Positions 1-64,000 of a stretch of 64,000 nucleotides of DNA are shown piece after piece. The notes beneath the pieces are model-generated. The model did not search any database, had not been told where the DNA came from, and saw nothing but the letters and a program-made list of their open reading frames with translations. Positions within the stretch are counted from its first letter, which is position 1; each line of letters opens with the position of its first letter. The translations under genes and the position numbers were made by a program. The stretch comes from a phage. The DNA lies in sequence record PZ357121.2; one strand, given 5' to 3'.

Positions 1-1
1 G

Positions 2-259
2 GTGGATAAAACGGCCAATGAATATATAATTCATTTAAGTGGCCGTCATTTCTCATCTAAATCAGAATTTGCATTTTTGCCTACAAAATCTAAGACTGCT
101 GAACTTTCTTATATGTATAGTTGTCCATACTTTAATTTGGATAACATCTATGCTGGAACTGTGACGATGTATTGGTATAAGGGGAGTAATATACTTGAGG
201 AGGATCGCTTAGCGGCTATATGCAACCAAGCGGTCCGAATACTAGGAAGGGCTAAATAA
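2..259 (+). CDS. t: holin T, C-terminal fragment (5' end upstream of window)
   Basis: Open frame enters window on + strand; TAA at 257-259 abuts convergent asiA stop; C-terminus (...YMYSCPYFNLDNIYAG...RILGRAK) matches recalled T4 holin T; t-asiA adjacency as in T4. Confidence 0.55.
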   Translation: MDKTANEYIIHLSGRHFSSKSEFAFLPTKSKTAELSYMYSCPYFNLDNIYAGTVTMYWYKGSNILEEDRLAAICNQAVRILGRAK

Positions 260-532
260 TTAGTTGTTAGAATACATCGCTAAATGACGATAAATATTTT
301 CAAAACCTTCATTGAATTCACTAATTAGTGTTTTCTTTTCTTCGGCAGTTAAATTTGTAATTAGTTTTCTAAACGAATTCTGATTTAGCTGCCGACCATC
401 TTTTTTAATTCCAATCTCATTCAAGAATCCGATGAAACTTGCTCGGTCTTCAACAATATCTTCCCTAGAGAATTTAATCAAAATAGAAGCAATAGTAATA
501 ATTTCACGTACGATTTCAATGTCTTTATTCAT
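260..532 (-). CDS. asiA: anti-sigma70 factor AsiA (90 aa)
   Basis: ATG ORF; MNKDIEIVREIITIASILIKFSREDIVE... near-identical to recalled T4 AsiA; 90 aa as in T4. Confidence 0.9.
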   Translation of the reverse strand: MNKDIEIVREIITIASILIKFSREDIVEDRASFIGFLNEIGIKKDGRQLNQNSFRKLITNLTAEEKKTLISEFNEGFENIYRHLAMYSNN

Positions 533-566
533 AACGTTTTATTCATTCCATTTAGTTGATATGGAT

Positions 567-596
567 ATAGTACCAATATTAGTGTTGATTGTAAAC
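567..596 (-). promoter_or_regulatory. T4-type early promoter (-35 GTTTAC, 18 nt, -10 TACTAT) upstream of asiA
   Basis: Minus strand GTTTAC-N18-TACTAT followed by conserved leader ATCCATATCAAC; 35 nt upstream of asiA ATG. Confidence 0.5.
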
Positions 597-729
597 GGCC
601 TTTTCTACGCTTTTAACGTAATTGGTATAGTCTTCCTGTTCATACGAGTGTAAGGCCAAGAACGGAACTAATAGTTCATTATAGACTAAAGCCTCACGCT
701 CACGTTCGGCCTCTACTACGTTCTGGAGA

Positions 730-1029
730 TTATGACTCATATCGTTCCTTATAACTATCAATGTAGTCCTGTATGTCGAAGAATGACATTTCATATTCTA
801 GGGCATTAAGAGCCCGTTCTTCAGTATAGTCAGAACCAAAGACGATAGTGATTTCACCAGGCTTCATGTGATTGAAATCAACACTAAAAGGAATACGAGA
901 ACATACTTCGTCTGCCATATCTGCAACAACACTACGATATACTTCTCGGTTAACCTGATAAAGCTCTGCAAGTTCTTCGCATCGAATAACAAGTTCAGTG
1001 GCAGGATTTTCTTTGATTTTAGTAAGCAT
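730..1029 (-). CDS. hypothetical protein (99 aa, acidic; arn-region)
   Basis: ATG ORF on - strand between motB-region genes and asiA; acidic composition; T4 arn occupies this position but identity not verified. Confidence 0.5.
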   Translation of the reverse strand: MLTKIKENPATELVIRCEELAELYQVNREVYRSVVADMADEVCSRIPFSVDFNHMKPGEITIVFGSDYTEERALNALEYEMSFFDIQDYIDSYKERYES

Positions 1030-1103
1030 AGTCTTTACCCTTATGTTTTTGTTTACGTTTAGATTGAAGTTCTGATTTCTTCTTGTCCTTATGGACGGAA
1101 GCC

Positions 1104-1331
1104 TTATTGAAATCGTGTTTTGCTACAAGATTGTTCATAATGATTTATAACCTCATTTAAACATTTATCGGTAAAAGAAAACTTTTTAGCCACAGAACAT
1201 TCGATAATGTGCTCTTTCAAATCTTTAGAGTCGGTATATCCCATCTCAGTAATAAAGTGGCGAATTAAAGCTTTATTCTTATCATTAACAGAATTAAAAT
1301 AATCTACTTTAGAATCAATTATTCTCATCAT
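1104..1331 (-). CDS. hypothetical protein (75 aa)
   Basis: ATG ORF, short overlap with upstream gene. Confidence 0.5.
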   Translation of the reverse strand: MMRIIDSKVDYFNSVNDKNKALIRHFITEMGYTDSKDLKEHIIECSVAKKFSFTDKCLNEVINHYEQSCSKTRFQ

Positions 1332-1596
1332 CTAATTTCCTTAATTGGTATTGCAACGAGCTAATAATTTCTTCGTTCATTTTAATATACATGTCACGCA
1401 AGAAAGGTTTTAACCCGTCACGAATAATTGCTAATGTATCACCTTTACATAAATTAACCAAATAAGGATGGTCTAAAGCGTCCCAACCAGGCTGGTTAGC
1501 ATACATACCATAGTTTTCTTCCATCATATGATTAAGACGTTTGATATCTTGGATACGTGATTCAATAGCATCTTTCTGGAGTTGTTTAATATTCAT
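1315..1596 (-). CDS. hypothetical protein (93 aa)
   Basis: ATG ORF; start overlaps stop of upstream gene (1596). Confidence 0.55.
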   Translation of the reverse strand: MNIKQLQKDAIESRIQDIKRLNHMMEENYGMYANQPGWDALDHPYLVNLCKGDTLAIIRDGLKPFLRDMYIKMNEEIISSLQYQLRKLDDENN

Positions 1597-2057
1597 TAAT
1601 AAAGGTCCTCTGAATAAAGTTCTTTCTCACTTCCGCCACGTTCAATACGTACCTGTCCAGCATACGTTGCAATAATCATTGCTTCTTCGCGAGTCCAGTA
1701 ATTAGAGTATTGGTCGATAAAGCCTTGGTCGTCACCACAAACTTGTTGCGAGACTAATTGAGGACCAACTATATCAAGTACTTCAGCCATATCTTTAGAG
1801 TAATGACGAACTCCAGGAATAACCAGAGTTCCACCACTCTTCAATTTAAACCTATTAGCTGCACATACTATAACACGTTGAACTTTTTGGTCATTATTCC
1901 AATAGCACGTTTGCCAACAGATTTCAGGAACTTCATTCATTATATCATCAGCAGAATAATTATAACCGTAGGACTGGAATTTTTCTGCTAGACTTTCAGG
2001 GGTCTCACGAGACAAGGCCAAATCTAATAGCTCTAAACGTTCTTTAAATGATTTCAT
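1596..2057 (-). CDS. hypothetical protein (153 aa)
   Basis: ATG ORF; ATGA-type overlap with upstream gene. Confidence 0.6.
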
Positions 2058-2398
2058 TTAAACCATTCCTTAATACGTTGCCAAATAGATTTTTGTGCTT
2101 GTTTATTTACACCAATCGAACGAATAACCGGTTGTGACTGCTGATATTCTTTATAATCTTCTTTATAGATTTCGTAAGCGGCATCAACAAATGAACTGAT
2201 CGCTGCCATAAAGTTTTTACGTATACCGCCAGGAGCTACTCCATTAGGGAATTCAGAATTTTCGCGAATAATTAAATATAACCCAGCTTTAACTTTAACT
2301 ATAGTTCCAAGATAAGCCCCGTGGTACCAAATATCCCATCCTTCCTGAGTAGGTTCTGCACATTTACGAAGTTCGTTAATAATATTCAGCTTATTCAT
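2054..2398 (-). CDS. hypothetical protein (114 aa)
   Basis: ATG ORF tightly packed. Confidence 0.6.
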
Positions 2399-2408
2399 TA
2401 TGTATTCC

Positions 2409-3041
2409 TCACAGTACGTTAGTTACAAGGGTAATGATTTCTTTGGACACATTAGGGAAGTCAATGTAAGTATATTTACCACCGATCTTAATCTTAACAT
2501 CATTTTCAAGAGAAGTAAACAGCTTTGATTCAGTTTCTGACATGTTGTATGCAAAGATTCTAAGAGAACCATCTCGACGAATTTCGATCTGACGAATACC
2601 TAGAACTCGTTTTGCAAATCGAACTTCCAAGTTACTACGGTTTTCACCGATTTCTTTAACTTCAACTTTATCTTTAATATTTTCAAAAACAAAGTTTGCT
2701 AGTTCATGCATTTCAGGAGTAACTCCACGTGCTTTTCTGGTGTTACGTTTCTGAAGAAGTTCTGGAGCATTTTCTTGGGCAAAAAGGTCTGCAGCTTTTT
2801 GGATAATATCCATTGCTTCGCCTGTTGCTATAAGTCCATCACCAGATTTTTCGACTAAACCTTTCTTAATCAATACACCAATGTTAGAGTTAACAACCGA
2901 TGCATTGTATTCCGCTTCCAGAGCTTCACGGACATTGGCAGCAGTGGTGAAGTTGTTCTTAATGATATAAACCATTATTGCAGCAGTTTTTTCATTCAGA
3001 GCGTTTTCGGAAGCTTTGATGATGTAAGCAACTTTAGACAT
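2409..3041 (-). CDS. hypothetical protein (210 aa)
   Basis: ATG ORF with GGAG SD 8 nt upstream; early promoter upstream. Confidence 0.65.
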   Translation of the reverse strand: MSKVAYIIKASENALNEKTAAIMVYIIKNNFTTAANVREALEAEYNASVVNSNIGVLIKKGLVEKSGDGLIATGEAMDIIQKAADLFAQENAPELLQKRNTRKARGVTPEMHELANFVFENIKDKVEVKEIGENRSNLEVRFAKRVLGIRQIEIRRDGSLRIFAYNMSETESKLFTSLENDVKIKIGGKYTYIDFPNVSKEIITLVTNVL

Positions 3042-3080
3042 TTTATTTCTCCAATTTGGTTGTTTTGTTTTGATAGGTCT

Positions 3081-3109
3081 ATAATATCATGTTTGAAGCA
3101 CATGTAAAC
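3081..3109 (-). promoter_or_regulatory. T4-type early promoter (-35 GTTTAC, 17 nt, extended -10 TGaTATTAT)
   Basis: Minus strand GTTTAC-N17-TATTAT then AGACCTATCAAAAC leader, GGAG SD and ATG at 3041. Confidence 0.6.
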
Positions 3110-3136
3110 TGTTTTGTGAGAAAAAAATGCACAAAA

Positions 3137-3152
3137 GGGAGCTTCGGCTCCC
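3137..3152 (-). terminator. rho-independent terminator downstream of gene 52
   Basis: GGGAGC-TTCG-GCTCCC hairpin followed on - strand by TTTTGTGCATTTTTTT. Confidence 0.6.
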
Positions 3153-3228
3153 TAATCATGTTTGTCCAACCAATACAGCCAAATCACTAGTACAGCTATT
3201 GCACCGAGAAATCCTAAGGCTATGGCAC

Positions 3229-4554
3229 TCAAAGTGCCTCCAAGTCTTTAGTGTACTCTGTCACAACATCAGTAGACTTCCAATACTCATTTTCTTCTTT
3301 CTTAGCTTTAGCTTCTTCCGCTAGTTTACGTGCTTCGTCAGAAGTGATATGGAAGATGTTAAGGCCTACCAGTTTATCGACATGTTCTTTATACATTTCG
3401 ATTTGTGCTAGCTCTTCAGTCAAAGCTTTACGAGTCTTGCCCTGAATCACAATTTCGCCACTGATAACTTTTTTGATGAAGTGTGCCTTAGCAAAAGCCA
3501 GTTTAAATGCTTTTTCAGATTCAAGGATTTTGTTGTCAATACGTTTCTGAACGTAAGTCTTACGGACTTCAACAAAATCTTTGATTAAGTCCACTACATT
3601 ATCATAGACTGCTAATTTACCCTTTTCATTAATCACTGTGATGTTTTGTGAACGACGTTCGATGAGACTAAAATCTTTCATGATTTTTTCATGACGTAGC
3701 TCTTCATCATCAGGAAGCGAGTACTCTTTACGGAACTTCACCTTAAACCCAAAGCCGTGTTCACCGCAATCATCTTCCCATGAGATTAGACCTTTGTCTT
3801 CCAACGGGTCAAGAACCTTACTCACATACGTTTCACGGTCAAATTTATATGGGATTTCAGTTATCTGCATTTGAGTGCGAGATGTGAACTTATATGTTCC
3901 GTGAATCTCATAACGCCCATCAACTTCATGTACTTCACCACGGAATTCTGGGAATTCAACTTTTGGCTTAGTAACATTTTTACCTTGAAGAGCTTGTAAT
4001 ACAGCCTTTTTGACTGATTTAAAACTATGAGGCAGAATATTTGTTGCGTAACCGGTTGCAATACCAGAGACACCATTCAAAAGAACTGTCGGAATAATAG
4101 GAAGATAGAATTTTGGTGGAATGTGTTCTTTATCTTCATGAGCTGGAGCATATTCAGTATCTTTATATACGTTATAGAAATTTTTACTTACACGAGCAAA
4201 AATATAACGAGATGCTGCAGCTTTTTGGACTGTTCTAGAACCAAAGTTGCCTTGGCCATCTAACAGTGGATAGTTGTTGTTCCATGTGTTAGCCATCAAT
4301 GCACCTGCATCTTGTGCAGAGATTTCACCATGGTGATAACCTAAATCTGCAACACCGCCTGCAATTGACGCAAGTTTATGAAATTTTTCTTTATTACCAC
4401 GAGCCAAATCTAACGCACGATGAACCACAAAACGTTGAACCGGCTTAAATCCATCAATCATGTTTGGGATTGCACGGTTTTCAACGGTGTACATCGCATA
4501 TGCTAAGGCTTCGTTATCAATAATACTTTTTAGATTACGAGAATTCAATTGCAT
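3229..4554 (-). CDS. 52: DNA topoisomerase II medium subunit gp52 (441 aa)
   Basis: ATG ORF; GyrA-like N-terminal region; length and sequence match recalled T4 gp52. Confidence 0.9.
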   Translation of the reverse strand: MQLNSRNLKSIIDNEALAYAMYTVENRAIPNMIDGFKPVQRFVVHRALDLARGNKEKFHKLASIAGGVADLGYHHGEISAQDAGALMANTWNNNYPLLDGQGNFGSRTVQKAAASRYIFARVSKNFYNVYKDTEYAPAHEDKEHIPPKFYLPIIPTVLLNGVSGIATGYATNILPHSFKSVKKAVLQALQGKNVTKPKVEFPEFRGEVHEVDGRYEIHGTYKFTSRTQMQITEIPYKFDRETYVSKVLDPLEDKGLISWEDDCGEHGFGFKVKFRKEYSLPDDEELRHEKIMKDFSLIERRSQNITVINEKGKLAVYDNVVDLIKDFVEVRKTYVQKRIDNKILESEKAFKLAFAKAHFIKKVISGEIVIQGKTRKALTEELAQIEMYKEHVDKLVGLNIFHITSDEARKLAEEAKAKKEENEYWKSTDVVTEYTKDLEAL

Positions 4555-4558
4555 ATTT

Positions 4559-4699
4559 TCACCATATTAATGAACGAATAACCATTATAACATCTGAAAT
4601 GAAAAGCACTACTTGGATTAGCCCAAACATCACACCGTAGTACAGAACCGTAAGCAAAAACAAGAGCCCGAAGGCTCCTGCTAAGATTTTCTTAATCAT
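4559..4699 (-). CDS. putative small hydrophobic peptide (46 aa)
   Basis: ATG overlaps TGA of upstream small ORF; hydrophobic; ends 4 nt before gene 52 ATG; ORF contains a terminator-like hairpin so may be non-coding. Confidence 0.3.
   Translation of the reverse strand: MIKKILAGAFGLLFLLTVLYYGVMFGLIQVVLFISDVIMVIRSLIW
4664..4677 (-). terminator. terminator-like hairpin (GAGCC-CGAA-GGCTC + T-rich tail)
   Basis: Stem-loop followed on - strand by TTGTTTTTGCTT; lies inside the 46-aa ORF. Confidence 0.35.
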
Positions 4700-4845
4700 T
4701 GCTCGCCTTTTAATACGTTAAGAAGAGCTAAGACCGCTAAGGTACCTTGTGACACAGCCTGTTGAAATACTGTTGTTTCGCCTGTAACTAAAGTGTTAAC
4801 GAATAAAAACGACCAACACAGCAATGCAATAATCCATGCTACCAT
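4696..4845 (-). CDS. small membrane protein (49 aa; position of T4 ac/stp)
   Basis: ATG ORF missed by 60-aa cutoff; hydrophobic N-terminus MVAWIIALLCWSFLF; lies between ndd and 52 like T4 ac. Confidence 0.4.
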   Translation of the reverse strand: MVAWIIALLCWSFLFVNTLVTGETTVFQQAVSQGTLAVLALLNVLKGEQ

Positions 4846-4871
4846 TTTAATTACCTCAAAAATAAATTAAA

Positions 4872-4889
4872 GGCCTAACTTAATAGGCC
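4872..4889 (-). terminator. rho-independent terminator downstream of ndd
   Basis: GGCCTA-ACTTAA-TAGGCC hairpin followed on - strand by TTTAATTTATTTTT. Confidence 0.5.
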
Positions 4890-4897
4890 CGTATAAA

Positions 4898-5344
4898 TTA
4901 GTAACTCTGCAGAACGAATTTGAAATTATCTGCCAGAAGACGGTTCATTTCAGTGAGTGTTTGATATTCTGATGTATGATTGCGAGTGAATGCCAGAGCC
5001 AATTGTCCTTTACCATAACCAGTAGTCAGGGGTTTCATGTTCTTAGCTGCAACAAAGATTACATCATATTCAATATTGTTAGTGCCCATAGTACGGGCTA
5101 GTTGCGAACGGCCTTGACGAATGTGAGAAAGAATTGCATCCAACCCTTGTTTAGAACGTTGACGTCCTACAAAGAATCGTGCTGCTACTTGTCGCCAGTC
5201 AGATGAACCTTTAACAAAGAAGTAAAAACCTTCACGAGAACGAAACTCTTTAGAAACTTCAGAACCGTATTCGCCATTACGAACTACTGCAACAACTTCA
5301 CCGCCAACTGCCAGAAGGTCTTTACGAGTTAAATATTTGGACAT
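4898..5344 (-). CDS. ndd: nucleoid disruption protein Ndd (148 aa)
   Basis: ATG ORF; ...[22 protein letters not shown]...[28 protein letters not shown]...[12 protein letters not shown] matches recalled T4 Ndd. Confidence 0.85.
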
Positions 5345-5387
5345 GCTAATTTCCTCAATTGATTAATGTTTTGTAATCCATGAGAGC

Positions 5388-5416
5388 ATTATACTCTGCT
5401 CTCAAGAGTTTGTACA
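5388..5416 (-). promoter_or_regulatory. early promoter cassette (-35 TGTACA, 17 nt, -10 TATAAT) with 7-bp inverted repeat around -10
   Basis: Minus strand TGTACA-N17-TATAAT; GAGAGCA/TGCTCTC inverted repeat brackets the -10; near-identical copy at 49972-50006. Confidence 0.55.
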
Positions 5417-5419
5417 ATT

Positions 5420-5620
5420 TTATTCGGTTATATCAGAACGTTCAAAAAGCTCTTCAACAGTTAAACATTCGGTGTCATCCTCAATAAAGAATCGGGTCCA
5501 ACACGTTGGGGCGATGCAGTTATGAGTTTGTCCGGCTATAGAAGCTACACGAATAAGCTGCTGACCATTATTCAGGACAAATTTTTCACCAATTTCAACA
5601 TCTTTAAAAAGCTTAGCCAT
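5420..5620 (-). CDS. hypothetical protein (66 aa)
   Basis: ATG ORF with GAGGAA SD; promoter upstream. Confidence 0.55.
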   Translation of the reverse strand: MAKLFKDVEIGEKFVLNNGQQLIRVASIAGQTHNCIAPTCWTRFFIEDDTECLTVEELFERSDITE

Positions 5621-5648
5621 TTTGTATTCCTCGTGTTTTGATAGGACT

Positions 5649-5678
5649 ACTATACCATAATCCTACCTTGATGTAAAC
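5649..5678 (-). promoter_or_regulatory. T4-type early promoter (-35 GTTTAC, 18 nt, extended -10 TGgTATAGT)
   Basis: Minus strand motif then CCTATCAAAAC leader. Confidence 0.6.
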
Positions 5679-5870
5679 AATTAAATTACATTAAAATATG
5701 TCAAAGCCAACCATGTTCCAGTGAACGAACATGCGATGTAAAACCCCGTATCACAAATTGTTCTTAGTACAATAAGAAGTGCATTTTTCATAAGTACCTC
5801 AATACAATTGAAAATATTATACAAATCATAGGGATACTAAGCAACCATATTCCGATCCACATTTTAGAGC

Positions 5871-6134
5871 TCATATCTCAACTTCCGCGAGTTCCATATA
5901 TCCTTTGTTGATAACCTCTTTAAGGTCTTTAGAAAGAATAACACTAAAATGGTCGTTCATATGTCCATTAACCAGACGAGTTATTTCGGCTTCAGATGAC
6001 ATATAAGGCACGTCTGAGTCCCAATGAGATAGACCCAAATGGGTATAAATCATCCCTTCGTCATCTGCAGTGTTGTACATTGAAACAAATTCGCCTGTTA
6101 CTTTATGTTTTGCGTAGAAAAATTTAAATTTCAT
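5871..6134 (-). CDS. hypothetical protein (87 aa)
   Basis: ATG ORF with AGAGGA SD. Confidence 0.55.
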   Translation of the reverse strand: MKFKFFYAKHKVTGEFVSMYNTADDEGMIYTHLGLSHWDSDVPYMSSEAEITRLVNGHMNDHFSVILSKDLKEVINKGYMELAEVEI

Positions 6135-6160
6135 GATGTTATCCTCTTTTAGATAGGACT

Positions 6161-6190
6161 ACTATATCATAGTCCTACTTAGTTGTAAAC
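6161..6190 (-). promoter_or_regulatory. T4-type early promoter (-35 GTTTAC, 18 nt, -10 TATAGT)
   Basis: Minus strand motif; TAGGACT/AGTCCTA inverted repeat around -10. Confidence 0.55.
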
Positions 6191-6202
6191 ACTTTTATGA
6201 AA

Positions 6203-6679
6203 TTAAAGTTGAAGATACCACCCGTTGTAGTTGCTCTTGCGGACGATTTTCTTTAGGTCTTCATGGTCTCCCACGAACTTTATAGAATAAGAGAAGACGT
6301 CAGGTGAGGTTTCTTTGACATCTAATATAATAATGCAATCTGCGACTCGATGGTTCAAGAAGGGCCCTATGTTGATTCCGTTGCCGCCTGGATAATCACC
6401 ACTGTATCCTGTGGTAACAGAAATCCATTTAGAATCCATCTGATGTGTCTTGACTTCTACACGAATTCCACAATATTTGGGATGGGCCAACACGTCCCAT
6501 GCATACGTGTACGGGTCTTCTACGTCTTCAATACCTTTATTAACATATCCGTCTAGCCAATTTGCTACTACATACTCTGCAAAGACTGCAACCTTACAAC
6601 GTCGAACTACATCTTCTTTGTTTTGGTCTGGATTTTGGCTCAACGAATATCGAGCAGTGTCAGCAATCTTCACCTTCAT
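6203..6679 (-). CDS. hypothetical protein (158 aa; denB-region)
   Basis: Internal ATG (track ORF 6203-6823) chosen so the gene starts 16 nt after upstream stop; sits where T4 denB lies but sequence not verified. Confidence 0.45.
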   Translation of the reverse strand: MKVKIADTARYSLSQNPDQNKEDVVRRCKVAVFAEYVVANWLDGYVNKGIEDVEDPYTYAWDVLAHPKYCGIRVEVKTHQMDSKWISVTTGYSGDYPGGNGINIGPFLNHRVADCIIILDVKETSPDVFSYSIKFVGDHEDLKKIVRKSNYNGWYLQL

Positions 6680-6695
6680 TTCACTAGTCAAAAAC

Positions 6696-6983
6696 TCATT
6701 CGACAGGATAAATGTCGGAAGACTCTTCAGTCTCAACAATCCCAAGTTCGTCTTTACCATAGATACCTCTGATGTGTAGTTCGCCAAAATAAATGCGGTC
6801 ACCTTCTTCAAGATATTCTGCATCTACCGGTGGGATTTCAATAACAACTTCGTCGCATTCTAACCAGCCGTAGTGTGCATCACCAGGATGTTTTACCAAT
6901 TTAGCACAATAAACTGATTTACACTTATGATGACCACGAAGATTAGCAATTTTGGATTCTGACACGTCAAATGGATGAATCAT
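6696..6983 (-). CDS. hypothetical protein (95 aa)
   Basis: ATG at 6983 with AGGGG SD; upstream part of track ORF is encoded by the rIIB terminator hairpin. Confidence 0.5.
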   Translation of the reverse strand: MIHPFDVSESKIANLRGHHKCKSVYCAKLVKHPGDAHYGWLECDEVVIEIPPVDAEYLEEGDRIYFGELHIRGIYGKDELGIVETEESSDIYPVE

Positions 6984-7004
6984 AATTACCCCTAAAGAAA
7001 AAAG

Positions 7005-7020
7005 GGGGACCGAAGTCCCC
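7005..7020 (-). terminator. rho-independent terminator downstream of rIIB
   Basis: GGGGAC-CGAA-GTCCCC hairpin followed on - strand by TTTTTTCTTT. Confidence 0.6.
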
Positions 7021-7025
7021 AATTA

Positions 7026-7973
7026 TTATTCTGCAAATAATTCAGTAACATCTGAAATTACTTCATAACGGCAAGTACGCATCTTAGCATCACCATAGTC
7101 AACTGGGATGGATACAACATCACGTGGATGAACTTTAACTTTCACAACTTTATCTGAGCTTGAACCAAAGTGGCGAATATAAGATTTAGCACAAACGTGG
7201 AGACCGCGAGAACAGGTTTGAGTATCATCGTCATTAACTCGAGTACGAGGCATTGAAACAACTTTACCTGGGGAGTTATCAAATGTACCACTATAGCAGT
7301 CTAAATAGTCCTTACGAACTACTTTCCATGCATAGAAATACCCATCTTCAGTGATTTCAATATCATTTGCAACCAAGAAGTCGAATAAACGTTGTACAGC
7401 TTTTTCGCTTGGGTTTTCTAACAGGTTTTCAAGGAACGGCAGATAGAATTTAAAGTCTTCACCTTTTTCCATGGAATCAATAATACGATTAACCAGTCCT
7501 GAACGAATTTCTATACCTTGATAAAATAAACTACCACCTTCAATAGTAACATTACCATCAACAAACTTACTAATAGCTTTCTTGATGTTAATAAGTTCGA
7601 CAGCTTTACTAAGGTTTCCTGCGACCAGATTAGCTTTAATTTCTTCAAAATTTGCATGACTTGATGGGGTCGCATTGTATGCTACGCGTCCTTCAATAAT
7701 TGAAATAAATTTAGATGACGCGTTCCATACGATTTCAGGACGATGTCCGCCGATAATAGGTTCATCATTTTCTGGAACTTCTTCGATTACATAAGAGGCA
7801 TCGTTTGCTTCAGGGACAACGCCTTCTGCTTTAAAATTCTTAACAATCTTACGAAGAGTATCTGTTGAAATGTCGAAGTAATCGGCAATTTCTTTACGAG
7901 TCCATTTGCCTGATTCAACCAGGCCGTAAGCTTCTAACTGTTCTTCTTGGGACAAGCATTTGATATTGTACAT
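7026..7973 (-). CDS. rIIB: rIIB protein (315 aa)
   Basis: ATG ORF; N-terminus MYNIKCLSQEEQLEAYGLVESGKWTRKEIADYF and length match recalled T4 rIIB; adjacent to rIIA. Confidence 0.85.
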   Translation of the reverse strand: MYNIKCLSQEEQLEAYGLVESGKWTRKEIADYFDISTDTLRKIVKNFKAEGVVPEANDASYVIEEVPENDEPIIGGHRPEIVWNASSKFISIIEGRVAYNATPSSHANFEEIKANLVAGNLSKAVELINIKKAISKFVDGNVTIEGGSLFYQGIEIRSGLVNRIIDSMEKGEDFKFYLPFLENLLENPSEKAVQRLFDFLVANDIEITEDGYFYAWKVVRKDYLDCYSGTFDNSPGKVVSMPRTRVNDDDTQTCSRGLHVCAKSYIRHFGSSSDKVVKVKVHPRDVVSIPVDYGDAKMRTCRYEVISDVTELFAE

Positions 7974-7982
7974 AATGTTTCC

Positions 7983-10196
7983 TTATTTGGCCGCTTCCAC
8001 GGCCTTCATGAATTTAACGATTTGAGCGACCTGTTCTTTAGAAAGAGTACCACGTCGTCCCATGTATTCTGACACAATATGATAATTGGTTTCGAATTCA
8101 ATAACCATTTTATCATCATTATCGTAAGCATTATCTTTAAGCTTATCGAAAATTTTAGCACACAATTCTAACTTCCTGTTCAGGTCTCTGTTTTCAGCAC
8201 CTGCGAATCGATTCCATCCCCAACGATTATTTACTGTTGAGAGTTTTGCAAAATCTTTACTGATTTCTTTGTTTTTAGAGCTAAAATACTTACTAAGGAA
8301 GTTAAGCTCTTCATTACGAGTAATATGATTCAAATAAGGCTGTGCTCTACGACTTGGTGATACATACTCATCATAATCCACTTTATCGATTAGCGTAATA
8401 TAGTCATTAATTGATTTTTCGAACAAGCATTCTACTTCACCAAGTTTACGAACTTTCTTAGCAATCTGTGGACGAACTACAGTGAACTCTTTAATACCTG
8501 ACAAATCAGCAATACGAGTCAAGAAATTGGAGTCATAGTTCAACCAACCTTTATCTGCGTCAAGACATTCAGCGTTAGAACGATTACGAACTATAGCATA
8601 ACCTTGGATTTCATCTGCTTCACTTGCCGGAATAAAGAGGTCTTCTGATACCCAAACATCGTTTTCATTCTTAAAGAATCGATGAGCACTTGGCGATTTA
8701 GGACGAGGCTCATTAGTCCGTTTCCTGACTTCAATCCATGGCTTAACGATTTGTAAAAGCTCTGAAGTCTTGTACATGTTAATGTTGTCGCCATCAAAGA
8801 TAACTTTAAGGCGTTCCAGAAGTTTCATTGCATCTTCGTCTGTAGGGTCAACGAATAGTACGCTTTTACCAAAACCGCGTGGAACTTTACCAGTTAATTT
8901 AACCTCGTCTTTAGACATTTCAATTGAATTAAGAGCTCGCATTAATGGAACGCGTCCCTTAACGTCGTCAATAACGATTTCAACATTTTTAATGTTAATG
9001 CCAATCAGGCTGTTAATTGAAATGGTCGATGATGAGCTACCACTTTCACGAATACGACGAAGACGAGGGGATTCAACGATATCATATACGACGCCAAGAT
9101 TACACCACTCAGGCCCCATTTTAAAACGTTTGTACAACTCAGAATAAGTTAGTTGTTCTTTAGAGTATTTCAGTGATTCAATATTAGACCCGGCCTTTTC
9201 CATGTATTTACGAGCTGTATAGCCAAGAGAATCAATTTCACGGAACACATGACGTGGGTATTTACAATCAATCCATTTCTTAGAATCTTCAGCAAATAAT
9301 TTTGCATCGATTTCTGCAACACGTTTATGGATATTTGCTACTGTACGTTTATCAAATGACAATGCTTCACGAGACGGGGCGACATCTAGTTCACCCATAG
9401 GGAATTTAATATAAGCTGTAGTGCATCGCGTCATCATCCATGTTTGTTCTTTAATAACACTTCCGATTGGATATACAATACCACCGTAAACGGCCATGAT
9501 ATTACCACGTTCACCCCATGGAGCTTCCTTGGCCAAATATACATCGTCAAATTCAGGAAAGTATTTAATATCTTTAACACCACGAACTTCTGCAATATCA
9601 CCTAGAGGACGCATAACATATGCAATTTCAGATGCGAACTTTTCAAAATCTTCTGGGTTAACAGGCACAACTACTTCAACGCCAGTCCGGTCATCAGGAC
9701 CCATCTTATCTACGAAGGTCGGCTTAATCTGTGGACCACTGTCATCTTGATAAATTACATAACCACGAACTTCACCGTTGTGATAAGACGTAAGGTTAAA
9801 CGTATCGGTATATGCTAGTGGAGCTTTAGAGCCTAGTCCGAATCCACCAATGAAATCATTACTCGATGTTTTAGTTGAAGCAAAATATGAGTTATAGATT
9901 CCTGGCTCTTCGTCATTACCTCGAATGGTGAAATCACTCATACCAGGACCAAAGTCTCGAACTACAAAACGTGGGTCTAAACGACCTGGAGCCTGAACAA
10001 TAAACTTATCAGTGCAACCATTAAGAATTTGTCCATCGATACAGTTTGTGATTAATTCACGTACACAAGCCAATTCTTTGTTTGTATAAAGGTCATTAGA
10101 CAAAATCTTATAAACTTTACTATTGCCTTGAATAGTAAATGCTGTGCTCTTACCGCCTGAACCAATAATCGTTTCTTTAGCCGTTTCAATAATCAT
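7983..10196 (-). CDS. rIIA: rIIA protein (737 aa)
   Basis: ATG ORF; histidine-kinase-type ATPase fold motifs near N-terminus; size and context match T4 rIIA. Confidence 0.9.
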   Translation of the reverse strand: MIIETAKETIIGSGGKSTAFTIQGNSKVYKILSNDLYTNKELACVRELITNCIDGQILNGCTDKFIVQAPGRLDPRFVVRDFGPGMSDFTIRGNDEEPGIYNSYFASTKTSSNDFIGGFGLGSKAPLAYTDTFNLTSYHNGEVRGYVIYQDDSGPQIKPTFVDKMGPDDRTGVEVVVPVNPEDFEKFASEIAYVMRPLGDIAEVRGVKDIKYFPEFDDVYLAKEAPWGERGNIMAVYGGIVYPIGSVIKEQTWMMTRCTTAYIKFPMGELDVAPSREALSFDKRTVANIHKRVAEIDAKLFAEDSKKWIDCKYPRHVFREIDSLGYTARKYMEKAGSNIESLKYSKEQLTYSELYKRFKMGPEWCNLGVVYDIVESPRLRRIRESGSSSSTISINSLIGINIKNVEIVIDDVKGRVPLMRALNSIEMSKDEVKLTGKVPRGFGKSVLFVDPTDEDAMKLLERLKVIFDGDNINMYKTSELLQIVKPWIEVRKRTNEPRPKSPSAHRFFKNENDVWVSEDLFIPASEADEIQGYAIVRNRSNAECLDADKGWLNYDSNFLTRIADLSGIKEFTVVRPQIAKKVRKLGEVECLFEKSINDYITLIDKVDYDEYVSPSRRAQPYLNHITRNEELNFLSKYFSSKNKEISKDFAKLSTVNNRWGWNRFAGAENRDLNRKLELCAKIFDKLKDNAYDNDDKMVIEFETNYHIVSEYMGRRGTLSKEQVAQIVKFMKAVEAAK

Positions 10197-10208
10197 ATTT
10201 TTCTCTCA

Positions 10209-10409
10209 TCACAAGTTACGTTTAAAAATTTCTGCTACTTCAAGAAGTTCTTCTTTAGTAGCTGTATCGGTTTGTATTTTATATCGAATTTCCTTAAAGC
10301 GTTCTTTAAAGGCTTCGGCTGATTCGATATCAAAAAATCTTTGGATAAGCCGGAATTCCCGGAGCACTGCTTTATCAAAAAGTTCCAAGTCCACGTTATA
10401 TGTTCTCAT
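10209..10409 (-). CDS. hypothetical protein (66 aa; rIIA.1-like position)
   Basis: ATG ORF immediately upstream of rIIA. Confidence 0.5.
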   Translation of the reverse strand: MRTYNVDLELFDKAVLREFRLIQRFFDIESAEAFKERFKEIRYKIQTDTATKEELLEVAEIFKRNL

Positions 10410-10434
10410 AATATTCTCTTCAGTAGATTCCTAG

Positions 10435-10485
10435 GGCACTATTACTAAAGACCATATAATCTATCATCTTATGTGTAATAGTGCC
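10435..10485 (-). repeat. perfect 11-bp inverted repeat (GGCACTATTAC / GTAATAGTGCC) with 29-nt loop
   Basis: Seen directly; lies between glycosyltransferase stop and next gene start; loop contains TATAAT-like sequence. Confidence 0.6.
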
Positions 10486-10501
10486 TCAGGCGATTCAGGA
10501 T

Positions 10502-11602
10502 TTACGCTGTGAAGATTTTATCCCACATCGCAACAACTGCATCTCGATTATACTTCTTCCATACTGCTTCAGCACGTTTAACTCGAGCTTCGTATGTGTC
10601 AGTGAATTCTAATACAGCTTTTGTGTAAAGCGCAACTACTTCTTTCTTAGGAGTAGAGGAATCAATTTCTACACGCACAGTATCTGGGTCGTATTCGAAT
10701 GTCGCATGAGGATAATCCTTAAAAACTAACTGGATTACAGGGACACCTTTAGAGATGGCTTCAATAGAACTATTCTCTACCGTACCTGTGTCAGGACACG
10801 TATTAATAAGTGCTTTAGCTGTTTTAAGACGTTCCATGATTTCACTGTGTGGAGCATCAATAATAACAGGATACTTAGCCGGTGGTGCCCATTTGCTTGG
10901 ACAGTATCCTGCACCATTTTCGCCTAGTGCTTTAATAGCTTCAAGAGCAACATCAGTACGACGCATTTTAGTGTCATAACGTTGTGCACTAATAATCAGA
11001 TCAGTCGCCGGGAGAACTTCTGGCTTTTCAGTCAAACAAATAACCGGATAATCTTCGGCTTCAAACAACGGATTTGCTCGCCAATAATCATAATCAATTT
11101 TGTCAGTCAGACCTGAAGTCATATAACAATATTTGCGTTCAAATTCACGGAAGGCTTTAGTAGGAGCATAACTCTTACCACCATTCTTATGAATTTGAAT
11201 AGTTTGGTCCCAAATTTGAACAATGCCACGAGATACCGGTTCAAATGGTGTTGCCATAAAATTCTTATGAACTTTAGAGAGACCTACGTCTTTAATTGCC
11301 TGAACGGTTAGTTTAGTCGGTTCCATAGTAACAACAAAATCGTATTCATGGATGCCGGCTAGTTCAACAATCTTACGAGCCATAGTATAACTCATACCTA
11401 GACTGAATTTAGTCAGATGACCAACAGGATGGTGTGTAACTTTCCAGTCACCAAACGTGTCATTATCAAAGCCGATATAATCAATATCAGCACCGATGGA
11501 CACAAGATATTTCAACACATTTAAATGTACTGCTTCAAGGCCACCTTGTACACGGTCAGGATTAAATGGGACTGCACGAGATGGGATAAACATAACTTTC
11601 AT
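10502..11602 (-). CDS. GT-B family glycosyltransferase (366 aa); candidate hmC-DNA glycosyl/arabinosyl transferase
   Basis: ATG ORF; C-terminal motif TGTVENSSIEAISKGVPVI fits GT4-type E-x-E/G-x-PV signature; lies between rIIA and 39 where RB69-type phages are reported to carry their hmC arabinosyltransferase (not verified). Confidence 0.7.
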   Translation of the reverse strand: MKVMFIPSRAVPFNPDRVQGGLEAVHLNVLKYLVSIGADIDYIGFDNDTFGDWKVTHHPVGHLTKFSLGMSYTMARKIVELAGIHEYDFVVTMEPTKLTVQAIKDVGLSKVHKNFMATPFEPVSRGIVQIWDQTIQIHKNGGKSYAPTKAFREFERKYCYMTSGLTDKIDYDYWRANPLFEAEDYPVICLTEKPEVLPATDLIISAQRYDTKMRRTDVALEAIKALGENGAGYCPSKWAPPAKYPVIIDAPHSEIMERLKTAKALINTCPDTGTVENSSIEAISKGVPVIQLVFKDYPHATFEYDPDTVRVEIDSSTPKKEVVALYTKAVLEFTDTYEARVKRAEAVWKKYNRDAVVAMWDKIFTA

Positions 11603-11628
11603 AATTAAGCCTTATTAAAATTAAAATG

Positions 11629-11646
11629 AAGCTCCCGAAGGAGCTT
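11629..11646 (-). terminator. terminator-like hairpin downstream of gene 39
   Basis: AAGCTCC-CGAA-GGAGCTT hairpin followed on - strand by CATTTTAATTTT. Confidence 0.45.
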
Positions 11647-13462
11647 AGGACATCCATTCTTTACGAAGTTCTGAATCATCACCCAACAACATTTCAAAGA
11701 GTTCTTTCCAATTTTCAGGAAGTTTAACTACGTCGTACACAGGATTCTGAATCATTTCACGATATTCTGACTTTTCAAGGGAGCCCAATCCCTTGATGTA
11801 TCGAATACTATGCTTAGGCAGTGTATCTTTAACTTCTTCATACTCAGCTACAGTATAAAACCATTTTTGAGTTTTGCCAATTTGTGCAATAATTACAGGC
11901 GTTTTAACAAAGCGAATACGTCCTTGTTCGAACAATTCGGGCCAATTACTAAAGAAAGCAAGCAAAGCCGGATAAATACTTCCAAGACCATCATGATCGG
12001 CATCGGTCATAATTGCAATATTACGATAGTTCGTATTCTCTGCCTTTTCACCAAGAATAAGACCTGTGATAGCACAGATATCAAAGAGCTCTTTGTTCTT
12101 CATCATATCAGCATATGACATACCCCAGCTATTCATCACCTTACCACGTAATGGGAATCCACCGTGTAGTTCACGGTCACGAACATCAATGAGATAACCA
12201 ATTGCCGAATCACCTTCTGTTAAAAACAATGTCGTATCTGCATCTTTACCACATTGGTTAGCTTTAATATGCTTATGAACCTTAGCTTTAGTTGCCTTTT
12301 TAGCTGCTTTAGTTTCTGCAGCCTTTTCTGCTGCCAATTTACGAGCTAATGCTGCTTCAACAATAGGCATAATCAAGGCTTCGTTTTTAAGAAGTGCCTG
12401 AGCAATTTTCTTAGCATCTAATTGGATATGATTACGAATATCGCCATACGTTGACGTTAAACGTTCTTTAGTCTGAGAATCAAAACGCATGTTGCTCATG
12501 TCTCTAATAAACATCAACATTGTGAGACATTCTTTAACACGAGCTTTAGTGACTTCAATACCCTTATATTTCTTTTTAATGCCGGGCAAAAGATGTTCGC
12601 AGATATCATCCATTACACATTCAACATGATGACCACCATTTTTAGTATGGATGTTATTCACATAAGTTAAATGACGGAAGCCATCTGGTGATGTTGTGAA
12701 TGCTATAGAGACTTTATCATTTTCTTGAATGATGTTATCTTCGCCAAATTGTTTAGCAAATCGTTTAAAATTACCATCAACCTTTTTACCATTAAATGTG
12801 AACTTGATATCAGGATAAACGACTGCCAATGTTTGAAGACGGTCTAAAGTAATATCTAAATAAATTTGAGATAAATTATGCTCTTCAAATGAAGAGAAAT
12901 CAGGAGTGAAGATTACTTTAGTGCCTTTACCTTTAGATTTCTTAGAAGACCACGATTTGTTTTCCATTCCGTTTGAACAGTTAACAGTGATTTCATTTTC
13001 GCCATCTGACGTTATGCCTGTAAACAACGTAGAGAAGATATTAGTTAAACTACTCCCGACGCCGTTCATACCACCAGTCTTGCGTTCAGAGTCATCACCA
13101 AAGTTACCGCCGGCCTTTGGAATAGTCCAGGCTGCTACAGGCCCAGGAATTTGTTCACCTGTTTGGTCGGTAACTAAACCTTGAGGAATACCACGTCCGT
13201 TATCTTCCACCGAAACTTGATTATTTTTAATTTGCACATCAATTTTATTTGCAAACTTAAATGATGTACGAATAGCTTCATCAACCGAGTTGTCAATAAT
13301 CTCATCGATTAATTTAACCAGACCAGGAACATATTCAACTTGTTGATATTTACCAAACAAAAAACGCTCGTGGGCTTCTTTGGCCGAAGAACCAATATAC
13401 ATGCCACTACGTTTCTTAATATGTTCTACATCTGACAATACCTTAATTTCATTTTTAATCAT
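11645..13462 (-). CDS. 39: DNA topoisomerase II large (ATPase) subunit, fused gp39/gp60 type (605 aa)
   Basis: ATG ORF; GyrB-like ATPase motifs; 605 aa continuous, so no split gene 60 or bypass element as in T4. Confidence 0.9.
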   Translation of the reverse strand: MIKNEIKVLSDVEHIKKRSGMYIGSSAKEAHERFLFGKYQQVEYVPGLVKLIDEIIDNSVDEAIRTSFKFANKIDVQIKNNQVSVEDNGRGIPQGLVTDQTGEQIPGPVAAWTIPKAGGNFGDDSERKTGGMNGVGSSLTNIFSTLFTGITSDGENEITVNCSNGMENKSWSSKKSKGKGTKVIFTPDFSSFEEHNLSQIYLDITLDRLQTLAVVYPDIKFTFNGKKVDGNFKRFAKQFGEDNIIQENDKVSIAFTTSPDGFRHLTYVNNIHTKNGGHHVECVMDDICEHLLPGIKKKYKGIEVTKARVKECLTMLMFIRDMSNMRFDSQTKERLTSTYGDIRNHIQLDAKKIAQALLKNEALIMPIVEAALARKLAAEKAAETKAAKKATKAKVHKHIKANQCGKDADTTLFLTEGDSAIGYLIDVRDRELHGGFPLRGKVMNSWGMSYADMMKNKELFDICAITGLILGEKAENTNYRNIAIMTDADHDGLGSIYPALLAFFSNWPELFEQGRIRFVKTPVIIAQIGKTQKWFYTVAEYEEVKDTLPKHSIRYIKGLGSLEKSEYREMIQNPVYDVVKLPENWKELFEMLLGDDSELRKEWMS

Positions 13463-13511
13463 GTTGTCTCCTCGTTATGAAGGTATTCTATCATCCGAAA
13501 TCTAAAGCAAA

Positions 13512-13527
13512 AAGGGCCGAAGCCCTT
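13512..13527 (-). terminator. rho-independent terminator
   Basis: AAGGGC-CGAA-GCCCTT hairpin followed on - strand by TTTGCTTT. Confidence 0.5.
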
Positions 13528-13948
13528 ATTTAAATTTAATTTTCTGAAGTGCATCAATTGCAGCCAAACGCCCTTGTTCACTTTTAACTGTAATGACCAC
13601 ATCGCCTGATACGATCACCGAACCATCAACAAATTCTATAGAGCCTTTTTTGAAATCGACAGCTGTATCTGGTTCCGGAACTTCTTCAAAGAATTTAAAT
13701 TCTGCACCATAAAGCAGAATATCACCTTGCATACTAATGATTGTACGCCCAGGTCCATCGGTTTCAGCGGCAATCATTGAAACACCGTAACCAATCATCT
13801 CTTCTACAATAAAATCTCTTGATAATAAAACTGTATGCAGAGTAGTGTTAAGACGTTTACCAGTTGTATTAAGAATTCTCAAGAAATTATCTTCTTGACC
13901 TTTGATAATACGATATTTCTTACCAACTTCAAAACCTTTAAAAGCCAT
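13526..13948 (-). CDS. hypothetical protein (140 aa)
   Basis: ATG ORF. Confidence 0.6.
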   Translation of the reverse strand: MAFKGFEVGKKYRIIKGQEDNFLRILNTTGKRLNTTLHTVLLSRDFIVEEMIGYGVSMIAAETDGPGRTIISMQGDILLYGAEFKFFEEVPEPDTAVDFKKGSIEFVDGSVIVSGDVVITVKSEQGRLAAIDALQKIKFK

Positions 13949-13951
13949 AAT

Positions 13952-14131
13952 TAACCCTTCTTAAGTAAGTCGTAAAAACCACCGTTCACATGTTTAGGAG
14001 CAGAAACCCGACGAGTAGACAGACGATGACATTCAGGGCAAACATCGTTTTCTCGTTCAGAAATTCTTTTAATTTTTTCATATTCATGACCACAATCTTC
14101 AGATTGGCATTTATAGTCGTATAACGGCATT
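13952..14131 (-). CDS. zinc-ribbon protein (59 aa; two CxxC pairs)
   Basis: ORF below 60-aa cutoff found by reading the gap: MPLYDYKCQSEDCGHEYEKIKRISERENDVCPECHR...; fills the gap between flanking genes exactly. Confidence 0.6.
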
Positions 14132-14132
14132 A

Positions 14133-14543
14133 TTATTCCTTAAAATGTGCTTTCAACATTTGATACAAAGACCATGCCTGGTCATTATTTTCGATAGTAA
14201 TCGTCATCACAGGAAATTCAGACAATTCGCCAAGTTCACCAGAATCTTGCTCTTCAGACGCTTGATATGGATTTTCCACTTCATCAAAAAACTCTGCTTC
14301 GTTCGTGGAGAGCCAGATAAAGTTTTCATCAAGGATATCACCGCCTGTGGCGTATCCAACAGTGCCAGTAGATGTCACAATTTTAGTAGGACGTCCAAGA
14401 TGGTCAACATCTAATACTTTAAACGGTTCCATGCCAAGACGTCGTGCATAAATCCCATTATCAGTGTGGTCTTTAATAAACTCTTCTTGGGCACGTTTAT
14501 CTATAAATTGATACCATGAGTTAACGCGGAATTTATTAGCCAT
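14133..14543 (-). CDS. hypothetical protein (136 aa)
   Basis: Internal ATG (MANKF...) overlaps upstream TAA as TAATG; track ORF extends to 14561. Confidence 0.55.
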
Positions 14544-14770
14544 TAGTAAGTTTCCTTCCAATAAGTTGTACCATTTTCAGTGATTTCACGGAAGATACCA
14601 TAGATAGGCATTTTGTCACCGAGTTTTTCATAAACGTAAACCACTTCGGTGTAGCATAAAAATTCAGTCCAGTTTTTCTGTACAACAACTAAATCAGGAT
14701 TAAACAGAACATCTTCAAACTCATCGATGTTTGAATCAGTGGTTACGTTTTTAATGATTTGACGTTTCAT
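14543..14770 (-). CDS. hypothetical protein (75 aa)
   Basis: ATG at 14770 with GAGGAG SD; track N-terminal extension is encoded by the promoter. Confidence 0.5.
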
Positions 14771-14798
14771 AATATTCTCCTCTTGTTTTGATAGGTCT

Positions 14799-14827
14799 AT
14801 AGTATCATAGGCCATAGTTGTTGTACA
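14799..14827 (-). promoter_or_regulatory. T4-type early promoter (-35 TGTACA, 17 nt, -10 TACTAT)
   Basis: Minus strand motif followed by AGACCTATCAAAAC leader. Confidence 0.55.
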
Positions 14828-15352
14828 TCATTTTAGCAAAATAAAATCAACTTGTTCTGCCAATGAACGTCTAAACATTAATTGACAACTTCCGAGGATG
14901 AAATCAGGTGCTTCATAGACCGCGATGTAGTATCCTTTAGCTTTCAAAAGTTCAACATCCACCTGGTCATCAAACCATGCATAAACCGCGTCAACACTTT
15001 CAAATCCAAAATAGAACCCTTGGGCCCAATCTTCACTCAATTCAAATGTGTGCTCAATTCTATAGTATCTTAAGATATTTTGTTCAAGGAGTTTGTCTTC
15101 ATTTACTGTAGGACGATTAGGGACATTATAGTTGTCACCGTGATGGTAGAAGTTACCTGAGATTATTCCATGTTTATCAAGGAACTCCCATGTTTCTTCA
15201 GAGTTGTCGGTGCCCGACCAACCGTATGGCGAACGAGGTTCTTTATTCCAAGAGGTTTCCCAAATTCTGACGGCTTTACCATCTTCGATAGCAATTCCTG
15301 GTAATGATTCACGTTGAGTACAAAAACTACGTTCTACGCGGTAAACTAACAT
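14828..15352 (-). CDS. hypothetical protein (174 aa)
   Basis: ATG at 15352 (MLVYRVE...) with GAGGAG SD; track N-terminal extension overlaps promoter. Confidence 0.55.
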   Translation of the reverse strand: MLVYRVERSFCTQRESLPGIAIEDGKAVRIWETSWNKEPRSPYGWSGTDNSEETWEFLDKHGIISGNFYHHGDNYNVPNRPTVNEDKLLEQNILRYYRIEHTFELSEDWAQGFYFGFESVDAVYAWFDDQVDVELLKAKGYYIAVYEAPDFILGSCQLMFRRSLAEQVDFILLK

Positions 15353-15378
15353 ATTATTCTCCTCTGGTTGATATGGGT

Positions 15379-15407
15379 ATAATATCAAAACCAGAGGAGA
15401 AGTAAAC
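15379..15407 (-). promoter_or_regulatory. T4-type early promoter (-35 GTTTAC, 17 nt, -10 TATTAT) with 9-bp inverted repeat
   Basis: CCTCTGGTT/AACCAGAGG inverted repeat brackets the -10; downstream arm contains the SD. Confidence 0.55.
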
Positions 15408-15411
15408 AACT

Positions 15412-15831
15412 TTATGCGAAAGCAGCTGGGGTATATTTTTTAATTTGGAATTCAGGAACTACCATGAACTGACCAGCGAAAACGATGTTATAAAGCTTAA
15501 CACCATCTTCTACCCAACGGTCGCTGATAAATCCGGCGATTTGCTTAGTTTTCCACGGTGTTCCATCAGTTGCCGCAGCAATAGTGAATTCATGGTCTTT
15601 TTCAACAGAAACTGATCTGCATAGTCCCCATTTGAACGCTTTTTCTTCTGGTTCAATGAACTGGCTTGAGACGTAGCCAATATTACCATTAGCATCACGA
15701 ACTTTAACTTGGTTACGACCAAAAACCGGATCACTCACAGAAATAACTTCAACCAACTTCCCGGCAACTTTAGAGCGAGAAGCAACAGATACATATACGT
15801 AATCACCTGTAGAGAGATTTACAATATTCAT
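15412..15831 (-). CDS. hypothetical protein (139 aa), paralog of adjacent gene
   Basis: ATG ORF; shares SxASRSK.AGxLVEV, FKWxLC and GFISDxWVEDGxKLYNIVF motifs with 15841-16338. Confidence 0.65.
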   Translation of the reverse strand: MNIVNLSTGDYVYVSVASRSKVAGKLVEVISVSDPVFGRNQVKVRDANGNIGYVSSQFIEPEEKAFKWGLCRSVSVEKDHEFTIAAATDGTPWKTKQIAGFISDRWVEDGVKLYNIVFAGQFMVVPEFQIKKYTPAAFA

Positions 15832-15840
15832 AATAATTCC

Positions 15841-16338
15841 TTAAGCTTTATGAGGAGACACATAGCGAGTGATTTCAGATTCTTTAACAACTCGGAAGTC
15901 ACCTAAGAATACGATATTGTATAACTTTTCACCATCTTCAACCCATTGGTCACTAATGAAGCCACACATAGTATCAGTTTTGCTTGGATAACCGTATTCG
16001 TCGATGTAATCAAATTCTTTATCGGTTATAAATTCAACGCCTTTGCAAAGAGCCCATTTGAACTGTGTAGTAGGCTCAACGATATCGCTTGAAGCAAAGT
16101 GTGCAGGTGCAACTTCTTCGCTTGAAGCAAATTGGACTCGTATATGTTTTTCCAGGAATTTAGGACTTACGTAAGCATACTGGGCATCTTGTCCGCCAAA
16201 ACTGGGCATGATTCGAACTTTAACTTCTTTAATACGTCCCATGCCATTTGTGCGAAGTCCGACAACTTCAACCAGACGACCTGCGGCTTTAGACCGGGAT
16301 GCAGTTGATACACGCTTAATTTCACCAATAGTAATCAT
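15841..16338 (-). CDS. hypothetical protein (165 aa), paralog of adjacent gene
   Basis: ATG ORF; tandem paralog of 15412-15831. Confidence 0.65.
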   Translation of the reverse strand: MITIGEIKRVSTASRSKAAGRLVEVVGLRTNGMGRIKEVKVRIMPSFGGQDAQYAYVSPKFLEKHIRVQFASSEEVAPAHFASSDIVEPTTQFKWALCKGVEFITDKEFDYIDEYGYPSKTDTMCGFISDQWVEDGEKLYNIVFLGDFRVVKESEITRYVSPHKA

Positions 16339-16369
16339 AATTTTTTCTCTCTTTGTTTAAGTTGAATTC

Positions 16370-16399
16370 ATTATACTCCATCCATCCTTGGATGTAAAC
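16370..16399 (-). promoter_or_regulatory. early promoter (-35 GTTTAC, 18 nt, -10 TATAAT) with CCAAGGATGG spacer motif
   Basis: Minus strand GTTTACATCCAAGGATGGATGGAGTATAAT. Confidence 0.55.
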
Positions 16400-16404
16400 T
16401 GATT

Positions 16405-17082
16405 TTATCGCTGTTTTACACTTAACGGGTCAGGATTCTCAGGGACATCTTCAAGGCCAAGCGCATAACGCTGAGCATATTTTAACATCAAAATATCTTT
16501 AGCACAATCATGAATACTATCATGGGCAACGAATCCTTTTAGCGTACCCATCGGTAATGGACACATACTTAATCCTCGTGTCAACGAGTAAGCTTCGATT
16601 GCCGTACGAATATCGCGTTGAGCCCAGAATTTAACCGGTTCTAATTTATCAGTATCAATCTCTGGTTCAAGAACACCTTCATCACGATAGAGGTCACGAA
16701 TCAAATCGACCAAGATCGGGAAGTCAAAGCTCATACCACGGCACCACATCTGTGATTTCCATTGGTCAACTTTATTAGCTCGGCAATAGTCTAAAAAGAT
16801 TTTAATGCCTTCAAGCGTAGTGACGTCGTCTTCAGACGGAGCCAAGTTTTTACGTGCTTCAGCCGATTGTTCTTTCCACCATTTCATAGTGGATTTAGCG
16901 AAAACTCGCTTCCCTTTCTGAGAAGCTAAATTAAATTTAATTCGCTTACCTCGTTGAACAAGTTCTTCAAATGATTCAACAACTTCAGGGTCGGAATTAT
17001 ATGCAATAACCGCAAGGTCAATAACAGCCGCTTTTGATGTATTGCCGAATGTTTCAAAATCTATAATAACATCAGTGCTCAT
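16405..17082 (-). CDS. dexA: exonuclease A, DEDD 3'-5' exonuclease (225 aa)
   Basis: ATG ORF; N-terminal DFETFG exonuclease motif; adjacent to dda as in T4. Confidence 0.85.
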   Translation of the reverse strand: MSTDVIIDFETFGNTSKAAVIDLAVIAYNSDPEVVESFEELVQRGKRIKFNLASQKGKRVFAKSTMKWWKEQSAEARKNLAPSEDDVTTLEGIKIFLDYCRANKVDQWKSQMWCRGMSFDFPILVDLIRDLYRDEGVLEPEIDTDKLEPVKFWAQRDIRTAIEAYSLTRGLSMCPLPMGTLKGFVAHDSIHDCAKDILMLKYAQRYALGLEDVPENPDPLSVKQR

Positions 17083-17091
17083 AATTTTCTC

Positions 17092-18405
17092 TCAAATAAA
17101 ATGGACGTCAAACCGACCACGAGTTGTGCCGACATACAATAACTGTTTAGCTAATTCTGAATCGGCGTAATGGATACACGGTGTATAAACAAAGGCCGTG
17201 TCAACAGACATACCCTGGGCCTTATGGAAGGTCGATACTGGTAGTGCCTTCACCTTAGTGAACATACGTTTAGCATCCCAGAATTCGCTCCATGGGGCTT
17301 TACCACCTTTATTCCAAAATTTGTATGTTTCTGCGGTCTTAGCCAAAAACAAATTGAATTTATAAAGCTCTTCTTCAGAAGAAATAACCTTTATATCTTC
17401 GCGGATGTATTCTTCATCATCCCCATATGTTTCTACTGTAAGATTCCAGTATCGTATCATATATTCGCCTGAAACACCACGTGCTTTAACGAATGTAGAC
17501 GTTTCTACAGCATCTCGAATACGAACGAATTGACCGTTATTGAAAAGCATTTCGGTCATATTTTTACCATCTAGCTTATATGTCTTAGTAAATGGCTCTT
17601 GTAGAACAATGACTTCGTCTTTAATAAATGGTTTTTCTGTTTCAAGAAGTTTTCGGCGAATAATTGAATTTAACTTGTTCACCGACTTATTTGTGAATGC
17701 CATCATTCGATTTTCGAAAAGGTCTTCAGGAGTTTTAACGACGTTAAAATAGTTCATCATATACGATTTAAGGTCTGTATATCCGTGAACACCATGTCCA
17801 TCAACTACTTTATCATAAATCCATTTGCCATTACGAATATCAGTCGCAACATCAATAATCGGTGCATTGCTACGTTTAACTTCTGTAAGGTTGCATTGCA
17901 CGAAGTCTTTGTGGGTGAAGAAAGGACTTAGATACGCAGTTGATTCACCTGGGTCTACCGGACGAATCTGACATCGGTCGCCGATTCCAATTACTGTACA
18001 CCATTTAGGGATACTAGCTAACATTATTTTAAACAGAGAACGGTCGCACATTGACGCTTCATCAAATAACAGTACACGGCACAAGGCTAAGTCAGGAACC
18101 TTTTTCTGTTCAAACAATACGTTTTCTTCGTATGTAGTTGGGTTGATTTTAAGAATGCTATGAATAGTCGATGCTTCTTGACCCGCAAGTTTGCTTAGAA
18201 CCTTTTTAGCAGCATGTGTAGGGGCTGCTAAAATAATACCTGATTCTCCGGAAGAAATAAGGGCTTCAACGATGAATCTAGTAAGGGTTGTTTTACCTGT
18301 ACCAGCAGGCCCATTAATAGTTACGTGATGTTTCTTTTCTTTAATAGCGTTCATAACAACGTTGAAGGCGTTTTTCTGACCTTCAGTCAAATCATCAAAT
18401 GTCAT
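17092..18405 (-). CDS. dda: Dda DNA helicase (SF1, 437 aa)
   Basis: ATG ORF; MTFDDLTEGQKNAF...INGPAGTGKTT Walker A; near-identical to recalled T4 Dda. Confidence 0.95.
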   Translation of the reverse strand: MTFDDLTEGQKNAFNVVMNAIKEKKHHVTINGPAGTGKTTLTRFIVEALISSGESGIILAAPTHAAKKVLSKLAGQEASTIHSILKINPTTYEENVLFEQKKVPDLALCRVLLFDEASMCDRSLFKIMLASIPKWCTVIGIGDRCQIRPVDPGESTAYLSPFFTHKDFVQCNLTEVKRSNAPIIDVATDIRNGKWIYDKVVDGHGVHGYTDLKSYMMNYFNVVKTPEDLFENRMMAFTNKSVNKLNSIIRRKLLETEKPFIKDEVIVLQEPFTKTYKLDGKNMTEMLFNNGQFVRIRDAVETSTFVKARGVSGEYMIRYWNLTVETYGDDEEYIREDIKVISSEEELYKFNLFLAKTAETYKFWNKGGKAPWSEFWDAKRMFTKVKALPVSTFHKAQGMSVDTAFVYTPCIHYADSELAKQLLYVGTTRGRFDVHFI

Positions 18406-18713
18406 CGTAAAGTCCCTGCAATTGGAATACTAACAATACGGCCTGTATCCAGGATTCGTTGATACAATTTTTGCGTCTCCGCATCTAGTTTAATGTGTTT
18501 CATTTCAAGCTTATTAAACCAGAACTTACGCGGAGTTTCGACCATTCTTAGAACTCCCATTTTTAAATCTGTTTTATACTGTGTTTTCAAAGTATCGAAA
18601 ACTTTATCTGCAATATCCTTTCTAAAAAATACTGCAGGACGATGCTCATCAAGTGGAACCGGGACAGTAAATCCTTCCATATCTCGATAAACTATTGCAT
18701 ATACATAAACCAT
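18402..18713 (-). CDS. hypothetical protein (103 aa; dda.1-like position)
   Basis: ATG ORF overlapping dda start by 4 nt. Confidence 0.6.
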   Translation of the reverse strand: MVYVYAIVYRDMEGFTVPVPLDEHRPAVFFRKDIADKVFDTLKTQYKTDLKMGVLRMVETPRKFWFNKLEMKHIKLDAETQKLYQRILDTGRIVSIPIAGTLR

Positions 18714-18715
18714 AA

Positions 18716-19462
18716 TTAACCTTTAATCAGTTGGAATAATGATGCGCTAAGTGGTAAGCCACGTTTCAATTTTAATTTACCAATGAAACCAATCTTTTCA
18801 AAACGTTGCAGACCTTGGATAACTTTATCATATGTATCGAAAAGCGATTCAGCGTCAGTTAATTTAGTTTTAGTTTTCCAGTCAGAGCCTTTAAGAAGAA
18901 CGTTGAGTTTAGTAAGTTCATGGCCTTCTGCTTGATGTGAGCCATTAATGCGTGCTTTCAAAGCAACAATTCTAAGTTTAGATTCGTTAGATAAAGGTTG
19001 ATTTTTCATCATGTTCGCCATATGCTTAACACGATTTTCACGTTTTGCTCGGATTTTTAAAATAGTGCCATAAACCTTTTTAATTTGGGCCCATTTCTTC
19101 TCGTCGAGATTAAGTTTCTCTACTTTACGGACAGAAGGATTAGCGATACGTCTTGCAATGGCATCACGTTTCTCAATAAGTTCTTCTAATGTTAAATCAG
19201 AACGAGCCGTGTTATATTTTTTCTTAACTGGGATAACATTACCTTTAATGTAGCCGATATCGTTATTAAAACGTTCTAAGGATAATTTCTCACCTTCAAC
19301 AGAGTTATTGAAAGATTCACCTGAGTAAGCGCAGACCTTTTGATCAAGAATGTTTTTAAGGTAATTAAAGTCTAAGTTAAAATCCTTAGAGCGTCTCTTC
19401 GCAGAAGCTCTGGTGTGGTCAAGACGACGATTGATTTTGTTAATTTTATTATTTGATAACAT
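18716..19462 (-). CDS. hypothetical protein (248 aa; srd-like position)
   Basis: ATG ORF, basic/coiled-coil-rich; position between modA-like and dda as T4 srd; identity not verified. Confidence 0.55.
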   Translation of the reverse strand: MLSNNKINKINRRLDHTRASAKRRSKDFNLDFNYLKNILDQKVCAYSGESFNNSVEGEKLSLERFNNDIGYIKGNVIPVKKKYNTARSDLTLEELIEKRDAIARRIANPSVRKVEKLNLDEKKWAQIKKVYGTILKIRAKRENRVKHMANMMKNQPLSNESKLRIVALKARINGSHQAEGHELTKLNVLLKGSDWKTKTKLTDAESLFDTYDKVIQGLQRFEKIGFIGKLKLKRGLPLSASLFQLIKG

Positions 19463-19512
19463 AATATTTTCCTCTGTCTTACGGACGTTAAGGTCATTTA
19501 GCTGATAAGCTT

Positions 19513-19541
19513 ATAATATCATGCCCTCAGGTAGTGTACAC
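19513..19541 (-). promoter_or_regulatory. T4-type early promoter (-35 TGTACA, 17 nt, -10 TATTAT)
   Basis: Minus strand motif upstream of 18716-19462. Confidence 0.5.
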
Positions 19542-19615
19542 TCTTTTTTCATAAAATGCTTTAATTTTTTATGTGTTATAATGGTTCTGAATTCCATCCG
19601 GTTATTCCAATCCAG

Positions 19616-20224
19616 TCAGTAACCAACAATAGACAGATTCCAGATTGTATAACGTCCATCTTGAATAATAGAATCTACACGCAGTGTAGTCCCTATAGGG
19701 AGCATAAATTCACATTCGTCAGATATAAGTCTAGCATTAGACCGTCTTGTCGCTTCAGGGAAAGCTCCATTGAACTCACAAGATGGCGCAGCCAGAATCA
19801 TGTTAAGCATATGTTCACGGAAGTTGAAAGCAAATGGTGCATCTTTGATGCAGAACATAGTAAATGTTCCGTAAAAATTATACGAAGCAAAGTTACGTGC
19901 TACACCGAACACTGGGCTGAAGCTCATTACTCTGTCAAATTTAATAATACTACCAATGCCTTTATCATCGAGTGTGGCCATAGTTTTCTTAGAGATTCCA
20001 CGATACATTGTCTCAGGAACAGAAGACGTCCAATTTCTACGAACGATTGAACTTAACTCCTGTTGAATACAGTCTGGCTTGTTTTCCATACATTGCCATA
20101 GTACACTTTGTTCAATGTCGCTGAATTGACTATCAATTTCGTACTGCAATACATCTTGATATTCGGGGTTTTGAGCACGACGAACCATTTCTTCAATTTC
20201 ACACTCATTATACGGCATAAACAT
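19616..20224 (-). CDS. ADP-ribosyltransferase, ModA/ModB-like (202 aa)
   Basis: ATG ORF; R (MYRGIS), S-x-S (SFSP) and E-x-E (DECEF) motifs in the order typical of R-S-E ADP-ribosyltransferases; position matches T4 modA/modB. Confidence 0.7.
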   Translation of the reverse strand: MFMPYNECEIEEMVRRAQNPEYQDVLQYEIDSQFSDIEQSVLWQCMENKPDCIQQELSSIVRRNWTSSVPETMYRGISKKTMATLDDKGIGSIIKFDRVMSFSPVFGVARNFASYNFYGTFTMFCIKDAPFAFNFREHMLNMILAAPSCEFNGAFPEATRRSNARLISDECEFMLPIGTTLRVDSIIQDGRYTIWNLSIVGY

Positions 20225-20252
20225 TTAGGTTTCTCCTCTGGTTGATAAAAGT

Positions 20253-20281
20253 ATAGTATCATCGTCGGTAGAGTTTGTACA
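20253..20281 (-). promoter_or_regulatory. T4-type early promoter (-35 TGTACA, 17 nt, -10 TACTAT)
   Basis: Minus strand motif then TATCAACCAGAGGAG leader; first of two tandem promoters. Confidence 0.55.
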
Positions 20282-20382
20282 CTAAAAATTCAATATTTTC
20301 AAATGAATGATTTTGTTAGGTATTCGCGTTCTTGAAGTTCAGATTGACATGTCATGATAGACCTCCATTTAAAGATAAGCCT

Positions 20383-20411
20383 ATCATAACACGAGAGGAG
20401 GGAATGTAAAC
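20383..20411 (-). promoter_or_regulatory. T4-type early promoter (-35 GTTTAC, 17 nt, -10 TATGAT)
   Basis: Minus strand motif; second of tandem pair upstream of the ModA-like gene. Confidence 0.5.
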
Positions 20412-20575
20412 TACTTTTTAAGCTTTCCTACTAAAGGTCCTGATGGACCTGGTTGTTCTAACATGAATAATGATGCTTTAAAAAGCAATGCCAACCCTTT
20501 CACCATTCGATACCATGCCTCAAAGTCTTTTTCCTTGATTTCTAGTAAGAATTTCTCTTTAAATTTCTCTTTCAT
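20411..20575 (-). CDS. hypothetical protein (54 aa)
   Basis: ORF below cutoff; ATG overlaps upstream TGA (ATGA coupling). Confidence 0.45.
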   Translation of the reverse strand: MKEKFKEKFLLEIKEKDFEAWYRMVKGLALLFKASLFMLEQPGPSGPLVGKLKK

Positions 20576-20751
20576 TTCCAAGGACTCCATGGTGGAGGGT
20601 CGTCATAATAAGAGGCAAGGTCTTTCAGGGCTTCAACAGGTAAACTAAAGCCGTGACGTTGTATAATACTATCTAGTTCATCAACAAGTTCACTACGATG
20701 CACTTTAGGAGCCTCAACTTCGGGCTCATCAAACATACTCATCAAGTCCAT
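20572..20751 (-). CDS. hypothetical protein (59 aa)
   Basis: ATG at 20751; track start at 20760 is GTG. Confidence 0.45.
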   Translation of the reverse strand: MDLMSMFDEPEVEAPKVHRSELVDELDSIIQRHGFSLPVEALKDLASYYDDPPPWSPWK

Positions 20752-20752
20752 A

Positions 20753-21217
20753 TTATTCACCGAGATAAAAACTAGCAGGTTCAGAGAATGTTTCTAGTGC
20801 TACACCTTTTGTCTTAAAAAATTTCCAAATAGCCCGTTGCAAGTGGATTAAATCTGCTAATGATGTAATAAAGTATTTTTTGGCAAAATACTTATGGTCT
20901 CGCTTTTCAAACAAGTCTAAACGCTTTTCAGGATTCACATAAACTGCATTTTCCGTGGATTCATAACCTAAGTCCTTTATGCCTTCTTCAAGACTAAACG
21001 GAGAATTTTTAGAATGAGTAATAGCTCCAACTCGCTCTACACGAATTTTGTAACCTTTAGGAATCTGCAATTTACAGAATTCTTCTACGATATATTGCGG
21101 ATTATTTAGACTTTTGTTAATGAGAATAGCTATTTCTAGTGGAGTCTTATCTTCTACTGGTATATGTTTAAACGACTTGGCTTCAAGCAAATACATTTTA
21201 AATAACATAGCATCCAT
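20753..21217 (-). CDS. hypothetical protein (154 aa; mrh-region)
   Basis: ATG ORF. Confidence 0.6.
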   Translation of the reverse strand: MDAMLFKMYLLEAKSFKHIPVEDKTPLEIAILINKSLNNPQYIVEEFCKLQIPKGYKIRVERVGAITHSKNSPFSLEEGIKDLGYESTENAVYVNPEKRLDLFEKRDHKYFAKKYFITSLADLIHLQRAIWKFFKTKGVALETFSEPASFYLGE

Positions 21218-21392
21218 TATAATTTCCTCGATGGTTCACCCATATAAAGTTTTACAATACGTTCGCCTTCATCTTCGATGAGCTTCTCTTCGTGTTTCTG
21301 GAATTCTTTAGCCATATTCTCTTCAAGAACATCCAGCCAATCTTCTGGTTCGACTCCATCATTCCAGCTTTTAAACCATTTTACTATTTTGT

Positions 21393-21593
21393 TCATTCAC
21401 AGCTTCCTGAGCTTGAACCACAATCAGAATAACTTGACCCAGAATCACCAGGCCAAGACGATACATATGAATGATTATAATCGGAAGAGCTTGAAGCATT
21501 AACCTGTTTTGTTTTTGGACGAACAACTTCTTCCATCATTCCGTCACCGTTATATTCCCAACTTTTTTCATGTGTATCAGGAATAGGCATCAT
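21393..21593 (-). CDS. hypothetical Ser/Gly-rich protein (66 aa)
   Basis: Internal ATG chosen to avoid 110-nt overlap; low-complexity C-terminus. Confidence 0.35.
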   Translation of the reverse strand: MMPIPDTHEKSWEYNGDGMMEEVVRPKTKQVNASSSSDYNHSYVSSWPGDSGSSYSDCGSSSGSCE

Positions 21594-21606
21594 ACCTTCG
21601 CCTGGA

Positions 21607-21834
21607 TTAACAGCAAACAACTTCTTCAGCATCGTAAGCATTAATTGTTCCTCGAACAAAACGAACACCACCATCATCCCAACGAATTTCGGCATTAAAT
21701 TTGACGTCTTCACCATCCATCATGAATGAGTGTACGACTACATCATCATAGTATCCAAGACCGTATTTCAACGAAACTTCTTGAGCAATCAAAGCCCCTA
21801 ATGTGTTATTAGGTTTAATCCAACGATTTAACAT
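21607..21834 (-). CDS. hypothetical protein (75 aa)
   Basis: ATG at 21834 with GAGGAG SD; track N-terminal extension overlaps promoter. Confidence 0.5.
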   Translation of the reverse strand: MLNRWIKPNNTLGALIAQEVSLKYGLGYYDDVVVHSFMMDGEDVKFNAEIRWDDGGVRFVRGTINAYDAEEVVCC

Positions 21835-21862
21835 ATTGTTCTCCTCTTGAGTAAGTAAGAAT

Positions 21863-21892
21863 ATCTTAACACAGTTTTTAGTGGTTGTAAAC
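21863..21892 (-). promoter_or_regulatory. T4-type early promoter (-35 GTTTAC, 18 nt, -10 TAAGAT)
   Basis: Minus strand motif. Confidence 0.45.
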
Positions 21893-21910
21893 TGTAGAAA
21901 CAAAAAAAAA

Positions 21911-21932
21911 AAGGAATCCCGAAGGATTCCTT
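21911..21932. terminator. strong bidirectional rho-independent terminator downstream of soc
   Basis: AAGGAATCC-CGAA-GGATTCCTT hairpin flanked by A10 on one side and T-rich on the other. Confidence 0.7.
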
Positions 21933-21939
21933 AAATTAT

Positions 21940-22176
21940 TTAACCACTTACTGGTGTAGGGGTAAACATTGCAGCGTTCTTAGTTTTCCAGGCAGCCGCA
22001 TCAGAAACTACAGTAGAATAAGCTGCCTTTTCTGATGGAAAGATTTGGTAATGAGAATCTGCAATCCGATGTTCGTTTGAATAAATCTCAAACGGCACAG
22101 AAACTTCCATACCTTTAACTTCTTTGCCTTCACCAGCAGGATGCGTAAAGGTTTTGATGTTTACATAACCACCCAT
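21940..22176 (-). CDS. soc: small outer capsid protein Soc (78 aa)
   Basis: ATG ORF; ...GYVNIKTF...HYQIFPSEKAAYSTV... matches recalled T4 Soc. Confidence 0.85.
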   Translation of the reverse strand: MGGYVNIKTFTHPAGEGKEVKGMEVSVPFEIYSNEHRIADSHYQIFPSEKAAYSTVVSDAAAWKTKNAAMFTPTPVSG

Positions 22177-22207
22177 AATTAACTCCTTTGTTGTTTAATT
22201 ACAGGTG

Positions 22208-22215
22208 TATTTATA
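22208..22215 (-). promoter_or_regulatory. T4 late promoter TATAAATA upstream of soc
   Basis: Exact TATAAATA on - strand about 32 nt upstream of soc ATG. Confidence 0.6.
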
Positions 22216-22221
22216 ACTTAA

Positions 22222-22743
22222 TCAGTAACCATTATCCTGGCGTTCAAAGTTGTGTTGGTTTTTCAAGTAGTAAAGTTTAAAGATTTCTTCAGCGGAAAGA
22301 CCCAGACCTTGGAACATGTTCAGGACAAAGTGCAGAATATCAATCATCTCGAATTTAATTTCAAGCTGGTCTTCAGGAGACAGTTCATCGATACGACGAT
22401 TTCGATATTCAGCATGTTGAGCTTTCCACGGCTTCCATACAGAGCTAGCGGCTTTTTCACCATTGCTCATACCACCAAGTGAAGTCAACAGTTCACGGAA
22501 TTCATCATCAATATAATCTTTCTGATTACGCAGCCAATCAACAACATCACCAGCAGTGGCTAATTCATCGGGATGTTTGTTATGTTCAGGCTTGTCATTT
22601 GCCAGACGAACCTGTAAAGATTTCTGCATATCAAGCATTACCTGCAGAGGGTCTTTATCTTCGTGAATCAGAGCATTAAAATAAGCTTCTTCTGCTTTAT
22701 CAACACCAGAAATAAGTTGTGAACATTCGTTAAAGTGCGCCAT
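22222..22743 (-). CDS. 56: dCTP pyrophosphatase gp56 (173 aa)
   Basis: ATG at 22743 (MAHFNEC...); ...PLQVMLDMQ...ETAGDVVDWLR...IDDEFRELLTSLG...LSPEDQLEIKFE...HFVLNMF...EEIFKLYYLKN matches recalled T4 gp56. Confidence 0.9.
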   Translation of the reverse strand: MAHFNECSQLISGVDKAEEAYFNALIHEDKDPLQVMLDMQKSLQVRLANDKPEHNKHPDELATAGDVVDWLRNQKDYIDDEFRELLTSLGGMSNGEKAASSVWKPWKAQHAEYRNRRIDELSPEDQLEIKFEMIDILHFVLNMFQGLGLSAEEIFKLYYLKNQHNFERQDNGY

Positions 22744-22833
22744 TATTTTTCCTTTCAATTCAGTATAAGAGAGTTTAATTCTAACATTAATTTTATAAAG
22801 CGTAATAAATAATAAGGTAACTAAGGAGATATT

Positions 22834-23031
22834 ATGTTTAAACTTCCATCGTTAATCAACGCTATTAAAGGCAATAAAAAGAAAACTGCTATCGCTGCAA
22901 TAGTTGTAGGTGGCATTATTTCGTGGAACTTCGGGATTGCGCCATTGTTAGTTGCCCATGGTGTTATGGTTCCTTCTGTTCCATTGGATACTGTAGTTGA
23001 TTTGGCCTTTGCTATTATAGGGCTTGTTTAA
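22834..23031 (+). CDS. putative small membrane protein (65 aa), opposite strand
   Basis: ATG ORF on + strand with AAGGAG SD 7 nt upstream; hydrophobic; convergent with gene 61. Confidence 0.5.
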   Translation: MFKLPSLINAIKGNKKKTAIAAIVVGGIISWNFGIAPLLVAHGVMVPSVPLDTVVDLAFAIIGLV

Positions 23032-24050
23032 ATCTTAGAATAACGAGATAATCTCATTTTAGCATGCAACCCACTTGAAATATTCTGTTTCATATATTCT
23101 AAAATTTCTTGTGGTGTTGCATTTTCTTTCATTACCATATCATTCACATCCTTTGATCTCCACGGAGCTCGGTCCCAGAACATGACACGTTCGCCTGCAT
23201 CAACTAATCGCTTCATGCGAGCTATAGTATCTGGATGCCTAGGTTCATTATCCATTACCCATACCCTACGTTCTTTAAATGGTACCACATCTAAATCTAT
23301 TGAGCCGCCTGTAATAGCGATTGCATTGGGTATGAATAAACTATCAATAGGGCCTTCCATTACCCAGACGTCTCCTTCCTTAACACGTTCAACACCATAA
23401 ATTTTTGTTGCAGACTCAAACGCTTTAATAGTGATATATTTCTGAGGAGCATCTTTACGAAGTGCACGTCCTTGGAATGACTCAGCCTTCCCATCTTTAT
23501 TAAAAATAGGAATCACTAAACGTGGTTCGGGAATCTCTTTCTTATACGTACCAGGTTGAATCTTGTTGACCAATTTAGGCCATTCTAATGTGAACCATAG
23601 TCTATTCCATGATTCTTTAGGAATACACCGAGACTTAACATATTTCACAATAGGATGCTCTTCTGGCAGTTTGTCCAGGCGAGAACAAGACGGCAAAGAA
23701 TTTATAGTCTTTTTCTCTGGCTCCGGCTTAGCTTCAGGAACCTTTTCAATCTTTGGTTCCATTCTAGCTTTTTCTTTACGAACTTCCATTAGATATTCGC
23801 GATAAAGCTCTTCATCATATTCTTTTAAGTATCCGGAAATTGTATTGTGGTATTGGCAGTTATAGCAATGTACATTACCAGGAGTACCGCCATAATACCA
23901 ACCGCGAGCTTTCATTGCATCTGTCTGGGAGTCGCCACAAACTGGACATCGAAATGTTAATTTAAATGTGCTTGAATTATTGATTTGTCTAAAACGAGGT
24001 AGGTGAGAAAACGCACGATAAGCAAATTCATTATCTATCCATTCAGCCAT
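23028..24050 (-). CDS. 61: DNA primase gp61 (340 aa)
   Basis: ATG ORF; N-terminal zinc ribbon CPVCGD...CYNC and Toprim-like region; size matches T4 gp61. Confidence 0.9.
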   Translation of the reverse strand: MAEWIDNEFAYRAFSHLPRFRQINNSSTFKLTFRCPVCGDSQTDAMKARGWYYGGTPGNVHCYNCQYHNTISGYLKEYDEELYREYLMEVRKEKARMEPKIEKVPEAKPEPEKKTINSLPSCSRLDKLPEEHPIVKYVKSRCIPKESWNRLWFTLEWPKLVNKIQPGTYKKEIPEPRLVIPIFNKDGKAESFQGRALRKDAPQKYITIKAFESATKIYGVERVKEGDVWVMEGPIDSLFIPNAIAITGGSIDLDVVPFKERRVWVMDNEPRHPDTIARMKRLVDAGERVMFWDRAPWRSKDVNDMVMKENATPQEILEYMKQNISSGLHAKMRLSRYSKI

Positions 24051-24089
24051 AGTATTCTCCAGAGGCCTTAAATTAATAAGGCCATCATA

Positions 24090-24557
24090 TCACAACTTAT
24101 TAATATTTACTTTAATTCGCTTTCTTTTCTTGGAAGGAATTTGTTCTGGACCTTTATTTACTACTGCACCTGTAGTTGTTCCTGATGCAATAGCTTGAGG
24201 GTTGCCACCTGAATCACCAGCAACCATATCCTCAAATAAAGGGAGTTCTTTAAATATTTCTTTCTGCTGTTCTTCCGTAATGTTATAGCGTGAAGCTACA
24301 GCACTCCAGGCAGACATCATTGAGGCCATTCCATTAAGACCTGGAACAGTGCTCATCATTCGCTTCATTGAACGAACTGAAGCATGAAAAGGTGTATAAG
24401 CCGCTTTCTCTTCAGGAGTGGAAGGGCGTTTAAGAACACTTCCACGTTCATCGATGATTTTGGCTTCGTATGCTTTCCATTCGGTAAAAGGTTTTTGCAT
24501 TAGTCGAATAAACTTATATGCATAAACAGAATCTATTGCAGTGTTAATAATACCCAT
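24090..24557 (-). CDS. hypothetical protein (155 aa; 61.1-like position)
   Basis: ATG at 24557 with GGAGG SD; track start is TTG. Confidence 0.55.
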   Translation of the reverse strand: MGIINTAIDSVYAYKFIRLMQKPFTEWKAYEAKIIDERGSVLKRPSTPEEKAAYTPFHASVRSMKRMMSTVPGLNGMASMMSAWSAVASRYNITEEQQKEIFKELPLFEDMVAGDSGGNPQAIASGTTTGAVVNKGPEQIPSKKRKRIKVNINKL

Positions 24558-24576
24558 AGGTACCTCCTGAGTATAT

Positions 24577-24774
24577 TTAATCAATTACAAAGATTGCTTT
24601 GTCACCATTTATATCTGTGACTTCATACGTAGTGCCTTCATACTGTGGAATATTCCAAATTACACCATCATTAGCTTTTACGCTAATATGGCATTGGTGT
24701 TTTGAAACAACTTCATAATCTTCAAAACTTGTAAAAACACTAATTTTAGAACCCGTGCAAATTGCAGTAGTCAT
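24577..24774 (-). CDS. hypothetical protein (65 aa)
   Basis: ATG ORF. Confidence 0.5.
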   Translation of the reverse strand: MTTAICTGSKISVFTSFEDYEVVSKHQCHISVKANDGVIWNIPQYEGTTYEVTDINGDKAIFVID

Positions 24775-24775
24775 T

Positions 24776-25426
24776 TTAACCTCGATTCATAAATGCATTA
24801 AATATTTGGTCATCAACAGAAATTTCTAATTCGACTTCAATTGCTTCAGCCTTTTCTTCAGGTGGTAATTCGTATCCACACACTACAATTTTTTCATCGA
24901 TATCAAAATATACAGAAGCAATATGATTAATGTTATTTTCGGTTAAGTCTAAATCAACATCAACATCTTTTTGACCTACACTTAAAGGATAACTAATACG
25001 GGTTATTTTATTATCTTTAACAAAGAGTCCGCCAACATACTCTGTACTACGTTTGAAGTTTACACGTTTCCGAAATGAAAGATATGATGCATCTTTACCG
25101 TGAGCTCGGCTCATAGGACATAATGAATAGCTAGAATAAGAGATGTCAAATCCTACGCCTTCAATATGAGCCAACGTGTCATGAGTAAACCAATTATAAT
25201 CATATGCCAAATCCATTATATTGTAATATGTGAAAGGCACAGGATTAACATCATATGTTGTACCTTTAAAATCTGCCCAGGCAACGATTTCATTATCTTT
25301 AACAATTACAAAAATTACACCAATATGGTATCCGTTATTATTTTCATTCGGCGTTATATTATAACATTGTGCATTAGGAAATTTACCATATTTAAATGGT
25401 GCGTTTTTGTGCATGTAATAAATCAT
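24776..25426 (-). CDS. hypothetical protein (216 aa)
   Basis: ATG at 25426 just after sp stop; track start is GTG. Confidence 0.55.
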   Translation of the reverse strand: MIYYMHKNAPFKYGKFPNAQCYNITPNENNNGYHIGVIFVIVKDNEIVAWADFKGTTYDVNPVPFTYYNIMDLAYDYNWFTHDTLAHIEGVGFDISYSSYSLCPMSRAHGKDASYLSFRKRVNFKRSTEYVGGLFVKDNKITRISYPLSVGQKDVDVDLDLTENNINHIASVYFDIDEKIVVCGYELPPEEKAEAIEVELEISVDDQIFNAFMNRG

Positions 25427-25427
25427 A

Positions 25428-25721
25428 TTATTCACCTGTGATTTCGGTTACGATATCTTTGTTATCGAAATTAGGGTCACAATACAAAACATAGTTGTAC
25501 TGCATGATACCGCCAGACTTAAGTTGTTCAACAACTTTATTAACCATATTAGGACGGTCTCGTTTAGTGATGTTCATGATATCAGAGAAGATTTGTTGTT
25601 CAACATCTTCTTGATTTGCAGTCATTGACCACTCACAGAGGTCTTTATCATAACCTGCTGTAACTGGAGCCGGTGCACATGATACTGCAAGTAAGATTGC
25701 TGCCAATGATAACTTTTTCAT
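25428..25721 (-). CDS. sp: spackle periplasmic protein Sp (97 aa, signal peptide)
   Basis: ATG ORF with AAGGAG SD; MKKLSLAAILLAVSCA...GYDKDLCEWSMTA...KSGGIMQYNYVLYCD... matches recalled T4 Sp (61.3). Confidence 0.85.
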   Translation of the reverse strand: MKKLSLAAILLAVSCAPAPVTAGYDKDLCEWSMTANQEDVEQQIFSDIMNITKRDRPNMVNKVVEQLKSGGIMQYNYVLYCDPNFDNKDIVTEITGE

Positions 25722-25750
25722 TTTAACTCCTTAGTTGATTTGATAGGACT

Positions 25751-25780
25751 ACTATACTATAGTCCATTTATAATGTAAAC
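25751..25780 (-). promoter_or_regulatory. T4-type early promoter (-35 GTTTAC, 18 nt, -10 TATAGT)
   Basis: Minus strand motif then AGTCCTATCAAATCAAC leader. Confidence 0.55.
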
Positions 25781-25784
25781 AACT

Positions 25785-26033
25785 TTATTCTTTTTCGCGA
25801 ATAATAATTACTTGTTGAGGCTGCTGAGCAGATTTCTTTTCGGCAACGATAGACCAAATTAAAGTTCCAATCCAACCAATCATCGTCCAGTTAAAGAGTA
25901 AAGATACAAAGAAGATTGCCGTTGTGCTTTTTGTGCCACGAATAAGTGCGATTACCCAAGGCAACATGTAAATGATGATTGAACCAATACCTGCGATTAA
26001 AACTGCTACTGAACTAGCCACGAATAATTCCAT
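25785..26033 (-). CDS. small membrane protein (82 aa, 2 predicted TM helices)
   Basis: ATG ORF; hydrophobic segments. Confidence 0.6.
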   Translation of the reverse strand: MELFVASSVAVLIAGIGSIIIYMLPWVIALIRGTKSTTAIFFVSLLFNWTMIGWIGTLIWSIVAEKKSAQQPQQVIIIREKE

Positions 26034-26061
26034 GTTAATTTCCTCTTGATTTGTTATGTTT

Positions 26062-26091
26062 ATAGTATCTTATTTTAACTTTGGTGTAAAC
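26062..26091 (-). promoter_or_regulatory. T4-type early promoter (-35 GTTTAC, 18 nt, -10 TACTAT)
   Basis: Minus strand motif. Confidence 0.5.
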
Positions 26092-26094
26092 CAA

Positions 26095-26463
26095 TTAATT
26101 AAATTTGTTTAAACGTTCAATACACTGGACGTAGTTATTTGCGATTTGTTTCTGGGTAGGCTCTTTACCAGTTGTTTCAACATAGCGAATGAATGCGATT
26201 TCAGTAGCCTGTAAGCAATGTTCTTTAACGCGCTGTTCTTTTGACATAGCTACAGTATCGGAATCACGATAACGTTGAGCATGAGCATCAGCTTGAATCA
26301 TTCGATTACCTACAGTAACCGGGTCTTCCACTTCAACTTTAGGTTGTTCATACTGTTTAACATTCGGATTGTAAATCAGTTGGCCGACGTTATTAGGAAT
26401 AAAGCCATGGGCACCACATCCGGTTAATCCAAATACCATTGCTAAAGCGATTAATTTTTTCAT
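26095..26463 (-). CDS. putative lipoprotein (122 aa)
   Basis: ATG ORF; signal peptide with lipobox-like LTGC. Confidence 0.6.
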   Translation of the reverse strand: MKKLIALAMVFGLTGCGAHGFIPNNVGQLIYNPNVKQYEQPKVEVEDPVTVGNRMIQADAHAQRYRDSDTVAMSKEQRVKEHCLQATEIAFIRYVETTGKEPTQKQIANNYVQCIERLNKFN

Positions 26464-26523
26464 TTCAATTTCCTCTGTAGTTGATAGAAAGATAGTAACA
26501 CAGTATGTGGGGCTTGTAAACAG

Positions 26524-26736
26524 TTATTTTAAACTTTTGCGAAATTTGCGTTTTTCTTGACGAATCTGTCGTTTAGTCGGACGTACAGCAAATTTAACGA
26601 AGTCCACTTTGCCGTGTGGAAACTTTTCAGATGCTTCACAGTCCATCATTAGTTCCCATCCTTCCAGAATAAGAGCTTTCCATTGTGTAGTTGATGCAAA
26701 TTCGTATGTTGATGGTTTAAACACAGTTGAATACAT
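26524..26736 (-). CDS. hypothetical protein with basic VRPTKRQIR tail (70 aa)
   Basis: ATG at 26736 (track start is TTG); C-terminal motif shared with 57553-57723. Confidence 0.5.
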   Translation of the reverse strand: MYSTVFKPSTYEFASTTQWKALILEGWELMMDCEASEKFPHGKVDFVKFAVRPTKRQIRQEKRKFRKSLK

Positions 26737-26737
26737 A

Positions 26738-26929
26738 TTATCCTCTGAAATCAGCTTCGAAAACTTTCTCGTCATTAACAAATGCTTTAACTAATGCGTT
26801 GTTCACTTCAGCAAGTTGTACCGCAACCCACTCGATTTCTTCACGGTCGCCTGATAACATGATATCTTTAGTGAACGTATTATCATTTTTAAACCAGCCA
26901 ATAAAAGTAACTTTAGTTAATTTGCTCAT
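26738..26929 (-). CDS. hypothetical protein (63 aa)
   Basis: ATG overlapping upstream stop (ATGA); track ORF extends to 26950. Confidence 0.45.
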   Translation of the reverse strand: MSKLTKVTFIGWFKNDNTFTKDIMLSGDREEIEWVAVQLAEVNNALVKAFVNDEKVFEADFRG

Positions 26930-27243
26930 ATTTCCTCGCAAAATGCCCATTCAGCGTGATAAACTGTAGCACCTTTAGTATTATTCATTTGAACTACATC
27001 TACCGGAGAAATTACTCGATAGAGACGTGGTTCACCTCCATAAGAGCGTGCTGCTCGTCCTGCATAAATCTTTGCTAAACCGATATCTTCGGTAAAGAAT
27101 ACACGATCCAAGTTTTTCTTACGTCCTGTTTCAGACAGAACTCCTGTTTCTTCAGGAGGACAAAGCATGTTTTCGATGTTAGCTGAACTACTTGAACCGT
27201 GATAAAAAATCTTAAATTCTGCTTTACAATCGATGGTTTTCAT
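26926..27243 (-). CDS. hypothetical protein (105 aa)
   Basis: ATG ORF with GGAG SD. Confidence 0.55.
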   Translation of the reverse strand: MKTIDCKAEFKIFYHGSSSSANIENMLCPPEETGVLSETGRKKNLDRVFFTEDIGLAKIYAGRAARSYGGEPRLYRVISPVDVVQMNNTKGATVYHAEWAFCEEI

Positions 27244-27269
27244 TTTGTTCTCCAGTAGTTGATAGGTCT

Positions 27270-27298
27270 ATAATAACACAACTACTGGAGAAGTAAAC
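27270..27298 (-). promoter_or_regulatory. T4-type early promoter (-35 GTTTAC, 17 nt, -10 TATTAT) inside a 12-bp perfect inverted repeat
   Basis: CTCCAGTAGTTG / CAACTACTGGAG brackets the -10; downstream arm includes the GGAG SD. Confidence 0.6.
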
Positions 27299-27673
27299 TT
27301 AAAAACGTAATTTAGATATATCTGCGTTGATTTCGTTTTGGTTTGCGTCGTATGCAATTAAACGAACCGCTTTAGATGGGTCATTCAATGCATAGAAATG
27401 ATGGAACATTGCTCGAACGATATCACCATTTACGAGTTCTACCTGGACAGGAGAACCTTTTTCGAGTTGGAAATGTTCATAAGCTTTGATGGTTCGCAGA
27501 TAATCAAGTTTTTGATTTCCGGCTCCAACAATTTGTACGATACGTTTGCCCATGTTTTCCATACGAGATACAATAGTTTTAGGAGCAAGAATAACGTAGG
27601 TTGCCAGCGGAGAAACTACTTCAACAGTTGTGTTTTCGGTGATTGCAGTAAAAATTGCTTGAGACATATTCAT
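27299..27673 (-). CDS. hypothetical protein (124 aa)
   Basis: ATG ORF. Confidence 0.6.
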   Translation of the reverse strand: MNMSQAIFTAITENTTVEVVSPLATYVILAPKTIVSRMENMGKRIVQIVGAGNQKLDYLRTIKAYEHFQLEKGSPVQVELVNGDIVRAMFHHFYALNDPSKAVRLIAYDANQNEINADISKLRF

Positions 27674-27702
27674 AATGTTTTCCTCTTGGTTTGTGTAAGT
27701 AC

Positions 27703-27732
27703 ATCATATCATGCCTAGAGGAAGATGTAAAC
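27703..27732 (-). promoter_or_regulatory. T4-type early promoter (-35 GTTTAC, 18 nt, -10 TATGAT)
   Basis: Minus strand motif immediately after the gene 41 terminator hairpin. Confidence 0.5.
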
Positions 27733-27739
27733 CCCGAAA

Positions 27740-27756
27740 GGAGACCGAAGGTCTCC
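27740..27756 (-). terminator. terminator-like hairpin downstream of gene 41
   Basis: GGAGAC-CGAAG-GTCTCC hairpin; T-rich on both sides. Confidence 0.5.
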
Positions 27757-27762
27757 TTTTTA

Positions 27763-29205
27763 TTAAAATTTTAACTCATTGGCTAAGCTATCTAGGTCAG
27801 CACGTGTTGCTTTGGCTTTACCTACGCGTTCCGTACGATTCACCTCTGCCTGACGCATCTGAGCACCTGCGTTTTCATTTACTGTGTTAGGTGTGTTCAT
27901 GCCTTCTTGCTCAATCTCAATCCATTTCTGGTTGCCTTTGCGTACACCCATAAGGAATTTATTCCACTTATTTTTATCACCATATCGTGATTTGATTTGT
28001 TTGATAAGTTGTTGTTCAGCTTGTGCAAGTTCTTCGGTTTCAATTACAGCCAACATGAAATCTGCCGTTGCTGGTAAACCTGCTGATTCTGCAATATCAC
28101 TCATGTTCATATCCGAAGCATCCCATGCTGCACGTCCTACTTGAGCTGCAGTCCATAGAACTGTTTCAGATTCTACTGCTAATGCACGAAGTTCTTCTGC
28201 GATAGCTTTAACTAATGTGTAGCTATTTTCAGTGTAAACTCTGATACGACAAGACCCACAAATACCTAAGTAATCAACCATGATTACAGACGGCACAAAG
28301 TTCTTCTTAAGTTTTAACTCATTAAGCAATGCACGGAATGTATTAGCATTAGCTCCACCAGTAGGATACTGCTTAACTACTAAACGTCCTAATGTGGATT
28401 TTGAACGCCATTTTTCCATCTTGGCTTTATATTCAGCATAAGATACGTTACCATCATCGATATCGTCGAGCGATACGTCAAGCATGTTTGCATCTATACG
28501 CTTAGCACAAACTTCTTCAGCCATTTCCATAGAAATATAAAGAACATTATGACCTGTTTGAAGATAATCTGCAGCAAGTGAACAAAGGCCTAAAGATTTA
28601 CCAACGTTAACGCCTGCCATTAAAACGTTTAGTGTACCGGTTTCAGCACCACCTTTAGTGATTTTATTCAGAATGTTTAATTTGAACGGGACCTTACGTG
28701 CTTTGTTCAGATAAGAAAGCCAGCGTGCTTCATAGTCTTCCATCCAGTCGTGTCCAACATAACTATCAAACGAAATTGAAAGTGCTTGACGCATAATATC
28801 AGGAATAGCTCCTACGTCAGGCATTTTCTTGTTACGTTGTTCTGGAGGTAGTTCAGCATTAGACTGAATCTCAATGATTTTGGACGTAGCGTTATACATC
28901 GCTTTTTGCTGGACATATTTCTCAGTTTCTTTAACCAACCATTCGTGGTCTTCAGGAGTATCAGCCAATTTTTCAATTAGGTCTGAAGTTCCTTTATATT
29001 CGGCTTCAGTTAAAGAACTGTTATCTAAAGCCACCTTTAACGCATTGATAGATGGCATTGCATTATATTCGTTAACGTGGCTCTTTATAATTTTAAAGAC
29101 GTTTTTTGCCGGTCCACGCTCAAAATACTCAGAATCCATATAAGGCCAGACCTTAGAAAAATAAGCCTGGTCATATACTAGATGAGACAAAATAATTTCT
29201 ACCAC
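27763..29205 (-). CDS. 41: replicative DNA helicase gp41 (DnaB-like, 480 aa), GTG start
   Basis: ORF MVEIILSHLVYDQAYF... matches recalled T4 gp41; start codon is GTG preceded by AAGGAG SD. Confidence 0.9.
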   Translation of the reverse strand: MVEIILSHLVYDQAYFSKVWPYMDSEYFERGPAKNVFKIIKSHVNEYNAMPSINALKVALDNSSLTEAEYKGTSDLIEKLADTPEDHEWLVKETEKYVQQKAMYNATSKIIEIQSNAELPPEQRNKKMPDVGAIPDIMRQALSISFDSYVGHDWMEDYEARWLSYLNKARKVPFKLNILNKITKGGAETGTLNVLMAGVNVGKSLGLCSLAADYLQTGHNVLYISMEMAEEVCAKRIDANMLDVSLDDIDDGNVSYAEYKAKMEKWRSKSTLGRLVVKQYPTGGANANTFRALLNELKLKKNFVPSVIMVDYLGICGSCRIRVYTENSYTLVKAIAEELRALAVESETVLWTAAQVGRAAWDASDMNMSDIAESAGLPATADFMLAVIETEELAQAEQQLIKQIKSRYGDKNKWNKFLMGVRKGNQKWIEIEQEGMNTPNTVNENAGAQMRQAEVNRTERVGKAKATRADLDSLANELKF

Positions 29206-29214
29206 GATAACTCC

Positions 29215-29556
29215 TTAAAAGAATTTAAATTTTTTCTTGGTCCGTTCATTAAAAGCTTGTTGTACTTGCATTGTAACACATTTTTCAACATGTGGTGCAA
29301 GTTCTGCTTTTCTGTCCTGGTCAAGAACTGCAAAGTCCATTACGATTTTACCATCAACCCAGTCTAGTTTTGTAATATAGACTATATGATGAGAACCATC
29401 TTCAAGTGTAATCAGAATCTCTTGAATGACATTTTCCATTGCTGAACGGATAATTTTAAGAGATTCATTAAACACTCGTTCTTTGCGAATGTCTTCCCCT
29501 TCCGAAGAAGGGGATTCATCAACGATTTCTAGATTTAAATCATCGAGATTATTCAT
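29215..29556 (-). CDS. 40: gp40-like protein (113 aa)
   Basis: ATG at 29556, 2 nt after uvsX stop (track start is TTG); position uvsX-40-41 and size as T4 gp40. Confidence 0.6.
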   Translation of the reverse strand: MNNLDDLNLEIVDESPSSEGEDIRKERVFNESLKIIRSAMENVIQEILITLEDGSHHIVYITKLDWVDGKIVMDFAVLDQDRKAELAPHVEKCVTMQVQQAFNERTKKKFKFF

Positions 29557-30721
29557 CGAAATCTTCCATTTCGTCAAGGTCGTTTTCTATATCTGCTGCA
29601 GACGGAGCATCAGAAGTTTTAACCGGAACTTTAGTTGTTGCTTTGCAATTAATAAGGTCGTTAACAGCGTCATCAACTTCTTTAATAGAAGAGATAGCAC
29701 CTAGTTTATATTTAGTTTCAATTGCATCTCGGAAAGGTTTGTGTTTAAACAACGGTCCCCAGAATTCTACACAATCAGTAGCTTTAGCACGCCATGATTT
29801 TTCTTCACGAATCATTTCGCCTGTTTCTTCGTCAAGGAATTCTCGAGCATACCACCCGGCTTTAGGCTTAACTACAAAACCAATTTCAGTTGCCATTTCT
29901 AACAAGCCACTGAATGGGTCAATACCACCATCGAAATTAACCGTGATTGGGAAAGTAGATTTTTCTTTAACGGTGCGAGATTTTTCTGCTTTCAACGTGA
30001 AGTCATAACCGGTCAATTCTGTACCTTCTTTAACCTGACGTTTAGAGATAAAGAATACAGTGTTAGCAGAGTAAAGAATACCTGTACCACCACCCATAAT
30101 CTCTTTAGGATACAATCCGCCGATTTCCATTGCTGTATGGTTGATTGCAACACATGGAATATCTTTAATAGTCAGATAAGGAGTCACAATGCGGAACAGA
30201 GATTTAAGTGCCTTAGCACGAGACATATCACCTACAACTTTCTCGTTCAATGCATCTTCAGTTTCTTTCTTAGATGCAGTATTACCGATTGAATCGATAA
30301 AGATAATAACTTTATCACCGCGTTCAATCGCGTCAAGCTGATTAGTCATATCAACTTTAAGTTGTTCGACAGATTGAATCGGAGTATGAACTACACGGTC
30401 TAAATCAACACCCATTGAACGAAAATAAGATTCTGAAGCACCAAATTCCGAATCATAGAACAAACAAATTGCATCTTTATATTTCTTCATATATGCTGCA
30501 ACCATGGTCAGTCCAAACAACGTTTTAAAGTGTTTAGAAGGAGCAGCAAAAATAGTTAAGCCTGATTGCAACCCAGCATTCAGTGCACCACCTAATGCAA
30601 TATTCAACATCGGAATACGAGTAGGGACTTCATCACGATTATTAAACAGCTTAGACTTAGTCAAGTCTGCAGTCATTTTAGAAGTAGAAGCTTTAATCAG
30701 ACGAGATTTTAAATCAGACAT
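29549..30721 (-). CDS. uvsX: UvsX recombinase (RecA-like, 390 aa)
   Basis: ATG ORF; MSDLKSRLIKASTSK... and RecA-fold motifs match recalled T4 UvsX. Confidence 0.95.
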   Translation of the reverse strand: MSDLKSRLIKASTSKMTADLTKSKLFNNRDEVPTRIPMLNIALGGALNAGLQSGLTIFAAPSKHFKTLFGLTMVAAYMKKYKDAICLFYDSEFGASESYFRSMGVDLDRVVHTPIQSVEQLKVDMTNQLDAIERGDKVIIFIDSIGNTASKKETEDALNEKVVGDMSRAKALKSLFRIVTPYLTIKDIPCVAINHTAMEIGGLYPKEIMGGGTGILYSANTVFFISKRQVKEGTELTGYDFTLKAEKSRTVKEKSTFPITVNFDGGIDPFSGLLEMATEIGFVVKPKAGWYAREFLDEETGEMIREEKSWRAKATDCVEFWGPLFKHKPFRDAIETKYKLGAISSIKEVDDAVNDLINCKATTKVPVKTSDAPSAADIENDLDEMEDFDE

Positions 30722-30820
30722 TGTATTTTTCCATAGGCATCATTATATTTTACTCATGTTTAAAAGATAAGACGATTATATACTAAGGGTTATACAGCAT
30801 TTAAAACTTTAAACAGGCTC

Positions 30821-31369
30821 TTAACGAGCCCATTTGATAATTTCTGTAATCAAATTATTACGTTCGCTTGCATTAAATCCTATAACTTTGTTAGCACCAT
30901 CATGATTAAGTAATTGATACGTTTGGATTTCGTTATGAATTGCAAACTCTTCAAAATACGAAATGACTGTATTAAACCTGAATGAAGACAAAGTAATAAG
31001 GTCGTCTTCAAAACTTTCAGTCATTTCGTTACGTGTTAAAATAATTGTGAACACATCATGGTTTTGGCAAAGACGAACATAATCCTGTTCATAAACGTCA
31101 AGAACCGAGTCCGCATCTTGTCGAATACGTCCATAAACCCAGTTACTAATATATCCACGGTCTAACAGATAAATCTTAGTAGGGTCTAAATAATTCAACA
31201 TCGTTTCGAAACAGCCAACTTCATTTCGAGACTTAACATCGAAACGTCCATCAACTGTTCGTTTAGGGAAATCAATCTTTACATATCTTTCACTAATTTC
31301 CATTATGTCATTAATGAAAGTTGTTTTACCAGCATTATCCGGGCCATCTACTAAAATAATTTTAGCCAT
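30821..31369 (-). CDS. P-loop nucleotide kinase, thymidylate-kinase-like (182 aa)
   Basis: ATG ORF; Walker A VDGPDNAGKTT and LLDRGY (DRY-type) motif typical of Tmk-like dNMP kinases. Confidence 0.65.
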   Translation of the reverse strand: MAKIILVDGPDNAGKTTFINDIMEISERYVKIDFPKRTVDGRFDVKSRNEVGCFETMLNYLDPTKIYLLDRGYISNWVYGRIRQDADSVLDVYEQDYVRLCQNHDVFTIILTRNEMTESFEDDLITLSSFRFNTVISYFEEFAIHNEIQTYQLLNHDGANKVIGFNASERNNLITEIIKWAR

Positions 31370-31370
31370 T

Positions 31371-32270
31371 TTATTCCTCGATTACGACATCTTCATATTT
31401 AGGTATATTATACGGCGAAGAAATTAAAGCATTAAAGTAGATGAACTCGCCAAGACCTGGATGGAATACTTCTTCAGGATTTTCGAAGTATTGAATCTTC
31501 GGACGTCCTTTAAGAATTTGATAGTACTCAGTTTTAGTTGGTTTAAAAATTCGAATCAGCGCTTCTTCAGGATACTTATTTCTGTCGAAGCTATTATTTG
31601 GATCGGTTATATAAAGCGGTTGACCTAATTGAATTGCACATTCAACCACTTGTTCAAAACGATAGCACGGGTCACTAATTCGAAATGGATGAAAAATACC
31701 ATCTAGATGAATAGGAGCCAAATCACCTACAAGACGCTGCATGATGGAAGGACGTATAACTTTCTGCGTTACGATAATCTTATTACCATCTGCACCTGCG
31801 TTAACCAGCACTTCTTTTTGACGTTCATTCAACACAGTAGTTTGAAGTGAACGATTAACAGACAACATGTCGGTTTTTAAGAATTCGTCAATATAAAAAC
31901 GTGGTTTATTAGGGTCTGCAGTGATATTGAAATTGAATTCTACGTCAAAATTGCCGTCATATCCAGTGATATCTGTGATTAGAAAATCACAATCATAATA
32001 ATCAATTAATGAATCAACCACAAATTCATTTTCAGACCAGAAATATTTACGAGTGTTATATGCGTTATCTTTATACCATAATGGAACAAACTTAAATTCT
32101 GGGAAAAGACGTTCGCATTCTTTAATATCAGATGCATTACGTGGATATGTAATCACATCACCCGGATTAGCACGGTGCAAATGAAGTTGGAAGTTGCCAT
32201 CCTTAAGGATAGCATACTGTCCAGTTTCATAAGACCGCATACTCAAGATAGGTACGCGGAAAATAGCCAT
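31371..32270 (-). CDS. hypothetical protein (299 aa) at the beta-gt locus
   Basis: ATG ORF between uvsX and gene 42 where T4 has beta-glucosyltransferase; no motif recognised. Confidence 0.6.
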   Translation of the reverse strand: MAIFRVPILSMRSYETGQYAILKDGNFQLHLHRANPGDVITYPRNASDIKECERLFPEFKFVPLWYKDNAYNTRKYFWSENEFVVDSLIDYYDCDFLITDITGYDGNFDVEFNFNITADPNKPRFYIDEFLKTDMLSVNRSLQTTVLNERQKEVLVNAGADGNKIIVTQKVIRPSIMQRLVGDLAPIHLDGIFHPFRISDPCYRFEQVVECAIQLGQPLYITDPNNSFDRNKYPEEALIRIFKPTKTEYYQILKGRPKIQYFENPEEVFHPGLGEFIYFNALISSPYNIPKYEDVVIEE

Positions 32271-32986
32271 TAGTCAAGGAATCCTTTAACATAATCAAAA
32301 TCACGGTCAAACACATGGGCACTTACCATGGTATGAGTATAATCACCAACTTCTACACCACATTCTTTAGCGATATAATGAAGTAATTTTCCTTGGAGAT
32401 AAAAATCCAACTGCATAACAACAGCACAGTTCTGAGAACGCATATGACAGTGGGTATAAAGCTTACCATCACGAATATAATAAGTCACTGAGTCAGTACA
32501 TGGATATTCAAGTGTTTCGTCCGAATCAAGCAAAGCCTGATCTGAACTTTCAAGAATTTGAAACACAACTCTTCGTGAATTAGGTTTCTCTTTAAGTTCT
32601 TTGAGAAGAGCTGGTAACTGGGCCGCAATTCGTGGACCATAGAAAGTGTTGAAGTTTGCAGGCAAAGCGTCTGATTTAGGTTTAGAAATAAATTTAGCAA
32701 CGTTAGGATATGCCTTAAATGCTTCTTCTGCGTCGGTACCACCAGAAATCATAAATTTCCAGAAGTCTTCGGCATATTCATAAGAGATGCGGTTAATACG
32801 TGGGTCGGTCATTTTGAATGATGATGGAGTGTCAACAACTACTGTCATAGACCCAATTTCATTACAACGTCCAATACGAGAATCAGTTACGAATTCCGGG
32901 TTTTCTAAAATTTCACGATTGACTGCTTTAAATGCGGATTGAAAATCTGCGGCTTTGATATATTTCATTGTGTTATGTTTTCCCAT
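32270..32986 (-). CDS. 42: deoxypyrimidylate hydroxymethylase, gp42-like (238 aa)
   Basis: ATG ORF with GAGGT SD; catalytic-site region EYPCTDSVTYYIRDGKLYTHCHMRSQN resembles the CT(N/D)xVQYxIRD...MRSND core of T4 dCMP hydroxymethylase; divergent elsewhere. Confidence 0.7.
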   Translation of the reverse strand: MGKHNTMKYIKAADFQSAFKAVNREILENPEFVTDSRIGRCNEIGSMTVVVDTPSSFKMTDPRINRISYEYAEDFWKFMISGGTDAEEAFKAYPNVAKFISKPKSDALPANFNTFYGPRIAAQLPALLKELKEKPNSRRVVFQILESSDQALLDSDETLEYPCTDSVTYYIRDGKLYTHCHMRSQNCAVVMQLDFYLQGKLLHYIAKECGVEVGDYTHTMVSAHVFDRDFDYVKGFLD

Positions 32987-33091
32987 GTTTACCTCAATAC
33001 AGTTATTATATACTCAATTCATAAAGCTTATTTGAATTTCTTAGCGATGTTGATATAACGTAAAGCTTCAGCATCGATACTTCCAAGAACA

Positions 33092-33265
33092 CTATGAAGA
33101 AATGCATCAGCGTAGTATTCTAGTTGAACAGGTTTTAATCACTTTAGCCGCTTTAGTTTCAAACAGGCCCTTATGGGCCTTTTTAAGAATTTGTTCGTTG
33201 CTGTTAATTTTCGTAGTCAAAATCTCTTCGTTAAGTTGGTGGTTAAAAGTTTTTCTAGAAATCAT
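33092..33265 (-). CDS. hypothetical protein (57 aa)
   Basis: ORF below cutoff; ATG overlaps upstream TGA (ATGA coupling). Confidence 0.4.
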
Positions 33266-34422
33266 TCTGGGTACCTCAAAGCGTCGTCAGAGTTAGTTAT
33301 ATCAATAATAGATATAGAATTTTCTGATAACCCATTTTTAGATAACTGACGTTTATAATATCTTTCACAATATGTACACGTCGTCCCGCAGATTTCATTA
33401 GCACAATCGAAATCTGGATGTTTGAACCACCTTTTTTCTAAAAAGCCATCTAACAAAGAGGTTTCAATATTTACCGTATGTGAAAACTCAGTTTCGTTTT
33501 CAAGAGTGAAAATGGTCTCTAAAGGCTTCCACAATTCCAACAAATTACCTTCAAATTTTTCAGAAGCATAAGCTTCAAGAACTTTCAAAATGTAGTCTGT
33601 GCTACCTGTACGTCCCGAAACTTTAAATTGGGTGATACCAATATCGTTATAAAGTTTCAAATCTTGTGGACGAACAAAACGAGTTCTCAACCAGTTAAAT
33701 GGGTCTGTATCACGAGCTTTAATACAGTGCTGCATTGGATATCCATTTAAGGATTTGGCATCATCTACTGTAACATCGGTGCTATGGAAAATATAGCAAG
33801 AGTCACGATAACTACAATGTGTTGTATACCCTTTACCAGCATTAGAACAGAACTCATTTACAAGAACTTCAAATATTATATTGTTCTTATTGCAAAACTC
33901 TGCTGCACGCTTCAGGAAAGAAACTGAACGGTTCTTATGAATTCCACAGCAGACCTTTTTGATATTATATTGGTCATGCAAGTATTTGATTTGAGTTACA
34001 GCATCGACATGTAGAATTGTTGAAACTTCAATCTCAATGTCTTTATTGACTTCACGAACAATTTCCATAACAACAGGGTTAGCGATAGTAATACGCCATA
34101 CGCCTATTGACCAAAGATACTGAACATAATCCTGAATAGCTTTCTTCTTCCACTCAACTAGTTCTCTTTTTGAACCAGGATTTATCGTGTTGAGTGTATA
34201 GTTAAAGCAAATACCTAATTCGTTACAACGTTTAACGTAATCTTCTAACATCTTTTTGTCAACGTCGGGAAGCCTAAAATCAGGTCTGGCTGCTACAAAA
34301 GCCATTTCTCTTGTAGAGCCGTATACTTCGTTTATCAAGCTATTAGGATAAGTTTTATTGAGCTCTACGATTTTATCAAGAAGAGCTAAATCAAAATTCG
34401 TTCCGATTTTAAAGGTATTCAT
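33262..34422 (-). CDS. hypothetical protein (386 aa) with C-terminal Cys cluster
   Basis: ATG ORF; C-terminus CANEICGTTCTYCERYY (Cx4Cx3Cx2C); no family recognised. Confidence 0.65.
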   Translation of the reverse strand: MNTFKIGTNFDLALLDKIVELNKTYPNSLINEVYGSTREMAFVAARPDFRLPDVDKKMLEDYVKRCNELGICFNYTLNTINPGSKRELVEWKKKAIQDYVQYLWSIGVWRITIANPVVMEIVREVNKDIEIEVSTILHVDAVTQIKYLHDQYNIKKVCCGIHKNRSVSFLKRAAEFCNKNNIIFEVLVNEFCSNAGKGYTTHCSYRDSCYIFHSTDVTVDDAKSLNGYPMQHCIKARDTDPFNWLRTRFVRPQDLKLYNDIGITQFKVSGRTGSTDYILKVLEAYASEKFEGNLLELWKPLETIFTLENETEFSHTVNIETSLLDGFLEKRWFKHPDFDCANEICGTTCTYCERYYKRQLSKNGLSENSISIIDITNSDDALRYPE

Positions 34423-34476
34423 TTTTGCATCTCGCGTTAATTGTTGCGATGGTTTTTGCAGGTCTTACTTAAATTA

Positions 34477-34863
34477 TTATAGATTCGGTTTATATGATTT
34501 AAATGTTTCGAATTCGCCTTTATTCATAAGAGCTTTGAATTCGTCAGGACGCATAGCTTTGTCGTCGATAATCCAATCATATACTGGTTTATGTGTTAGC
34601 AAATTATGGTACTTCAATCCAATGTTTGCCAAGTTCTGAATCAGACTTGGGAGAATGTCAATTGCTATACGACCAGGACCGACTGACTTCATACCGCGAG
34701 CAGTGTAAAGCGTTATGGTATGCCCTGCATCATACAGGGCATTAATGGCAGACACCATTTCGACGTCTGGTTTGAAGTTCACGTAATCACGATTGTTATT
34801 CCACTCTGTTATACAATCATCGACATCAAAACAAAGATTAAGCATGTTTTCTACACGGTGCAT
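34477..34863 (-). CDS. HAD-superfamily phosphatase (128 aa)
   Basis: Motif I FDVDDCIT (DxDxT) near N-terminus; start at 34863 overlaps upstream TAA (alternative ATGs at 34878 and 34845). Confidence 0.65.
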   Translation of the reverse strand: MHRVENMLNLCFDVDDCITEWNNNRDYVNFKPDVEMVSAINALYDAGHTITLYTARGMKSVGPGRIAIDILPSLIQNLANIGLKYHNLLTHKPVYDWIIDDKAMRPDEFKALMNKGEFETFKSYKPNL

Positions 34864-36548
34864 TAGATTCGTTCCCATTGATGAGTGATATCGCCACCGA
34901 TTGGACGATAAGAAACACCAGTTTCTTTATCAGTTAGTACCCATTTACCAGGATTTTTTGTAATCAGAGTAGCCGTTACAGGTTCTGCTACATCATAACT
35001 AATAGTGCCGTCCTGAAGTACACGGCCCATGTTACGTAATTGCTTAGTCAGAAGTTCCATACCTTTATAATATGCGGCTACCGCTTTAAGTGGATTATTC
35101 TTGAAATAACCACCTAATGCAATCCAGATAATTGCCACTGCCAAATGATGATACTCGTTAAACGAACTCATCTTTCCATATTTGTAAACTAACGGATTGA
35201 TGTTAATAGTCACATTACAAGTTGTTTCATCAATAGTAAACTGTCCCCAAGTCGGATTAGCGTTGAATTCATCATAACCTGAAACAGCGTAAAGCACTTT
35301 AGCTTCATCATACAATTTTGGCCCATAAATCTTGGTTTCACCAAAATATCCACGAGGGTCGATAAACTTGACTTCACCATTATCAGTAATCATAGTATTA
35401 CTGAAGTTCGGGTCACCATGAATAACAGAGTACTGTCCCTGAGAACGGTTATGATAACGAATAAGGTGTTCTAAAGCTTGTTTCAACATTGGCTTCAGAC
35501 GCCCAATCTTAGTGTAGTTCACATGTGTGATTTTACCAAATGAATCAATCAATGGTTGAATACTTTCACAACGATCAATAACTTTAGTATAGAATTCTTT
35601 AGTGAAATCACGACGAACAGTTTCAGGACTTACAAAATAAGTGTCTGTGCTGAATTTCAGTGCATCTAAAATTGCATCAACAATTTGTGGACGAGCAAGA
35701 CTTGATTTGGATTTAATATATTCAAATGCCGGCTTACCTTTAATGCGTTCCATTTCAAAGTTATTTTCATTAACAGAAACTAACTGAGGAACTGAATCTG
35801 ATTTCACTTTAAGATACCATGAAATCTCATCTTTCTGAAGAGCTCGGCCCTGTTCGGTTAATGCGAATTTAGTTACAGTTTCTTCACCAATTTCAACTGC
35901 ATTAAAACTACGATTAAGTTCACGAACTTCATGAGCTTTTTCAAGTTTAGGCATATCACCTAAATCAATTAGATTCATAAGCTCTGATTTATTGAATGCG
36001 CTGCCGTAAAGGAATTCTACGAAATCACGTCCTTTGCAGTATTCATGAATTTCCTCATCAGTAGAACCCATATAGAATTCCCAGTCTTTGAACTGATAAA
36101 TTCCTACAACATTACCACCTGTTGAACCTACATTAGTGATATTTTCACCGTCGAAATTATATCGACATTCGTCACCCTTAACATAGATTGCGTTAACATT
36201 CCAAGACCACGAACCAAAATCAGGAATAATATCACACCAGTTAACAATTACATTATGGCCGTCTAAATCTTTGTGCAATTTAGCAAGAGCATAAGCAGAA
36301 CCATACGCTTCATCAACTGTACGAATAGTCACATTGAACCCTTCTTGCTCACAATAAGCTCGAACAGTTTCAGCAAATTTTGAATGAACTACTACAATAA
36401 TTTCATCTGCGCCAAGGTCAGAATAAATTGTATACAAATTGCTCAGAATAGTGTCTTGTTTATAGTTAACAAGCACCTTAGGAATATGATGCGTTATTGG
36501 ATACAAACGAGTTGCCAGTCCAGCACCAAGAATAACAGCTTTTTTCAT
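34863..36548 (-). CDS. bifunctional sugar-1-phosphate nucleotidyltransferase / sugar kinase (561 aa)
   Basis: N-terminus MKKAVILGAGLATRL is the nucleotidyltransferase G-x-G-x-R signature; C-terminal IHGDPNFSNTMIT is an APH/choline-kinase-type catalytic loop. Confidence 0.75.
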   Translation of the reverse strand: MKKAVILGAGLATRLYPITHHIPKVLVNYKQDTILSNLYTIYSDLGADEIIVVVHSKFAETVRAYCEQEGFNVTIRTVDEAYGSAYALAKLHKDLDGHNVIVNWCDIIPDFGSWSWNVNAIYVKGDECRYNFDGENITNVGSTGGNVVGIYQFKDWEFYMGSTDEEIHEYCKGRDFVEFLYGSAFNKSELMNLIDLGDMPKLEKAHEVRELNRSFNAVEIGEETVTKFALTEQGRALQKDEISWYLKVKSDSVPQLVSVNENNFEMERIKGKPAFEYIKSKSSLARPQIVDAILDALKFSTDTYFVSPETVRRDFTKEFYTKVIDRCESIQPLIDSFGKITHVNYTKIGRLKPMLKQALEHLIRYHNRSQGQYSVIHGDPNFSNTMITDNGEVKFIDPRGYFGETKIYGPKLYDEAKVLYAVSGYDEFNANPTWGQFTIDETTCNVTININPLVYKYGKMSSFNEYHHLAVAIIWIALGGYFKNNPLKAVAAYYKGMELLTKQLRNMGRVLQDGTISYDVAEPVTATLITKNPGKWVLTDKETGVSYRPIGGDITHQWERI

Positions 36549-36589
36549 GTTGTGGTCCTCATTGGTAAGTAGGAGTATTGTACACTATT

Positions 36590-36733
36590 CTAGTTAAAGC
36601 ATTCATACTTTGCTTGTAGTCCAATCATAATCCATCCGATTATAAGAGTCGGAATCATTACTGGAGCCGTTAAGCTCCAGTAGATAGTCATGACAAGCAT
36701 CAATAGTAAAAGTCCTATTGTTATTGCTTTCAT
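36590..36733 (-). CDS. small membrane peptide (47 aa, 2 TM)
   Basis: ORF below cutoff; ATG overlaps SIS gene TGA (ATGA coupling); hydrophobic. Confidence 0.45.
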   Translation of the reverse strand: MKAITIGLLLLMLVMTIYWSLTAPVMIPTLIIGWIMIGLQAKYECFN

Positions 36734-37365
36734 TGTTCGCCTCGTAACATGGCACCTAGTGCACCACCAGGGTGGAACTTAAGGAAGTCATTAGAGGTAA
36801 ATCCACGTTCAGACGAAAGGTTGATAGCAAACGTATCGATAAGCGCTAACAACAATGTAGTGGACATGGTCGGAGCCAGAGAATTCTCATCAACCTCTAC
36901 TGCGATGCCTGTACAGAACGTATAATCAAAAAGAGCTTCGTATTCTTGTGGAATGTCCGGGTTACAATGCAACAGAATCTGTTTGACGTTCGGACGAATC
37001 ATTTTAAGATGCTTAGCCACGCCTATCATTTCTTCAGTTTTACCAGAACGACTAATATGAATCAACACATCATTAGGCGCAATGAATCCTGCATCACCGT
37101 GAGAATAATGCCCAGTGTTCAAGTACATACTCGGGATACCAAGTGAAGCAAATGTCTCAGAAGCTTTAGTTGCAATATTAGCATTCTTACCAACACCTGT
37201 AATAATTACTCGGCTTTCATAATTACTAAGTCCTGGGCGTCGAAGAGTTTCTAGAATAGCATTATAACGAGCAGGGTTTTGACTAATTACTTTGGCCATA
37301 GCGGCCAAAGAAGAAGCTTGTTTTATGATTGCGTCAATAGCGATAGTAATAGGAGTAGTTTTCAT
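36730..37365 (-). CDS. SIS-domain sugar-phosphate isomerase (211 aa)
   Basis: ATG ORF; SIS signatures GVGKNANIA and HISRSGKTEEM as in GmhA/KdsD-type isomerases. Confidence 0.75.
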   Translation of the reverse strand: MKTTPITIAIDAIIKQASSLAAMAKVISQNPARYNAILETLRRPGLSNYESRVIITGVGKNANIATKASETFASLGIPSMYLNTGHYSHGDAGFIAPNDVLIHISRSGKTEEMIGVAKHLKMIRPNVKQILLHCNPDIPQEYEALFDYTFCTGIAVEVDENSLAPTMSTTLLLALIDTFAINLSSERGFTSNDFLKFHPGGALGAMLRGEQ

Positions 37366-37405
37366 ATTTCTCTCATTTAATTAGTTTACCGTCCATGTCA
37401 TTATA

Positions 37406-40117
37406 TCAAAAATCGAACATATCGAACAGAGATGCTTTCTTCTCGTAATCGAGTTTCGCTGCTGATGTGAATCCTTCAAGTGGTTTAATAAATGTCTTCT
37501 CAAGGAGAACAGTGTAGTCCATCCAATGAAGTACATCGTCTTTAATTAAATCTGTGATTTCAGTACCAGAAGGCCATGCGATACATTTATCACCGAATGG
37601 GTTTCCTTCACGTAAAGGCAGAACATATACTTTTTCACCTTCTACAACTTGCGGTGCATCGATATTACCTTTGATAGCCCGGTTATACGTCAGAATTCCA
37701 CGAATATGGAACGGGCATTTAGGACCAGGGAATCCACCTACATCATATTTAGCAATGTTATTCGCAGAAGATACCGACGCGATGCTAATATAATTCAATT
37801 GACGGAATTCTTTTTCAAACTCTTTAAAATATTCTTGTAATGATTCTTCACCTTCTTGAAGCATACGACGAATACATTCTTTAAGAGCTTTCTGTACTGC
37901 TTTAGGAGTCGAAGATTTCTGAGTCTCTAGACCCATGATTTTGAGTTTAGGCTCAGCGTATCTGGTTCCTTCCATATCCCACACGTTTAATGCATAACGT
38001 TTCTTACCAGTCCAGAATCCACCAATACCTTTAGAACCGAGTGGAGGACCAGCGATAGCTTCTCGGTCCATGAACATTAAGTGTTGTTTATTGTTCATGT
38101 ATTCACACATTTCACGGAAACCTCTATCAATAGCAGGTTCCATACGTTCACGTGCAAACTTATCTAAGAAGTCTACCCAATGGTTGGTATCACGGAATTT
38201 AGATTCACCAACCTTATCGATAATTTTATCAGCAGATACGTAAATAGAGTCCGTATCACCATAAAGAACGAAAGCTTCACCTTCCGTACCACAAACTTCA
38301 TTCAGATATTCATTAACTTTACGTTCAATCCACTGTAAAGCCATTTGACCAAATGTTGTGATTGCAGTAGCATTACGCAAATCATAATAACGGAACCAAA
38401 CGTTGCCAAGTGCACCATAAAGTGAGTTGATAAGCAATTTACGGTTAATTTGGGCAGTCATACCTGCAACTTCAGTACGTTGAGCTCTAAACAACATTTC
38501 GTTAAGAGATTTAGCGGACAACTTTTTAATCTTTTCTTTAATCTCATCACTGAAGTCGAAACGATAATCAACATCTAATGGTTCGTCAACAGAAAGATTA
38601 GGATTATGCAATGCCTCTTTAATTATTTCACCATTACGTTGAGCTGCAAGCATGTAACCTTTATGTTCTTTACGTTGATTAAAGACCTTAGTGATTTCAG
38701 TTGGAACAACACCGTCACGGTCTTTATAATACATCATGCCGTTAGGAGAGCAACTATACACATCTGAAGGACGTTCAGCAACAGCGTTAATATAATCATG
38801 CAATGGAGCTACTTTAAACGTTCCTGCTATTGTTTCTGGGCTAATATTCACTTGGCGAATAATACTTGGATACAGAGATGTAAGGTCGAAACTCATTACA
38901 TATTTGTATCGATTTGGAATAGGTTCCTTAACAAAAGCGCCGGGATAAGGTTGAACCGGGTGAGAACGACCTTGTGGAATCACCTTGTTCTGCTCTTTAA
39001 GGCTATTAAAAATAATAGCATCCCATGTTTTAATTGGGCTAAACACAGATTGAATCTGAATTTTAGCATAATAACCCATGTCCAAACTCAAGTTGATGAA
39101 CTGACGCTTAGCATCAATTTGCAATACACGATACACGTCGATAATGTTATAAGAAATATATCGTTGGTGATTGCTTTCACGAAGCTTAGAAATAGGGCCG
39201 TCATATTTCAGTTTACCAACGTTCAATTCAAATTCTGAAATGTAATCCAGAGAATATGATGGTTGATTGGTAAAAGAGAATTTTTTGTAAAGGTCAATGT
39301 AATCAAGAACAGAGATACCGAACAATGTAATGATTTCACGAGAACCATACATGTTTTCGATAACTTTAACACGAGTTTTACGATGTGGTGACAAACGTTT
39401 CGCAGTAGATTCGCCAAAAATATTCTTGATTCGGTTATACACATATGGAATATCAAATGACTCAACGTTCCATCCAGTCAAAATGACAGGAGTTTTTTGT
39501 TGCCAGAAGTTGAGATATTCCATCAACAATTCTTTTTCGTTATCGAACGGCATATAAATGATTTTATCGATAATTTCGGATGGAACTTCATCACCACCTT
39601 GTTCTTGAAGCTTAGCCGCAATTTCAATAGACCATTCTTCTACATTACCATATGGAGAATTCAATAGATCAAATACGTAGAACCTGTCATCAATTGAGTC
39701 ATAATGGGTGATAGCATCAATTGGATGTTTTGCTTGTGACGGCTCAGGGAACCCATCTGGAGATGTTACTTCGATGTCGAAGTTAGCCACACGAATTTTT
39801 GTATGGTCGTATTTAATTTCATAGTTATAAGTGTCAGACAAATACGCCAATTTGAAATCGTCCATGCCAAGTGCTTCAAGTCCGATATCTTCCATGCGTT
39901 TAATCCATTGGGAGGCATCACGCATATTAGCGAACAACTTACGAGTACACGGCTTACCATAGATATCGAAATATTTCGTAGCCTGACTTTCCGGACAATG
40001 AGCAAACAGTGATGGTTTATATTCTACTTCACGAGTACGTTCACGGCCGTTAGAATCGATGTAACGTTCAAAAATTGAATCACCAATCTGTTCAACCGTT
40101 AAGTAAAATTCTTTCAT
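37406..40117 (-). CDS. 43: DNA polymerase gp43 (family B, 903 aa)
   Basis: ATG ORF; MKEFYLTVEQIGDSIFERYIDSNGRERTRE..., exonuclease and YGDTDS polymerase motifs; 903 aa and sequence match recalled RB69 polymerase. Confidence 0.95.
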   Translation of the reverse strand: MKEFYLTVEQIGDSIFERYIDSNGRERTREVEYKPSLFAHCPESQATKYFDIYGKPCTRKLFANMRDASQWIKRMEDIGLEALGMDDFKLAYLSDTYNYEIKYDHTKIRVANFDIEVTSPDGFPEPSQAKHPIDAITHYDSIDDRFYVFDLLNSPYGNVEEWSIEIAAKLQEQGGDEVPSEIIDKIIYMPFDNEKELLMEYLNFWQQKTPVILTGWNVESFDIPYVYNRIKNIFGESTAKRLSPHRKTRVKVIENMYGSREIITLFGISVLDYIDLYKKFSFTNQPSYSLDYISEFELNVGKLKYDGPISKLRESNHQRYISYNIIDVYRVLQIDAKRQFINLSLDMGYYAKIQIQSVFSPIKTWDAIIFNSLKEQNKVIPQGRSHPVQPYPGAFVKEPIPNRYKYVMSFDLTSLYPSIIRQVNISPETIAGTFKVAPLHDYINAVAERPSDVYSCSPNGMMYYKDRDGVVPTEITKVFNQRKEHKGYMLAAQRNGEIIKEALHNPNLSVDEPLDVDYRFDFSDEIKEKIKKLSAKSLNEMLFRAQRTEVAGMTAQINRKLLINSLYGALGNVWFRYYDLRNATAITTFGQMALQWIERKVNEYLNEVCGTEGEAFVLYGDTDSIYVSADKIIDKVGESKFRDTNHWVDFLDKFARERMEPAIDRGFREMCEYMNNKQHLMFMDREAIAGPPLGSKGIGGFWTGKKRYALNVWDMEGTRYAEPKLKIMGLETQKSSTPKAVQKALKECIRRMLQEGEESLQEYFKEFEKEFRQLNYISIASVSSANNIAKYDVGGFPGPKCPFHIRGILTYNRAIKGNIDAPQVVEGEKVYVLPLREGNPFGDKCIAWPSGTEITDLIKDDVLHWMDYTVLLEKTFIKPLEGFTSAAKLDYEKKASLFDMFDF

Positions 40118-40198
40118 TTAATTTCCTTTAGACGAGTTATTGTCTTTTGTTTGTTGATGAACTTATTATACTCCAAATGGGACCGAAGTCCCATTGCT

Positions 40199-40567
40199 TT
40201 AATTACCAATTGTATATTTTGCTTTCAAAGTCCAGTCATCTTTCTGTTTAAAAGAGATAACACGGAAGTTATTAGTCAGGCCAAACAGATCTTCACGAGC
40301 AGAGTCTTCAATAACAATCAACCCCCAGTCTTCAAGCAACTGAGCAATCGAATCACGTCGCTGATAGTCTTCACCATCAATATCAACCTGACGTCCGTCC
40401 ATACGCAGCATTTCTTTAAAGTGGACGATGTAGTATTTACCTTGCTTTTGGAGGATATGACAGGACTGATAAAGAACTTTATCCTTGTTATTAGCGATGC
40501 CCATACGGGTCAAAGTCTCTTTGACTTTCAGAAAATCTTCAGGGTTCTTCAATTTAATTTCAATCAT
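40199..40567 (-). CDS. regA: translational repressor RegA (122 aa)
   Basis: ATG at 40567 (MIEIKLKNPEDFLKVKETLTRMGIANNKDKVLYQSCHILQK...) matches recalled T4 RegA; follows gene 62. Confidence 0.85.
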   Translation of the reverse strand: MIEIKLKNPEDFLKVKETLTRMGIANNKDKVLYQSCHILQKQGKYYIVHFKEMLRMDGRQVDIDGEDYQRRDSIAQLLEDWGLIVIEDSAREDLFGLTNNFRVISFKQKDDWTLKAKYTIGN

Positions 40568-40569
40568 TT

Positions 40570-41133
40570 TTACCATTCCAATGCTAATTTTTTAAATTGT
40601 TTTTGTTCTTTCACATTTTTTGTAACTTCTTTGAGAAACTCATCAGTGACCATGGCCTTCAGCTCTTTAAGGACTATTGGCAACTTGTTATTTTTTTCAA
40701 GGAGCCGCTTATACTCGGTAGCATCATTCATGTTGATTGTGTAATGTTTCATCAACAGTTTGATAACTAGTAACTCTGAAGTGTCTTCGACTAGTTTAGC
40801 CCATTTAGAGAATCGACGACCACGCGGAATTGCCGCCATCATATAGTTGAAGTGCGCTTCATCACTTAATTCAGAACCTACTAAGTTCATCATGTAAACA
40901 GCTGGCATACATTCCGGGAACTGGGATAATGAGTTCTCAACCATAAATTTTGAGTAGTCGACCTGAGCAATTGACATAGATTTCTTTTCATTAATAGCAT
41001 TAATGATTTTAAAGAATTCATTCTCAGGTTTTTCTTTAAACATGTCAGCACATTTTTGAATCGCATCAGCGTCATTAGACTTCCATGCAATTTGGTGCTC
41101 GTTAAGTTGGACGTCATCATCAAATAAGTTCAT
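40570..41133 (-). CDS. 62: clamp loader small subunit gp62 (187 aa)
   Basis: ATG ORF; ...QLNEHQ...[25 protein letters not shown]... matches recalled T4 gp62. Confidence 0.9.
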
Positions 41134-41134
41134 A

Positions 41135-42097
41135 TTATTTCCAAGTCAGTTCGCAGGTCAGTTGAAGAAGCATATACATAACATGTAATTCAATATTACT
41201 TGCTAATCCATGAAACTTATTATTTTCGCCTGCAATTTCATAAAGCGAAATAATACTTTTACCTGGTGCAACTTTGTCATAACACTCAGAAACTAATTTA
41301 TCGATGAACCATGAATAATCAGCGGCATATTTTGGAGCTAATGCACGAAGTTGTTTGATATCTTTATTCTTCATTGCTTCGATAACGTCAGAGACTGTGC
41401 CACGATCATTGGTTACAATCGACAAAATACCTGCATCAAGAACACCTTTAGACGAGTACTGGTCTAATTGGCCAATTGTACGACGAAAGTCTGGGAAGTT
41501 CTTTTTAACCAGAGCTGCAACAACTTTCATATCAGCGATTTCGATATTTTCGTTCTTACAGATTTCAACCATGCGATGAATCATTTTCTTCATCATTGAG
41601 ATTTTATCTTCTTCGGTTGGACGTCCGAATTCGATAACTCGACAACGACTACGTAACGGTTCAATAATTCCATCGATGTTGTTAGCAGTAATAATAATAG
41701 AACAGTTACTAGAGAATTCTTCCATAAATGTACGAAGGTGTCGTTGTGATTCAGCAAGGCCACTACGGTCAAATTCATCGATAACGATAACTTTCGGCTT
41801 GCCTTCCATTGAGACTGAACGAGCGAATGCAGTTAACGGACCGCGTACAAAATCAATCTTACAATCAGAACCGTTGACGAACATCATTTCGGCGTTGATA
41901 TCGTTACATAATGCTTTTGCTACGGTTGTTTTACCGGTACCAGGAGATGGAGAGTGTAAAATAATATGAGGAAGTTTTCCTTTAGATACTAAAGACTTGA
42001 ATGTTTCATGGTCATACGCAGGCAGAATACATTCGTCAATGGAAGAAGGACGATATTTCTGTTCCAGAATGTGTTCTTTAGAATTGATAGTAATCAT
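41135..42097 (-). CDS. 44: clamp loader large subunit gp44 (AAA+ ATPase, 320 aa)
   Basis: ATG ORF; Walker [18 protein letters not shown] motif. Confidence 0.95.
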
Positions 42098-42172
42098 GTA
42101 ATTTTCCTCATTGTCATTAAACTGGAGGATTTCTCCTCCATAATCATACTACATTAAACGTAAAGCTTTGTC

Positions 42173-42859
42173 TTAGAAGTCGTGGGTAGAATCAGCTTCC
42201 ATTGCAATAACATAACTTACTTGAGAGCTTTCAAACTTAGCTGCAACTTTATCACCAGCTCCCCACAACATTACTTTATAGTTACCTGGCTGGATTTTCA
42301 TATTAGCCATATTGATTACGAAGTTAAAGTTGTTAGAACCATCATAATCGGTAAGAGTCAAAGAATACTTAGGACGAGTTAGTCCGGAATCTTCAACTTT
42401 ATTATAGCCATTGATAACAATTTTACCATCTTTATTTGTAATAGCAATTGTATCAATCTGAAGACCACGTGAAACTCGAAGCAATTGTTGAAGGTCTTCA
42501 GCTTTAATTTCAGTAATCACAGAAGCCACTGGGAATTGAATTGGCTTATTAGGAAAAACAATGGTGCTCTTGTCAGCGGCAGGCCAATAAACTGTGGAAC
42601 GTGTATCTGCAATTTTAATATTGCCATCAGTGTGCATTGAAATTTCAGCATCATCAGACACTAGACTCAAAATGCTTAAGAAGCTATTCAAATCATAAAG
42701 TGCTACGTCAAAATCAATTTCATCAGAGATATTTGCTTCCGCATAAGTGGTGCCATTAACTGCACGAGTCATAATAAATTTACCTTGACTCAGCAGAATA
42801 CCAGAGTTAATAGAGGCAAAGTTTTTCAGAATAGCGATAGTATCTTTAGACAGTTTCAT
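42173..42859 (-). CDS. 45: sliding clamp gp45 (228 aa)
   Basis: ATG at 42859 (MKLSKDTIAILKNFASINSGI...) matches recalled T4 gp45; track ORF has a 5-codon extension. Confidence 0.9.
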   Translation of the reverse strand: MKLSKDTIAILKNFASINSGILLSQGKFIMTRAVNGTTYAEANISDEIDFDVALYDLNSFLSILSLVSDDAEISMHTDGNIKIADTRSTVYWPAADKSTIVFPNKPIQFPVASVITEIKAEDLQQLLRVSRGLQIDTIAITNKDGKIVINGYNKVEDSGLTRPKYSLTLTDYDGSNNFNFVINMANMKIQPGNYKVMLWGAGDKVAAKFESSQVSYVIAMEADSTHDF

Positions 42860-42901
42860 TTTATTTCCTTTCAAGACAATTCAAAGTTTATAACAAATTT
42901 A

Positions 42902-43318
42902 TTATGCAGCAACCATCTGCTTTTTAATAGCTTCAGGCAGTGATTCAATATATTCTGGAATTTTAGAAGCAACAATTTCGCCAGCTGCAATTAGTTGTTC
43001 GTCGGCATCAACACAGTAAAAATCTTCAAGGCGCTCAGAACCGTCTTTATCAAGAACGATTTTAGCACCTGCTTCGATAGAATCTTTATAGTGTTTACGC
43101 ATCAGATGAATCCACATATCAGATACATCGTTATCAATAAAACCATAAATCATAAAACGAGTTTCTTGCGGCAAAGATTGGAGTTTTTTAGCACTTGCGT
43201 CATCACAATGCAGGACCCATGCTTTACGAACACGATTATGGTTATGTGGGTTAGCGTCAGTACGGATAGAAGTAACTTTCAGATCAGCAGCAGTGAAACC
43301 TTTAGCAGTAGTAAACAT
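42902..43318 (-). CDS. hypothetical protein (138 aa; rpbA-like position)
   Basis: ATG ORF between 45.2-like and 45, where T4 rpbA lies; identity not verified. Confidence 0.55.
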   Translation of the reverse strand: MFTTAKGFTAADLKVTSIRTDANPHNHNRVRKAWVLHCDDASAKKLQSLPQETRFMIYGFIDNDVSDMWIHLMRKHYKDSIEAGAKIVLDKDGSERLEDFYCVDADEQLIAAGEIVASKIPEYIESLPEAIKKQMVAA

Positions 43319-43330
43319 ATTATTTCTCTC

Positions 43331-43522
43331 TTATTCGTAGAAGTCGGTAACTGTCCATGCGGAATTGCGATTAGACATTATTTTATTATACTCATCTTTA
43401 AAAGCAGATTTGAGCATTTGTTCAGTAACAATATGTTCTTCACCTGAAAACGTATTGGTCAAAACATATTTTTTAATTTCAGGGACAACGAGAAGATGTT
43501 GTCCGGTTGAATACTCCGCCAT
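43331..43522 (-). CDS. hypothetical protein (63 aa; 45.2-like position)
   Basis: ATG ORF. Confidence 0.5.
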   Translation of the reverse strand: MAEYSTGQHLLVVPEIKKYVLTNTFSGEEHIVTEQMLKSAFKDEYNKIMSNRNSAWTVTDFYE

Positions 43523-43546
43523 TATAAATCTCCGTGTTTAAAGCAA

Positions 43547-43554
43547 TATAAATA
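43547..43554 (+). promoter_or_regulatory. T4 late promoter TATAAATA on + strand upstream of HNH endonuclease
   Basis: Exact TATAAATA about 45 nt upstream of the + strand ATG at 43600. Confidence 0.5.
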
Positions 43555-43599
43555 GGTTTATCAATTTATCTGTTGCTGTATCAAATAAGGATTTAGTAA

Positions 43600-44316
43600 A
43601 TGAATTATAACTCAATATACGAAAAGCTTATCACCAATGCTAAATCAAGAAGTTTAGATGGTTATACAGAACGTCATCACATTATACCACAATGTTTAGG
43701 TGGAAGTGATGATGCTTTAAACTTAGTAGACTTAACACCAGAAGAACATTATTTGGCACATCAACTGTTGGTAAAAATCCATCCAGATAATGCCTCTTTA
43801 ATATATGCTGCTCGTATGATGACTATCTCATCTCCTAAAGCAGATAGAAGCAAAAACAAATTATTTGGATGGCTTCGACGTAAGAATCAAGAAGTTCAAA
43901 AGAACAAAGAATTCACTGCTGAAACCCGTAAGAAAATGTCCGAGTCTGCAAAAAATAAACCAAAGATTACATGTCCACACTGCGGTTTAACCGGCACTGA
44001 AGGAAACATGAGACGTTGGCATTTTGATAACTGTAAACAGGGCCCTACGCCTAAAATAGTAAAACTTGATCAAGAAACAAAGGATAAAATAATTAAAACC
44101 ATGGCCACGAAAATTTGGAAAGAAGATTCTTGCCCGTTTTGTGGCTTAACTACTAAGTTATCGGCGTTAAAGCCGCATATAAAATTCTGTAAATCAAATC
44201 CTAACAGAAAGAAAAAAGAGGACAAGAAAATTAAATGTCCTCATTGCGATAAAATAGGGATCCCTGCTAATATGCATCGTTGGCATTTTGATAACTGTAA
44301 ACATAAGCCTCATTAA
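43600..44316 (+). CDS. free-standing HNH homing endonuclease with three C-terminal zinc-knuckle repeats (238 aa)
   Basis: ATG ORF on + strand with AAGGA SD; HNH core ERHHIIPQCLGGSDDALNLVDLTPEEHYLAH; three copies of CP(H/F)CG...(NM(R/H)RWHFDNCK). Confidence 0.8.
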   Translation: MNYNSIYEKLITNAKSRSLDGYTERHHIIPQCLGGSDDALNLVDLTPEEHYLAHQLLVKIHPDNASLIYAARMMTISSPKADRSKNKLFGWLRRKNQEVQKNKEFTAETRKKMSESAKNKPKITCPHCGLTGTEGNMRRWHFDNCKQGPTPKIVKLDQETKDKIIKTMATKIWKEDSCPFCGLTTKLSALKPHIKFCKSNPNRKKKEDKKIKCPHCDKIGIPANMHRWHFDNCKHKPH

Positions 44317-46001
44317 GAGGCTTTCATTACAGTAAATCGTCCAACTTTGCTCATTTGCAAATGTTGTCCATAAGCTTGTGGGTCATGGTCTCTGTGGCTA
44401 ATTATAAACACGTTTGCATCGGTTAGAGAGTTAAGAATTGTTGAAATAGCTTTAATACCTTCAGAATCAGTCGCGGAATCCATGACTTCGTCCATAATTA
44501 ATGTATTGATTCTAACACCAGAAACCTTTTCAGCAATATCTCGCCATGTAAACAACAGTGCGATATCGATACGTGCCTTTTCACCTTGACTAAATGAAGC
44601 ATAACTAAAGTCTTCACGACCACGTGATTTTATAGATTCATTGAATTCTTCGTCAATAGAAAACACGTAATCAGCTTCCATGATTTTAAGATAATGGTTA
44701 ATCTGCTTATTAAACAGAGGCACATATTTTTTAATGATAGCACCTTTAATACCAGAATCTTTTAACATATCTGTGATAATACCACGATGGTATTTTTCAA
44801 GAACGATATCCGATTTTGTTTTAATGATTTTATCAAGTTCTTTTTGAAGCAAAGCTATCTCATCGGCATGGTCGATAAATTCTGCTGAGGCTTGCTCTAT
44901 TGCAGCTTTAACTTTCTTAGCTTTATCAATAGTGGCAATCATTGCTTGTTTCTTGGTACGAATATCAGATGCAAGGTCCTGCTTAGTCTTAACATTAGCT
45001 CTATATTCATCAACTAGGACACTCAGATTATCTCTGTGACAGGTAAGTTGCTCGAATGAGTGATTACATTCATGAAGCTTATCGGTAATCTTAGAGACAA
45101 TAGGGTCACCCTGGTGCAACTGTGATGCACAAGTAGGACATGTCCCGCCATCATGATACATCTTAATAACTTTGTTGTATGAGTCAATTTTAGATTTAAT
45201 CAAGAATGCTTCTTGTCCTATCTTGTTGAATGCCTCAGTAGGGTCTTCATCAAGAACGATATTAAGTAGACGCTCATTAGCTTCTTCGATTTCTGCTTTT
45301 AATGAACGAGCTTCTTTGGCTAGGTCGTCATACATATTCTGTAGACGCGCTACATTATCGCCAGATAATTTCTTTTGACGTTCGATATTCTCGTTATAAA
45401 TCTTAATTTGTTGGATAATACCATCTTTCTTGGCATCAAGAACTTGTCCCTGAGAATTAAGTTCTCGAACTTGAGACTTATTGATTTTATCCATTTCAGC
45501 GAGTGTGCCGACTTCTAAAAGGTCTTCGACAAGTTTTCTACGAGCAGGGGTGCTAAGAGCCATGAAAGGGGTATACCCTGCCGTCCCAAGCACAACGATC
45601 TGTTTAAAAGACGCGTATGACATTCCGATGCTACGTTCAAATTCTTCTTGGAAGTCACGACTGCTGGCAGATTCATCAAGACGAACACCGTCAACGGAGA
45701 TTTCGAAAATATTGGGCTTTTGGCCACGTTTAATGAAGTATTTTTTATCATCGAATTCCATCCAAAGCTCAACTAAGAGCTCTTTCTTGTTCGTGCTATT
45801 AATGATTTGTCCTTTCTTAACATCACGAAATGGTTTACCGAAAAGTCCGAAAGTAATGGCTTCTAACATCGTAGATTTACCACCGCCATTTTTACCAGTG
45901 ATTAATGTCTTTTGGACTTTATCTAATTGGATATCAATAGGATTCCCACCTACCGACATGATGTTTTGATAACGAACACGATTTAATTTAAATGATTTCA
46001 T
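44313..46001 (-). CDS. 46: recombination nuclease subunit gp46 (Rad50/SbcC-like, 562 aa)
   Basis: ATG ORF; Walker A GKNGGGKST; central coiled coil; C-terminal signature/Walker B region. Confidence 0.95.
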   Translation of the reverse strand: MKSFKLNRVRYQNIMSVGGNPIDIQLDKVQKTLITGKNGGGKSTMLEAITFGLFGKPFRDVKKGQIINSTNKKELLVELWMEFDDKKYFIKRGQKPNIFEISVDGVRLDESASSRDFQEEFERSIGMSYASFKQIVVLGTAGYTPFMALSTPARRKLVEDLLEVGTLAEMDKINKSQVRELNSQGQVLDAKKDGIIQQIKIYNENIERQKKLSGDNVARLQNMYDDLAKEARSLKAEIEEANERLLNIVLDEDPTEAFNKIGQEAFLIKSKIDSYNKVIKMYHDGGTCPTCASQLHQGDPIVSKITDKLHECNHSFEQLTCHRDNLSVLVDEYRANVKTKQDLASDIRTKKQAMIATIDKAKKVKAAIEQASAEFIDHADEIALLQKELDKIIKTKSDIVLEKYHRGIITDMLKDSGIKGAIIKKYVPLFNKQINHYLKIMEADYVFSIDEEFNESIKSRGREDFSYASFSQGEKARIDIALLFTWRDIAEKVSGVRINTLIMDEVMDSATDSEGIKAISTILNSLTDANVFIISHRDHDPQAYGQHLQMSKVGRFTVMKAS

Positions 46002-46249
46002 ATGTATTCTCTTCGAATGAAGTCCTCTACATATTTTAACATGTCATCCCTATCAGCAAAATATTCATCTAGTTCTGCATACATAACAACACCTGGTGCG
46101 TACTCACAGGTAACATACATTGTTCCGAAGAAACGAGGAGATGATTCCTCGTAATTCTCAGTCCATTCAACGATACCAATATAACCGTCACCAATACTAA
46201 ATTCATGACGATGGATTTCATAGTCAGTCTTCGTAGTCATTATAAGCAT
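45998..46249 (-). CDS. hypothetical protein (83 aa)
   Basis: ATG ORF between 47 and 46. Confidence 0.55.
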   Translation of the reverse strand: MLIMTTKTDYEIHRHEFSIGDGYIGIVEWTENYEESSPRFFGTMYVTCEYAPGVVMYAELDEYFADRDDMLKYVEDFIRREYI

Positions 46250-46484
46250 CCTCGATGCAGGCTTCAGCCATTTTCAGAAGAGAACCAGGAGTATCACCGT
46301 CCATTACATTGAAACTGAATTCCACAGCCCAGTCTGTACAGACACGAACTGCTTTAACTTCACCGTCTTCAACTCGTAATGGTTCAATCCAGTATTTCAC
46401 TGTGTTCTCGAATCCGTCGTCGTCAATAACGTCTATTTCAACTTCAAGCCCGAGCCCAGCATTGTTAAATTCATCTAAAGTCAT
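46224..46484 (-). CDS. hypothetical protein (86 aa)
   Basis: ATG ORF overlapping gene 47 stop. Confidence 0.55.
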   Translation of the reverse strand: MTLDEFNNAGLGLEVEIDVIDDDGFENTVKYWIEPLRVEDGEVKAVRVCTDWAVEFSFNVMDGDTPGSLLKMAEACIEDAYNDYED

Positions 46485-47500
46485 TGTGTTGCCTCAATAT
46501 AAAGTTCGTTGGAATATTTGACCAGCGCTTCTCTGTCTTCGTCTGAGATATCTGGAATCGCGTCAATATATTCTTTAATGATATCTTGAAGTGATTTAAT
46601 CTCGATTTCCTGGTCGTCATCAGATTCAACACTGTTATCAACTTTAGAAACCATACGAAGAGAGTGAACTACTTTTTCAAGTTCAGATTCAAACTTAGTC
46701 AAATCTGAATCAATTTCTGATACTATAACACGTACGGCTAGATTAGTATAATCAGAATAATTGATTTTGCCTTTAAACGGATAAGTGATTCGTCGATGCC
46801 ATGTTGTTTCATTAGGAATAAATTCCATACGTTCGACATCAGTGTCAAATACCCAGAATCCGCGCGGGTCGTTCTCATCACCTGCAGTAAGAGTCCATGG
46901 TGTCCCAATATATTTGACGTTAGCAGCTTCAGAGATTGTGTGGAAGTGGCCGGACCAGACTTGTTTATAGGTCTTTAAGAAATCAGGTTCAAGCCCATGA
47001 GACTTCATTCCTTTATAGAAATAAAAGCCGTTCAGTTCCCAGTGACCAACACAATATGCAGCAGAAGAAGTCTTGATGTGCTCTAAGATTTCACCTGTAT
47101 TTTCTTCACACATCCATGGAACGATATCAATCAGGCATCCGTCAAAATCTACAGTAGTTGGATGTTCGTAAATAGTAAAGTTTTCAAATTGAGTTAACAA
47201 TTCAGAAACAGTGTTAGGTGTTATTGTATTCTTAAACGCCATGTCATGGTTTCCTATCGTGACATGAACGTGAATGCCTGCTTTAGAAATCATATCAACG
47301 ATTTCACGATTGAATTCCATTGTACGATGTGTTATTGCTTTACGGACGTCAAACCAATCACCGTACTGAATCCAAGTTTTAATCCCGTGTTTCTTAGAGT
47401 ATTCAATTGCTTGTCGAATACCATCACGTTGAATATCTTGAACCCATGGGTCGTCTTGTTTGACTCCGATATGGAAGTCGCCTAAGTGCAAAATTTTCAT
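46481..47500 (-). CDS. 47: recombination nuclease subunit gp47 (Mre11/SbcD-like, 339 aa)
   Basis: ATG ORF with GAGGAA SD; calcineurin-type phosphoesterase motifs (LHLGDFH, GNHD). Confidence 0.95.
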   Translation of the reverse strand: MKILHLGDFHIGVKQDDPWVQDIQRDGIRQAIEYSKKHGIKTWIQYGDWFDVRKAITHRTMEFNREIVDMISKAGIHVHVTIGNHDMAFKNTITPNTVSELLTQFENFTIYEHPTTVDFDGCLIDIVPWMCEENTGEILEHIKTSSAAYCVGHWELNGFYFYKGMKSHGLEPDFLKTYKQVWSGHFHTISEAANVKYIGTPWTLTAGDENDPRGFWVFDTDVERMEFIPNETTWHRRITYPFKGKINYSDYTNLAVRVIVSEIDSDLTKFESELEKVVHSLRMVSKVDNSVESDDDQEIEIKSLQDIIKEYIDAIPDISDEDREALVKYSNELYIEATQ

Positions 47501-47552
47501 ATTATTTCCTCATTAGTTAATTCATTCTATCATCCGTTTATAAAGCAAAAAA

Positions 47553-47570
47553 GGAACTCCGAAGAGTTCC
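47553..47570 (-). terminator. rho-independent terminator
   Basis: GGAACTC-CGAA-GAGTTCC hairpin followed on - strand by TTTTTTGCTTT. Confidence 0.6.
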
Positions 47571-47743
47571 TATCCACATAGTACACCGTACAGAGGCTCA
47601 TTTGAACTTTTAAATCGAATGGGCTTGTACGTAATAGTTCCTTCGGCTTTAGCTTTATCATAAGACTCTTTAAAACGTCTCATTCTTTCTGCTTTGCCTT
47701 TACGGATTTTATCAAAATTTTCAGAAGTCGGGATGTTCGTCAT
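47570..47743 (-). CDS. hypothetical basic protein (57 aa)
   Basis: ORF below cutoff with GAGAGGTG SD; stop immediately precedes terminator. Confidence 0.45.
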   Translation of the reverse strand: MTNIPTSENFDKIRKGKAERMRRFKESYDKAKAEGTITYKPIRFKSSNEPLYGVLCG

Positions 47744-47782
47744 GCATAAGCACCTCTCAGAAAATGCCTAAATCGATTTCTC

Positions 47783-47989
47783 TCATCGTTTCCACCATTT
47801 CTTAACTTGAAATGAATCAACCCACACGAGTTGTTTTGGATCTGCCTTTACAATAGGCGGACAAATTTCTGTAATAGAACCGTCGTGATATTCCTTTTCG
47901 GAAATTTTAACACAAAGAGGACCACCCAATTTAACGGTGAACCCTGCGTTCAGCTTCAGACGTTTAAACTTTGTTTGAACTAGCGCCAT
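47783..47989 (-). CDS. hypothetical protein (68 aa)
   Basis: ATG at 47989 (track start is TTG); 26-nt overlap with upstream gene; weak SD. Confidence 0.3.
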   Translation of the reverse strand: MALVQTKFKRLKLNAGFTVKLGGPLCVKISEKEYHDGSITEICPPIVKADPKQLVWVDSFQVKKWWKR

Positions 47990-48287
47990 TAATGATGTCC
48001 TCAATAGCCTGACGAGTAGTAACCCACTGGATTTTAATTAACTTGTCATTATACGGTTGTCGTAGAATATCCCGAGATTTCTTAATAGCATATTCGTAAG
48101 CTTCGAAGTTGTTTTGAATTGCTGCTTCTTGAGCATGTGCATAAAGACGGTTTAGTTCAAAACGATTCTTTTTAAGAATCTTTTCGGATTTTTTACGTGC
48201 TTCAGCTTCATTTTTCTTTTGGATTTCTTGTAGCATTTTAGCTACTGCATCTTCTGCTTCTTTATTTTCAATAATCTCGGTAGTCAT
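47964..48287 (-). CDS. hypothetical protein (107 aa)
   Basis: ATG ORF, charged/helical. Confidence 0.55.
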   Translation of the reverse strand: MTTEIIENKEAEDAVAKMLQEIQKKNEAEARKKSEKILKKNRFELNRLYAHAQEAAIQNNFEAYEYAIKKSRDILRQPYNDKLIKIQWVTTRQAIEDIINGASSNKV

Positions 48288-48288
48288 A

Positions 48289-48498
48289 TTATCTCATTAA
48301 ATTAAAATAAAAACGTCCATCCTCTTCAATACAGAACTCATACTCAACTGGAGTCCCATTTATTGAAAATGACACGTCATGTGGGTTCAAAGGGTCGATG
48401 TCAAAATTAATTTTAAATTCACGACCCAACAGTTTTACCAAATAAGGGATTGCTTCGTCAAAAGGTTCTTCTAAGTAGTTAGAGATGTCAATTGTCAT
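48289..48498 (-). CDS. hypothetical protein (69 aa)
   Basis: Internal ATG chosen (11-nt overlap with gene 55); track ORF overlaps gene 55 by 95 nt. Confidence 0.45.
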
Positions 48499-49045
48499 CC
48501 TCATATAAAAAATCCAAACTAGGCGAATCGCTAACAACTTCCTTCTTTTCAGCCCCAGGAGCTTTATAAGCGGATTCTTCATAATGCGTCATTTTATCGT
48601 AGATGTCTTGAATAAACGTTTCATCTACCAACGCTACCATATCATCGTCATGACTGTCGTAGACATTATGAACGAAGTAACTATATTTCTTTGCAACTTC
48701 CTTACGTTCTTTTTTGATACGTTGGACAAAAGCATTAAAACAAGCTCGAGTTATGTATGCATGTGGGTTATTGTACTTAGTTTCGTCGAAATTATGAAGT
48801 CCCTTAATAGAGGCTTCAATCCCATCTGCAATCATCTCCTGCTTCCAAGACTGGGTATATCCTGAAAAGTTGAAACGTTTGGACAGGCCTTCGGCGATAA
48901 GCATAATTGCTAAACCGATGGTATCATTCTGACGAATAATTTTGTTTGGGTCTTTATTATTTAAGAGCTCCTTTTTCCACTCGATTATAGCGGCGAGAAG
49001 CTCTTTATTATTCACATAGTTATTTTTAGGTTTTTGTTCAGTCAT
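48488..49045 (-). CDS. 55: late sigma factor gp55 (185 aa)
   Basis: ATG at 49045 with AAGAGGT SD; ...[10 protein letters not shown]...[52 protein letters not shown]... matches recalled T4 gp55; 185 aa. Confidence 0.9.
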
Positions 49046-49117
49046 AAGTACCTCTTGGCTCAATTCATAGGTCTATTATATCATAATATTTAGAGACCTA
49101 TCTTAAAGCACGAGATA

Positions 49118-49387
49118 CTATCGGAGCAAACAATAAGCCTGAAACACTTTTTCCATTAAACGTTTGAACTCATGGATATCGATATAAAGCTCAGTAAGAC
49201 CGGCATTATAAAGAAAATCTAAAAAGTTCTCATGTGTTTCGTTATAGTCGCCTTCGTTTAATTGAGATACATGAGTTTCCCAAAAACCAACACCTTTAAC
49301 AAATGGAAAATACGTAACTTTCATAAAGTTGTCGACGTAAAATTCACCCAGCTTTTCTTCAGTTATACTGATTCGAGTTAATTTCAT
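49118..49387 (-). CDS. hypothetical protein (89 aa)
   Basis: ATG ORF. Confidence 0.55.
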   Translation of the reverse strand: MKLTRISITEEKLGEFYVDNFMKVTYFPFVKGVGFWETHVSQLNEGDYNETHENFLDFLYNAGLTELYIDIHEFKRLMEKVFQAYCLLR

Positions 49388-49611
49388 TCTAGTTCCTTTG
49401 CTGCTTCAAGAGCAACATCCAGCGAATCAAATTGGTCTACGAAATCAATATTCAACGCATCATCAACCGTAGCATATAACCACCATTGTTTGAATTCGTA
49501 TTCTAGAATAAATCCAGGACCTTCAATCTGAGGAAGACCTAGGCTATTTGTACCAACTTCGTAACCAGCTAGACGCAGGTCATTAATCAAAGTTTCTGTT
49601 AATACGCTCAT
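49384..49611 (-). CDS. hypothetical protein (75 aa)
   Basis: ATG ORF with ATGA-type overlap. Confidence 0.55.
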   Translation of the reverse strand: MSVLTETLINDLRLAGYEVGTNSLGLPQIEGPGFILEYEFKQWWLYATVDDALNIDFVDQFDSLDVALEAAKELE

Positions 49612-49940
49612 TTTGCCGCCTTAACAATTTTCAGGTCAACGAATTTTTTCTTACGTTGATTTTTCATACGACGGATAGTCTTTTCAGAGATTTCATGTTT
49701 CTGATAAGCTTTAGATTCAACACCAAATGCAGCAACGTCAAATTCAGAAAGAATATATTGTACTAGAATTTCACGAATAGAATTACGTCCAATTTTCTGG
49801 TCGTGTTTTTGCATGATTTCATAAAGACGGAATTCCCACGCATCAAGAACTTGAGGAGTAACAATATTGCCAGATTCCAGAAGAGCAACAACTTTATCGA
49901 AAGCGAAAGAATTAACTACGTTTTTGATTTTAGTAGACAT
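49608..49940 (-). CDS. hypothetical protein (110 aa)
   Basis: ATG at 49940 with GAGGAA SD; track N-terminal extension overlaps promoter. Confidence 0.55.
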   Translation of the reverse strand: MSTKIKNVVNSFAFDKVVALLESGNIVTPQVLDAWEFRLYEIMQKHDQKIGRNSIREILVQYILSEFDVAAFGVESKAYQKHEISEKTIRRMKNQRKKKFVDLKIVKAAK

Positions 49941-49977
49941 ATTATTTTCCTCGGTTATTTTATTATCCAACGAGAGA

Positions 49978-50006
49978 ATTATACTCATCTCTCAAGAGTT
50001 TGTATA
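49978..50006 (-). promoter_or_regulatory. early promoter cassette (-35 TATACA, 17 nt, -10 TATAAT) with 6-bp inverted repeat
   Basis: About 35-bp near-identical copy of the ndd promoter at 5382-5416. Confidence 0.55.
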
Positions 50007-50246
50007 CTATTTTTTAAGCATGAAAAGTAAGTAATTTGTATCACGTGGAGTAATATCAACACCCATATCAAAGATGCCTTTATAGATTGGGTATTTGTTT
50101 TCGGTTGTATCGAAGCTGAAACTATTTCCATCACAACTAACAGTAATAGCATCTGTTAAAATGTCATACTCAATCCTAACAATTGAATCCCCAATTTTAA
50201 CGTCGAGGTGTTTTTTGAATTTGATAAAATCTAATTCTTGGGCCAT
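50007..50246 (-). CDS. hypothetical protein (79 aa)
   Basis: ATG ORF. Confidence 0.55.
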   Translation of the reverse strand: MAQELDFIKFKKHLDVKIGDSIVRIEYDILTDAITVSCDGNSFSFDTTENKYPIYKGIFDMGVDITPRDTNYLLFMLKK

Positions 50247-50277
50247 GATATTTTCCTCATTTTAAGACGATAGGAAG

Positions 50278-50306
50278 ATAATAACATGTCTTCCTATCGT
50301 TGTACA
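50278..50306 (-). promoter_or_regulatory. T4-type early promoter (-35 TGTACA, 17 nt, -10 TATTAT) inside 10-bp inverted repeat
   Basis: GATAGGAAGA / TCTTCCTATC brackets the -10. Confidence 0.55.
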
Positions 50307-50309
50307 TTA

Positions 50310-50510
50310 TTAACCGAACTTTTTAGCGCCTTTCCAGCCTTCGTACATAACTGCACAAGTCAGTAGTACAGCGTGCTGGCATTCTTTGTATTTGTAAATC
50401 CAGAACCAGCGTAAGAAGTCTTCATCCTCAACGCCGTTGAGTTTCATATTGGCAAAGAATTCGGCACGTTCTTCACGAAGCTTTTGCGATAACATAGATT
50501 CAGGATTCAT
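50310..50510 (-). CDS. hypothetical protein (66 aa)
   Basis: ATG ORF. Confidence 0.5.
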   Translation of the reverse strand: MNPESMLSQKLREERAEFFANMKLNGVEDEDFLRWFWIYKYKECQHAVLLTCAVMYEGWKGAKKFG

Positions 50511-50641
50511 TTTGTGTTCCAGGCCCCATTTTCATCGATGAACTTAATCCAGTCATTTACAGACCATTTAGTTGTATCACCCTTTGGATTAACATTTAAA
50601 GTATATAATCCCTGCTTAAAAAGCATTCGTTTGATATTCAT
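50507..50641 (-). CDS. hypothetical protein (44 aa)
   Basis: Internal ATG with GAGGAAAT SD; track ORF 50507-50734 overlaps upstream gene. Confidence 0.4.
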   Translation of the reverse strand: MNIKRMLFKQGLYTLNVNPKGDTTKWSVNDWIKFIDENGAWNTK

Positions 50642-50648
50642 AATTTCC

Positions 50649-50942
50649 TCAACTGTAACGATAACATTCGTTAGCTTTACGTTTGGCTTCAGTATGAGAA
50701 GTATTATAATCATACTCTTCTTTACTGTAAACATCTTTTTTCAACTTACGAACTTCTTTGCGGAGTTGTCGATTCATTTCATTCTTGACTTCAGAATCAA
50801 CGCCTTTCATACGCTTCCATTTATCAGAGCGGAATATGTTTTCAACCATGTCTTTGTGGCTAACACCGTCAGGAGCTTTACGCTTACCAAAATAGTCGTA
50901 ATCGCGAACTTTCAAATCTTTACGACGATATGTTTTACCCAT
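50649..50942 (-). CDS. hypothetical basic protein (97 aa)
   Basis: ATG at 50942 with GAGGT SD (track start is TTG). Confidence 0.5.
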   Translation of the reverse strand: MGKTYRRKDLKVRDYDYFGKRKAPDGVSHKDMVENIFRSDKWKRMKGVDSEVKNEMNRQLRKEVRKLKKDVYSKEEYDYNTSHTEAKRKANECYRYS

Positions 50943-50949
50943 AAGTACC

Positions 50950-51198
50950 TCAGAGGTTGATTGATACAACGCGTTTGATAAAATTCACTTCACTTACTGA
51001 AAGGTCTTTAAGACCGATTGATTCTAAACGCTGAGTAAGCGTCAACATCGGGATATAATCCCAATGAGTTTTATTTGCTTGATAAGTACGAACGCCATTA
51101 GCAATTTCAACGTTCAAATCAGAAATGGTAATGAATATCGGACGTTCGTCATTAACTTTAAGGGTTAGAACAACTTTCTTTGAATCTAAACTAATCAT
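50950..51198 (-). CDS. hypothetical protein (82 aa)
   Basis: ATG ORF. Confidence 0.5.
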   Translation of the reverse strand: MISLDSKKVVLTLKVNDERPIFITISDLNVEIANGVRTYQANKTHWDYIPMLTLTQRLESIGLKDLSVSEVNFIKRVVSINL

Positions 51199-51377
51199 GA
51201 CTTAATTTCCTTCGCAATTGAACAGAAGATACCACGGTCACAAAGCATTTCACCAATTTCTGGATATTTGATTGAACGGTACCAAACATCCAGGTTTGAA
51301 ACTTTGGTTATCTGTACTGCATTACCGTTGACAGAATAGTACTGGTCAACCTTAATTTCTTTATCTTCAATTGTCAT
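51195..51377 (-). CDS. hypothetical protein (60 aa)
   Basis: ATG at 51377 with GAGGAA SD; track N-terminal extension overlaps promoter. Confidence 0.45.
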   Translation of the reverse strand: MTIEDKEIKVDQYYSVNGNAVQITKVSNLDVWYRSIKYPEIGEMLCDRGIFCSIAKEIKS

Positions 51378-51405
51378 TTTATTTTCCTCTATAGTAGATG
51401 GTTTA

Positions 51406-51434
51406 ATCTTAACACATTTATTGAGGATGTAAAC
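51406..51434 (-). promoter_or_regulatory. T4-type early promoter (-35 GTTTAC, 17 nt, -10 TAAGAT)
   Basis: Minus strand motif. Confidence 0.45.
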
Positions 51435-51543
51435 TGTTTTATGAAAATATTTTTTGATTTGAGAGGGGCACAAGGAGATAGTGAAGTGAAGATTCCAATG
51501 GATTATATTAGAAATGAGATAAAGAAGACCAGGCGGCACCTGG

Positions 51544-51867
51544 TCAATCTTCTATGATATCAGAGTCATATCCTAATGAAATCAAGGACTTTTTAAACTC
51601 TGCAATATTCTTTTGTTTCTTATCATTTAAAAATATGACAGGATAACGAATATTAAGTGAAGTGAATCCTGCACGTTTAGCAAGAGATACGATTAAAGGA
51701 CGGTCATATTCAATCTTACCATTATTAGTGAGGACTTTATAAAATGTATAAGGAGCATTGAGCTCCTTTAAAAGTTTTGTAACAGTATAACATCCTGGAC
51801 AACGTCCAACTTCTTCAGGGATGCCATAAATTTCAATCTTGTTCTTTAAGTTCGAGTTTTGTTCCAC
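51544..51867 (-). CDS. nrdH: glutaredoxin-like protein, NrdH-like (about 107 aa; start uncertain)
   Basis: Thioredoxin-fold pattern IEIYG...CPGC; no in-frame ATG after upstream stop, so GTG at 51867 with AAGGA SD is proposed; position next to nrdG as T4 nrdH. Confidence 0.45.
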   Translation of the reverse strand: MEQNSNLKNKIEIYGIPEEVGRCPGCYTVTKLLKELNAPYTFYKVLTNNGKIEYDRPLIVSLAKRAGFTSLNIRYPVIFLNDKKQKNIAEFKKSLISLGYDSDIIED

Positions 51868-52150
51868 GAGAAATAATTCCTTGGTAAGCCCAATAAGGAG
51901 GATTAACAGAATCCTCGCCAGAGTTTTCTTCAGGAAAATAAACCTGGATAACGAAGCCGGATTCATCAAAGGTAAAATAAACCGTAGGCAGTTCACCTAA
52001 CAAATCGGCACGAGCGTTGATTTCTTCGAGGTCTTGTTCACGTCCAGCCCAGAAGCTTGGGTTCAGACTACATTCATAGAAATAATAGTCATTACCGAAC
52101 ATATCAAAACCATTCCAACTCTCTACTACATACCGCTCAAAACTAATCAT
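51833..52150 (-). CDS. hypothetical protein (105 aa)
   Basis: ATG ORF. Confidence 0.55.
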   Translation of the reverse strand: MISFERYVVESWNGFDMFGNDYYFYECSLNPSFWAGREQDLEEINARADLLGELPTVYFTFDESGFVIQVYFPEENSGEDSVNPPYWAYQGIISRGTKLELKEQD

Positions 52151-52152
52151 AA

Positions 52153-52368
52153 TTAAGCCTTTTTATCAAGAACAGAGTTCAGTTTATTAGTAATTTTGTC
52201 CAAACGTTCATTGAATTCGCTGGAGGATAAACCCTTTTCTGGAGAAATTAAACTAATCACGAAAAATACACCAGTAAAAGGAATAAGAAAAATAGCTCCA
52301 ACTGCCATAAACAAAAAGAACGTTACAGTTGTAAGAAAATCAGCTAAACCTTTACGAAATTTGTACAT
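52153..52368 (-). CDS. small membrane protein (71 aa)
   Basis: ATG ORF with hydrophobic core. Confidence 0.5.
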   Translation of the reverse strand: MYKFRKGLADFLTTVTFFLFMAVGAIFLIPFTGVFFVISLISPEKGLSSSEFNERLDKITNKLNSVLDKKA

Positions 52369-52478
52369 ATTTACCCTTAATTAACTAAGCATTGATAATC
52401 ATTAAACTATATTGCGAATAAAATTCTGGACCAAAACGAAAAATCATATCATTTATAGTATCCATAATGTAATTCAAT

Positions 52479-52949
52479 TTAATCATGTTTCCACACCCCA
52501 TCGGTATTTGACCAAAGTCGCTGATTATCTGATCCTCGCCACAGCTTTTTAGTCGGAAGATTTTTCTCATACTTCCCATCAATAATAACATCAACATATT
52601 TAAGCATTTCTAGTTGTTTAATATCTTCAAACTTATATCCTGTCCACAACCAAATGCTTTTATTGGGATAAAGATTTTTTACTGTTTGAGCAATGCAATG
52701 AATAACATCTCGGTTATCAGGATAGAGAGGGTCACCTCCGGTTATAGTTAATCCTTCTATATAATCATTATTCAAACATTCAATTAATTGTTCTAGTGTT
52801 TCACCAGTGAATGGAACACCATTTCTAGCATTCCATGTTGATTTATTATAACACCCTTCGCATTTATGCAAACAACCTGTAACGAAAAGAACGACCCTGC
52901 ATCCAGGACCATTCACAAAATCGCAAGGATAAAATCTATCATAATTCAT
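52479..52949 (-). CDS. nrdG: anaerobic ribonucleotide reductase activating protein NrdG (radical SAM, 156 aa)
   Basis: ATG ORF; N-terminal Cys cluster CLHKCEGCYN typical of RNR activases; overlaps nrdD stop. Confidence 0.9.
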   Translation of the reverse strand: MNYDRFYPCDFVNGPGCRVVLFVTGCLHKCEGCYNKSTWNARNGVPFTGETLEQLIECLNNDYIEGLTITGGDPLYPDNRDVIHCIAQTVKNLYPNKSIWLWTGYKFEDIKQLEMLKYVDVIIDGKYEKNLPTKKLWRGSDNQRLWSNTDGVWKHD

Positions 52950-54225
52950 TGGTGTTTAACCCTATGCATGATTTCTTTATTTTTACCGAGATTAAATCCG
53001 CGTTCGTTCGGATTTCCCAAATAACCACATGTTCTTCTTATTGTGTTCATCTTTTTAGGATCAGTTTCTCCACAAACTGAACAAACAAATCCGTTTTCAG
53101 TAGGAGTCATTTCATGGGTACTTCCGCATGTAAAACATTTATCTACTGGCATATTAACACCAAAATAATCTAAATGTTGTGCAGCATAATCCCATACGGC
53201 CTCAAGACCTTTTAGGTTATTTTTCATATCAGGAAGTTCAACATAAGAAATGTGACCGCCGGTCGCTATGAAATGATATGGCGCTTCACGAGAAATCTTT
53301 TCAAACGGAGTAATATTTTCTTCTACTGAAACGTGGAAACTGTTAGTGTACCAGCCTTTATCGGTAACATCCTTTACACTTCCATATTTTTCTGTATCGA
53401 GTTTACAGAAGCGATAACAAAGGTTTTCAGCAGGAGTCGAATATAAACTAAAAGCAAAACCGGTTCTTTCAGTCCACTGCTTAAGATGAGCATTCATTTT
53501 AGTTAAAATTTCTTGTCCAATATCACGACCGACAAGAATATTCAATTCGTGAATACCAATGTATCCTAAGGACACTGAACTTCTACCGTTTTTAAATAAC
53601 TCAATTATATCGTCATCAGGTTTAAGACGAACCCCGAATGCACCTTCTTGGTAAAGAATAGGAGCAACAGTCGCTTTAACACCCTTTAAAGAACTAATTC
53701 TACACATCAAGGCTTCAAAACACAGATCCATTCGTTCATTAAACAACTCGATAAATTTCTGTTCATTGAACTGTGTTCCAATATAAGAATCTAATGCGAT
53801 GCGAGGAAGATTCAGCGTTACAACACCGAGATTATTACGTCCATCAAGAATTTCATTACCAGTCGAATCTTTCCATACGCTCAAGAAACTACGGCAACCC
53901 ATTGGAGAAACTGGAACTGAAGAACCGGTAATAGCTTTATTATTCTTAACCGAAATAATGTCAGGATACATTCTTTTGCTTGCGCATTCTAACGCAAGTT
54001 GTTTAATATCATAGTTCGGATCATCTTTATAAAGATTAACACCTTCTTCAACAAACATAACAAGTTTAGGAAAAATAGGAGTTATTCCATCACGACCAAG
54101 ACCTTTAATGCGGTTTTTAAGAATTGCCTTCTGAATAATTCGTTCAGTCCAGTCAATTCCCGTACCAAATGTAATTGTCACAAAAGGCGTTTGTCCATTA
54201 GAGCTGAAAAGTGTATTTACTTCAT
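52946..54225 (-). CDS. nrdD: anaerobic ribonucleotide reductase NrdD, exon 2
   Basis: Reading frame continues NrdD (...EVNTLFSSNGQTPF...) to the glycyl-radical C-terminus; 3' splice site placed after intron-terminal G so that exon1 T + AT GAA GTA gives ...QAYEYEVNTLF; spliced product 605 aa as T4 NrdD. Confidence 0.8.
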
Positions 54226-55270
54226 CATTATATTCAGCATGAGTCGCAAATTCATGCCCGTTTATATGAAACAACAAAATTTGGATAGTCCATAGATATG
54301 CAACGTTCTTTTATAGTGCTAGGATGAAAATTTAGCGCTTTAGCTGCTTCTATATAAGACGTATACTTAATACCGTCAACAACCACATATTCAGGAACTT
54401 TATGAATAGTAGTCTTAATACTCAAAACAAGAGGATGAGTTTCGACTTCACTTTCAGTGCAATTTAAATATTCCGCTGCTTTTTTAAAACTTCTAAAAGT
54501 TTTATTTTTAAGCTTTATCGATACTTGTTTTTTACTTTTTCGACTATTGATATTATTTTGCACATGTTCCTTAGATCTTCCGTTTTTAGCATAATATTCA
54601 GCTACAGAAGATTTTATATTGTTTTTATGAGATTCGGATAACACTTTACCCTTATGAGCATCTCTTAATTTTTGAATATGTTCTTCAGTATCCGGATGCT
54701 TATAAAACTTTTTACCGCCTATGGATTTATTTAAACATTTTTTGCTATAAAAATATTTACGTATGACCTCTTCTTCATGTTTTAATGCATCTTTATAACT
54801 ATCAAATGTTTTTAAAATTATCCATTTAGTAGGTGTATCAGTTTTTAAGCGTTCATTTATATACTTAGATGACGTTGTGTAAGTTTTCCAGTTTGTGGGC
54901 TTGTTTTTAATTGTTCTAAATTTTTTATAACCGATATAAATGTCACCATTAGAAAACTTAACTAAGTATGTAAATGCGTCTTTATCTTTTATTTTAGTAC
55001 AACGTCTTTTTATCCATTTCATTGTTTCACCTCGTATTCATAAGATAATCTTATTTATACAAGATGACTGCTGCATGTCGCCATGCAGATTAGACTATAT
55101 CTTCATCTTTCGATGCCGGCCGTTTCGAATAGCATTAGCTTCTATTCTACACCGCTACATTCATCACGGTTAGTCGTTAGGCATTTAGTTCAAAAGAACA
55201 TTTAGCACGGGATTGTCTACTAGAGAGGTTCCCCGTTTAGACCGGTTTTACATGAGCCTGAATTAAATTA
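54226..55270 (-). mobile_element. group I self-splicing intron (nrdD/sunY-type) carrying a homing endonuclease ORF
   Basis: Interrupts nrdD reading frame; 5' intron sequence ...TAAACGGGGAACCTCTCTAGTAGACAATCCCGTGCTAAA... matches recalled T4 sunY intron core; exon 1 ends in U, intron ends in G. Confidence 0.8.
54252..55022 (-). CDS. GIY-YIG homing endonuclease, I-TevII-like (256 aa), intron-encoded
   Basis: ATG ORF inside the intron; N-terminal GDIYIGY...KF GIY-YIG motif; basic C-terminal DNA-binding region. Confidence 0.8.
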   Translation of the reverse strand: MKWIKRRCTKIKDKDAFTYLVKFSNGDIYIGYKKFRTIKNKPTNWKTYTTSSKYINERLKTDTPTKWIILKTFDSYKDALKHEEEVIRKYFYSKKCLNKSIGGKKFYKHPDTEEHIQKLRDAHKGKVLSESHKNNIKSSVAEYYAKNGRSKEHVQNNINSRKSKKQVSIKLKNKTFRSFKKAAEYLNCTESEVETHPLVLSIKTTIHKVPEYVVVDGIKYTSYIEAAKALNFHPSTIKERCISMDYPNFVVSYKRA

Positions 55271-55808
55271 ACTCATACGCCTGGAATGCATCGTATACGT
55301 CTTTTTCTGTTTTAGATTGGGCATAATTCAACGCATCAGCGATTTGCCATTTTTCTGCATCCTCAATATGTTTTGCATAGGTGCGTTTAACATAAGGAGA
55401 AAGAACTTTATCGACATTCGCAAATGTAGTTCCACCATACTGATGCGAAGCAACTTGTGCAGTAATTTGTGCCATAATTGCAGTAGCAACACCAATAGAT
55501 TTAGGCGTTTCAATTTGAGCATTGCCGAGCTTAAATCCGTTTTCAAGCATTCCTTTTAAATCTACTAAACAGCAATTAGTAAAAGGCAATGATATACTGT
55601 AATCTAAATCATGAAAATGAATTAATCCAACATTATGGGCATTTACAATATGACTTGGAAGAATACGACAAGCGATATGTTTAGAAACAATACCGGCCAT
55701 TAAATCTCTTTTTGTTGGAAAGACGCGAGAATCTTTGTTGGCGTTTTCTGTATTTAATTCTTTATCTTTATTTGAAATAAAATTTAAAACATCTTTTTCT
55801 AAAGACAT
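55271..55808 (-). CDS. nrdD: anaerobic ribonucleotide reductase NrdD, exon 1
   Basis: ATG ORF; MSLEKDVLNF...NENANKDSRVFPTKRDLMAGIVSKHIA...CCLVDLKGMLENGFKLGNAQIETPKSIGVATAIMAQI... matches recalled T4 NrdD N-terminus; frame ends in intron stop. Confidence 0.85.
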
Positions 55809-56620
55809 AATTCTAATTTATCCTTTTGAAATTCTTCGTCTAAATATGGGTTCCAACCCATTTTAAACCTTTTGATGAAATTATCAATTCTAAATTTCGG
55901 TAAGTTTAAATCCGCAAAAATAGATGATTTACTTTTAAAATCTGGACTTAAATAATCATATAAAATTTCTGCGTATTTTAACCATAATATACAAGTACCA
56001 GATTTAATTGCTCTCGGAGTTTTCCAAGGTTTTACACCATACATCGGATTTCCACTTCCTTTATGCCTGATAGAAGATGAAATTCCAATTTTAATTTTAG
56101 CTTCCTTTGTATGCGAAAATCCACGATGTGGATTTTCTTTCCAGTATTTTTTAGAAGCTTCTGATATTTTCTTTCTGGCTAAATTAGTATGATGCTTTCC
56201 ATAAAATCCATGATTTTTGCCTTTATTACGATTTCTTTTAATCATGGTTATTGATTGCTTTTCTCTAGTTTCTTTAGAAGGAGAAATACCATATGTCGTA
56301 AATTGGCCATCAGCATATGCTAAATTAAAATACTCTTTATTCCATACATCTTTTTCTATATTCTTTTGAAATTCAGCTTCAATGCTAGTTATTTGTTCAT
56401 CTCCGACTAATTGAAAATATAATATCTCAACTTTCGGCGTTTCTTTCAATAAGGCTTTTTGAAATTCGGAAGATGACGAAGACGAATAATAAAATTTACC
56501 ATTTTTATCAATAATATTCGTTCCGTCAAAAGTGCAATTGGTTTTACTTCCAATGTAATAATATGGCGGGGTTTTAGCATTAATTCTACTAATAAACGAT
56601 AGTTTATATACTACATTCAT
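55799..56620 (-). CDS. free-standing GIY-YIG homing endonuclease, Seg-like (273 aa)
   Basis: ATG ORF; N-terminal YYYIGSKT...(GIY-YIG-type) and repeated basic helix (NUMOD-like) segments; inserted between 49 and nrdD. Confidence 0.7.
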   Translation of the reverse strand: MNVVYKLSFISRINAKTPPYYYIGSKTNCTFDGTNIIDKNGKFYYSSSSSSEFQKALLKETPKVEILYFQLVGDEQITSIEAEFQKNIEKDVWNKEYFNLAYADGQFTTYGISPSKETREKQSITMIKRNRNKGKNHGFYGKHHTNLARKKISEASKKYWKENPHRGFSHTKEAKIKIGISSSIRHKGSGNPMYGVKPWKTPRAIKSGTCILWLKYAEILYDYLSPDFKSKSSIFADLNLPKFRIDNFIKRFKMGWNPYLDEEFQKDKLELCL

Positions 56621-57090
56621 TTTAAACTCTTTCTAAGCTGCTTTTTGAATGAAGCTATTAATTGTGTTTTAGTATCAGATTCATTATATTCAAATCCTCT
56701 TTGAAGCATCTCGGCCATCATTTCCTCTTTACCTAGTCTCGAGAACTCTTTAGTTTTGTCTGGAACAAAATTAGGATGGATATTATTATCAGAATAATCT
56801 TGTTTCAAATAAGCAAGAAGAGCTTCAAGCCATTCGAGGTAGTTGACATCACGGCCTTTAAGACCGGAACGGTTGAACTTATGCTTCATTTGACCTTCTG
56901 CTGCGTTGCACAGATTACAGAGTAACCCACGAACTCTACCGGCTTTTGGCCCGTTTAATTCGTGGTCGTGGTCAAGATGGTTACCTTGAACATCAGGGTC
57001 TAATTCACGGTGGCAAATAGGACACTTACCGTTCTGTGCATCATAAAATTTTTGTTTTTCTTCTTTATATTTTGCGCCTGATAATAACAT
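56617..57090 (-). CDS. 49: recombination endonuclease VII gp49 (157 aa)
   Basis: ATG ORF; ...KQKFYDAQNGKCPICHRELDPDVQGNHLDHDHELNGPKAGRVRGLLCNLCNAAEGQMKHKFNRSGLKG... near-identical to recalled T4 endo VII. Confidence 0.95.
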   Translation of the reverse strand: MLLSGAKYKEEKQKFYDAQNGKCPICHRELDPDVQGNHLDHDHELNGPKAGRVRGLLCNLCNAAEGQMKHKFNRSGLKGRDVNYLEWLEALLAYLKQDYSDNNIHPNFVPDKTKEFSRLGKEEMMAEMLQRGFEYNESDTKTQLIASFKKQLRKSLK

Positions 57091-57125
57091 GATAAACCCT
57101 TACCTTAAATAGATAAGGGTATTTA

Positions 57126-57551
57126 TTAACTTAAACGTCTTTCTAAATATTCAATGTATTCTGCGGCTGCTTGCATCAGGTTACCTTCATAGCCGTCGTT
57201 ATTTTCTTGTCCAGCTAATTTAGCTAATGCATAAGAAATTCGTTCACCTTCGAATTCACCAAGTTTACTACCTAGCACATCCGCAATATCAGCCGAATCA
57301 ATTTCTTCGAGTTCATCTATTGAATGTGATTCCCAGAAGCACCAAAGAGAAGTATCACGGTCATAGATGCAAAGTTTCTCACCAGTGTTCAACATCACTT
57401 CAATAATGCCATGGTCGCCATAACCATCTTCGGTCGTAGTACCAATTACCTTGATGATTGTTCCTTTCTTTAATTCAGGAAACTTGACTTGTAGTTCTTC
57501 ATCTTCTTTAACAATCTTGAACCATTTACCACGTGTGTCAGAAATATTCAT
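57126..57551 (-). CDS. hypothetical protein (141 aa)
   Basis: Internal ATG with AGAGGA SD chosen to avoid 137-nt overlap; between nrdC and 49 where T4 pin lies (not verified). Confidence 0.45.
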   Translation of the reverse strand: MNISDTRGKWFKIVKEDEELQVKFPELKKGTIIKVIGTTTEDGYGDHGIIEVMLNTGEKLCIYDRDTSLWCFWESHSIDELEEIDSADIADVLGSKLGEFEGERISYALAKLAGQENNDGYEGNLMQAAAEYIEYLERRLS

Positions 57552-57552
57552 A

Positions 57553-57723
57553 TCAATATCCTCTATAAAAGTTACGATGAGAACGTTTAGCTTTGCGAAG
57601 CTGACGTTTAGTAGGACGAACTGTAAATGGTTGTCCAGAGAAAAAATTCGGATCTGTTTTAATAAGCAAATACCAATCATGCTTGCCATTTTTTAATAAA
57701 CGGTACAATAATTTAACTTGCAT
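57553..57723 (-). CDS. hypothetical protein with basic VRPTKRQLR tail (56 aa)
   Basis: ATG at 57723 with GGAAGAGA SD (track start is TTG); C-terminal motif shared with 26524-26736. Confidence 0.45.
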   Translation of the reverse strand: MQVKLLYRLLKNGKHDWYLLIKTDPNFFSGQPFTVRPTKRQLRKAKRSHRNFYRGY

Positions 57724-57851
57724 AATAATCTCTTCCCATTTCCATATCAATCATATCGTTTACTGTAGGTTCATCATAACACGTTTCTTCGTCGTTGTAA
57801 ACTGTTTCGACGTCTGGCTCGACAGTTTCCCATCGAGCCGAATACCATGGC

Positions 57852-58208
57852 TTAACCCCGGAGTTTATTGAGCTCTTCATAATCAATCCAGGATTCTAGC
57901 CCTGACGGCAGGTCACATTCAATGTTCCACAGAAGCTCTTCAATGGCTTGCAGGCGATTATATTCTTCAACGGTAATGGTAACCATTGGTGTAACCGGTT
58001 CTGCCTTTTTAACCATCATGTCGTTCATCAGGACGTAAAGGTCATCACGAACGACAGTGTCGTTCCAACCCCATGATTTGGCTTCGTAAGCTAATGATGA
58101 AGGGAGCACATTTAAAACTTCAATAATAGTTGGAGCATCAGGACCAAGTTCATTGGCACAAACTTCGTATACATCTTGGAAATCTTTAAGATTTAATGAA
58201 TATGTCAT
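57852..58208 (-). CDS. hypothetical protein (118 aa)
   Basis: ATG ORF; shares an identical 23-nt translation-initiation region with the next gene. Confidence 0.55.
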   Translation of the reverse strand: MTYSLNLKDFQDVYEVCANELGPDAPTIIEVLNVLPSSLAYEAKSWGWNDTVVRDDLYVLMNDMMVKKAEPVTPMVTITVEEYNRLQAIEELLWNIECDLPSGLESWIDYEELNKLRG

Positions 58209-58227
58209 TTAAAATATTCTCGCAGTT
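58205..58227 (-). repeat. 23-bp direct repeat, copy A (tcatttaaaatattctcgcagtt)
   Basis: Identical to 58520-58542; covers SD and start codon of the downstream gene. Confidence 0.7.
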
Positions 58228-58523
58228 TATTGTTCTACACATGCACAGGAAACTTCGAAATCAGGACCGTCGTACTTCCAGTGATATTCACCAACAGGAA
58301 TCCAGTCACCATGCTCGTTTTCTTCATAGTCCTCAGGCTCAAGGCCAACGAATCGCCATTGGACACCGATGATTCTATTACCCATCATTACTCGAAATTC
58401 GCCCCATGGATTATCAATAGCATACTGAATATCGTTCTTAGCACGAGAACACATTTCTTGATATAACAAAGTTTCTAATTCGTCCTGGTCATAAGGGCCT
58501 GGGAAAGTTAAATCGATATTCAT
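58227..58523 (-). CDS. hypothetical protein (98 aa)
   Basis: ATG ORF. Confidence 0.55.
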   Translation of the reverse strand: MNIDLTFPGPYDQDELETLLYQEMCSRAKNDIQYAIDNPWGEFRVMMGNRIIGVQWRFVGLEPEDYEENEHGDWIPVGEYHWKYDGPDFEVSCACVEQ

Positions 58524-58542
58524 TTAAAATATTCTCGCAGTT
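58520..58542 (-). repeat. 23-bp direct repeat, copy B
   Basis: Identical to 58205-58227. Confidence 0.7.
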
Positions 58543-58783
58543 GGTCAAATCCACCAATGTGACTTCCGTCAGGAGCAAACACTTGAGGCATCGTCAATCC
58601 AACATGTGTTTCACGTCCAAGCTTAGCCAGAAGCTCAGCAATTTTTTCTTCATCGAATACACCTTTTTCTGGCATAACATTAATGAATTCGAACGGCTGT
58701 TTCTTAACAGTCAGCAATCGTTTCGCATTATCACAATAAATGCATTTATGAATAGTAGAGTCATACCCGTACACTTTAAACAT
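58520..58783 (-). CDS. nrdC: glutaredoxin NrdC (87 aa)
   Basis: ATG at 58783 (MFKVYGYDSTIHKCIYCDNAKRLL...GGFDQLREYFK) matches recalled T4 NrdC thioredoxin; track ORF has a 6-codon extension. Confidence 0.9.
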   Translation of the reverse strand: MFKVYGYDSTIHKCIYCDNAKRLLTVKKQPFEFINVMPEKGVFDEEKIAELLAKLGRETHVGLTMPQVFAPDGSHIGGFDQLREYFK

Positions 58784-59189
58784 TATTTTTCCTTTCATCA
58801 ATTAAATATGCAATGCCAAATACAATACATGTAATAAAACCTGTGATACAGATAGAAACCAACAACACTGTACCAAAGAACCAAATCAAGTTATCTTTAG
58901 TAGTTTGTTTGATATCCATCTCACGAATTTCTATAGCTATCGTATCACCTTTATTCAGAAGCGTATAAAACGATGGCGATACACGCCTGTCAAAAACTCG
59001 TCCTTGCTCATCTTTATAGACTGCAATAAATTCTAATTTAGAATATTTTCCTGTAGATTGACCTGAGATTAGCTCTACTACCTCCACAGGAATTACTTTA
59101 GTTTCCATGTAAGTATTCTGGCTGTTCCAAATGAATGGAATGATGGCAAAAACTAAAGCTGCAATAAAGCAACGAAGGCTATATCTCAT
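58776..59189 (-). CDS. membrane protein (137 aa, N- and C-terminal TM segments)
   Basis: ATG ORF; hydrophobic termini. Confidence 0.6.
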   Translation of the reverse strand: MRYSLRCFIAALVFAIIPFIWNSQNTYMETKVIPVEVVELISGQSTGKYSKLEFIAVYKDEQGRVFDRRVSPSFYTLLNKGDTIAIEIREMDIKQTTKDNLIWFFGTVLLVSICITGFITCIVFGIAYLIDERKNNV

Positions 59190-59494
59190 TATAATGTTCT
59201 CTCAAATTTGTGGAAGCATTTACGGCATTTCAATTTCAAGTTATCAGTGGTCCAGTTAACCAGTTGGACTTGGATAGTTCCACATTCCGGACATGGATGT
59301 TTTGCTGCCGATTTGGCAGCATTTTCACGTCGTTCAACCATTTTCATGATTTCGTTCCATGCCGGAGGAACGAACTCTTCTTCACTGTGGATTTTATCTC
59401 GCTGAACAAATTCAATCTTTGAACTATCGTCAATAAACTTAACCAAGCCGTGATTAGTGCTCATATCAATATCCTCTAAAAGACGTAGTTTCAT
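59189..59494 (-). CDS. zinc-ribbon protein (101 aa)
   Basis: ATG ORF; C-terminal CPECG...CRKC. Confidence 0.6.
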   Translation of the reverse strand: MKLRLLEDIDMSTNHGLVKFIDDSSKIEFVQRDKIHSEEEFVPPAWNEIMKMVERRENAAKSAAKHPCPECGTIQVQLVNWTTDNLKLKCRKCFHKFERTL

Positions 59495-60444
59495 TATAAA
59501 ACCTCAATGGCATTTCGTAAACCGTCCGCTTTCGCATTCAGAGCTTTTAACGATTTAGTTTGTTCTGCAATCTGGGCTTCGACTTCTTTCAGACGAGATT
59601 TGAGATATTCGCGTTCTTCTCTTAAGTTATCAACTTTTTCTGCTTTAGGCTCTTTAATAGGCTTAGGCTTATACTCGTTAGGGTTCTTCAGCTTAATTTG
59701 AATACGAGAACTGAATAACATTGAACCGTTATCTTCGGTTTCATCATACATTTCTACCACGTCCATGATTCTTAACATCATGCGAAGTTTATAAGACAGC
59801 GAACGAATGGTTTTGTTGCGCTTATTAATTTCTTCGGCTTTCATGGTACCGAGATTACGTGAGTAGTAATAAGGAACCTGGATATCAATTGTCAATGATG
59901 CGTTACCATTACCGGTTGGTTTGAATACTGCAGTAACCCAATCTTTAACATGAACTTTATTTGTACGACCATCGCCGCCTGTGAATAATTTACGTGAATG
60001 TTTAAAAAGCATATTCACTTGGTTATTGAATTCACAAGCAAATTTATCGGCAAATTTAGTTTCAGGAATGGTAGATAACCAATCAGCCAAATGAGTCTTT
60101 TTAACATCGTTAATAATAGTAAATTCAACTAAATCAGTTTTAGGTGTCACAGATTTAATAAAGCTCGGCTTCATAAAGTTTTTAATGTTATCACGAGCTA
60201 CAGTAGAAGATAATAAACGAGAACGTTTGAACCATTGAAGCAGTGTCCCTAATGAATGAGAATACGCATTCTGAGTATCTTTACAGATATGATTTTCTTG
60301 GCCTGTGTATGTACCAAAATCGCGAAGAATACCACTTACTACAACTCGGTGTGGAACATCAAATCCTAATGAACCAGAAGCACGTTGGGCATGAACGTTA
60401 GCGATAAGACCTGCAAAATAATCAATGTAATGTGAACGTGTCAT
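59494..60444 (-). CDS. hypothetical protein with C-terminal coiled coil (316 aa)
   Basis: ATG ORF; heptad-rich charged C-terminus; own upstream promoter. Confidence 0.65.
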   Translation of the reverse strand: MTRSHYIDYFAGLIANVHAQRASGSLGFDVPHRVVVSGILRDFGTYTGQENHICKDTQNAYSHSLGTLLQWFKRSRLLSSTVARDNIKNFMKPSFIKSVTPKTDLVEFTIINDVKKTHLADWLSTIPETKFADKFACEFNNQVNMLFKHSRKLFTGGDGRTNKVHVKDWVTAVFKPTGNGNASLTIDIQVPYYYSRNLGTMKAEEINKRNKTIRSLSYKLRMMLRIMDVVEMYDETEDNGSMLFSSRIQIKLKNPNEYKPKPIKEPKAEKVDNLREEREYLKSRLKEVEAQIAEQTKSLKALNAKADGLRNAIEVL

Positions 60445-60472
60445 AATATTTTCCTCTCGTTAAGATAGAAAG

Positions 60473-60502
60473 ATTATACTCCAACCGTCCTTGGTTGTAA
60501 AC
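60473..60502 (-). promoter_or_regulatory. early promoter (-35 GTTTAC, 18 nt, -10 TATAAT) with CCAAGGACGG spacer motif
   Basis: Minus strand GTTTACAACCAAGGACGGTTGGAGTATAAT. Confidence 0.55.
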
Positions 60503-60506
60503 TGAT

Positions 60507-61439
60507 TTATGATTTTAATGCATTCATTGCGTTAAAAAGTTTAGAGTACTGCAACTGGAGCTTGGTAACTACTTGTTGAGCATCACGAAGCTTAGCTTGT
60601 GCTTTGTCAAGTTCAACAGACAGTTGGTCCACAGTGGCTTTGATTTGATTATAATAGTAATCTTCTGCAGGAAGAAGACCGTTAGAGATTTCCAGTTTAG
60701 ACGACGGTGTGCCGTTAAACATAACAGGTTGTGCTGAAGCTGAATTAATCTTACCGATAGTCGGGGCGACAATAATTGACGCTTCGAACGTTGCATTTTC
60801 CTTTTTAAGATTTTTATAATATTCAGAGTCTTTGTGCCACCATGGCGCAGGAACCTTTTTACCAATAGATACACGAGCCTGGATAGCGATATGGCCCTTA
60901 TTCTTGATAACGTCGATAATATTAAGCTCACGAGAATAAATTGCTTTAATCTGGTGAATATTATCACCTAACACTTCCAACGCTTGGTGGAATACACGAG
61001 CAACGTTATCATTCTTAGGTTTATACGTAAGAGTGAACTCGTTCTCACTGATAACCATGATTTCCAACTTATCGTAAGTATATTTCAAATGTTTCATGTT
61101 AATTGCTTGAGGACGAATACGAGAAGCAATGGCCATCAGATTGTTAAGGTTATTCCGGAACTGCTTAGCGAAATATTGTCCTTCACCACCAATACAAAAA
61201 TTACGAAGTTTCTGTTTGGCTAATAAACGGCTGAACTCACCATTTTTAATGAACTCTTTAACGGGGGTGTTAGTAACGCATTCAAATTGAGTAAACTTAC
61301 GAGAAGTAATTCCATAATACGAACAGATTTCCTCAATCTCTTCAGGAGTCTTTACAGGCATACGGATAGGATTAGGACCTGGGGTATATGCGTTCGAGGT
61401 AAATTCTTTGATAAGTTCTCTACGTGTAATAAAAGCCAT
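60507..61439 (-). CDS. hypothetical protein with C-terminal coiled coil (310 aa)
   Basis: ATG ORF; C-terminal heptad region. Confidence 0.65.
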   Translation of the reverse strand: MAFITRRELIKEFTSNAYTPGPNPIRMPVKTPEEIEEICSYYGITSRKFTQFECVTNTPVKEFIKNGEFSRLLAKQKLRNFCIGGEGQYFAKQFRNNLNNLMAIASRIRPQAINMKHLKYTYDKLEIMVISENEFTLTYKPKNDNVARVFHQALEVLGDNIHQIKAIYSRELNIIDVIKNKGHIAIQARVSIGKKVPAPWWHKDSEYYKNLKKENATFEASIIVAPTIGKINSASAQPVMFNGTPSSKLEISNGLLPAEDYYYNQIKATVDQLSVELDKAQAKLRDAQQVVTKLQLQYSKLFNAMNALKS

Positions 61440-61465
61440 TTTATATTCCTCATGTTGAAAAATTT

Positions 61466-61494
61466 ATTATACTCCAACCATCCTTGGTTGTACA
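61466..61494 (-). promoter_or_regulatory. early promoter (-35 TGTACA, 17 nt, -10 TATAAT) with CCAAGGATGG spacer motif
   Basis: Minus strand TGTACAACCAAGGATGGTTGGAGTATAAT. Confidence 0.55.
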
Positions 61495-62490
61495 TCATTC
61501 CTTAAGAAGTTTTACTACCTGAATAAGATTAGCTCGTTCTGTTTTATTTTTACCGTTTAAGCCTGCTAATCGTGAGATTTCATCGTCAGTCTGTTGAATA
61601 GTTACATTAAGTTCGTTAATCAAAGCTTCAAAGTATTTGATTTGCTCAGCATGTTTTGATTCAAATTTCTGAACTGGAATAACGTCTTGGTTTAGTTCAT
61701 CAATAAGGTCTTTAAGAGCATCTTCTTGGTTGATATCATATTCAACTTCTTTTATTTCTTCAATGAGCTCGTCTTTATATCTAACGTCTTTTAGTCCTGG
61801 TGCTGGTCCTGAAATCTCTTCTTTAGGAGTACAAACATATCCAATACGGTATCCAATGCCGTCTCGCTTGATATCAACTTCGTCAATAAATCCACAATGT
61901 TTAAGACCAGAGCCGATTAGGTCAAAATATCCTTGACGTCGTCCTTCAAACGTTACACGAACTACTAAGACAGTTTTACCTGCAACCTTTTGAAGCTCAC
62001 ATTTATAAAAGTCTGTTGAACCTGAATAACGTGGATGAGTTTTAAAGTTCATCTGACGATCTAGGCCCATTTGTAAGCGTGCTGATACGGCCATAAAACG
62101 TGTTTGGTTCTCGTTAAGATGAGCAACAATCCATTTCAAAGGCATTTTACACTGTTCACGACCGAACAAATCAGTATATCCTAGATTACGCAGAATGTTG
62201 TTAGAGTTAATCATCGACAGAACGTTAAGTTTATTCAGCGCGCTGAAGATTCCATCGGCCATTGATTTTCCGTAACCTTTACACGCTTTAATAAGCGCTC
62301 GCGGTAGATTAGTATAGATTTCAGACGGCATATGAAAATCAAATTTACTAGTCAGTAATTGATGAACTTGGATAGCAATTTGCTCATAATTAAGCGCTCT
62401 GCGATCATTATGGTCTTTAAACCACACTTTAATCTGTGAAGCACATAAACCGTTAATTTCATGTTTTACCGCATCAGATGTAATGCTCAT
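61495..62490 (-). CDS. hypothetical protein with C-terminal coiled coil (331 aa)
   Basis: ATG ORF; C-terminal heptad region. Confidence 0.65.
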   Translation of the reverse strand: MSITSDAVKHEINGLCASQIKVWFKDHNDRRALNYEQIAIQVHQLLTSKFDFHMPSEIYTNLPRALIKACKGYGKSMADGIFSALNKLNVLSMINSNNILRNLGYTDLFGREQCKMPLKWIVAHLNENQTRFMAVSARLQMGLDRQMNFKTHPRYSGSTDFYKCELQKVAGKTVLVVRVTFEGRRQGYFDLIGSGLKHCGFIDEVDIKRDGIGYRIGYVCTPKEEISGPAPGLKDVRYKDELIEEIKEVEYDINQEDALKDLIDELNQDVIPVQKFESKHAEQIKYFEALINELNVTIQQTDDEISRLAGLNGKNKTERANLIQVVKLLKE

Positions 62491-62552
62491 AACTATTTCC
62501 TCAGATTGAATTGGAACTCAAAACCATTATAACCCGTCCTTGGGTAAAGCGT

Positions 62553-63080
62553 TTATGCGTGAACCGTCTTTAAACGTTCTTCAAATTTCCGAAGAGTACT
62601 AATACGTTCTGCTTTCTGTTTTGTATAGTTTGCAATACGTTCTGAAGTGAGAGCGTATCGTTCGTTTACTGTTTCTTTCATGAAGTCAGGGATTTCACGA
62701 GAAGCTTTAATTTCATCAAACTTATCGAGTACTGCCTGGTCTTCAGCGATTAAATTTTCGTACATCTCGATATCTTTCTTGATAAACTCGATATCTTCCT
62801 GGGTTACTTTGGATAAACGAGATGCTTTATCCTTTTTGTACTGCTCGTTAGTTTCACGAGACCAGAATAATGTACGTTTTTTGTTAGTGTTTTTGTAGAC
62901 TTCCACAATTCCAACTGAATCGATGATAGCAATCCAATTCCAGCGAGATTTGAAAATCTGACCTCCGTCCACGGTAATCTCGTTACCATAAGCAACGTCA
63001 TTAAAGAACTTGCTTTGTGCTTCAGATTTAAATTTACCGTCGTTATAATTTACCAGGTTGAAAATATCTTTAGCGTTCAT
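62553..63080 (-). CDS. hypothetical protein (175 aa)
   Basis: ATG ORF; leader identical to that of 26926-27243. Confidence 0.6.
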   Translation of the reverse strand: MNAKDIFNLVNYNDGKFKSEAQSKFFNDVAYGNEITVDGGQIFKSRWNWIAIIDSVGIVEVYKNTNKKRTLFWSRETNEQYKKDKASRLSKVTQEDIEFIKKDIEMYENLIAEDQAVLDKFDEIKASREIPDFMKETVNERYALTSERIANYTKQKAERISTLRKFEERLKTVHA

Positions 63081-63101
63081 GTTTTACCTCCAGTAGTTGA
63101 T

Positions 63102-63130
63102 AGGTCTATAATAACATAACCATAGACCTT
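63102..63130 (-). promoter_or_regulatory. T4-type early promoter (-35 GTTTAC, 17 nt, -10 TATTAT)
   Basis: Minus strand motif then AGACCTATCAACTACTGGAG leader. Confidence 0.6.
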
Positions 63131-63138
63131 GTAAACAA

Positions 63139-63426
63139 CTAAAAGAAACTTTTTTCGGTATTTTTTCCACTGAACCAAACCGATTTCGGAATTTTCTGTA
63201 ATTTTTCAGATTTAAGTTTCTCTTCCTGTTCTTTCTTATATGCATCCTTGTCGTACCGGAACAACTCTAGGGCATTCTTTTGTAGACGGTCTAAGGTAAT
63301 TAAGGCTTTAGTTTTTCCTTTCAAGGAAGAGTCCTGGCGAACCTCCTCGCTATATTGCATCGTAGAACTAACCATACGATGAGCATAGAGTTCGACTGCG
63401 GCTTTAATTTTTTGCATAAAATCCAT
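63139..63426 (-). CDS. hypothetical protein (95 aa)
   Basis: ATG ORF. Confidence 0.55.
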   Translation of the reverse strand: MDFMQKIKAAVELYAHRMVSSTMQYSEEVRQDSSLKGKTKALITLDRLQKNALELFRYDKDAYKKEQEEKLKSEKLQKIPKSVWFSGKNTEKSFF

Positions 63427-63564
63427 AACATATCCTCTTTGATTTGTACATCATTATTTTTAAATATTTCTATGCCCTCAGTAGGTTCCTGGTGTCCTTA
63501 TTTGAGGTAAGCCATATGATTATTCATCTTTATGGCTTTTGTTACCTCAGAACTTCCTATAAGC

Positions 63565-64000
63565 TTATTTCAGTAAAGTTACTTCAGAGATTTCCTCCCA
63601 ACCATCTTTGTCAGTTGAAATAAAATCTGCTACGTAAAGAGCCGTACGTAATGATACATTGCGAAGACGAGATACGTTAGCCTTCATCCAGGACAAGGCT
63701 TTATACGTTTCTGCATCTGTCAGACCACGTTTCTGCATCATGTCAGTAGATAATATTACATCTTCAACTCGAACCATAATCTCTTCATTAGAGTGTACTC
63801 CAAGGTCGAGATACACTGAACGAGATACTAAAGCTTGAAGGTGTGGGGCAAGTTTCGAACCGCGTTCTAACTCTTTATCGATATCAACGTTTGTAATGAA
63901 AACGATAGTACCTTCAAACTCAAATTCTTTATCAATACCCTTATCATCGAGATAAGATGACGCAGTGCTCCAGCAAACTTTGCGTTTATCTCCAGTATCT
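63565..64000 (-). CDS. hypothetical protein, C-terminal 145 codons (5' end beyond window)
   Basis: Frame is open from window edge to stop at 63565; track lists only the part after an internal GTG. Confidence 0.5.
   Translation of the reverse strand, partial: DTGDKRKVCWSTASSYLDDKGIDKEFEFEGTIVFITNVDIDKELERGSKLAPHLQALVSRSVYLDLGVHSNEEIMVRVEDVILSTDMMQKRGLTDAETYKALSWMKANVSRLRNVSLRTALYVADFISTDKDGWEEISEVTLLK

Follow-up and report, generated by a model that had tools for sequence, protein, structure and literature searches.

Early-promoter hairpins in a Mosigvirus phage that may shield ribosome-binding sites in read-through transcripts

Near position 27,250 of a 64,000-nucleotide stretch of phage DNA (sequence record PZ357121.2; called the window below), an early promoter on the minus strand is embedded in an inverted repeat whose downstream arm carries the Shine-Dalgarno (SD) sequence of the next gene. 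The arrangement raises the question of whether such a repeat ties translation of a gene to the use of its own promoter, and whether it does so across the whole promoter family, as an earlier note on this DNA had proposed.

Early promoters of the window and their inverted repeats

The window belongs to a Mosigvirus, a T4-like phage of the RB69/JS09 type whose early genes are encoded on the minus strand, and shares 98% identity with Mosigvirus phages, for example S143_2, JS09 and F2. By comparison with the annotated relative AlbertHofmann, the gene order is motA, rIIB/rIIA, topoisomerase, goF, dexA, dda, modA, soc, primase, sp, imm, dmd, 41, uvsX, 42, 43, 45, 46/47 and 55, ending in the nrd region, each of them encoded on the minus strand; the stretch corresponds to what is classically the early and middle region of T4-type genomes. 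Over the 64 kb, 21 minus-strand sites and no plus-strand site fit GTTTAC-N17-18-TAnnnT, and six minus-strand sites and one plus-strand site fit its TGTACA variant, so that the minus-strand family of more than 20 sites described in the earlier note is borne out (27 against 1). A rescan with a two-block weight matrix at a score of at least 12 gave 27 minus-strand matches and none on the plus strand; as the matrix was trained on the same promoter matches that it rescans, the strand contrast is the informative part of this result. In 25 of 29 pattern matches an SD and a start codon follow within 95 nt, and the genes behind these promoters, all in the same orientation, include motA, rIIB, dexA, modA, imm, sp and dmd.

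The leader (A/C)CCTATCAAC, which had also been described as conserved, is found exactly at two sites only, and allowing one mismatch gives 9 matches where 6 are expected, which is not significant. What is conserved at the promoters, in a fixed position, is a start-site motif shorter than that leader, CCTATC(A)A: the seventh nucleotide after the -10 box is an A in 23 of 29 promoters, TATC is present in 15 of the 29 (2.1 expected) and the full CCTATC in 8. Sigma-70 promoters usually start transcription about 7 nt after the -10 box, and from this spacing and the motif we infer that the A of CCTATC is the start site of the window's early promoters. T4 early promoters are strong and have a consensus of an upstream A/T-rich element, a -35 box, TGn and a -10 box (PMC2988021), and 57 such promoters have been predicted in RB69 (Nolan et al. 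2006; PMC1524935). The promoters of the window share this consensus, the strand, the location before early ORFs and the C-rich -3 to -1 region; they are already known T4-type sigma-70 early promoters, and as promoters they differ in nothing.

The inverted repeats at these promoters are not due to chance. There are three perfect stems of at least 11 bp in the whole 64-kb window and all of them lie in promoter zones, which make up 2.6% of the sequence (0.08 expected). No Rfam match was found anywhere in the window. When each promoter region was folded and the helices were mapped onto the promoter coordinates, about 14 of 25 promoters had a stem-loop in or beside them, and four groups could be distinguished. 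In the SD-type layout, arm 1 lies in the spacer just past the -35 box, the -10 box and the predicted +1 are in the loop, and the SD is in arm 2; its members are P27298 (14 bp) and P15407 (13 bp), with weak forms of 5-7 bp at 27732, 20411 and 51434. In the promoter-internal layout, the spacer pairs with the -10/+1 region and both arms are at or upstream of +1 (50306, with 12 bp, and 63136, 6190, 5678, 25780, 5416, 50006 and 50732). A third group has a hairpin in the spacer only, with a shared motif, CCAAGGAYGGWTGG (61494, 60502 and 16399), and about ten promoters are free of hairpins. Most of the hairpins have both arms upstream of +1 and are unable to gate a ribosome-binding site.

The SD had been placed inside the downstream arm at six sites. 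This is correct for 27252 and 15361, the only two of the six where the SD is in the 3' arm of a stable read-through helix, and incorrect for 50271, 5382, 49972 and 63098, where the downstream arm stops at the predicted +1. The hairpin of P50306 (50267-50300, minus strand) is a perfect 12-bp pairing of ACGATAGGAAGA with TCTTCCTATCGT; its second arm ends at the predicted +1 and the SD (50254-50258), 9 nt beyond, stays free. At P63136, the promoter of the nrdC.8 homologue, AGGTCTAT pairs with ATAGACCT (63102-63129, minus strand) and the SD (63087-63091) is likewise free, 11 nt past the arm. At P5416, TGAGAGCA pairs with TGCTCTCA around the -10 box (5381-5404, minus strand), with the SD 25 nt downstream, and at its paralogue P50006, GAGAGA pairs with TCTCTC (49972-49993, minus strand), with the SD 20 nt downstream; the hairpins of these two paralogues differ by a compensatory change. 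The weak SD-type case at P27732 (27680-27723, minus strand) pairs TTCCTCT (27717-27723) with AGAGGAA (27680-27686), 7 bp over the SD, and is not dominant by folding, with an SD unpaired probability of 0.46.

Two hairpins that include the SD: P27298 and P15407

The -35 hexamer GTTTAC of P27298 (27293-27298, minus strand) adjoins the TAA stop codon (27299-27301) of an upstream 124-aa ORF. Arm 1 of the hairpin, the anti-SD TTCTCCAGTAGTTG (27279-27292, minus strand), lies in the spacer of the promoter, before the predicted start. The -10 hexamer TATTAT (27270-27275, minus strand), preceded by TGn, and the predicted start (27263, minus strand), which is the A of CCTATC and the seventh nucleotide past the -10 box, are both in the loop, and arm 2, CAACTACTGGAGAA (27248-27261, minus strand), contains the SD GGAG (27250-27253). 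The repeat reported around 27252, bracketing the -10 box and carrying the SD, is present as the earlier note described: the arms form a 14-bp perfect repeat (19 nt at 89% when extended), and no non-palindromic inverted repeat of the window is longer. The gene under this promoter is a 105-aa ORF (26926-27243, minus strand), conserved in 610 phage records, whose stop overlaps the start of dmd (ATGA at 26926-26929).

P15407 lies between a motB-like gene (15412-15831) and motB.2 and has the same layout. Its -35 hexamer GTTTAC (15402-15407, minus strand) is followed by the anti-SD arm 1, TTCTCCTCTGGTT (15389-15401, minus strand), in the promoter spacer, by a -10 hexamer TATTAT (15379-15384, minus strand) in the loop with the predicted start at the A at 15372, and by arm 2, AACCAGAGGAGAA (15357-15369, minus strand), which contains the SD AGGAG (15359-15363) of the 174-aa motB.2 homologue (14828-15352, minus strand). 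Here, too, the repeat reported with its SD in one arm (site 15361) is present, as 13 perfect base pairs.

Folding separates the two transcript forms sharply at both promoters. The read-through RNA of P27298 folds at -25 kcal/mol (z = -4.27) and that of P15407 at -26 kcal/mol (z = -4.56), and in each case 0 of 200 shuffles was as stable, whereas the locally started RNAs, at -1.0 and -0.9 kcal/mol, respectively, are no more structured than shuffles. The probability that the SD is unpaired falls from 0.74 in the local to 0.00 in the read-through RNA at P27298, and from 0.48 to 0.00 at P15407. When upstream halves were exchanged between promoters, none of the 24 resulting controls matched the SD occlusion seen at these two. 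The proposed contrast, in which read-through RNA hides the SD and locally started RNA leaves it open, thus stands by folding for P27298 and P15407, and it does not extend to the family (see below).

We considered whether the two structures are intrinsic terminators. Like terminators they are intergenic stem-loops, but they differ in having loops of 17-19 nt and no U-tract, with the stems followed by AACAAAAUG and UAAUAUG, and a terminator scan flagged neither of them; this identity was rejected. Terminator-like hairpins are found just upstream of two other promoters in the window (27737-27759 and 21911-21932).

The P27298 stem is invariant in four relatives whose loops differ, and it persists in a Gaprivervirus, apart from one mismatch and one pair that is G.U there. 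In remoter T-even relatives, which span several genera, a 5-6 bp anti-SD (TCTCC/GGAGA) is found at the same position of a spacer that otherwise varies, and alternative pairs are seen in L011/L013 (ATCTCC/GGAGAT) and in L018 (TCCTC/GAGGA). Arm 1 is missing at the counterparts in L010, L014/15 and LF82-8, where a terminator hairpin precedes the promoter; LF82-8 lacks the 124-aa ORF through a deletion between neighbouring promoters.

For motB.2, the viral-contig collection held only three near-identical loci, and the phage collection was therefore used for the comparison. Six Mosigvirus-type variants of this promoter have substitutions in the loop and flanks that never break the stem, and in phage ECCR664 two changes fall in the stem, a double change from G-C to A-U and an A to G substitution that leaves a U.G pair in the sense RNA. 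JS98, from a different genus, has an 11-bp perfect stem with inner ATG/CAT in place of the TGGTT/AACCA of the window, and T4 has another version again (-24.3 kcal/mol). With five distinct sequences, 96.9% of cells are paired and two pairs are changed on both sides; for the same five, the covariation score was reached by 3 of 500 shuffles, with slid controls near 0. Phage PNJ-9 lacks motB.2 and carries a chimeric P15407/P14827 promoter.

The stop codon of the upstream ORF is 0-4 nt ahead of the -35 box in all SD-type cases, and 6-12 nt ahead of arm 1, a spacing that would suit translational coupling, with the SD of the read-through message opened only by a ribosome finishing the upstream ORF. 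Mapped distances and the known ribosome footprint indicate that a ribosome terminating there would get no further than the first 0-4 pairs in a stem of 13-16 bp, leaving most of the SD paired; at P27298, where the stop is 6 nt before arm 1, it could open the first 3-4 pairs and not the whole stem. We regard coupling as very improbable.

Recurrence in T4-like phages and extent of SD occlusion

The SD-type design recurs at orthologous and paralogous promoters of T4 and of other genera, in T4 at those of regB, denV, motB.2, alc, ndd.4 and nrdC.8. The regB promoter hairpin occludes the SD in three lineages whose inner stems differ and yet remain complementary: TTTTCCTCTTGACTG/CAGTTAAGAGGAGAA in the T4 type, TTCTCCTCTAGTTG/CAACTAGAGGAGAA in the Mosigvirus type and TCTCCTGTAAGT/ACTTACAGGAGA in the third lineage. 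This comparison was made by eye only, as the MAFFT alignment of regB is out of register between lineages. At denV, T4 and one relative, L120, have a 10-bp version with arm 1 in the spacer, and L121 and L122 have a non-homologous arm 1 between the -10 box and +1 that pairs with the same SD; both arm-1 positions are upstream of the predicted start, and the solutions are convergent. L105 and L107 have 16-bp stems that are one compensatory pair apart. Because anti-SD and SD form the exact base of the stem in every SD-type case, and because denV has two positions of arm 1, the SD itself seems to be the target of the pairing. The classes are not fixed at a given gene: the nrdC.8 promoter has an SD-occluding hairpin in T4 and the promoter-internal one of P63136 in the window.

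The recurrence at regB is of interest for a further reading, in which the hairpin shields the GGAG of the long polycistronic RNA from RegB, so that the message for genes further downstream, such as dmd, stays intact, and short promoter-proximal transcripts are cut and inactivated. The start region of P27298 is a perfect strong RegB site (GGAGAACAAAA, 27243-27253, the window's only perfect match to the consensus GGAGRAYARAA), that of P15407 is one mismatch off, RNA structure blocks RegB (PMC3014915; PMC1702504), and regB's own promoter has such a hairpin in all three lineages. The consensus, however, has 12 matches in the window where 10.8 are expected, which is no enrichment, and T4 denV has the hairpin, yet its RegB resistance was traced experimentally to sequence 3' of the GGAG (PMC1702504); because it was attributed to sequence and not to structure, RegB shielding is a lead only. 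On T4 denV transcripts or hairpins we found nothing in the literature beyond this resistance. Short P27298 transcripts may be translated and then cut by RegB, with the long ones shielded by the hairpin, and shielding of this kind is compatible with SD occlusion and not an alternative to it. As the explanation of the repeats in its own right, we think it improbable.

Base pairing in the T4 hairpins bears on whether the repeats act in RNA at all, as opposed to being DNA-level substrates for cassette-shuffling recombination or products of quasi-palindrome mutation. Natural deletions between adjacent promoters (motB.2 in PNJ-9 and the 124-aa ORF in LF82-8), the perfect Watson-Crick pairing of several stems, and a skeleton common to paralogous cassettes, TTCTCC-NNN-AGTTG with CAACT-NNN-GGAGAA, all fit the latter view, and perfect repeats could arise by templated (quasi-palindrome) mutation. 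Against it, five T4 helices, those of motB.2, regB, nrdC.8, ndd.4 and alc, have 2-3 G.U pairs and gain 7-10 kcal/mol when the sense strand is folded instead of the antisense, and ECCR664 adds its U.G; such reliance on G.U and such a sense bias are unlike the outcome of a cruciform or a templated palindrome. The overall comparison of sense and antisense stability gave a Wilcoxon p of 0.10 with cases that were picked on sense folding and are hence biased, and G.U and A.C were equally frequent at single mismatches (4 against 4) in a set contaminated by spurious helices. In the SD-type cases the arms always avoid the -35 and -10 hexamers and always end on the SD, and the 17-19 nt loops make cruciforms unlikely. 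An RNA-level function of the SD-type hairpins is likely but not proven, and a role in DNA only is, in our estimation, a little less probable than RegB shielding.

How widely the SD is occluded was assessed against spacer shuffles. In the read-through RNAs of 22 window promoters, the SD is at most 5% accessible at 3 (2.8 expected) and at most 2% accessible at 3 (1.3 expected); among 31 T4 promoters the 5% level is reached at 9 (2.7 expected), and among 200 unique promoters at 34 (25.5 expected). Median SD accessibility is the same in the real and shuffled sets, start regions linked to a promoter do not differ in SD accessibility from those without one (Mann-Whitney p = 0.45), and occlusion is absent at about half of the window promoters. 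The promoter swaps, the comparison of promoter-linked with promoter-less start regions and the spacer shuffles thus all speak against the claim that occlusion is family-wide, and we reject it; SD-type control appears to apply to a subset of the early promoters.

Stems were also counted over 164 unique promoters. Stems of at least 9 bp are present in 2.4% of them and in 0.1-0.3% of the nulls, promoter-internal stems of at least 8 Watson-Crick pairs in 12% and in about 1% of both nulls, and hairpins of at least 7 Watson-Crick pairs between the end of the -35 box and +5 in 19.5% and 3%, respectively. The perfect-stem finder, which was limited to one G.U pair, missed real helices, such as that of T4 regB (15 bp with 2 G.U), and the thermodynamic test was used in its stead. 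Since the promoter-internal hairpins are the common ones, the general phenomenon is an early promoter with a stem-loop, in other words the published PeSL cassette.

In the accessible portions of the PeSL papers, these cassettes are described as a strong early promoter, a stem-loop and an SD/ATG in the gaps between small ORFs, and are associated with insertions and deletions that set relatives apart (Arbiol et al. 2010; Comeau et al. 2014; PMC2839356; PMC4122927). The stem-loop of a PeSL cassette is within or beside the promoter, which includes places upstream of the -35 box and before +1. The majority hairpins of the window and the deletions in PNJ-9 and LF82-8 fit this description. The stems are read there as terminators or attenuators and as recombination sites, those of T4 and PST are placed upstream of the promoter, and Mosigvirus is outside the set analysed in these portions (PMC2839356; PMC4122927). 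They contain no description of the SD as an arm of the stem (PMC2839356; PMC4122927), and the words 'translation', 'ribosome' and 'RBS' are absent from the accessible text of Arbiol et al. 2010 (PMC2839356).

The SD-type stems, too, might be PeSL-type attenuators, terminators or 3'-end stabilisers that act on upstream transcripts, with the SD in arm 2 only incidentally. Published stem-loops lie between or over the -35 and -10 boxes, and one from RB49 cut reporter expression like a strong terminator (PMC2839356). Hairpins that lie entirely upstream of +1 are the dominant class, one class can replace another at orthologous promoters, and the anti-SD arm is long where no terminator precedes the promoter and short or absent where one does. 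This reading must be set against the loops, the missing U-tract and the negative terminator scan of the two SD-containing stems, and against a stem base that is exactly anti-SD/SD throughout, with the same SD reached twice at denV. On balance we find it unlikely that the SD is incidental, although less so than for any of the other alternatives. The switching of classes among orthologues and the relatives without arm 1 do imply that SD occlusion is dispensable, and the important function may be one that every class of hairpin shares.

A proposed early-promoter counterpart of known ribosome-site hairpins

Hairpins that control ribosome-binding sites are well established in T4. In e, soc, 49 and I-TevI the SD, the AUG or both are in the 3' arm of a hairpin, so that the gene is silent on long transcripts and translated from short ones (PMC3014915; PMC2988022). 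P27298 and P15407 share with these genes, and with I-TevII, I-TevIII, segB and Aeh1 mobE, an SD in the 3' arm of a stable helix, and, as in the e/soc/49/I-TevI type, their internal-promoter transcripts would lack the 5' arm, given the predicted +1. They differ in that arm 1 is within the promoter's own -35/-10 spacer and in that the promoter is an early sigma-70 promoter, whereas the known cases use late, sometimes middle promoters that delay expression; the predicted effect is the mirror image of the T4 lysozyme type, an early burst only. The window also contains a classical late-type case, TATAAATA, before a seg-like gene starting at 55022. The proposal is partly supported, with P27298 and P15407 as an early-promoter variant of this device: the T4-style link between translation and promoter use that had been suggested for the whole family can be upheld, as a prediction from folding and conservation, for these two promoters.

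The early promoters, the PeSL stem-loops and the combination of ribosome-site hairpins with internal promoters for late genes are all already known. The reviews of T4 ribosome-site hairpins give no early-promoter case (PMC3014915; PMC2988022), and there are no early promoters among the endonuclease-specific promoters in a review of T4 homing endonucleases (PMC2988022). A version with an early promoter and a spacer anti-SD, conserved across regB, denV and motB.2, was not found in the papers covered here, though it may have been mentioned before.

We propose that the cassettes each combine a T4-type sigma-70 early promoter with a stem-loop, and that in a minority, the SD type, arm 1 is an anti-SD in the spacer. 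RNA started upstream would carry both arms, and the resulting helix of about -25 kcal/mol would hide the SD and leave the gene silent on the read-through message; RNA started locally would lack arm 1 and have an open, unstructured leader from which the gene would be translated. In this way the gene would be expressed early and would not respond to later read-through, such as late ipII transcripts entering T4 denV. The promoter-internal hairpins most probably act otherwise on read-through RNA, by attenuation or 3'-end protection, for instance, or would serve recombination. That the SD-type cassettes are translational insulators, with the gene translated only while its own early promoter fires, is in our view the probable explanation of these repeats. 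It is a good deal less certain, and to us somewhat doubtful, that this is a general insulator design of the T-even phages, in which about a quarter of the T4 early promoters, including those of regB, denV, motB.2, alc, ndd.4 and nrdC.8, have a spacer anti-SD and the gene is blind to read-through from any upstream context. In the window itself two promoters fit the model and the others do not.

If the early-promoter version works, it reverses the use of the classic T4 lysozyme trick: output would stop with early-promoter shutdown even though later transcripts cross the gene. This would help to explain why over-expression does not accumulate where early genes are crowded and terminators few, and why shuffled promoter-gene cassettes still behave predictably in new phages. 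For engineered phages, the design suggests a compact, portable and context-independent means of expression. Should the general form of the model be true, promoter-gene cassettes would be portable units, and the modular shuffling mediated by PeSLs, like the strictly immediate-early synthesis of proteins in these phages, would gain a functional rationale.

Predicted Shine-Dalgarno occlusion at regB, a SegE-like gene and gene 55

In T4, the regB early promoter lies within a 15-bp hairpin that occludes the Shine-Dalgarno sequence (SD; locus L124, T4T 62728-62790), and an SD-occluding hairpin, of differing sequence, is kept at this promoter in three lineages (loci L124 and L131-L136). The regB product is itself a nuclease; it cleaves the GGAG of SDs, that of its own gene among them.

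Relative to the well-annotated phage AlbertHofmann, the window carries an insertion of roughly 1 kb (54232-55273) with a gene for a SegE-like GIY-YIG/NUMOD1 homing endonuclease of 256 aa (within 54252-55100, minus strand). Directly 5' of this gene lies a hairpin, TCATCTTGTATAAATAAGATTATCTTATGAATACGAGGTGA, whose 5' arm and loop contain the T4 late-promoter motif TATAAATA and whose 3' arm contains the SD. The arrangement is that of the classical SD-hiding device with a late promoter, in which transcripts from the internal promoter lack the 5' arm. Three further stretches, 43517-44324, 55583-56616 and 16066-16332, had no megablast match in AlbertHofmann and are likely insertions or replaced ORFs.

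Upstream of gene 55, which encodes the late sigma factor, folding predicts an SD-pairing structure on the minus strand (49045-49120). In this predicted fold no part of the SD is left free: GTATCTC pairs with GAGGTAC, and between them sits an inner hairpin, formed by ATAGGTCT and AGACCTAT, which in turn encloses the -10-like GATATAAT.

The 105-aa ORF upstream of dmd

The ORF controlled by promoter 27298 (26926-27243, 105 aa) is conserved across 610 T4-like phage records and has no match in Pfam; in some records of Acinetobacter and Vibrio phages it is annotated as a putative ADP-ribosyl transferase. Its stop overlaps the start of dmd, which in T4, where the ORF is absent, directly follows gene 41. 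A shorter version is annotated in AlbertHofmann, and other records use the ATG at 27243, which is preceded by an SD.

Early promoter cassettes and the loss of intervening ORFs

G+C-rich hairpins lie just 5' of the -35 boxes of two minus-strand early promoters, 27732 (hairpin at 27737-27759) and 21892 (21911-21932). The latter is followed by a T-run and is terminator-like by terminator scan; the former is followed by TTTCGGG and was detected solely as a 10-bp perfect stem. Both agree with the terminator-then-promoter order of the T4/PST promoter-early stem-loops (PeSLs). Promoters 61494, 60502 and 16399 have a nearly identical spacer in common, CCAAGGAYGGWTGGAGTATAAT, and look like paralogous promoter cassettes.

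Natural loss of an entire ORF between two adjacent early promoters, leaving a chimeric promoter, is seen in two relatives: phage PNJ-9 (L060) lacks motB.2 (compared with 14827-15407 of the window), and phage LF82-8 (L066) lacks the 124-aa ORF upstream of promoter 27298 (compared with 27298-27732). These whole-ORF deletions bear the signature of PeSL-mediated recombination.

Follow-up and report, generated by a model that had tools for sequence, protein, structure and literature searches.

The window analysed here, a 64,000-nucleotide stretch of phage DNA (record PZ357121.2), raises the question of what is made by the genes that lie between uvsX and gene 43. The T4 order in this slot is uvsX-segA-b-gt-42-imm-imm.1-43, of which a sequence-only reading had given the principal genes (uvsX, beta-gt, 42, imm, 43), omitting segA and imm.1. 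The eight ORFs which that reading listed in their place are all present as a minus-strand block (30821-37365) flanked by uvsX (29549-30721) and gene 43 (37406-40117). A ninth conserved small ORF (33107-33265, minus strand, 52 aa; phrog_8601, 1.8e-24), located between the U32 and thymidylate-synthase-like genes described below, had been missed. The loss of beta-gt was borne out by a tblastn search of the window with T4 beta-gt, which found no homolog (best E 3.3). imm was relocated rather than replaced: an 82-aa homolog with 65% identity to T4 Imm (E 3e-31) lies about 5 kb away, at 25785-26033, beside sp. By base composition, GC across the region is 0.33-0.42, the same as in the flanks.

The region is very probably the cluster by which an RB69-like Mosigvirus hydroxylates and arabinosylates its cytosine. 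This cluster is already known: it drew notice in 2018, and its pathway was elucidated in 2025-2026. In RB69-type phages, cytosine is replaced by arabinose-decorated 5-hydroxycytosine (5hoC), providing escape from bacterial nucleases. Gene set, gene order and the uvsX-gene 43 location are identical to those of RB69 gp45-gp55 and the HY126 Afh cluster (Thomas 2018; Mahler 2025; He 2026; Lee 2026), and there is no difference of substance: the window represents a slightly different isolate (best database DNA match 98.9%, with no exact record match), in which the small ORF after the U32 gene differs in length. The larger cluster proteins and a 47-aa peptide are about 96-100% identical to HY126 proteins, while the 52-aa ORF is 71% identical to its HY126 counterpart. 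Structures of four HY126 proteins have been deposited in the PDB, among them the hydroxylase (9iqc/9ir2/9iqu), the phosphatase (9iqw) and a glycosyltransferase (9iqz/9ir0). The slot holds the cluster in at least 152 phage records, and the same core cluster occurs in Kanagawavirus, Dhakavirus and Acinetobacter phages.

Arabinose was reported in RB69 DNA in 2018, when the gene module was flagged (PMC6024577). NMR and MS later gave the structure as beta-D-Araf-(1-3)-alpha-D-Araf-5-hydroxy-dC, that is, 5hoC with ether-linked arabinofuranose (PMC13326640). Replacement of cytosine by arabinosylated 5hoC in virion DNA was shown for RB69 and, in the same paper, is reported for HY126, Bas46 and Bas47; that paper also reports reconstitution of the HY126 pathway by He et al. 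2026 (PMC13326640).

Evidence for the origin of the modified base came from the thymidylate-synthase family ORF (32270-32986, minus strand, 238 aa; RB69 gp48 type; Pfam 1.9e-15), the sole gp42 homolog in the window (25% identity to T4 gp42, E 1e-12), which had been read as a gp42-like hydroxymethylase. The protein matches PDB 9iqc/9ir2 (3.2e-161) and is identical to the HY126 hydroxylase at 234 of 238 positions (98%). In an alignment, its C163, E160, N186 and D194 correspond to ThyA C146, L143, D169 and N177; it thus has the catalytic Cys and the D169N, N177D and L143E changes (E. coli ThyA numbering) that mark the RB69/HY126-type hydroxylases. T4 gp42 and ThyA retain Asp at the D169 position, whereas the window protein has Asn and so lacks the residue characteristic of the gp42 type. 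Production of RB69 gp48 in E. coli gave 5hodC (243 Da, shifted to 245 Da under 18O2), with FMN as the flavin (PMC13326640), and C5 hydroxylation of dCMP has been demonstrated for the HY126 enzyme as well. These data identify the 32270-32986 product as a predicted flavin/O2-dependent dCMP 5-hydroxylase (5-hydroxy-dCMP synthase), and not a hydroxymethylase.

Two further genes probably serve the base branch. The 182-aa Tmk-like P-loop ORF (30821-31369, minus strand; RB69 gp45 type), recognized by family search, matches phrog_761 thymidylate kinase (4.3e-45), with Pfam and NCBIfam matches at the P-loop level only, and its homologs accompany the 299-aa transferase family in other phage contigs (4e-20, 2e-7). 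It may have a role in raising 5-hydroxy-dCMP to the triphosphate; a dNMP kinase step has been demonstrated for RB69 gp159. The ORF at 22222-22758 (minus strand), picked out from the ORF list and synteny, is syntenic with a phage F2 gene annotated as a nucleoside triphosphate pyrophosphohydrolase, and RB69p028 is listed as a dCTPase (PMC13326640). By homology, its product would be a gp56-type dCTP pyrophosphatase that removes dCTP. In the proposed route, dCMP would be hydroxylated at C5 by the thymidylate synthase homolog with flavin and O2, and 5-hydroxy-dCMP would be converted to the triphosphate by phage kinases and then incorporated by the polymerase; removal of dCTP would leave the modified nucleotide as the only one incorporated. 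Just upstream of the hydroxylase gene, at 33005-33027 (minus strand), a MotA box (GCTTTA), 11 nt and TATAAT form a middle-promoter-like element as read from the sequence, and similar putative sites lie at 36577-36600 and 31407-31430. The window contains 13 copies of the pattern GCTTNA-N12-TANNNT, against an expectation of 3.6, and the MotA-box sites may act as middle promoters.

The genes for the isomerase, the kinase/nucleotidyltransferase and the HAD protein, which would form the sugar branch, are contiguous in the window. The SIS ORF (36730-37365, minus strand, 211 aa; RB69 gp55 type) encodes a SIS domain alone, without CBS domains, and its product is 100% identical to the HY126 counterpart. 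It matched Pfam SIS (1.7e-10), NCBIfam KpsF/GutQ (2.2e-32) and KdsD (1.2e-30), and PDB 3etn (5.5e-25) and 2xhz (6.5e-19); the NCBIfam search gave no GmhA model match at E up to 0.1. Together with a published prediction (PMC13326640), these family matches point to a D-arabinose-5-phosphate isomerase acting on ribulose-5-P. The 561-aa protein (34863-36548, minus strand; RB69 gp52:53 type; 96.8% identical to the HY126 AfhE-type counterpart) has a Pfam NTP_transferase domain (PF00483, 8.5e-10) at residues 3-99 and weak APH/fructosamine-kinase/EcKL Pfam signals at residues 308-409, with further matches to NCBIfam sugar-1-P nucleotidyltransferases (7e-14) and PDB 1jyk (2e-5). It is presumably bifunctional, with a C-terminal kinase and an N-terminal nucleotidyltransferase, the steps being assigned from 97-100% identity to HY126. 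The HAD gene (minus strand; RB69 gp51 type) has its longest ORF at 34477-34878, but most likely starts at 34863 (34477-34863, 128 aa), in line with the annotation of relatives and PDB 9iqw. Its product is identical to the HY126 counterpart across 128 aa and matches PDB 9iqw (1.8e-87) and 1xpj (4.9e-10), suggesting an AfhF-type phosphatase that converts arabinose-1,5-bisphosphate to arabinose-1-P. The 47-aa hydrophobic peptide (36590-36733, minus strand; phrog_3610, 4.5e-27; 100% identical in HY126) has a mean Kyte-Doolittle score of up to 2.17 in 19-residue windows and probably two membrane spans; no functional annotation for it was found in the libraries searched.

Taken in order, ribulose-5-P would be isomerized to arabinose-5-P by the SIS protein, phosphorylated to arabinofuranose-1,5-bisphosphate by the kinase domain of the 561-aa protein, relieved of its 5-phosphate by the HAD phosphatase to give arabinose-1-P, and converted to UDP-arabinofuranose by the nucleotidyltransferase domain. 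According to PMC13326640, the kinase, phosphatase and pyrophosphorylase steps have been reconstituted with HY126 AfhE and AfhF, which upholds the earlier proposal that these four activities yield NDP-arabinose from ribulose-5-P by an ADP-heptose-like logic of bisphosphate formation, phosphatase action and nucleotidyl transfer.

Transfer of the sugar to DNA is predicted to need two enzymes. The 299-aa protein (31371-32270, minus strand; RB69 gp46:47 type), earlier left as unknown, has a GT-B glycosyltransferase fold in a fold test, and is predicted to be the first arabinosyltransferase on 5-hydroxycytosine in DNA. A second gene lies 20 kb outside the block, at 10502-11602 (minus strand; RB69 ORF003c type; phrog_8302), and its product matches PDB 9iqz/9ir0, "phage HY126 glycosyltransferase" (4.7e-249); its role as arabinosyltransferase 2 follows published work (PMC6024577, PMC13326640). 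As in RB69 and HY126, the window thus has two genes for GT-B DNA glycosyltransferases, the first within the cluster and the second near rIIA. The 299-aa and 10502-11602 transferases would add one and then a second arabinose to the 5-hydroxyl in DNA, where the fold is a tested property and the order and specificity are our inference. In published work, the RB69-type activities of the isomerase, both transferases and the Tmk-like kinase are likewise predictions (PMC6024577, PMC13326640).

The pathway so assembled follows the strategy, and uses the genomic slot, of T4 hmC glucosylation, in which a thymidylate-synthase family enzyme acts on dCMP before replication, a dCTPase operates, and GT-B enzymes act after replication. 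T4 adds a hydroxymethyl group via methylene-tetrahydrofolate, whereas the window system would add a hydroxyl via flavin and O2. The T4 sugar donor is host UDP-glucose; UDP-arabinose does not belong to host metabolism, and the phage therefore encodes a four-activity pathway to make it. [quoted passage not shown] A shared principle is also seen with phage TET/JBP enzymes and TET-associated glycosyltransferases, where a hydroxylating enzyme and a glycosyltransferase together produce glycosylated cytosines (PMC8256090); TET enzymes, however, oxidize 5mC in DNA with O2, Fe(II) and 2-oxoglutarate, and the window has no TET gene.

Two other readings of the whole locus were considered. The sequence-only reading favored arabinosyl-hmC, with a divergent gp42 making hydroxymethyl-dCMP and the island supplying NDP-arabinose. 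This is consistent with the homology to T4 gp42 and with the 2018 paper, which, on the basis of HPAEC and MALDI, named the RB69 modification ara-hmC (PMC6024577). While arabinosylation of DNA has held up, the ether link to 5-hydroxycytosine refutes hmC for RB69, and the 18O2 labeling of the gp48 product, the Asn at the ThyA D169 position and the near-identity to the HY126 hydroxylase structure make hmC highly improbable for the window. An NDP-heptose, or another sugar nucleotide destined for host capsule or LPS rather than DNA, is less credible still. This reading draws on the parallel with the ADP-heptose pathway (GmhA, HldE, GmhB), which shares the logic of ketose-phosphate isomerase, anomeric kinase, HAD phosphatase and nucleotidyltransferase, as well as a kinase-transferase fusion; on the database label "phosphoheptose isomerase"; and on the best NCBIfam match of the HAD protein, capsule biosynthesis phosphatase TIGR01689 (4.3e-13). 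However, the ADP-heptose pathway uses a heptose, GmhA and ADP, whereas the window system is built on a pentose, a KpsF/GutQ-type SIS protein and UDP. HldE combines PfkB and cytidylyltransferase-like domains, in contrast to the APH/choline-kinase-like and RmlA/GlmU-like domains found here. An equal standing for NDP-heptose is excluded by the SIS matches to arabinose-5-P isomerases and not GmhA, and by the arabinose on RB69 DNA (PMC6024577, PMC13326640). Moreover, wherever the sugar genes occur in Kanagawavirus, Dhakavirus and Acinetobacter phages, they are accompanied by replication genes and by genes for a dCMP hydroxylase and DNA-type GT-B transferases.

Within the arabinosyl-5hoC cluster, the 386-aa protein (33262-34422, minus strand; RB69 gp50 type) is the only gene product without an assigned function in the accessible published work. 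Earlier described by its Cys cluster, it is indeed Cys-rich, and the family that had gone unread is that of the peptidase-U32 Fe-S proteins (PF01136 Peptidase_U32, 6.3e-11; 42.4 bits against a gathering cut-off of 22.4). Its AF2 model (pLDDT 92.5) has the U32 structure 5d88 as top PDB match, and hhalign pairs it with RlhA (probability 82%, E 1e-5) and weakly with UbiU and TrhP. Nine Cys are invariant in 121 of 121 homologs, and C192/C209/C233 align with RlhA C169/C176/C192, TrhP C170/C177/C193 and UbiU C169/C176/C193, which we take to be the Fe-S ligands in the numbering of Pelosi et al. 2019. The U32 domain links the window protein to the O2-independent hydroxylases RlhA, TrhP, UbiU and UbiV; it shares the aligned Cys with RlhA, TrhP and UbiU, and a C-terminal Cys cluster with RlhA. 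The phage proteins nonetheless form a distinct subfamily (~18-19% identity to their E. coli relatives), marked by an extra invariant Cys (C203) within an insertion of 10 residues. UbiU/UbiV function in anaerobic ubiquinone synthesis. RlhA, in which C169 and C176 are essential, is responsible for ho5C2501 in 23S rRNA (PMC5727448), and TrhP for ho5U34 in tRNA (PMC6599085). These functionally linked members are tied to prephenate-dependent hydroxylation (PMC10990095). In vitro hydroxylation has yet to be demonstrated for any U32 protein (PMC10990095).

We propose that the phage U32 protein may be a second, O2-independent C5 hydroxylase with prephenate as its oxygen donor, allowing 5-hydroxycytosine to be made anaerobically. 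It would then form a pair with an O2-dependent enzyme for the same product, in the way that TrhP does with TrhO and UbiU/V with UbiI/H/F. Support for this proposal came from gene neighborhoods. In 51 related phage records, the only matches to the phage chorismate mutase among a 50,697-record collection, a gene for a type-II chorismate mutase (CM_2, 2.4e-10) separates the U32 gene from the hydroxylase gene. The 52-aa ORF occupies this slot in the window; its homologs are 40 to 53 aa long among Mosigviruses, and it has no CM_2 signal. No chorismate mutase homolog was found anywhere in the window (best E 0.46), so prephenate would have to come from the host. In unrelated phage contigs, the gene immediately before U32 encodes a protein homologous to the 299-aa transferase (hhalign 99.4-99.8%), and no thymidylate-synthase family gene lies within 7 kb, so that U32 replaces the hydroxylase beside the same transferase type; other contigs have Flavodoxin_2, thymidylate-synthase-like, transferase and kinase genes together without U32. 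In one contig, the end of the U32 gene is overlapped by a gene of the TET-associated glycosyltransferase (TAGT) family, and genes for dCMP deaminase, deoxynucleoside kinase and DNA polymerase are further neighbors in phage contigs. Unlike RlhA, TrhP, UbiU and UbiV, the phage proteins are thus encoded in deoxynucleotide and DNA-glycosylation neighborhoods.

The U32 protein could instead be a sugar or heterocycle reductase, as Lee et al. label RB69 gp50 (PMC13326640 Table 1), a protease, as the family name suggests, or an enzyme that modifies host or phage RNA, the substrate of RlhA and TrhP (PMC5727448, PMC6599085). This is a serious possibility, albeit not the one we favor. E. coli producing only the thymidylate-synthase-like enzyme makes 5hoC (PMC13326640), indicating that U32 is not required in air, and the pathway occurs without U32 in E. 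coli Dhakaviruses, Bp7 among them, and in Acinetobacter phages. The lack of a chorismate mutase in the window and the weak hhalign pairing with UbiU and TrhP also weigh against a hydroxylase. On the other hand, the absence of U32 from the Acinetobacter phage cluster inspected fits the proposal, Acinetobacter being a strict aerobe; no U32 match below 80% identity exists, although 57 Acinetobacter phage records carry the sugar pathway. In addition, the established pathway needs no reductive step, the linked U32 members all belong to prephenate-dependent hydroxylation (PMC10990095), chorismate mutase is an immediate neighbor in the 51 records, and the genes beside U32 homologs in the inspected contigs encode 5hoC-type transferases and deoxynucleotide or DNA functions, with no RNA genes among them. 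Conservation of U32 also speaks for the proposal, since its identity between genera, 87%, equals that of UvsX. If the proposal of a prephenate-dependent hydroxylase is true, U32 would keep 5-hydroxycytosine synthesis going in an anaerobic host.

The gene cluster between uvsX (29549-30721) and gene 43 (37406-40117) belongs to an RB69-like T-even phage of the genus Mosigvirus. At least 152 phage records match the 6.8 kb around the cluster over at least 80% of its length, with phage F2 (98.9%) and phage HY126 (97.7%) being the closest. The eight ORFs listed in the sequence-only reading (30821-37365) are all present on the minus strand, where that reading placed them, together with a ninth that was missing from that list, a 52-aa ORF (33107-33265, minus strand) of the conserved phage family phrog_8601. 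For the HAD phosphatase gene the likely start is 34863, giving 128 aa, in keeping with relatives and with PDB 9iqw. T4 carries uvsX-segA-b-gt-42-imm-imm.1-43 in the same place, and the comparison drawn with T4 was therefore fair. That comparison had both beta-gt and imm replaced. The absence of beta-gt was borne out, in that tblastn of T4 proteins found no beta-gt homolog in the whole window, where the only gp42 homolog was the 238-aa ORF (25% identity). The loss of imm was not: an 82-aa Imm homolog (25785-26033, minus strand; 65% identity to T4 Imm, E 3e-31) adjoins sp (25428-25721), and imm has therefore moved by ~5 kb. The superinfection-exclusion genes imm and spackle are adjacent in this lineage, with imm away from gene 43, whereas in Dhakavirus Bp7 imm still adjoins gene 43, next to the same kind of cluster. 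Nothing in the base composition points to a recent foreign origin.

The cluster itself is already known, and its description here re-identifies a pathway on which papers appeared from 2018 to 2026, in phages sharing 98-99% identity with the window phage. Thomas et al. 2018 detected arabinose on RB69 DNA and considered this eight-gene module the likely source of UDP-arabinose, especially ORF055c (the SIS protein) and ORF53_52c (the 561-aa protein) (PMC6024577). Lee et al. 2026 used MS and NMR to identify the RB69 cytosine replacement as beta-D-Araf-(1-3)-alpha-D-Araf-5-hydroxy-2'-deoxycytidine, in which the sugar has an ether link to 5-hydroxycytosine, not hydroxymethylcytosine; 5-hydroxy-dCMP is made by the thymidylate-synthase homolog gp48, with oxygen from 18O2 and loosely bound FMN (PMC13326640). 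The same study assigned, among gp45-gp55, a kinase, arabinosyltransferase 1, the hydroxylase, the HAD phosphatase, a bifunctional kinase/pyrophosphorylase and an arabinose-5-P isomerase (PMC13326640). In the account given by Lee et al., the sugar steps were reconstituted by He et al. 2026 with HY126 AfhE and AfhF, in the order arabinose-5-P to arabinose-1,5-bisphosphate to arabinose-1-P to UDP-arabinofuranose (PMC13326640).

Identity to the HY126 counterparts is 99.5% for the Tmk-like kinase (30821-31369), 99.0% for the 299-aa protein (31371-32270), 98.3% for the hydroxylase (32270-32986), 99.5% for the 386-aa Cys-rich U32 protein (33262-34422, minus strand), 96.2% for the HAD phosphatase, 96.8% for the 561-aa bifunctional enzyme (34863-36548) and 100% for both the 47-aa peptide and the SIS isomerase (36730-37365); the 52-aa ORF reaches just 71%. 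The PDB holds four HY126 proteins, and the window proteins match them, including the hydroxylase (9iqc/9ir2/9iqu, E 3e-161), the phosphatase (9iqw) and a second glycosyltransferase of 366 aa (10502-11602, minus strand; phage HY126 glycosyltransferase 9iqz/9ir0, E 5e-249). This last gene is the RB69 ORF003c-type second arabinosyltransferase, with rIIA and the gene for the topoisomerase large subunit on either side, 20 kb from the remaining pathway genes. PDB sequence searches with the 299-aa protein and with the Tmk-like protein returned nothing real. The hydroxylase keeps the catalytic C163 and, where ThyA has L143, D169 and N177, carries E160, N186 and D194; T4 gp42 and ThyA, in contrast, retain Asp at the D169 position. 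This signature is the criterion used by Lee et al. for 5-hydroxy-dCMP synthases (PMC13326640). The SIS protein matches KpsF/GutQ (2e-32) and KdsD (1e-30), with no GmhA match, and in the 561-aa protein a sugar-1-P nucleotidyltransferase domain at the N-terminus is joined to an APH/choline-kinase-like region at the C-terminus.

These data agree with the sugar pathway that had been proposed by analogy with ADP-heptose synthesis, which was correct in its logic and step order. The base is 5-hydroxycytosine, from MS/NMR on RB69 (PMC13326640), rather than the hydroxymethylcytosine of the suggested arabinosyl-hmC, and the presumed hydroxymethylase is a hydroxylase, as its signature residues and 98.3% identity to the HY126 protein indicate. 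The 299-aa protein, taken as having no known function, has a glycosyltransferase fold, and an NDP-heptose product, once held equally possible, is excluded by family assignment and the published chemistry. The sugar branch was right, but the base, the hydroxylase, the 299-aa protein, heptose and imm need revision, and the original interpretation is therefore partly supported. The worth of the check lies in these corrections (5-hydroxycytosine, the hydroxylase, the 299-aa transferase fold and the relocated imm) and in singling out U32.

The cluster also contains small ORFs and candidate promoters. The 47-aa ORF (36590-36733, minus strand), between the isomerase and bifunctional genes, is strongly hydrophobic and fully conserved; it is mislabelled "phosphosugar isomerase" in one public record, and no annotated counterpart was seen in Enterobacter phage Entb_45 or Bp7. 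Public gene names are inconsistent and partly wrong for other members as well, the HAD phosphatase appearing as "phosphoheptose isomerase" or "haloacid dehydrogenase", the hydroxylase as "thymidylate synthase" or "dCMP hydroxymethylase", U32 as "peptidase" and the bifunctional enzyme as "GlmU". Three combinations of a MotA box and a -10 element of the T4 middle-promoter type are present on the coding (minus) strand, one each upstream of the genes for the bifunctional enzyme (36577-36600), the hydroxylase (33005-33027) and the kinase (31407-31430). The motif GCTTNA-N12-TANNNT occurs 13 times in the whole window against 3.6 expected, with 11 of the 13 on the minus (coding) strand. As consensus matches only, these MotA-type sites would fit pre-replicative expression. 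Scans for generic sigma-70 promoters and terminators gave chance-level results.

The 386-aa protein is a bona fide member of the peptidase-U32 family, with a Pfam score of 42.4 bits against a cut-off of 22.4 and a predicted model (pLDDT 92.5) whose top PDB match is 5d88. Lee et al. listed its RB69 equivalent, gp50, as a "sugar or heterocycle reductase" with structural matches to the U32 "collagenase" 5d88, and did not discuss it (PMC13326640). None of the U32 proteins with a characterised function is a peptidase. RlhA is needed for 5-hydroxycytidine 2501 in 23S rRNA and requires Fe-S clusters and prephenate (PMC5727448); TrhP makes prephenate-dependent 5-hydroxyuridine in tRNA alongside the O2-dependent TrhO (PMC6599085); and the O2-independent hydroxylations of ubiquinone synthesis are carried out by UbiU/V, with prephenate donating the oxygen (PMC10990095). 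All 121 homologs of the phage protein share nine invariant cysteines, namely C158, C192, C203, C209, C233 and the four of a CX4CX3CX2C motif near the C-terminus (340-352). Two of these, C192 and C209, align with RlhA C169 and C176, both of which are essential for ho5C formation (PMC5727448), and C192, C209 and C233 together align with cysteines of UbiU and TrhP. RlhA likewise has essential C-terminal cysteines, comparable to the phage cluster at 340-352. The phage family profile aligns best with RlhA (hhalign probability 82%, E 1e-5, 205 columns); hhalign against single UbiU and TrhP sequences was weak, leaving only the RlhA score usable. PDB sequence searches by the U32 protein and by its family profile gave nothing real; a hit to BIM1 was dismissed as chance.

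In Entb_45, the gene overlapping the end of the U32 gene encodes a chorismate mutase of type II (79 aa; Pfam CM_2, 2.4e-10), and prephenate is the product of this enzyme. By tblastn, this phage gene was found in 51 phage records, with no other matches among 50,697 records, and it adjoins the TS-like gene in every annotated record. None was found in Mosigviruses, including the window, and these phages would depend on host prephenate. The 52-aa ORF occupies the position of the chorismate mutase in the 51 related records, and its length varies among near-identical Mosigviruses (40, 49, 52 and 53 aa); a decayed chorismate mutase, in this ORF or any part of the window, was rejected, with zero signal by sequence. 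Between the window and Entb_45, U32 is 86.7% identical, compared with 87.7% for UvsX, 81% for the hydroxylase and 80% for the polymerase, and all 222 phage hits to U32 are at least 80% identical. Judged from such comparisons, U32 is under strong constraint. Among the matches listed, all U32-bearing phages infect Enterobacterales or Shewanella. The bifunctional sugar enzyme is found in 57 records of phages of Acinetobacter, a strict aerobe, with no U32 hit among them, and in phage DLP1 the HAD gene is followed directly by the hydroxylase gene, without U32. The correlation with host oxygen use is imperfect, given that the E. coli Dhakavirus Bp7 lacks U32, and a rule that a facultatively anaerobic host means presence of U32 fails on the same phage. 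Within the matches listed, U32 does not occur outside phages of Enterobacterales and Shewanella, yet it is not universal there.

More distant U32 homologs (48-58% identity) form a large clade in unrelated phage-like metagenomic contigs, amid deoxynucleotide and replication genes: dCMP deaminase, thymidylate kinase, deoxynucleoside kinase, NT5C, nucleoside deoxyribosyltransferase, UDG and Pol III alpha. In three contigs, a homolog of the 299-aa transferase lies directly before and overlaps U32 (hhalign 99.4-99.8%, E 1e-21 to 1e-27), and no TS-family gene was found within 7 kb of U32 in these three. A Tmk-like kinase homolog is close to U32 in contig L018 (E 2e-7), with a weaker signal in L011. 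The L011 genes at 5777-14179 encode, in a row, a DXD glycosyltransferase, the weak Tmk-like kinase, the 299-aa-transferase homolog, U32, a TET-associated glycosyltransferase overlapping the other end of U32, a dUTPase/DCD-like protein and UDP-galactopyranose mutase, with neither a TS-family nor a TET gene in the row. The row appears to be a separate system for glycosylated hydroxypyrimidines, with U32 as its basis. Conversely, L022 (4739-7594) and L023 (4715-7555) carry Flavodoxin_2, a TS-like hydroxylase with the RSQN signature, the transferase homolog and the Tmk-like kinase, and contigs with this module are without U32. A flavin reductase dedicated to the adjoining flavin-dependent hydroxylase would fit the hydroxylase chemistry; no such Flavodoxin_2-type gene was found in the window's cluster. 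Taken together, the U32-only and TS-like-only contigs suggest two alternative hydroxylase cassettes serving the same transferase-kinase pair, both of which the window carries. Further genes recur beside U32 homologs (L010 6545-10804; L018 4980-6011; L019 4972-6000; L007 10160-11185): those for a 248-aa DAHP_synth_1-family protein (6e-44; of either the shikimate-pathway or the Kdo8P-synthase type), for an epimerase and for a radical SAM enzyme, the last lying two genes upstream of U32 in several contigs.

We propose, with the chances evenly balanced, that U32 is an O2-independent, prephenate-dependent hydroxylase making 5-hydroxycytosine at the nucleotide or DNA level, aided in many relatives by a phage chorismate mutase, and that it is the sole hydroxylase feeding DNA glycosylation in other, mostly uncultured phages. 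U32 would hydroxylate cytosine C5 in dCMP, another nucleotide or DNA, with prephenate as the putative oxygen donor and the Fe-S clusters presumably transferring electrons. RB69-type phages would have two routes to one modified base, flavin/O2 and anaerobic, and full DNA modification could proceed where the flavin/O2 enzyme cannot work, such as the gut. This pairing of TS-like enzyme and U32 would mirror the O2-dependent and anaerobic pairs TrhO/TrhP for tRNA and UbiI/H/F and UbiU/V for ubiquinone. Counting against the proposal, the TS-like enzyme suffices in air (PMC13326640), some E. coli phages manage without U32, and in-vitro reconstitution has not been achieved for any U32 enzyme (PMC10990095). 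In full-text literature searches, no paper connected phage DNA modification with U32 proteins, RlhA, prephenate or chorismate mutase; He 2026 and Mahler 2025 were outside their coverage and may already address U32.

The island matters little as a finding, and the interest rests solely on this putative yet well-supported reading of U32. The cluster also bears on phage therapy and engineering, because these Mosigviruses are frequent candidates for therapeutic use and Cas and restriction nucleases are blocked by their modification. If the reading of U32 is true, it would supply the U32 field with a compact, soluble member on which to set up the in-vitro assay still missing there. For the U32 family this would be the first role directed at DNA, and for viruses the first step that depends on prephenate, extending the newly recognised chemistry of prephenate as an oxygen donor to viruses and DNA precursors. 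Full modification of gut-phage DNA in the absence of oxygen would then have an explanation.

Follow-up and report, generated by a model that had tools for sequence, protein, structure and literature searches.

Gene content of the modification island

The analysed window, a 64-kb stretch of phage DNA, is that of a Mosigvirus (RB69-like), and the product of its modification island is arabinosyl-5-hydroxycytosine DNA (NAR 2026, PMC13326640). Both open reading frames that a sequence-only reading had flagged within the island, encoding proteins of 299 and 386 aa, were confirmed as real and lie on the minus strand (Table 1). The span that they delimit, 31371-34422, also contains a 238-aa ThyA-like gene and a small frameshifted ORF, neither of which had been listed by that reading. 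Purifying selection acts on the 299-aa and the 386-aa genes alike, and the latter, which encodes a protein of the U32 family, is the most constrained of the island's genes. It had been allowed that the two proteins might turn out to be homologs of ordinary T4 proteins unrelated to DNA modification, which is not what we found. The function of RB69 gp48, the neighbouring hydroxylase, has been demonstrated by 18O2 labelling, and this enzyme needs O2 (PMC13326640).

Table 1. Features of the modification island and of the second glycosyltransferase gene in the 64-kb window
Feature	Position	Strand	Supporting match or source
366-aa GT4-type glycosyltransferase, RB69 gp3 homolog, second arabinosyltransferase, outside the island	10502..11602	-	E 4.7e-249 to 9iqz/9ir0
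182-aa Tmk-like nucleotide kinase, RB69 gp45 homolog	30821..31369	-	PHROG 761 thymidylate kinase E 4e-45; PMC13326640 Table 1
299-aa compact GT-B glycosyltransferase, RB69 gp46:47 homolog, predicted base-proximal arabinosyltransferase on 5-hydroxycytosine	31371..32270	-	
238-aa thymidylate-synthase homolog, RB69 gp48 homolog: flavin- and O2-dependent 5-hydroxy-dCMP synthase	32270..32986	-	Pfam Thymidylat_synt E 1.9e-15
Slot between U32 and ThyA-like genes, frameshifted small ORF	32987..33265	-	
386-aa U32-family Fe-S protein, RB69 gp50 homolog, putative O2-independent prephenate-dependent pyrimidine C5 hydroxylase	33262..34422	-	
U32 protein, codons of putative metal site 2, C340-x4-C345-x3-C349-x2-C352	33367..33405	-	
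U32 protein, codons of putative metal site 1, C192-x10-C203-x5-C209-x23-C233	33724..33849	-	
133-aa HAD-type phosphatase, RB69 gp51 / HY126 AfhF homolog	34477..34878	-	NCBIfam TIGR01689 E 4e-13; PMC13326640
561-aa bifunctional sugar kinase / nucleotidyltransferase, RB69 gp52:53 / HY126 AfhE homolog, for UDP-arabinofuranose	34863..36548	-	Pfam NTP_transferase and weak kinase-family matches; PMC13326640
211-aa SIS-domain arabinose-5-phosphate isomerase, RB69 gp55 homolog	36730..37365	-	Pfam SIS E 1.7e-10; PMC13326640

The 299-aa glycosyltransferase

As the sequence-only reading had stated, the 299-aa gene occupies the T4 beta-gt position, which by comparison with the T4 annotation comes immediately after the gene-42 homolog and towards uvsX. 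Its product is GT4-like and has a GT-B fold of two Rossmann-like domains; no curated GT family was matched in Pfam, NCBIfam or the PDB by sequence or profile, and its GT-B membership is purely a fold assignment. The Mosigvirus homologs are 99% identical proteins, and homologs adjoin the ThyA-like gene in all T4-like islands inspected. The suggestion of a second glycosyltransferase for di-glycosylation was borne out as far as the enzyme class is concerned but not the order, since RB69 gp46:47 has been published as the predicted first (base-proximal) arabinosyltransferase (PMC13326640), while the second enzyme is encoded at 10502-11602 and is of the same class as the solved phage HY126 glycosyltransferase (9iqz/9ir0). 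No sequence similarity was found between this 366-aa GT4 enzyme and the 299-aa protein, which is predicted to transfer the first arabinofuranose from UDP-Araf onto the cytosine 5-hydroxyl.

Family, fold and putative metal sites of the 386-aa protein

That neither protein matches a recognisable family was wrong for the 386-aa protein, which passes the Pfam gathering cut-off for Peptidase_U32 (PF01136; 42.4 bits versus 22.4), with residues 94-286 covering profile positions 2-192 of 233. Its fold is a (beta/alpha)8 barrel like that of 5D88, the only solved U32 member. Sequence and profile searches of the PDB with the 299-aa and 386-aa proteins returned nothing meaningful, and similarity to the E. 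coli U32 paralogs was weak, with RlhA as the best profile match among them. The U32-subfamily profile gave only 1,696 matches among 1.84 billion representatives, and canonical U32 proteins were not drawn in.

Two cysteine sites are conserved in this subfamily. The C-x4-C-x3-C-x2-C motif reported earlier as the protein's tail is exact (CANEICGTTCTYC at aa 340-352 of 386) but is followed by a further 34 residues. All four of its cysteines (C340, C345, C349 and C352) are invariant in 121 homologs, and the motif is kept in 120-122 of 128 diverse family representatives (23-47% identity), so that chance does not account for it; it may form a second Fe-S (electron-relay) site or a structural metal site. 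Within the barrel, 126-128 of the 128 representatives keep C192, C203 and C233, and position 209 is occupied by Cys in 74 of them and by His in 53. The U32 family motif CX6CX15CX3/4C binds a [4Fe-4S] cluster (PMC6747719), and the phage spacing, CX10CX5CX23C, matches it partially: the first two cysteines of the motif align with C203 and C209, but with X5 spacing, and the remainder deviates, so that four conserved ligands are present in a non-canonical arrangement. The RlhA counterparts of C203 and C209 are C169 and C176, both of which are essential (PMC5727448). A radical SAM assignment, considered for the CX3CX2C portion with its aromatic residue before the last Cys, was rejected: there is no Pfam Radical_SAM match, by secondary structure the motif follows the barrel, at the far C-terminal end, and is not in the strand-1 loop, and a fourth cysteine, C340, is conserved.

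Linkage to chorismate mutase

In all nine other T4-like lineages tested, the U32 gene is directly followed by a gene for an AroQ chorismate mutase (CM), a prephenate synthase, with Pfam-validated calls (32.8-46.3 bits versus a cut-off of 27). CM was found in 13 of 15 T4-like viral loci, in eight of which it overlaps the U32 stop codon by 4 nt, and the pair is still together in the rearranged Thanatos-2 island. The phage CMs retain six of the eight EcCM active-site residues. In unrelated phages, a stand-alone CM or a DAHP-synthase-CM fusion lies beside the U32 gene (11 of 35 distant viral loci), and elsewhere a DAHP-synthase-family gene alone is found. UbiU/V have been shown to take their oxygen from prephenate (PMC10990095), and RlhA and TrhP require it (PMC5727448, PMC6599085). 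As evidence that the phage protein depends on prephenate, the CM linkage is indirect.

The window encodes no chorismate mutase, either in the slot or elsewhere in its 64 kb. The slot contains a Mosigvirus-specific 79-aa ORF, in which the alignment with SHSML-52-1, phiC120 and AV117 shows a deletion of 2 nt near 33133/33134; the resulting frameshift leaves a 52-aa ORF (33107-33265); the same interval holds the chorismate mutase in the nine other T4-like lineages. The slot ORF was also considered as a diverged CM and rejected, as neither the 52-aa ORF nor the intact 79-aa Mosigvirus version matches CM_2, the phage CM profile gives about 1-3 bits and the hhalign probability is 0.15%. Because the CM gene has been lost, the prephenate used by the proposed enzyme in the window's Mosigvirus would have to be host-made (PheA/TyrA).

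Distant loci, lineages and hosts

The distant set comprised 35 viral loci, with at most 10 kb per side of metagenomic contigs examined. A Tmk-like kinase was found with U32 in 27 of the 35 by iterated search (nine by non-iterated profile), and the family of the 299-aa glycosyltransferase in 24 with iteration (16 by direct profile). A ThyA-family gene was detected in only one of the 35 (filters off, six frames, E <= 1, up to 10 kb on each side). Six of these loci have a bare kinase-GT-U32 cassette without sugar genes, and where checked (L062, L036) the cassette lies between primase and DNA polymerase. Further U32 neighbours include dCMP deaminase, dUTPase, NT5C and dNK. Sugar-nucleotide genes are also often present in the distant U32 loci. 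A kinase-GT fusion in four of them gave a jackhmmer signal only and was set aside, since the non-iterated kinase profile did not confirm it.

All 222 phage records with U32 that are listed by name have facultative anaerobes as hosts, and the 57 phages of Acinetobacter, a strict aerobe, that carry the glycosyltransferase contribute none of the U32 matches. The island occurs without U32 and CM in Acinetobacter phage Acj61 and Dhakavirus JS98; DLP3 also has neither and yet makes the arabinosylated base (PMC13326640). Approximately 40 E. coli phages (Dhakavirus) do without the U32 gene, so a phage of a facultative anaerobe can live without it. A strict division by aerobic and anaerobic hosts was rejected, as it holds in one direction only.

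Proposed function of the U32 protein

We consider it somewhat better than an even chance that the U32 protein is an O2-independent, prephenate-dependent pyrimidine C5 hydroxylase that serves as a backup for the O2-dependent ThyA-like 5hodCMP synthase. The 386-aa and 299-aa proteins would then act at different steps of arabinosyl-5-hydroxycytosine DNA synthesis. The U32 enzyme would convert a cytosine deoxynucleotide, most likely dCMP, to its 5-hydroxy form independently of O2, with prephenate as the putative oxygen donor on the model of UbiU/V, for which this role is established, and of RlhA and TrhP, for which it is presumed. Electrons may be carried off by the barrel site (C192/C203/C209/C233) together with the C-terminal CX4CX3CX2C site, and the Tmk-like kinase would pass the 5-hydroxy product toward the polymerase. 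This route would run parallel to that of the flavin- and O2-dependent synthase, and two parallel hydroxylation routes would make DNA modification possible both in air and under the anoxic conditions of the gut. The proposal draws on the CM linkage, the near-absence of ThyA-family genes from the distant loci, the arabinosylated base of a phage without U32, the hosts of the U32 phages, the O2 need of the neighbouring hydroxylase and the constraint on U32. The family membership of this divergent U32 protein, its fold, its conserved ligand residues, its gene linkage and the selection on it are established, whereas its substrate, oxygen donor, cluster chemistry and independence of oxygen are inferred. 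Several points weigh against a hydroxylase: the CM partner has disappeared from the lineage of the window, the family's known nucleic-acid substrates are RNA polymers, not free nucleotides, no U32 protein has so far been shown to hydroxylate in vitro (PMC10990095, PMC11574389), the family's Fe-S motif is matched in part only, similarity to the E. coli paralogs is weak, canonical U32 proteins are not drawn in by the subfamily profile, and Dhakavirus coliphages do without the gene.

The 299-aa glycosyltransferase has already been predicted in the literature; what is new here is the U32-CM linkage, the partners in distant loci without a ThyA-like gene and the constraint on U32. We found no description of an O2-independent cytosine-nucleotide hydroxylation route in the literature; He et al. 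2026 (Nat Chem Biol) and Mahler et al. 2025 (Cell Host Microbe) may assign the gene differently. A broader proposal, to which we give slightly less than an even chance, is that this U32 subfamily is a widespread viral pyrimidine C5 hydroxylase that takes free deoxynucleotides as substrates and prephenate as donor and has two metal sites per chain, providing an oxygen-independent route beside the flavin enzyme in RB69-like phages and the only source of 5-hydroxypyrimidine, which is then glycosylated, in many uncultivated phages including jumbo phages.

Alternative explanations

The hydroxylase might instead act after replication on cytosines in phage DNA, as RlhA and TrhP do on RNA, and not on dCMP. 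We regard this as unlikely: the characterised nucleic-acid U32 enzymes all act on polymers (PMC5727448, PMC6599085) and the prephenate linkage fits equally well, but the partnership with a Tmk-like kinase in the distant loci (27 of 35 iterated, nine direct) and in the minimal cassette is sensible only if a modified mononucleotide needs phosphorylation. Neighbours such as dCMP deaminase and dUTPase, NT5C and dNK also argue for the nucleotide pool, through which the complete replacement of C reported for RB69 (PMC13326640) would be easier. Improbable, in turn, is a role for U32 (with CM in relatives) in hydroxylating host or phage RNA, at tRNA U34 or rRNA C2501, to tune translation, with an incidental position in the island. 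T4-like phages do encode tRNAs, and the nearest characterised relatives are RNA hydroxylases. Nevertheless, RlhA and TrhP are already present in E. coli, the two-domain architecture of RlhA is missing (386 aa versus 653 aa), and the partners in the 35 distant loci are a glycosyltransferase, a nucleotide kinase and sugar-nucleotide enzymes in replication modules, not translation genes.

The idea of a metal or Fe-S dependent sugar-modifying enzyme survives in its Fe-S half, given the U32 family and two conserved four-ligand cysteine sites. A redox enzyme of the sugar branch, as in the 'sugar or heterocycle reductase' label of RB69 gp50 (PMC13326640 Table 1), would suit a gene that lies among sugar-activation genes in the window and a TIM-barrel fold common to many sugar enzymes, but is likewise improbable: the pathway from Ru5P to UDP-Araf is complete without U32, DLP3 makes arabinosyl-5hoC and the Acj61 and JS98 islands exist without it, the conserved partners (chorismate mutase, nucleotide kinase and glycosyltransferase) include no sugar enzymes, with six kinase-GT-U32 loci having no sugar genes at all, and a linked chorismate mutase would serve no purpose in pentose chemistry. 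Hardly credible is a collagenase-like protease, as the name 'peptidase U32', many phage records and the PHROG 5757 label would have it, since the name is historical, the characterised members are Fe-S oxidases (PMC6747719, PMC11574389), and a protease offers no place for eight conserved metal-ligand residues and a chorismate mutase partner. A modification-dependent anti-restriction function applies only indirectly, in that the whole island protects DNA. For the 299-aa protein, a chain-extending role, with another enzyme adding the base-proximal sugar, is very improbable. The homologous DLP3 gp79 is by itself inactive on 5hoC DNA and the role of the family has so far only been predicted, but mono-arabinosylated Thanatos has this glycosyltransferase type only, the family is consistently paired with the hydroxylase of a locus, whichever type that is, and the RB69 homolog (gp3) of the separate GT4 at 10502-11602 is the published second-arabinose candidate (PMC13326640).

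Implications

If the hydroxylase assignment of the U32 protein is correct, there are two ways to the protective base in arabinosyl-5-hydroxycytosine phages, a group common in coliphage collections and among therapy candidates. One of these ways would work in the anoxic gut, where the published ThyA-like enzyme cannot work because it is O2-dependent. The proposed dual routes parallel the aerobic and anaerobic ribonucleotide reductases of T4. Glycosylated 5-hydroxypyrimidine DNA would also be predicted in hundreds of uncultivated phage lineages that a prediction by the ThyA D169N signature would miss, as they have no thymidylate-synthase homolog, and some phages would import DAHP synthase and chorismate mutase, pushing host shikimate flux into DNA modification. 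So far, no U32 member has been reconstituted in vitro, because the substrates of these oxidases are a ribosome precursor, tRNA and a very hydrophobic quinone (PMC10990095, PMC11574389). The phage protein would be the first of the U32 enzymes to act on a small soluble molecule, and a single 386-aa chain that hydroxylates dCMP with prephenate would open the proposed 'organic oxygen donor' chemistry to direct tests.

Comparison with known systems

The 299-aa glycosyltransferase does not differ substantively from 'arabinosyltransferase 1' of RB69 (gp46:47) and DLP3 (gp79); the RB69 gene is split by a sequencing error in the reference record, whereas the window has a single ORF. It resembles T4 beta-glucosyltransferase in its position downstream of gene 42, its GT-B fold class and glycosylation of a cytosine C5 substituent, but without detectable sequence similarity, and its predicted sugar and acceptor are arabinofuranose and the ring 5-OH, whereas the T4 enzyme transfers another sugar to a hydroxymethyl group.

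RlhA (YdcP), the E. coli 23S rRNA 5-hydroxycytidine-2501 synthase, belongs to the same Pfam family as the 386-aa protein and shares the proposed cytosine C5 hydroxylation, and the essential cysteines of the U32 motif align. Cysteines in the C-terminal part of RlhA are essential too, and the enzyme depends on prephenate and Fe-S clusters (PMC5727448). However, RlhA has 653 aa, two U32-type domains and a ribosomal RNA precursor as substrate, against a single barrel and a proposed deoxynucleotide substrate in the phage; the C-terminal motifs differ (CX4CX3CX2C versus C572/C580/C611/C614) and sequence similarity is marginal. Orthology was rejected, as the duplicated-U32 architecture of about 650 aa, the C-terminal Cys pair (C580, C611) and an NCBIfam RlhA match are all absent; the phage protein works like RlhA at most and is not an ortholog.

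TrhP and TrhO (tRNA ho5U34) provide a precedent for a prephenate-dependent U32 route and an O2-dependent route that lead to one 5-hydroxypyrimidine, a pair kept by organisms living with and without oxygen (PMC6599085). The O2-dependent partner is a rhodanese-family protein there and a flavin-dependent ThyA homolog in the phage, the substrate is tRNA versus the proposed dCMP, and profile similarity to TrhP is weak. The O2-independent ubiquinone hydroxylases UbiU-UbiV are U32 Fe-S proteins with prephenate proven as donor and two [4Fe-4S] clusters per functional unit (PMC6747719, PMC10990095), but each subunit of their heterodimer has a single cluster and the substrate is a lipid, whereas the phage protein would carry both sites on one chain. 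A UbiU equivalog (NCBIfam NF047963) was rejected at 19.4 bits versus a cut-off of 440, with an hhalign probability of 4.5%. The ThyA-like 5hodCMP synthase (RB69 gp48 / DLP3 gp80 / HY126, PMC13326640), from the same island, has its gene 276 bp downstream of the U32 gene and yields the same 5-hydroxy-dCMP proposed for U32. It has a thymidylate-synthase fold and works with flavin and O2, both fold and cofactor being unrelated to those of U32, and its function has been demonstrated experimentally.

Genomic context and known chemistry of the modification island

All genes in the island region lie on the minus strand, and a T4-type replication module flanks the island, whose neighbours are gp41, gp40 and UvsX at one end and a 903-aa gp43 at the other. 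The order runs gp43, SIS isomerase (211 aa), 561-aa nucleotidyltransferase/kinase, 133-aa HAD phosphatase, 386-aa protein (hereafter U32), a small-ORF slot, 238-aa thymidylate-synthase homolog (ThyA-like), 299-aa protein, 182-aa P-loop kinase and UvsX. Over 6.6 kb the island is 97.7–98.9% identical to those of many Mosigvirus (RB69-like) coliphages, and both ORFs singled out in the sequence-only reading are present where it had placed them.

Positions of features in the window and in compared loci (L-numbers label loci compared with the window's island; CM, chorismate mutase; GT, glycosyltransferase)
Feature	Position	Strand	Description
U32 gene	33262-34422	-	RB69 gp50 homolog
U32 tail, residues 353-386	33262-33367	-	low model confidence, pLDDT 47-58
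Slot	32987-33265	-	between the U32 and ThyA-like genes
Slot deletion	near 33133/33134	-	2 nt
ThyA-like gene	32270-32986	-	RB69 gp48 homolog
299-aa GT gene	31371-32270	-	RB69 gp46:47 homolog
366-aa GT gene	10502-11602	-	GT4-type, RB69 gp3 homolog; proposed second-arabinose enzyme
JS98 (L017, Dhakavirus)	1781-6894		no annotated SIS gene, U32 or CM; imm retained
DAHP synthase (N-terminal)-CM (C-terminal) fusions	L044:8411-9433, L047:7302-8357, L048:8332-9387, L058:11079-12197		beside U32
299-aa GT-family domain (~residues 10-390) with ~200-aa C-terminal extension	L042:2594-4411, L051:5237-7057, L057:5354-7006, L063:5237-7057		may be GT-kinase fusions
Three-gene kinase-GT-U32 cassette	L036, L040, L041, L045, L049, L062; mostly ~8400-11100		candidate hypermodification systems
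Nucleoside-related cluster (also L003)	L002:10001-17428		possibly bacterial
Megaphage-like contig (466 kb)	L001:944-11086		distant U32 locus

Lee et al. (NAR 2026, PMC13326640) found both mono- and di-arabinosyl-5-hydroxycytosine in the DNA of RB69. According to that study, the ThyA homolog gp48 forms 5-hydroxy-dCMP (5hodCMP) with a flavin cofactor and oxygen from O2 (18O2 labelling), gp51, gp52:53 and gp55 can build UDP-arabinofuranose, gp46:47, ortholog of the 299-aa protein, is the predicted 'arabinosyltransferase 1', and gp3 is the predicted transferase for the second arabinose. The ortholog of the 386-aa protein, gp50, appears there only as a Table 1 entry ('Sugar or heterocycle reductase', 5d88 match), and the discussion mentions RNA pyrimidine hydroxylation pathways without tying them to gp50 (PMC13326640). 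A 2026 paper on Mosigvirus NP labels the cluster 'putative sugar-modifying genes'. The island is modular, as illustrated by JS98 and by two Klebsiella phage groups: one (L010) has U32 and CM with the kinase relocated upstream, and the other (L071) keeps U32 but has lost CM by a clean deletion, with a gap of 43 bp in its place.

The 299-aa glycosyltransferase

The 299-aa protein matches no curated profile, as first supposed, and sequence and profile searches returned no PDB relative; its AlphaFold model, built from a 64-sequence alignment, reaches a pLDDT of 95.4. Its gene does occupy the T4 beta-gt position, directly after the gene-42 homolog, with no sequence similarity to beta-gt. The suggestion of a "second glycosyltransferase" was right about the enzyme class and wrong about the rank: the protein is a real and already known glycosyltransferase, and the other one, of 366 aa, is encoded elsewhere, is unrelated to it in sequence and is near-identical to an enzyme of solved structure, the 'phage HY126 glycosyltransferase' (9iqz/9ir0, E 5e-249). 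In the four loci with a C-terminal extension of the 299-aa family, iterated search tied the extension to the Tmk-like kinase, and the non-iterated kinase profile gave no confirmation; a fusion, if so, hints at a first glycosylation coupled to nucleotide-level steps.

The 386-aa protein belongs to the U32 family

The 386-aa protein had likewise been placed in no family, yet it exceeds the Pfam threshold for Peptidase_U32. The U32 proteins that have been characterised are Fe-S 'oxidases' rather than proteases: UbiU/UbiV work without O2, hydroxylating ubiquinone precursors with oxygen donated by prephenate (PMC6747719, PMC10990095), while TrhP and RlhA, which require prephenate and Fe-S biogenesis, produce ho5U in tRNA and 5-hydroxycytidine in 23S rRNA, respectively (PMC6599085, PMC5727448). 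When the phage family profile was compared with four E. coli paralogs, RlhA was the best match (probability 83%, E 9e-6, 203 columns) and UbiU and TrhP were much poorer; RlhA cysteines C169 and C176, both essential, align with phage C203 and C209 in 'THC203SYRDSC209Y'. Searched against 1.84 billion representatives, the U32 subfamily profile gave 1,696 matches at E <= 0.001 and 484 at E <= 1e-30, a result that sets the phage subfamily clearly apart from canonical U32 proteins.

Ten cysteines are conserved among 121 close or medium homologs, nine of them invariantly, with C177 replaced by Ala in three distant homologs. Two sets are kept across 128 diverse representatives (23–47% identity), namely C192, C203, C209 and C233 (position 209 being Cys in 74 and His in 53) and C340, C345, C349 and C352. 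The second set is the cysteine motif that had been described as the protein's end, CANEICGTTCTYC (residues 340–352 of 386); the motif is real, but 34 residues lie beyond it. The two sets would form two four-ligand metal sites, the first of which overlaps the U32-family Fe-S motif but differs in spacing. C-terminal cysteines are required in RlhA too (PMC5727448), and the UbiU-UbiV pair has two clusters in all (PMC6747719), so that by analogy we may reasonably infer a two-cluster single-chain enzyme in the phage. The residues after the motif are found in the T4-like clade only (distant homologs stop soon after it) and terminate in a conserved acidic 'SDDxLRYPE' stretch, a tail that could be a docking peptide.

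Coupling of U32 to chorismate mutase

The Entb_45 record annotates a 'chorismate mutase' adjoining its U32 gene. Pfam CM_2 scored above threshold (32.8–46.3 bits; cut-off 27) in the U32-to-ThyA-like interval of nine out of nine T4-like lineages outside Mosigvirus, comprising seven ICTV genera (Kanagawavirus, Mosugukvirus, Tegunavirus, Gualtarvirus, Bragavirus, Winklervirus and Kagamiyamavirus), a genus-less Klebsiella phage and Shewanella phage Thanatos-2, whose rearranged island still has U32 and CM adjacent. CM is present in 13 of 15 T4-like viral contigs, eight of which show a 4-nt overlap between it and the U32 stop codon. In an alignment of the nine phage CMs with E. coli PheA, R11, R28, K39, E52, S84 and Q88 are retained, D48 is replaced by N in eight and R51 is lost, all eight being EcCM active-site residues. 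Since chorismate mutase makes prephenate, this lasting coupling is what would be expected for a prephenate-consuming hydroxylase. In four loci, moreover, CM forms the C-terminal domain of a DAHP synthase, which catalyses the first step of the shikimate pathway, and in L004 a DAHP-synthase-family gene adjoins U32. Shikimate-pathway enzymes appear to be carried by phages as parts of a DNA-modification module.

Dispensability, constraint and host range

A metal- or Fe-S-dependent sugar-modifying enzyme had been one option for the 386-aa protein. The islands of Acj61 and JS98 lack both U32 and CM, and no U32-type gene is listed for DLP3, a maker of arabinosyl-5-hydroxycytosine (PMC13326640). The sugar branch therefore does not need U32, and that half of the option falls away, whereas the Fe-S half is well supported by family membership and the two conserved cysteine sets. 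U32 is nonetheless the most constrained island gene, its dN (0.09–0.15) being the lowest in every comparison against 0.14–0.26 for the ThyA-like gene and 0.25–0.45 for the GT, with an omega of ~0.02 within Mosigvirus. The gene is neither a sugar enzyme nor dispensable junk.

The U32 gene occurs in 222 phage records, whose named host genera (Escherichia, Klebsiella, Shigella, Serratia, Proteus, Yersinia, Enterobacter, Providencia, Edwardsiella, Pectobacterium and Shewanella) are all facultative anaerobes. The GT occurs in 349 records, 57 of them phages of the strictly aerobic Acinetobacter, and none of these 57 is among the U32 matches, all at least 80% identical to the query. The host rule does not work in reverse, as U32 and CM are likewise missing from about 40 Dhakavirus coliphages.

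A proposed role in oxygen-independent cytosine hydroxylation

We hold with moderate confidence, given that similarity to characterised members is remote, that the U32 protein would be an O2-independent, prephenate-using hydroxylase acting on dCMP; that it acts on DNA instead seems unlikely. In the proposed pathway, phage dCTPase would convert dCTP to dCMP, as in the literature. With O2, the ThyA-like flavoenzyme would yield 5hodCMP, a step shown in published work; without O2, the U32 enzyme would oxidise the cytosine ring, taking the hydroxyl from prephenate decarboxylation, producing 5hodCMP, phenylpyruvate and CO2 and passing electrons out through its two metal sites to some acceptor (by analogy with PMC10990095). 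The Tmk-like kinase and host NDK would then give the triphosphate for incorporation by gp43, a step drawn partly from the literature, after which the 299-aa GT is predicted to add the first arabinofuranose and, following a literature prediction, the 366-aa GT the second.

A literature search found no paper combining U32, arabinosyl and phage, and no relevant one for U32, bacteriophage and chorismate mutase, although an earlier description is possible. The original observation on the two ORFs thus stands and its interpretation stands in part: the glycosyltransferase half is already known, and the U32 half, newly read as a hydroxylase, yields a functional prediction that is specific and testable and seems not to have been published.

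U32 in distant viral loci

Contigs of unrelated phages and megaphages encode proteins 50–58% identical to the U32 query, among genes for dCMP deaminase, UDG, dUTPase, Tmk, dNK, NT5C and DNA polymerase III. Profiles seeded with the island genes of the window served to annotate fifty loci (47 viral, from the family profile, and three metagenome). All 15 T4-like loci contain the ThyA-like gene, GT, kinase, HAD and 561-aa homolog. Among the 35 distant loci, the 299-aa GT family was found in 16 by direct profile (E 1e-46 to 1e-10) and 24 with iteration, the Tmk-like kinase in nine and 27, respectively, the 561-aa family in 17 and SIS in 10 (both by iterated search), and CM in 11. A six-frame screen without filters (E <= 1), using a superfamily profile that included E. 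coli ThyA and T4 gp42, found a ThyA-family gene in one, which looks like an ordinary ThyA (E 9e-41 to the E. coli enzyme), and none within the fetched sequence of the other 34. Three layouts recur, all compact and co-directional: kinase-GT-U32 (six loci, flanked where checked by primase and DNA polymerase); GT-SIS-nucleotidyltransferase-(kinase)-(CM)-U32; and U32-CM-GT-nucleotidyltransferase...kinase, in jumbo-phage contigs of 148–294 kb. The simplest reading is that U32 takes in distant phages the role held by the ThyA homolog in Acinetobacter phages, and that RB69-like phages have both.

Sugar-activation genes are absent from the kinase-GT-U32 cassette loci, and in L062 and L036 the cassette lies between DnaG primase and DnaE; these cassettes are candidates for new DNA hypermodification systems using a host sugar donor. 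Weak GT47-like or TET-associated-glycosyltransferase-like genes come after the cassette in L036 and L041. The L002 cluster combines U32 with an NT5C 5'-nucleotidase, an NMN-type transporter, a deoxynucleoside kinase, an AlaRS-like fragment, a radical-SAM/SPASM gene, a second U32-like gene and a nucleoside deoxyribosyltransferase, and looks like nucleoside salvage or modification. The L001 locus contains a MazG-like pyrophosphatase, a radical-SAM/SPASM gene, a 402-aa protein weakly matching the queuosine-mannosyltransferase N-domain, Tmk, UDG, DnaE and dCMP deaminase, followed by U32; the 21 kb examined there contains no ThyA homolog.

Proposed source of prephenate for the window's U32 enzyme

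Mosigviruses have no CM, and the ORF found in their slot is an unrelated one of 79 aa, which is intact in SHSML-52-1 and phiC120; considered as a CM, it was rejected for having no detectable CM similarity. In the window the slot deletion frameshifts the ORF and thereby leaves ORFs of 52 and 33 aa, AV117 has an independent 39-nt deletion, a Klebsiella phage lacks the slot gene altogether, and slot DNA is just 90–95% identical among most Mosigviruses. For the window's slot ORF the alternatives are gene decay and a sequencing error in the record. No CM was found elsewhere within the window's 64 kb. The window's U32 enzyme would rely on host PheA/TyrA for prephenate, a dependence that RlhA, TrhP and UbiUV likewise have.
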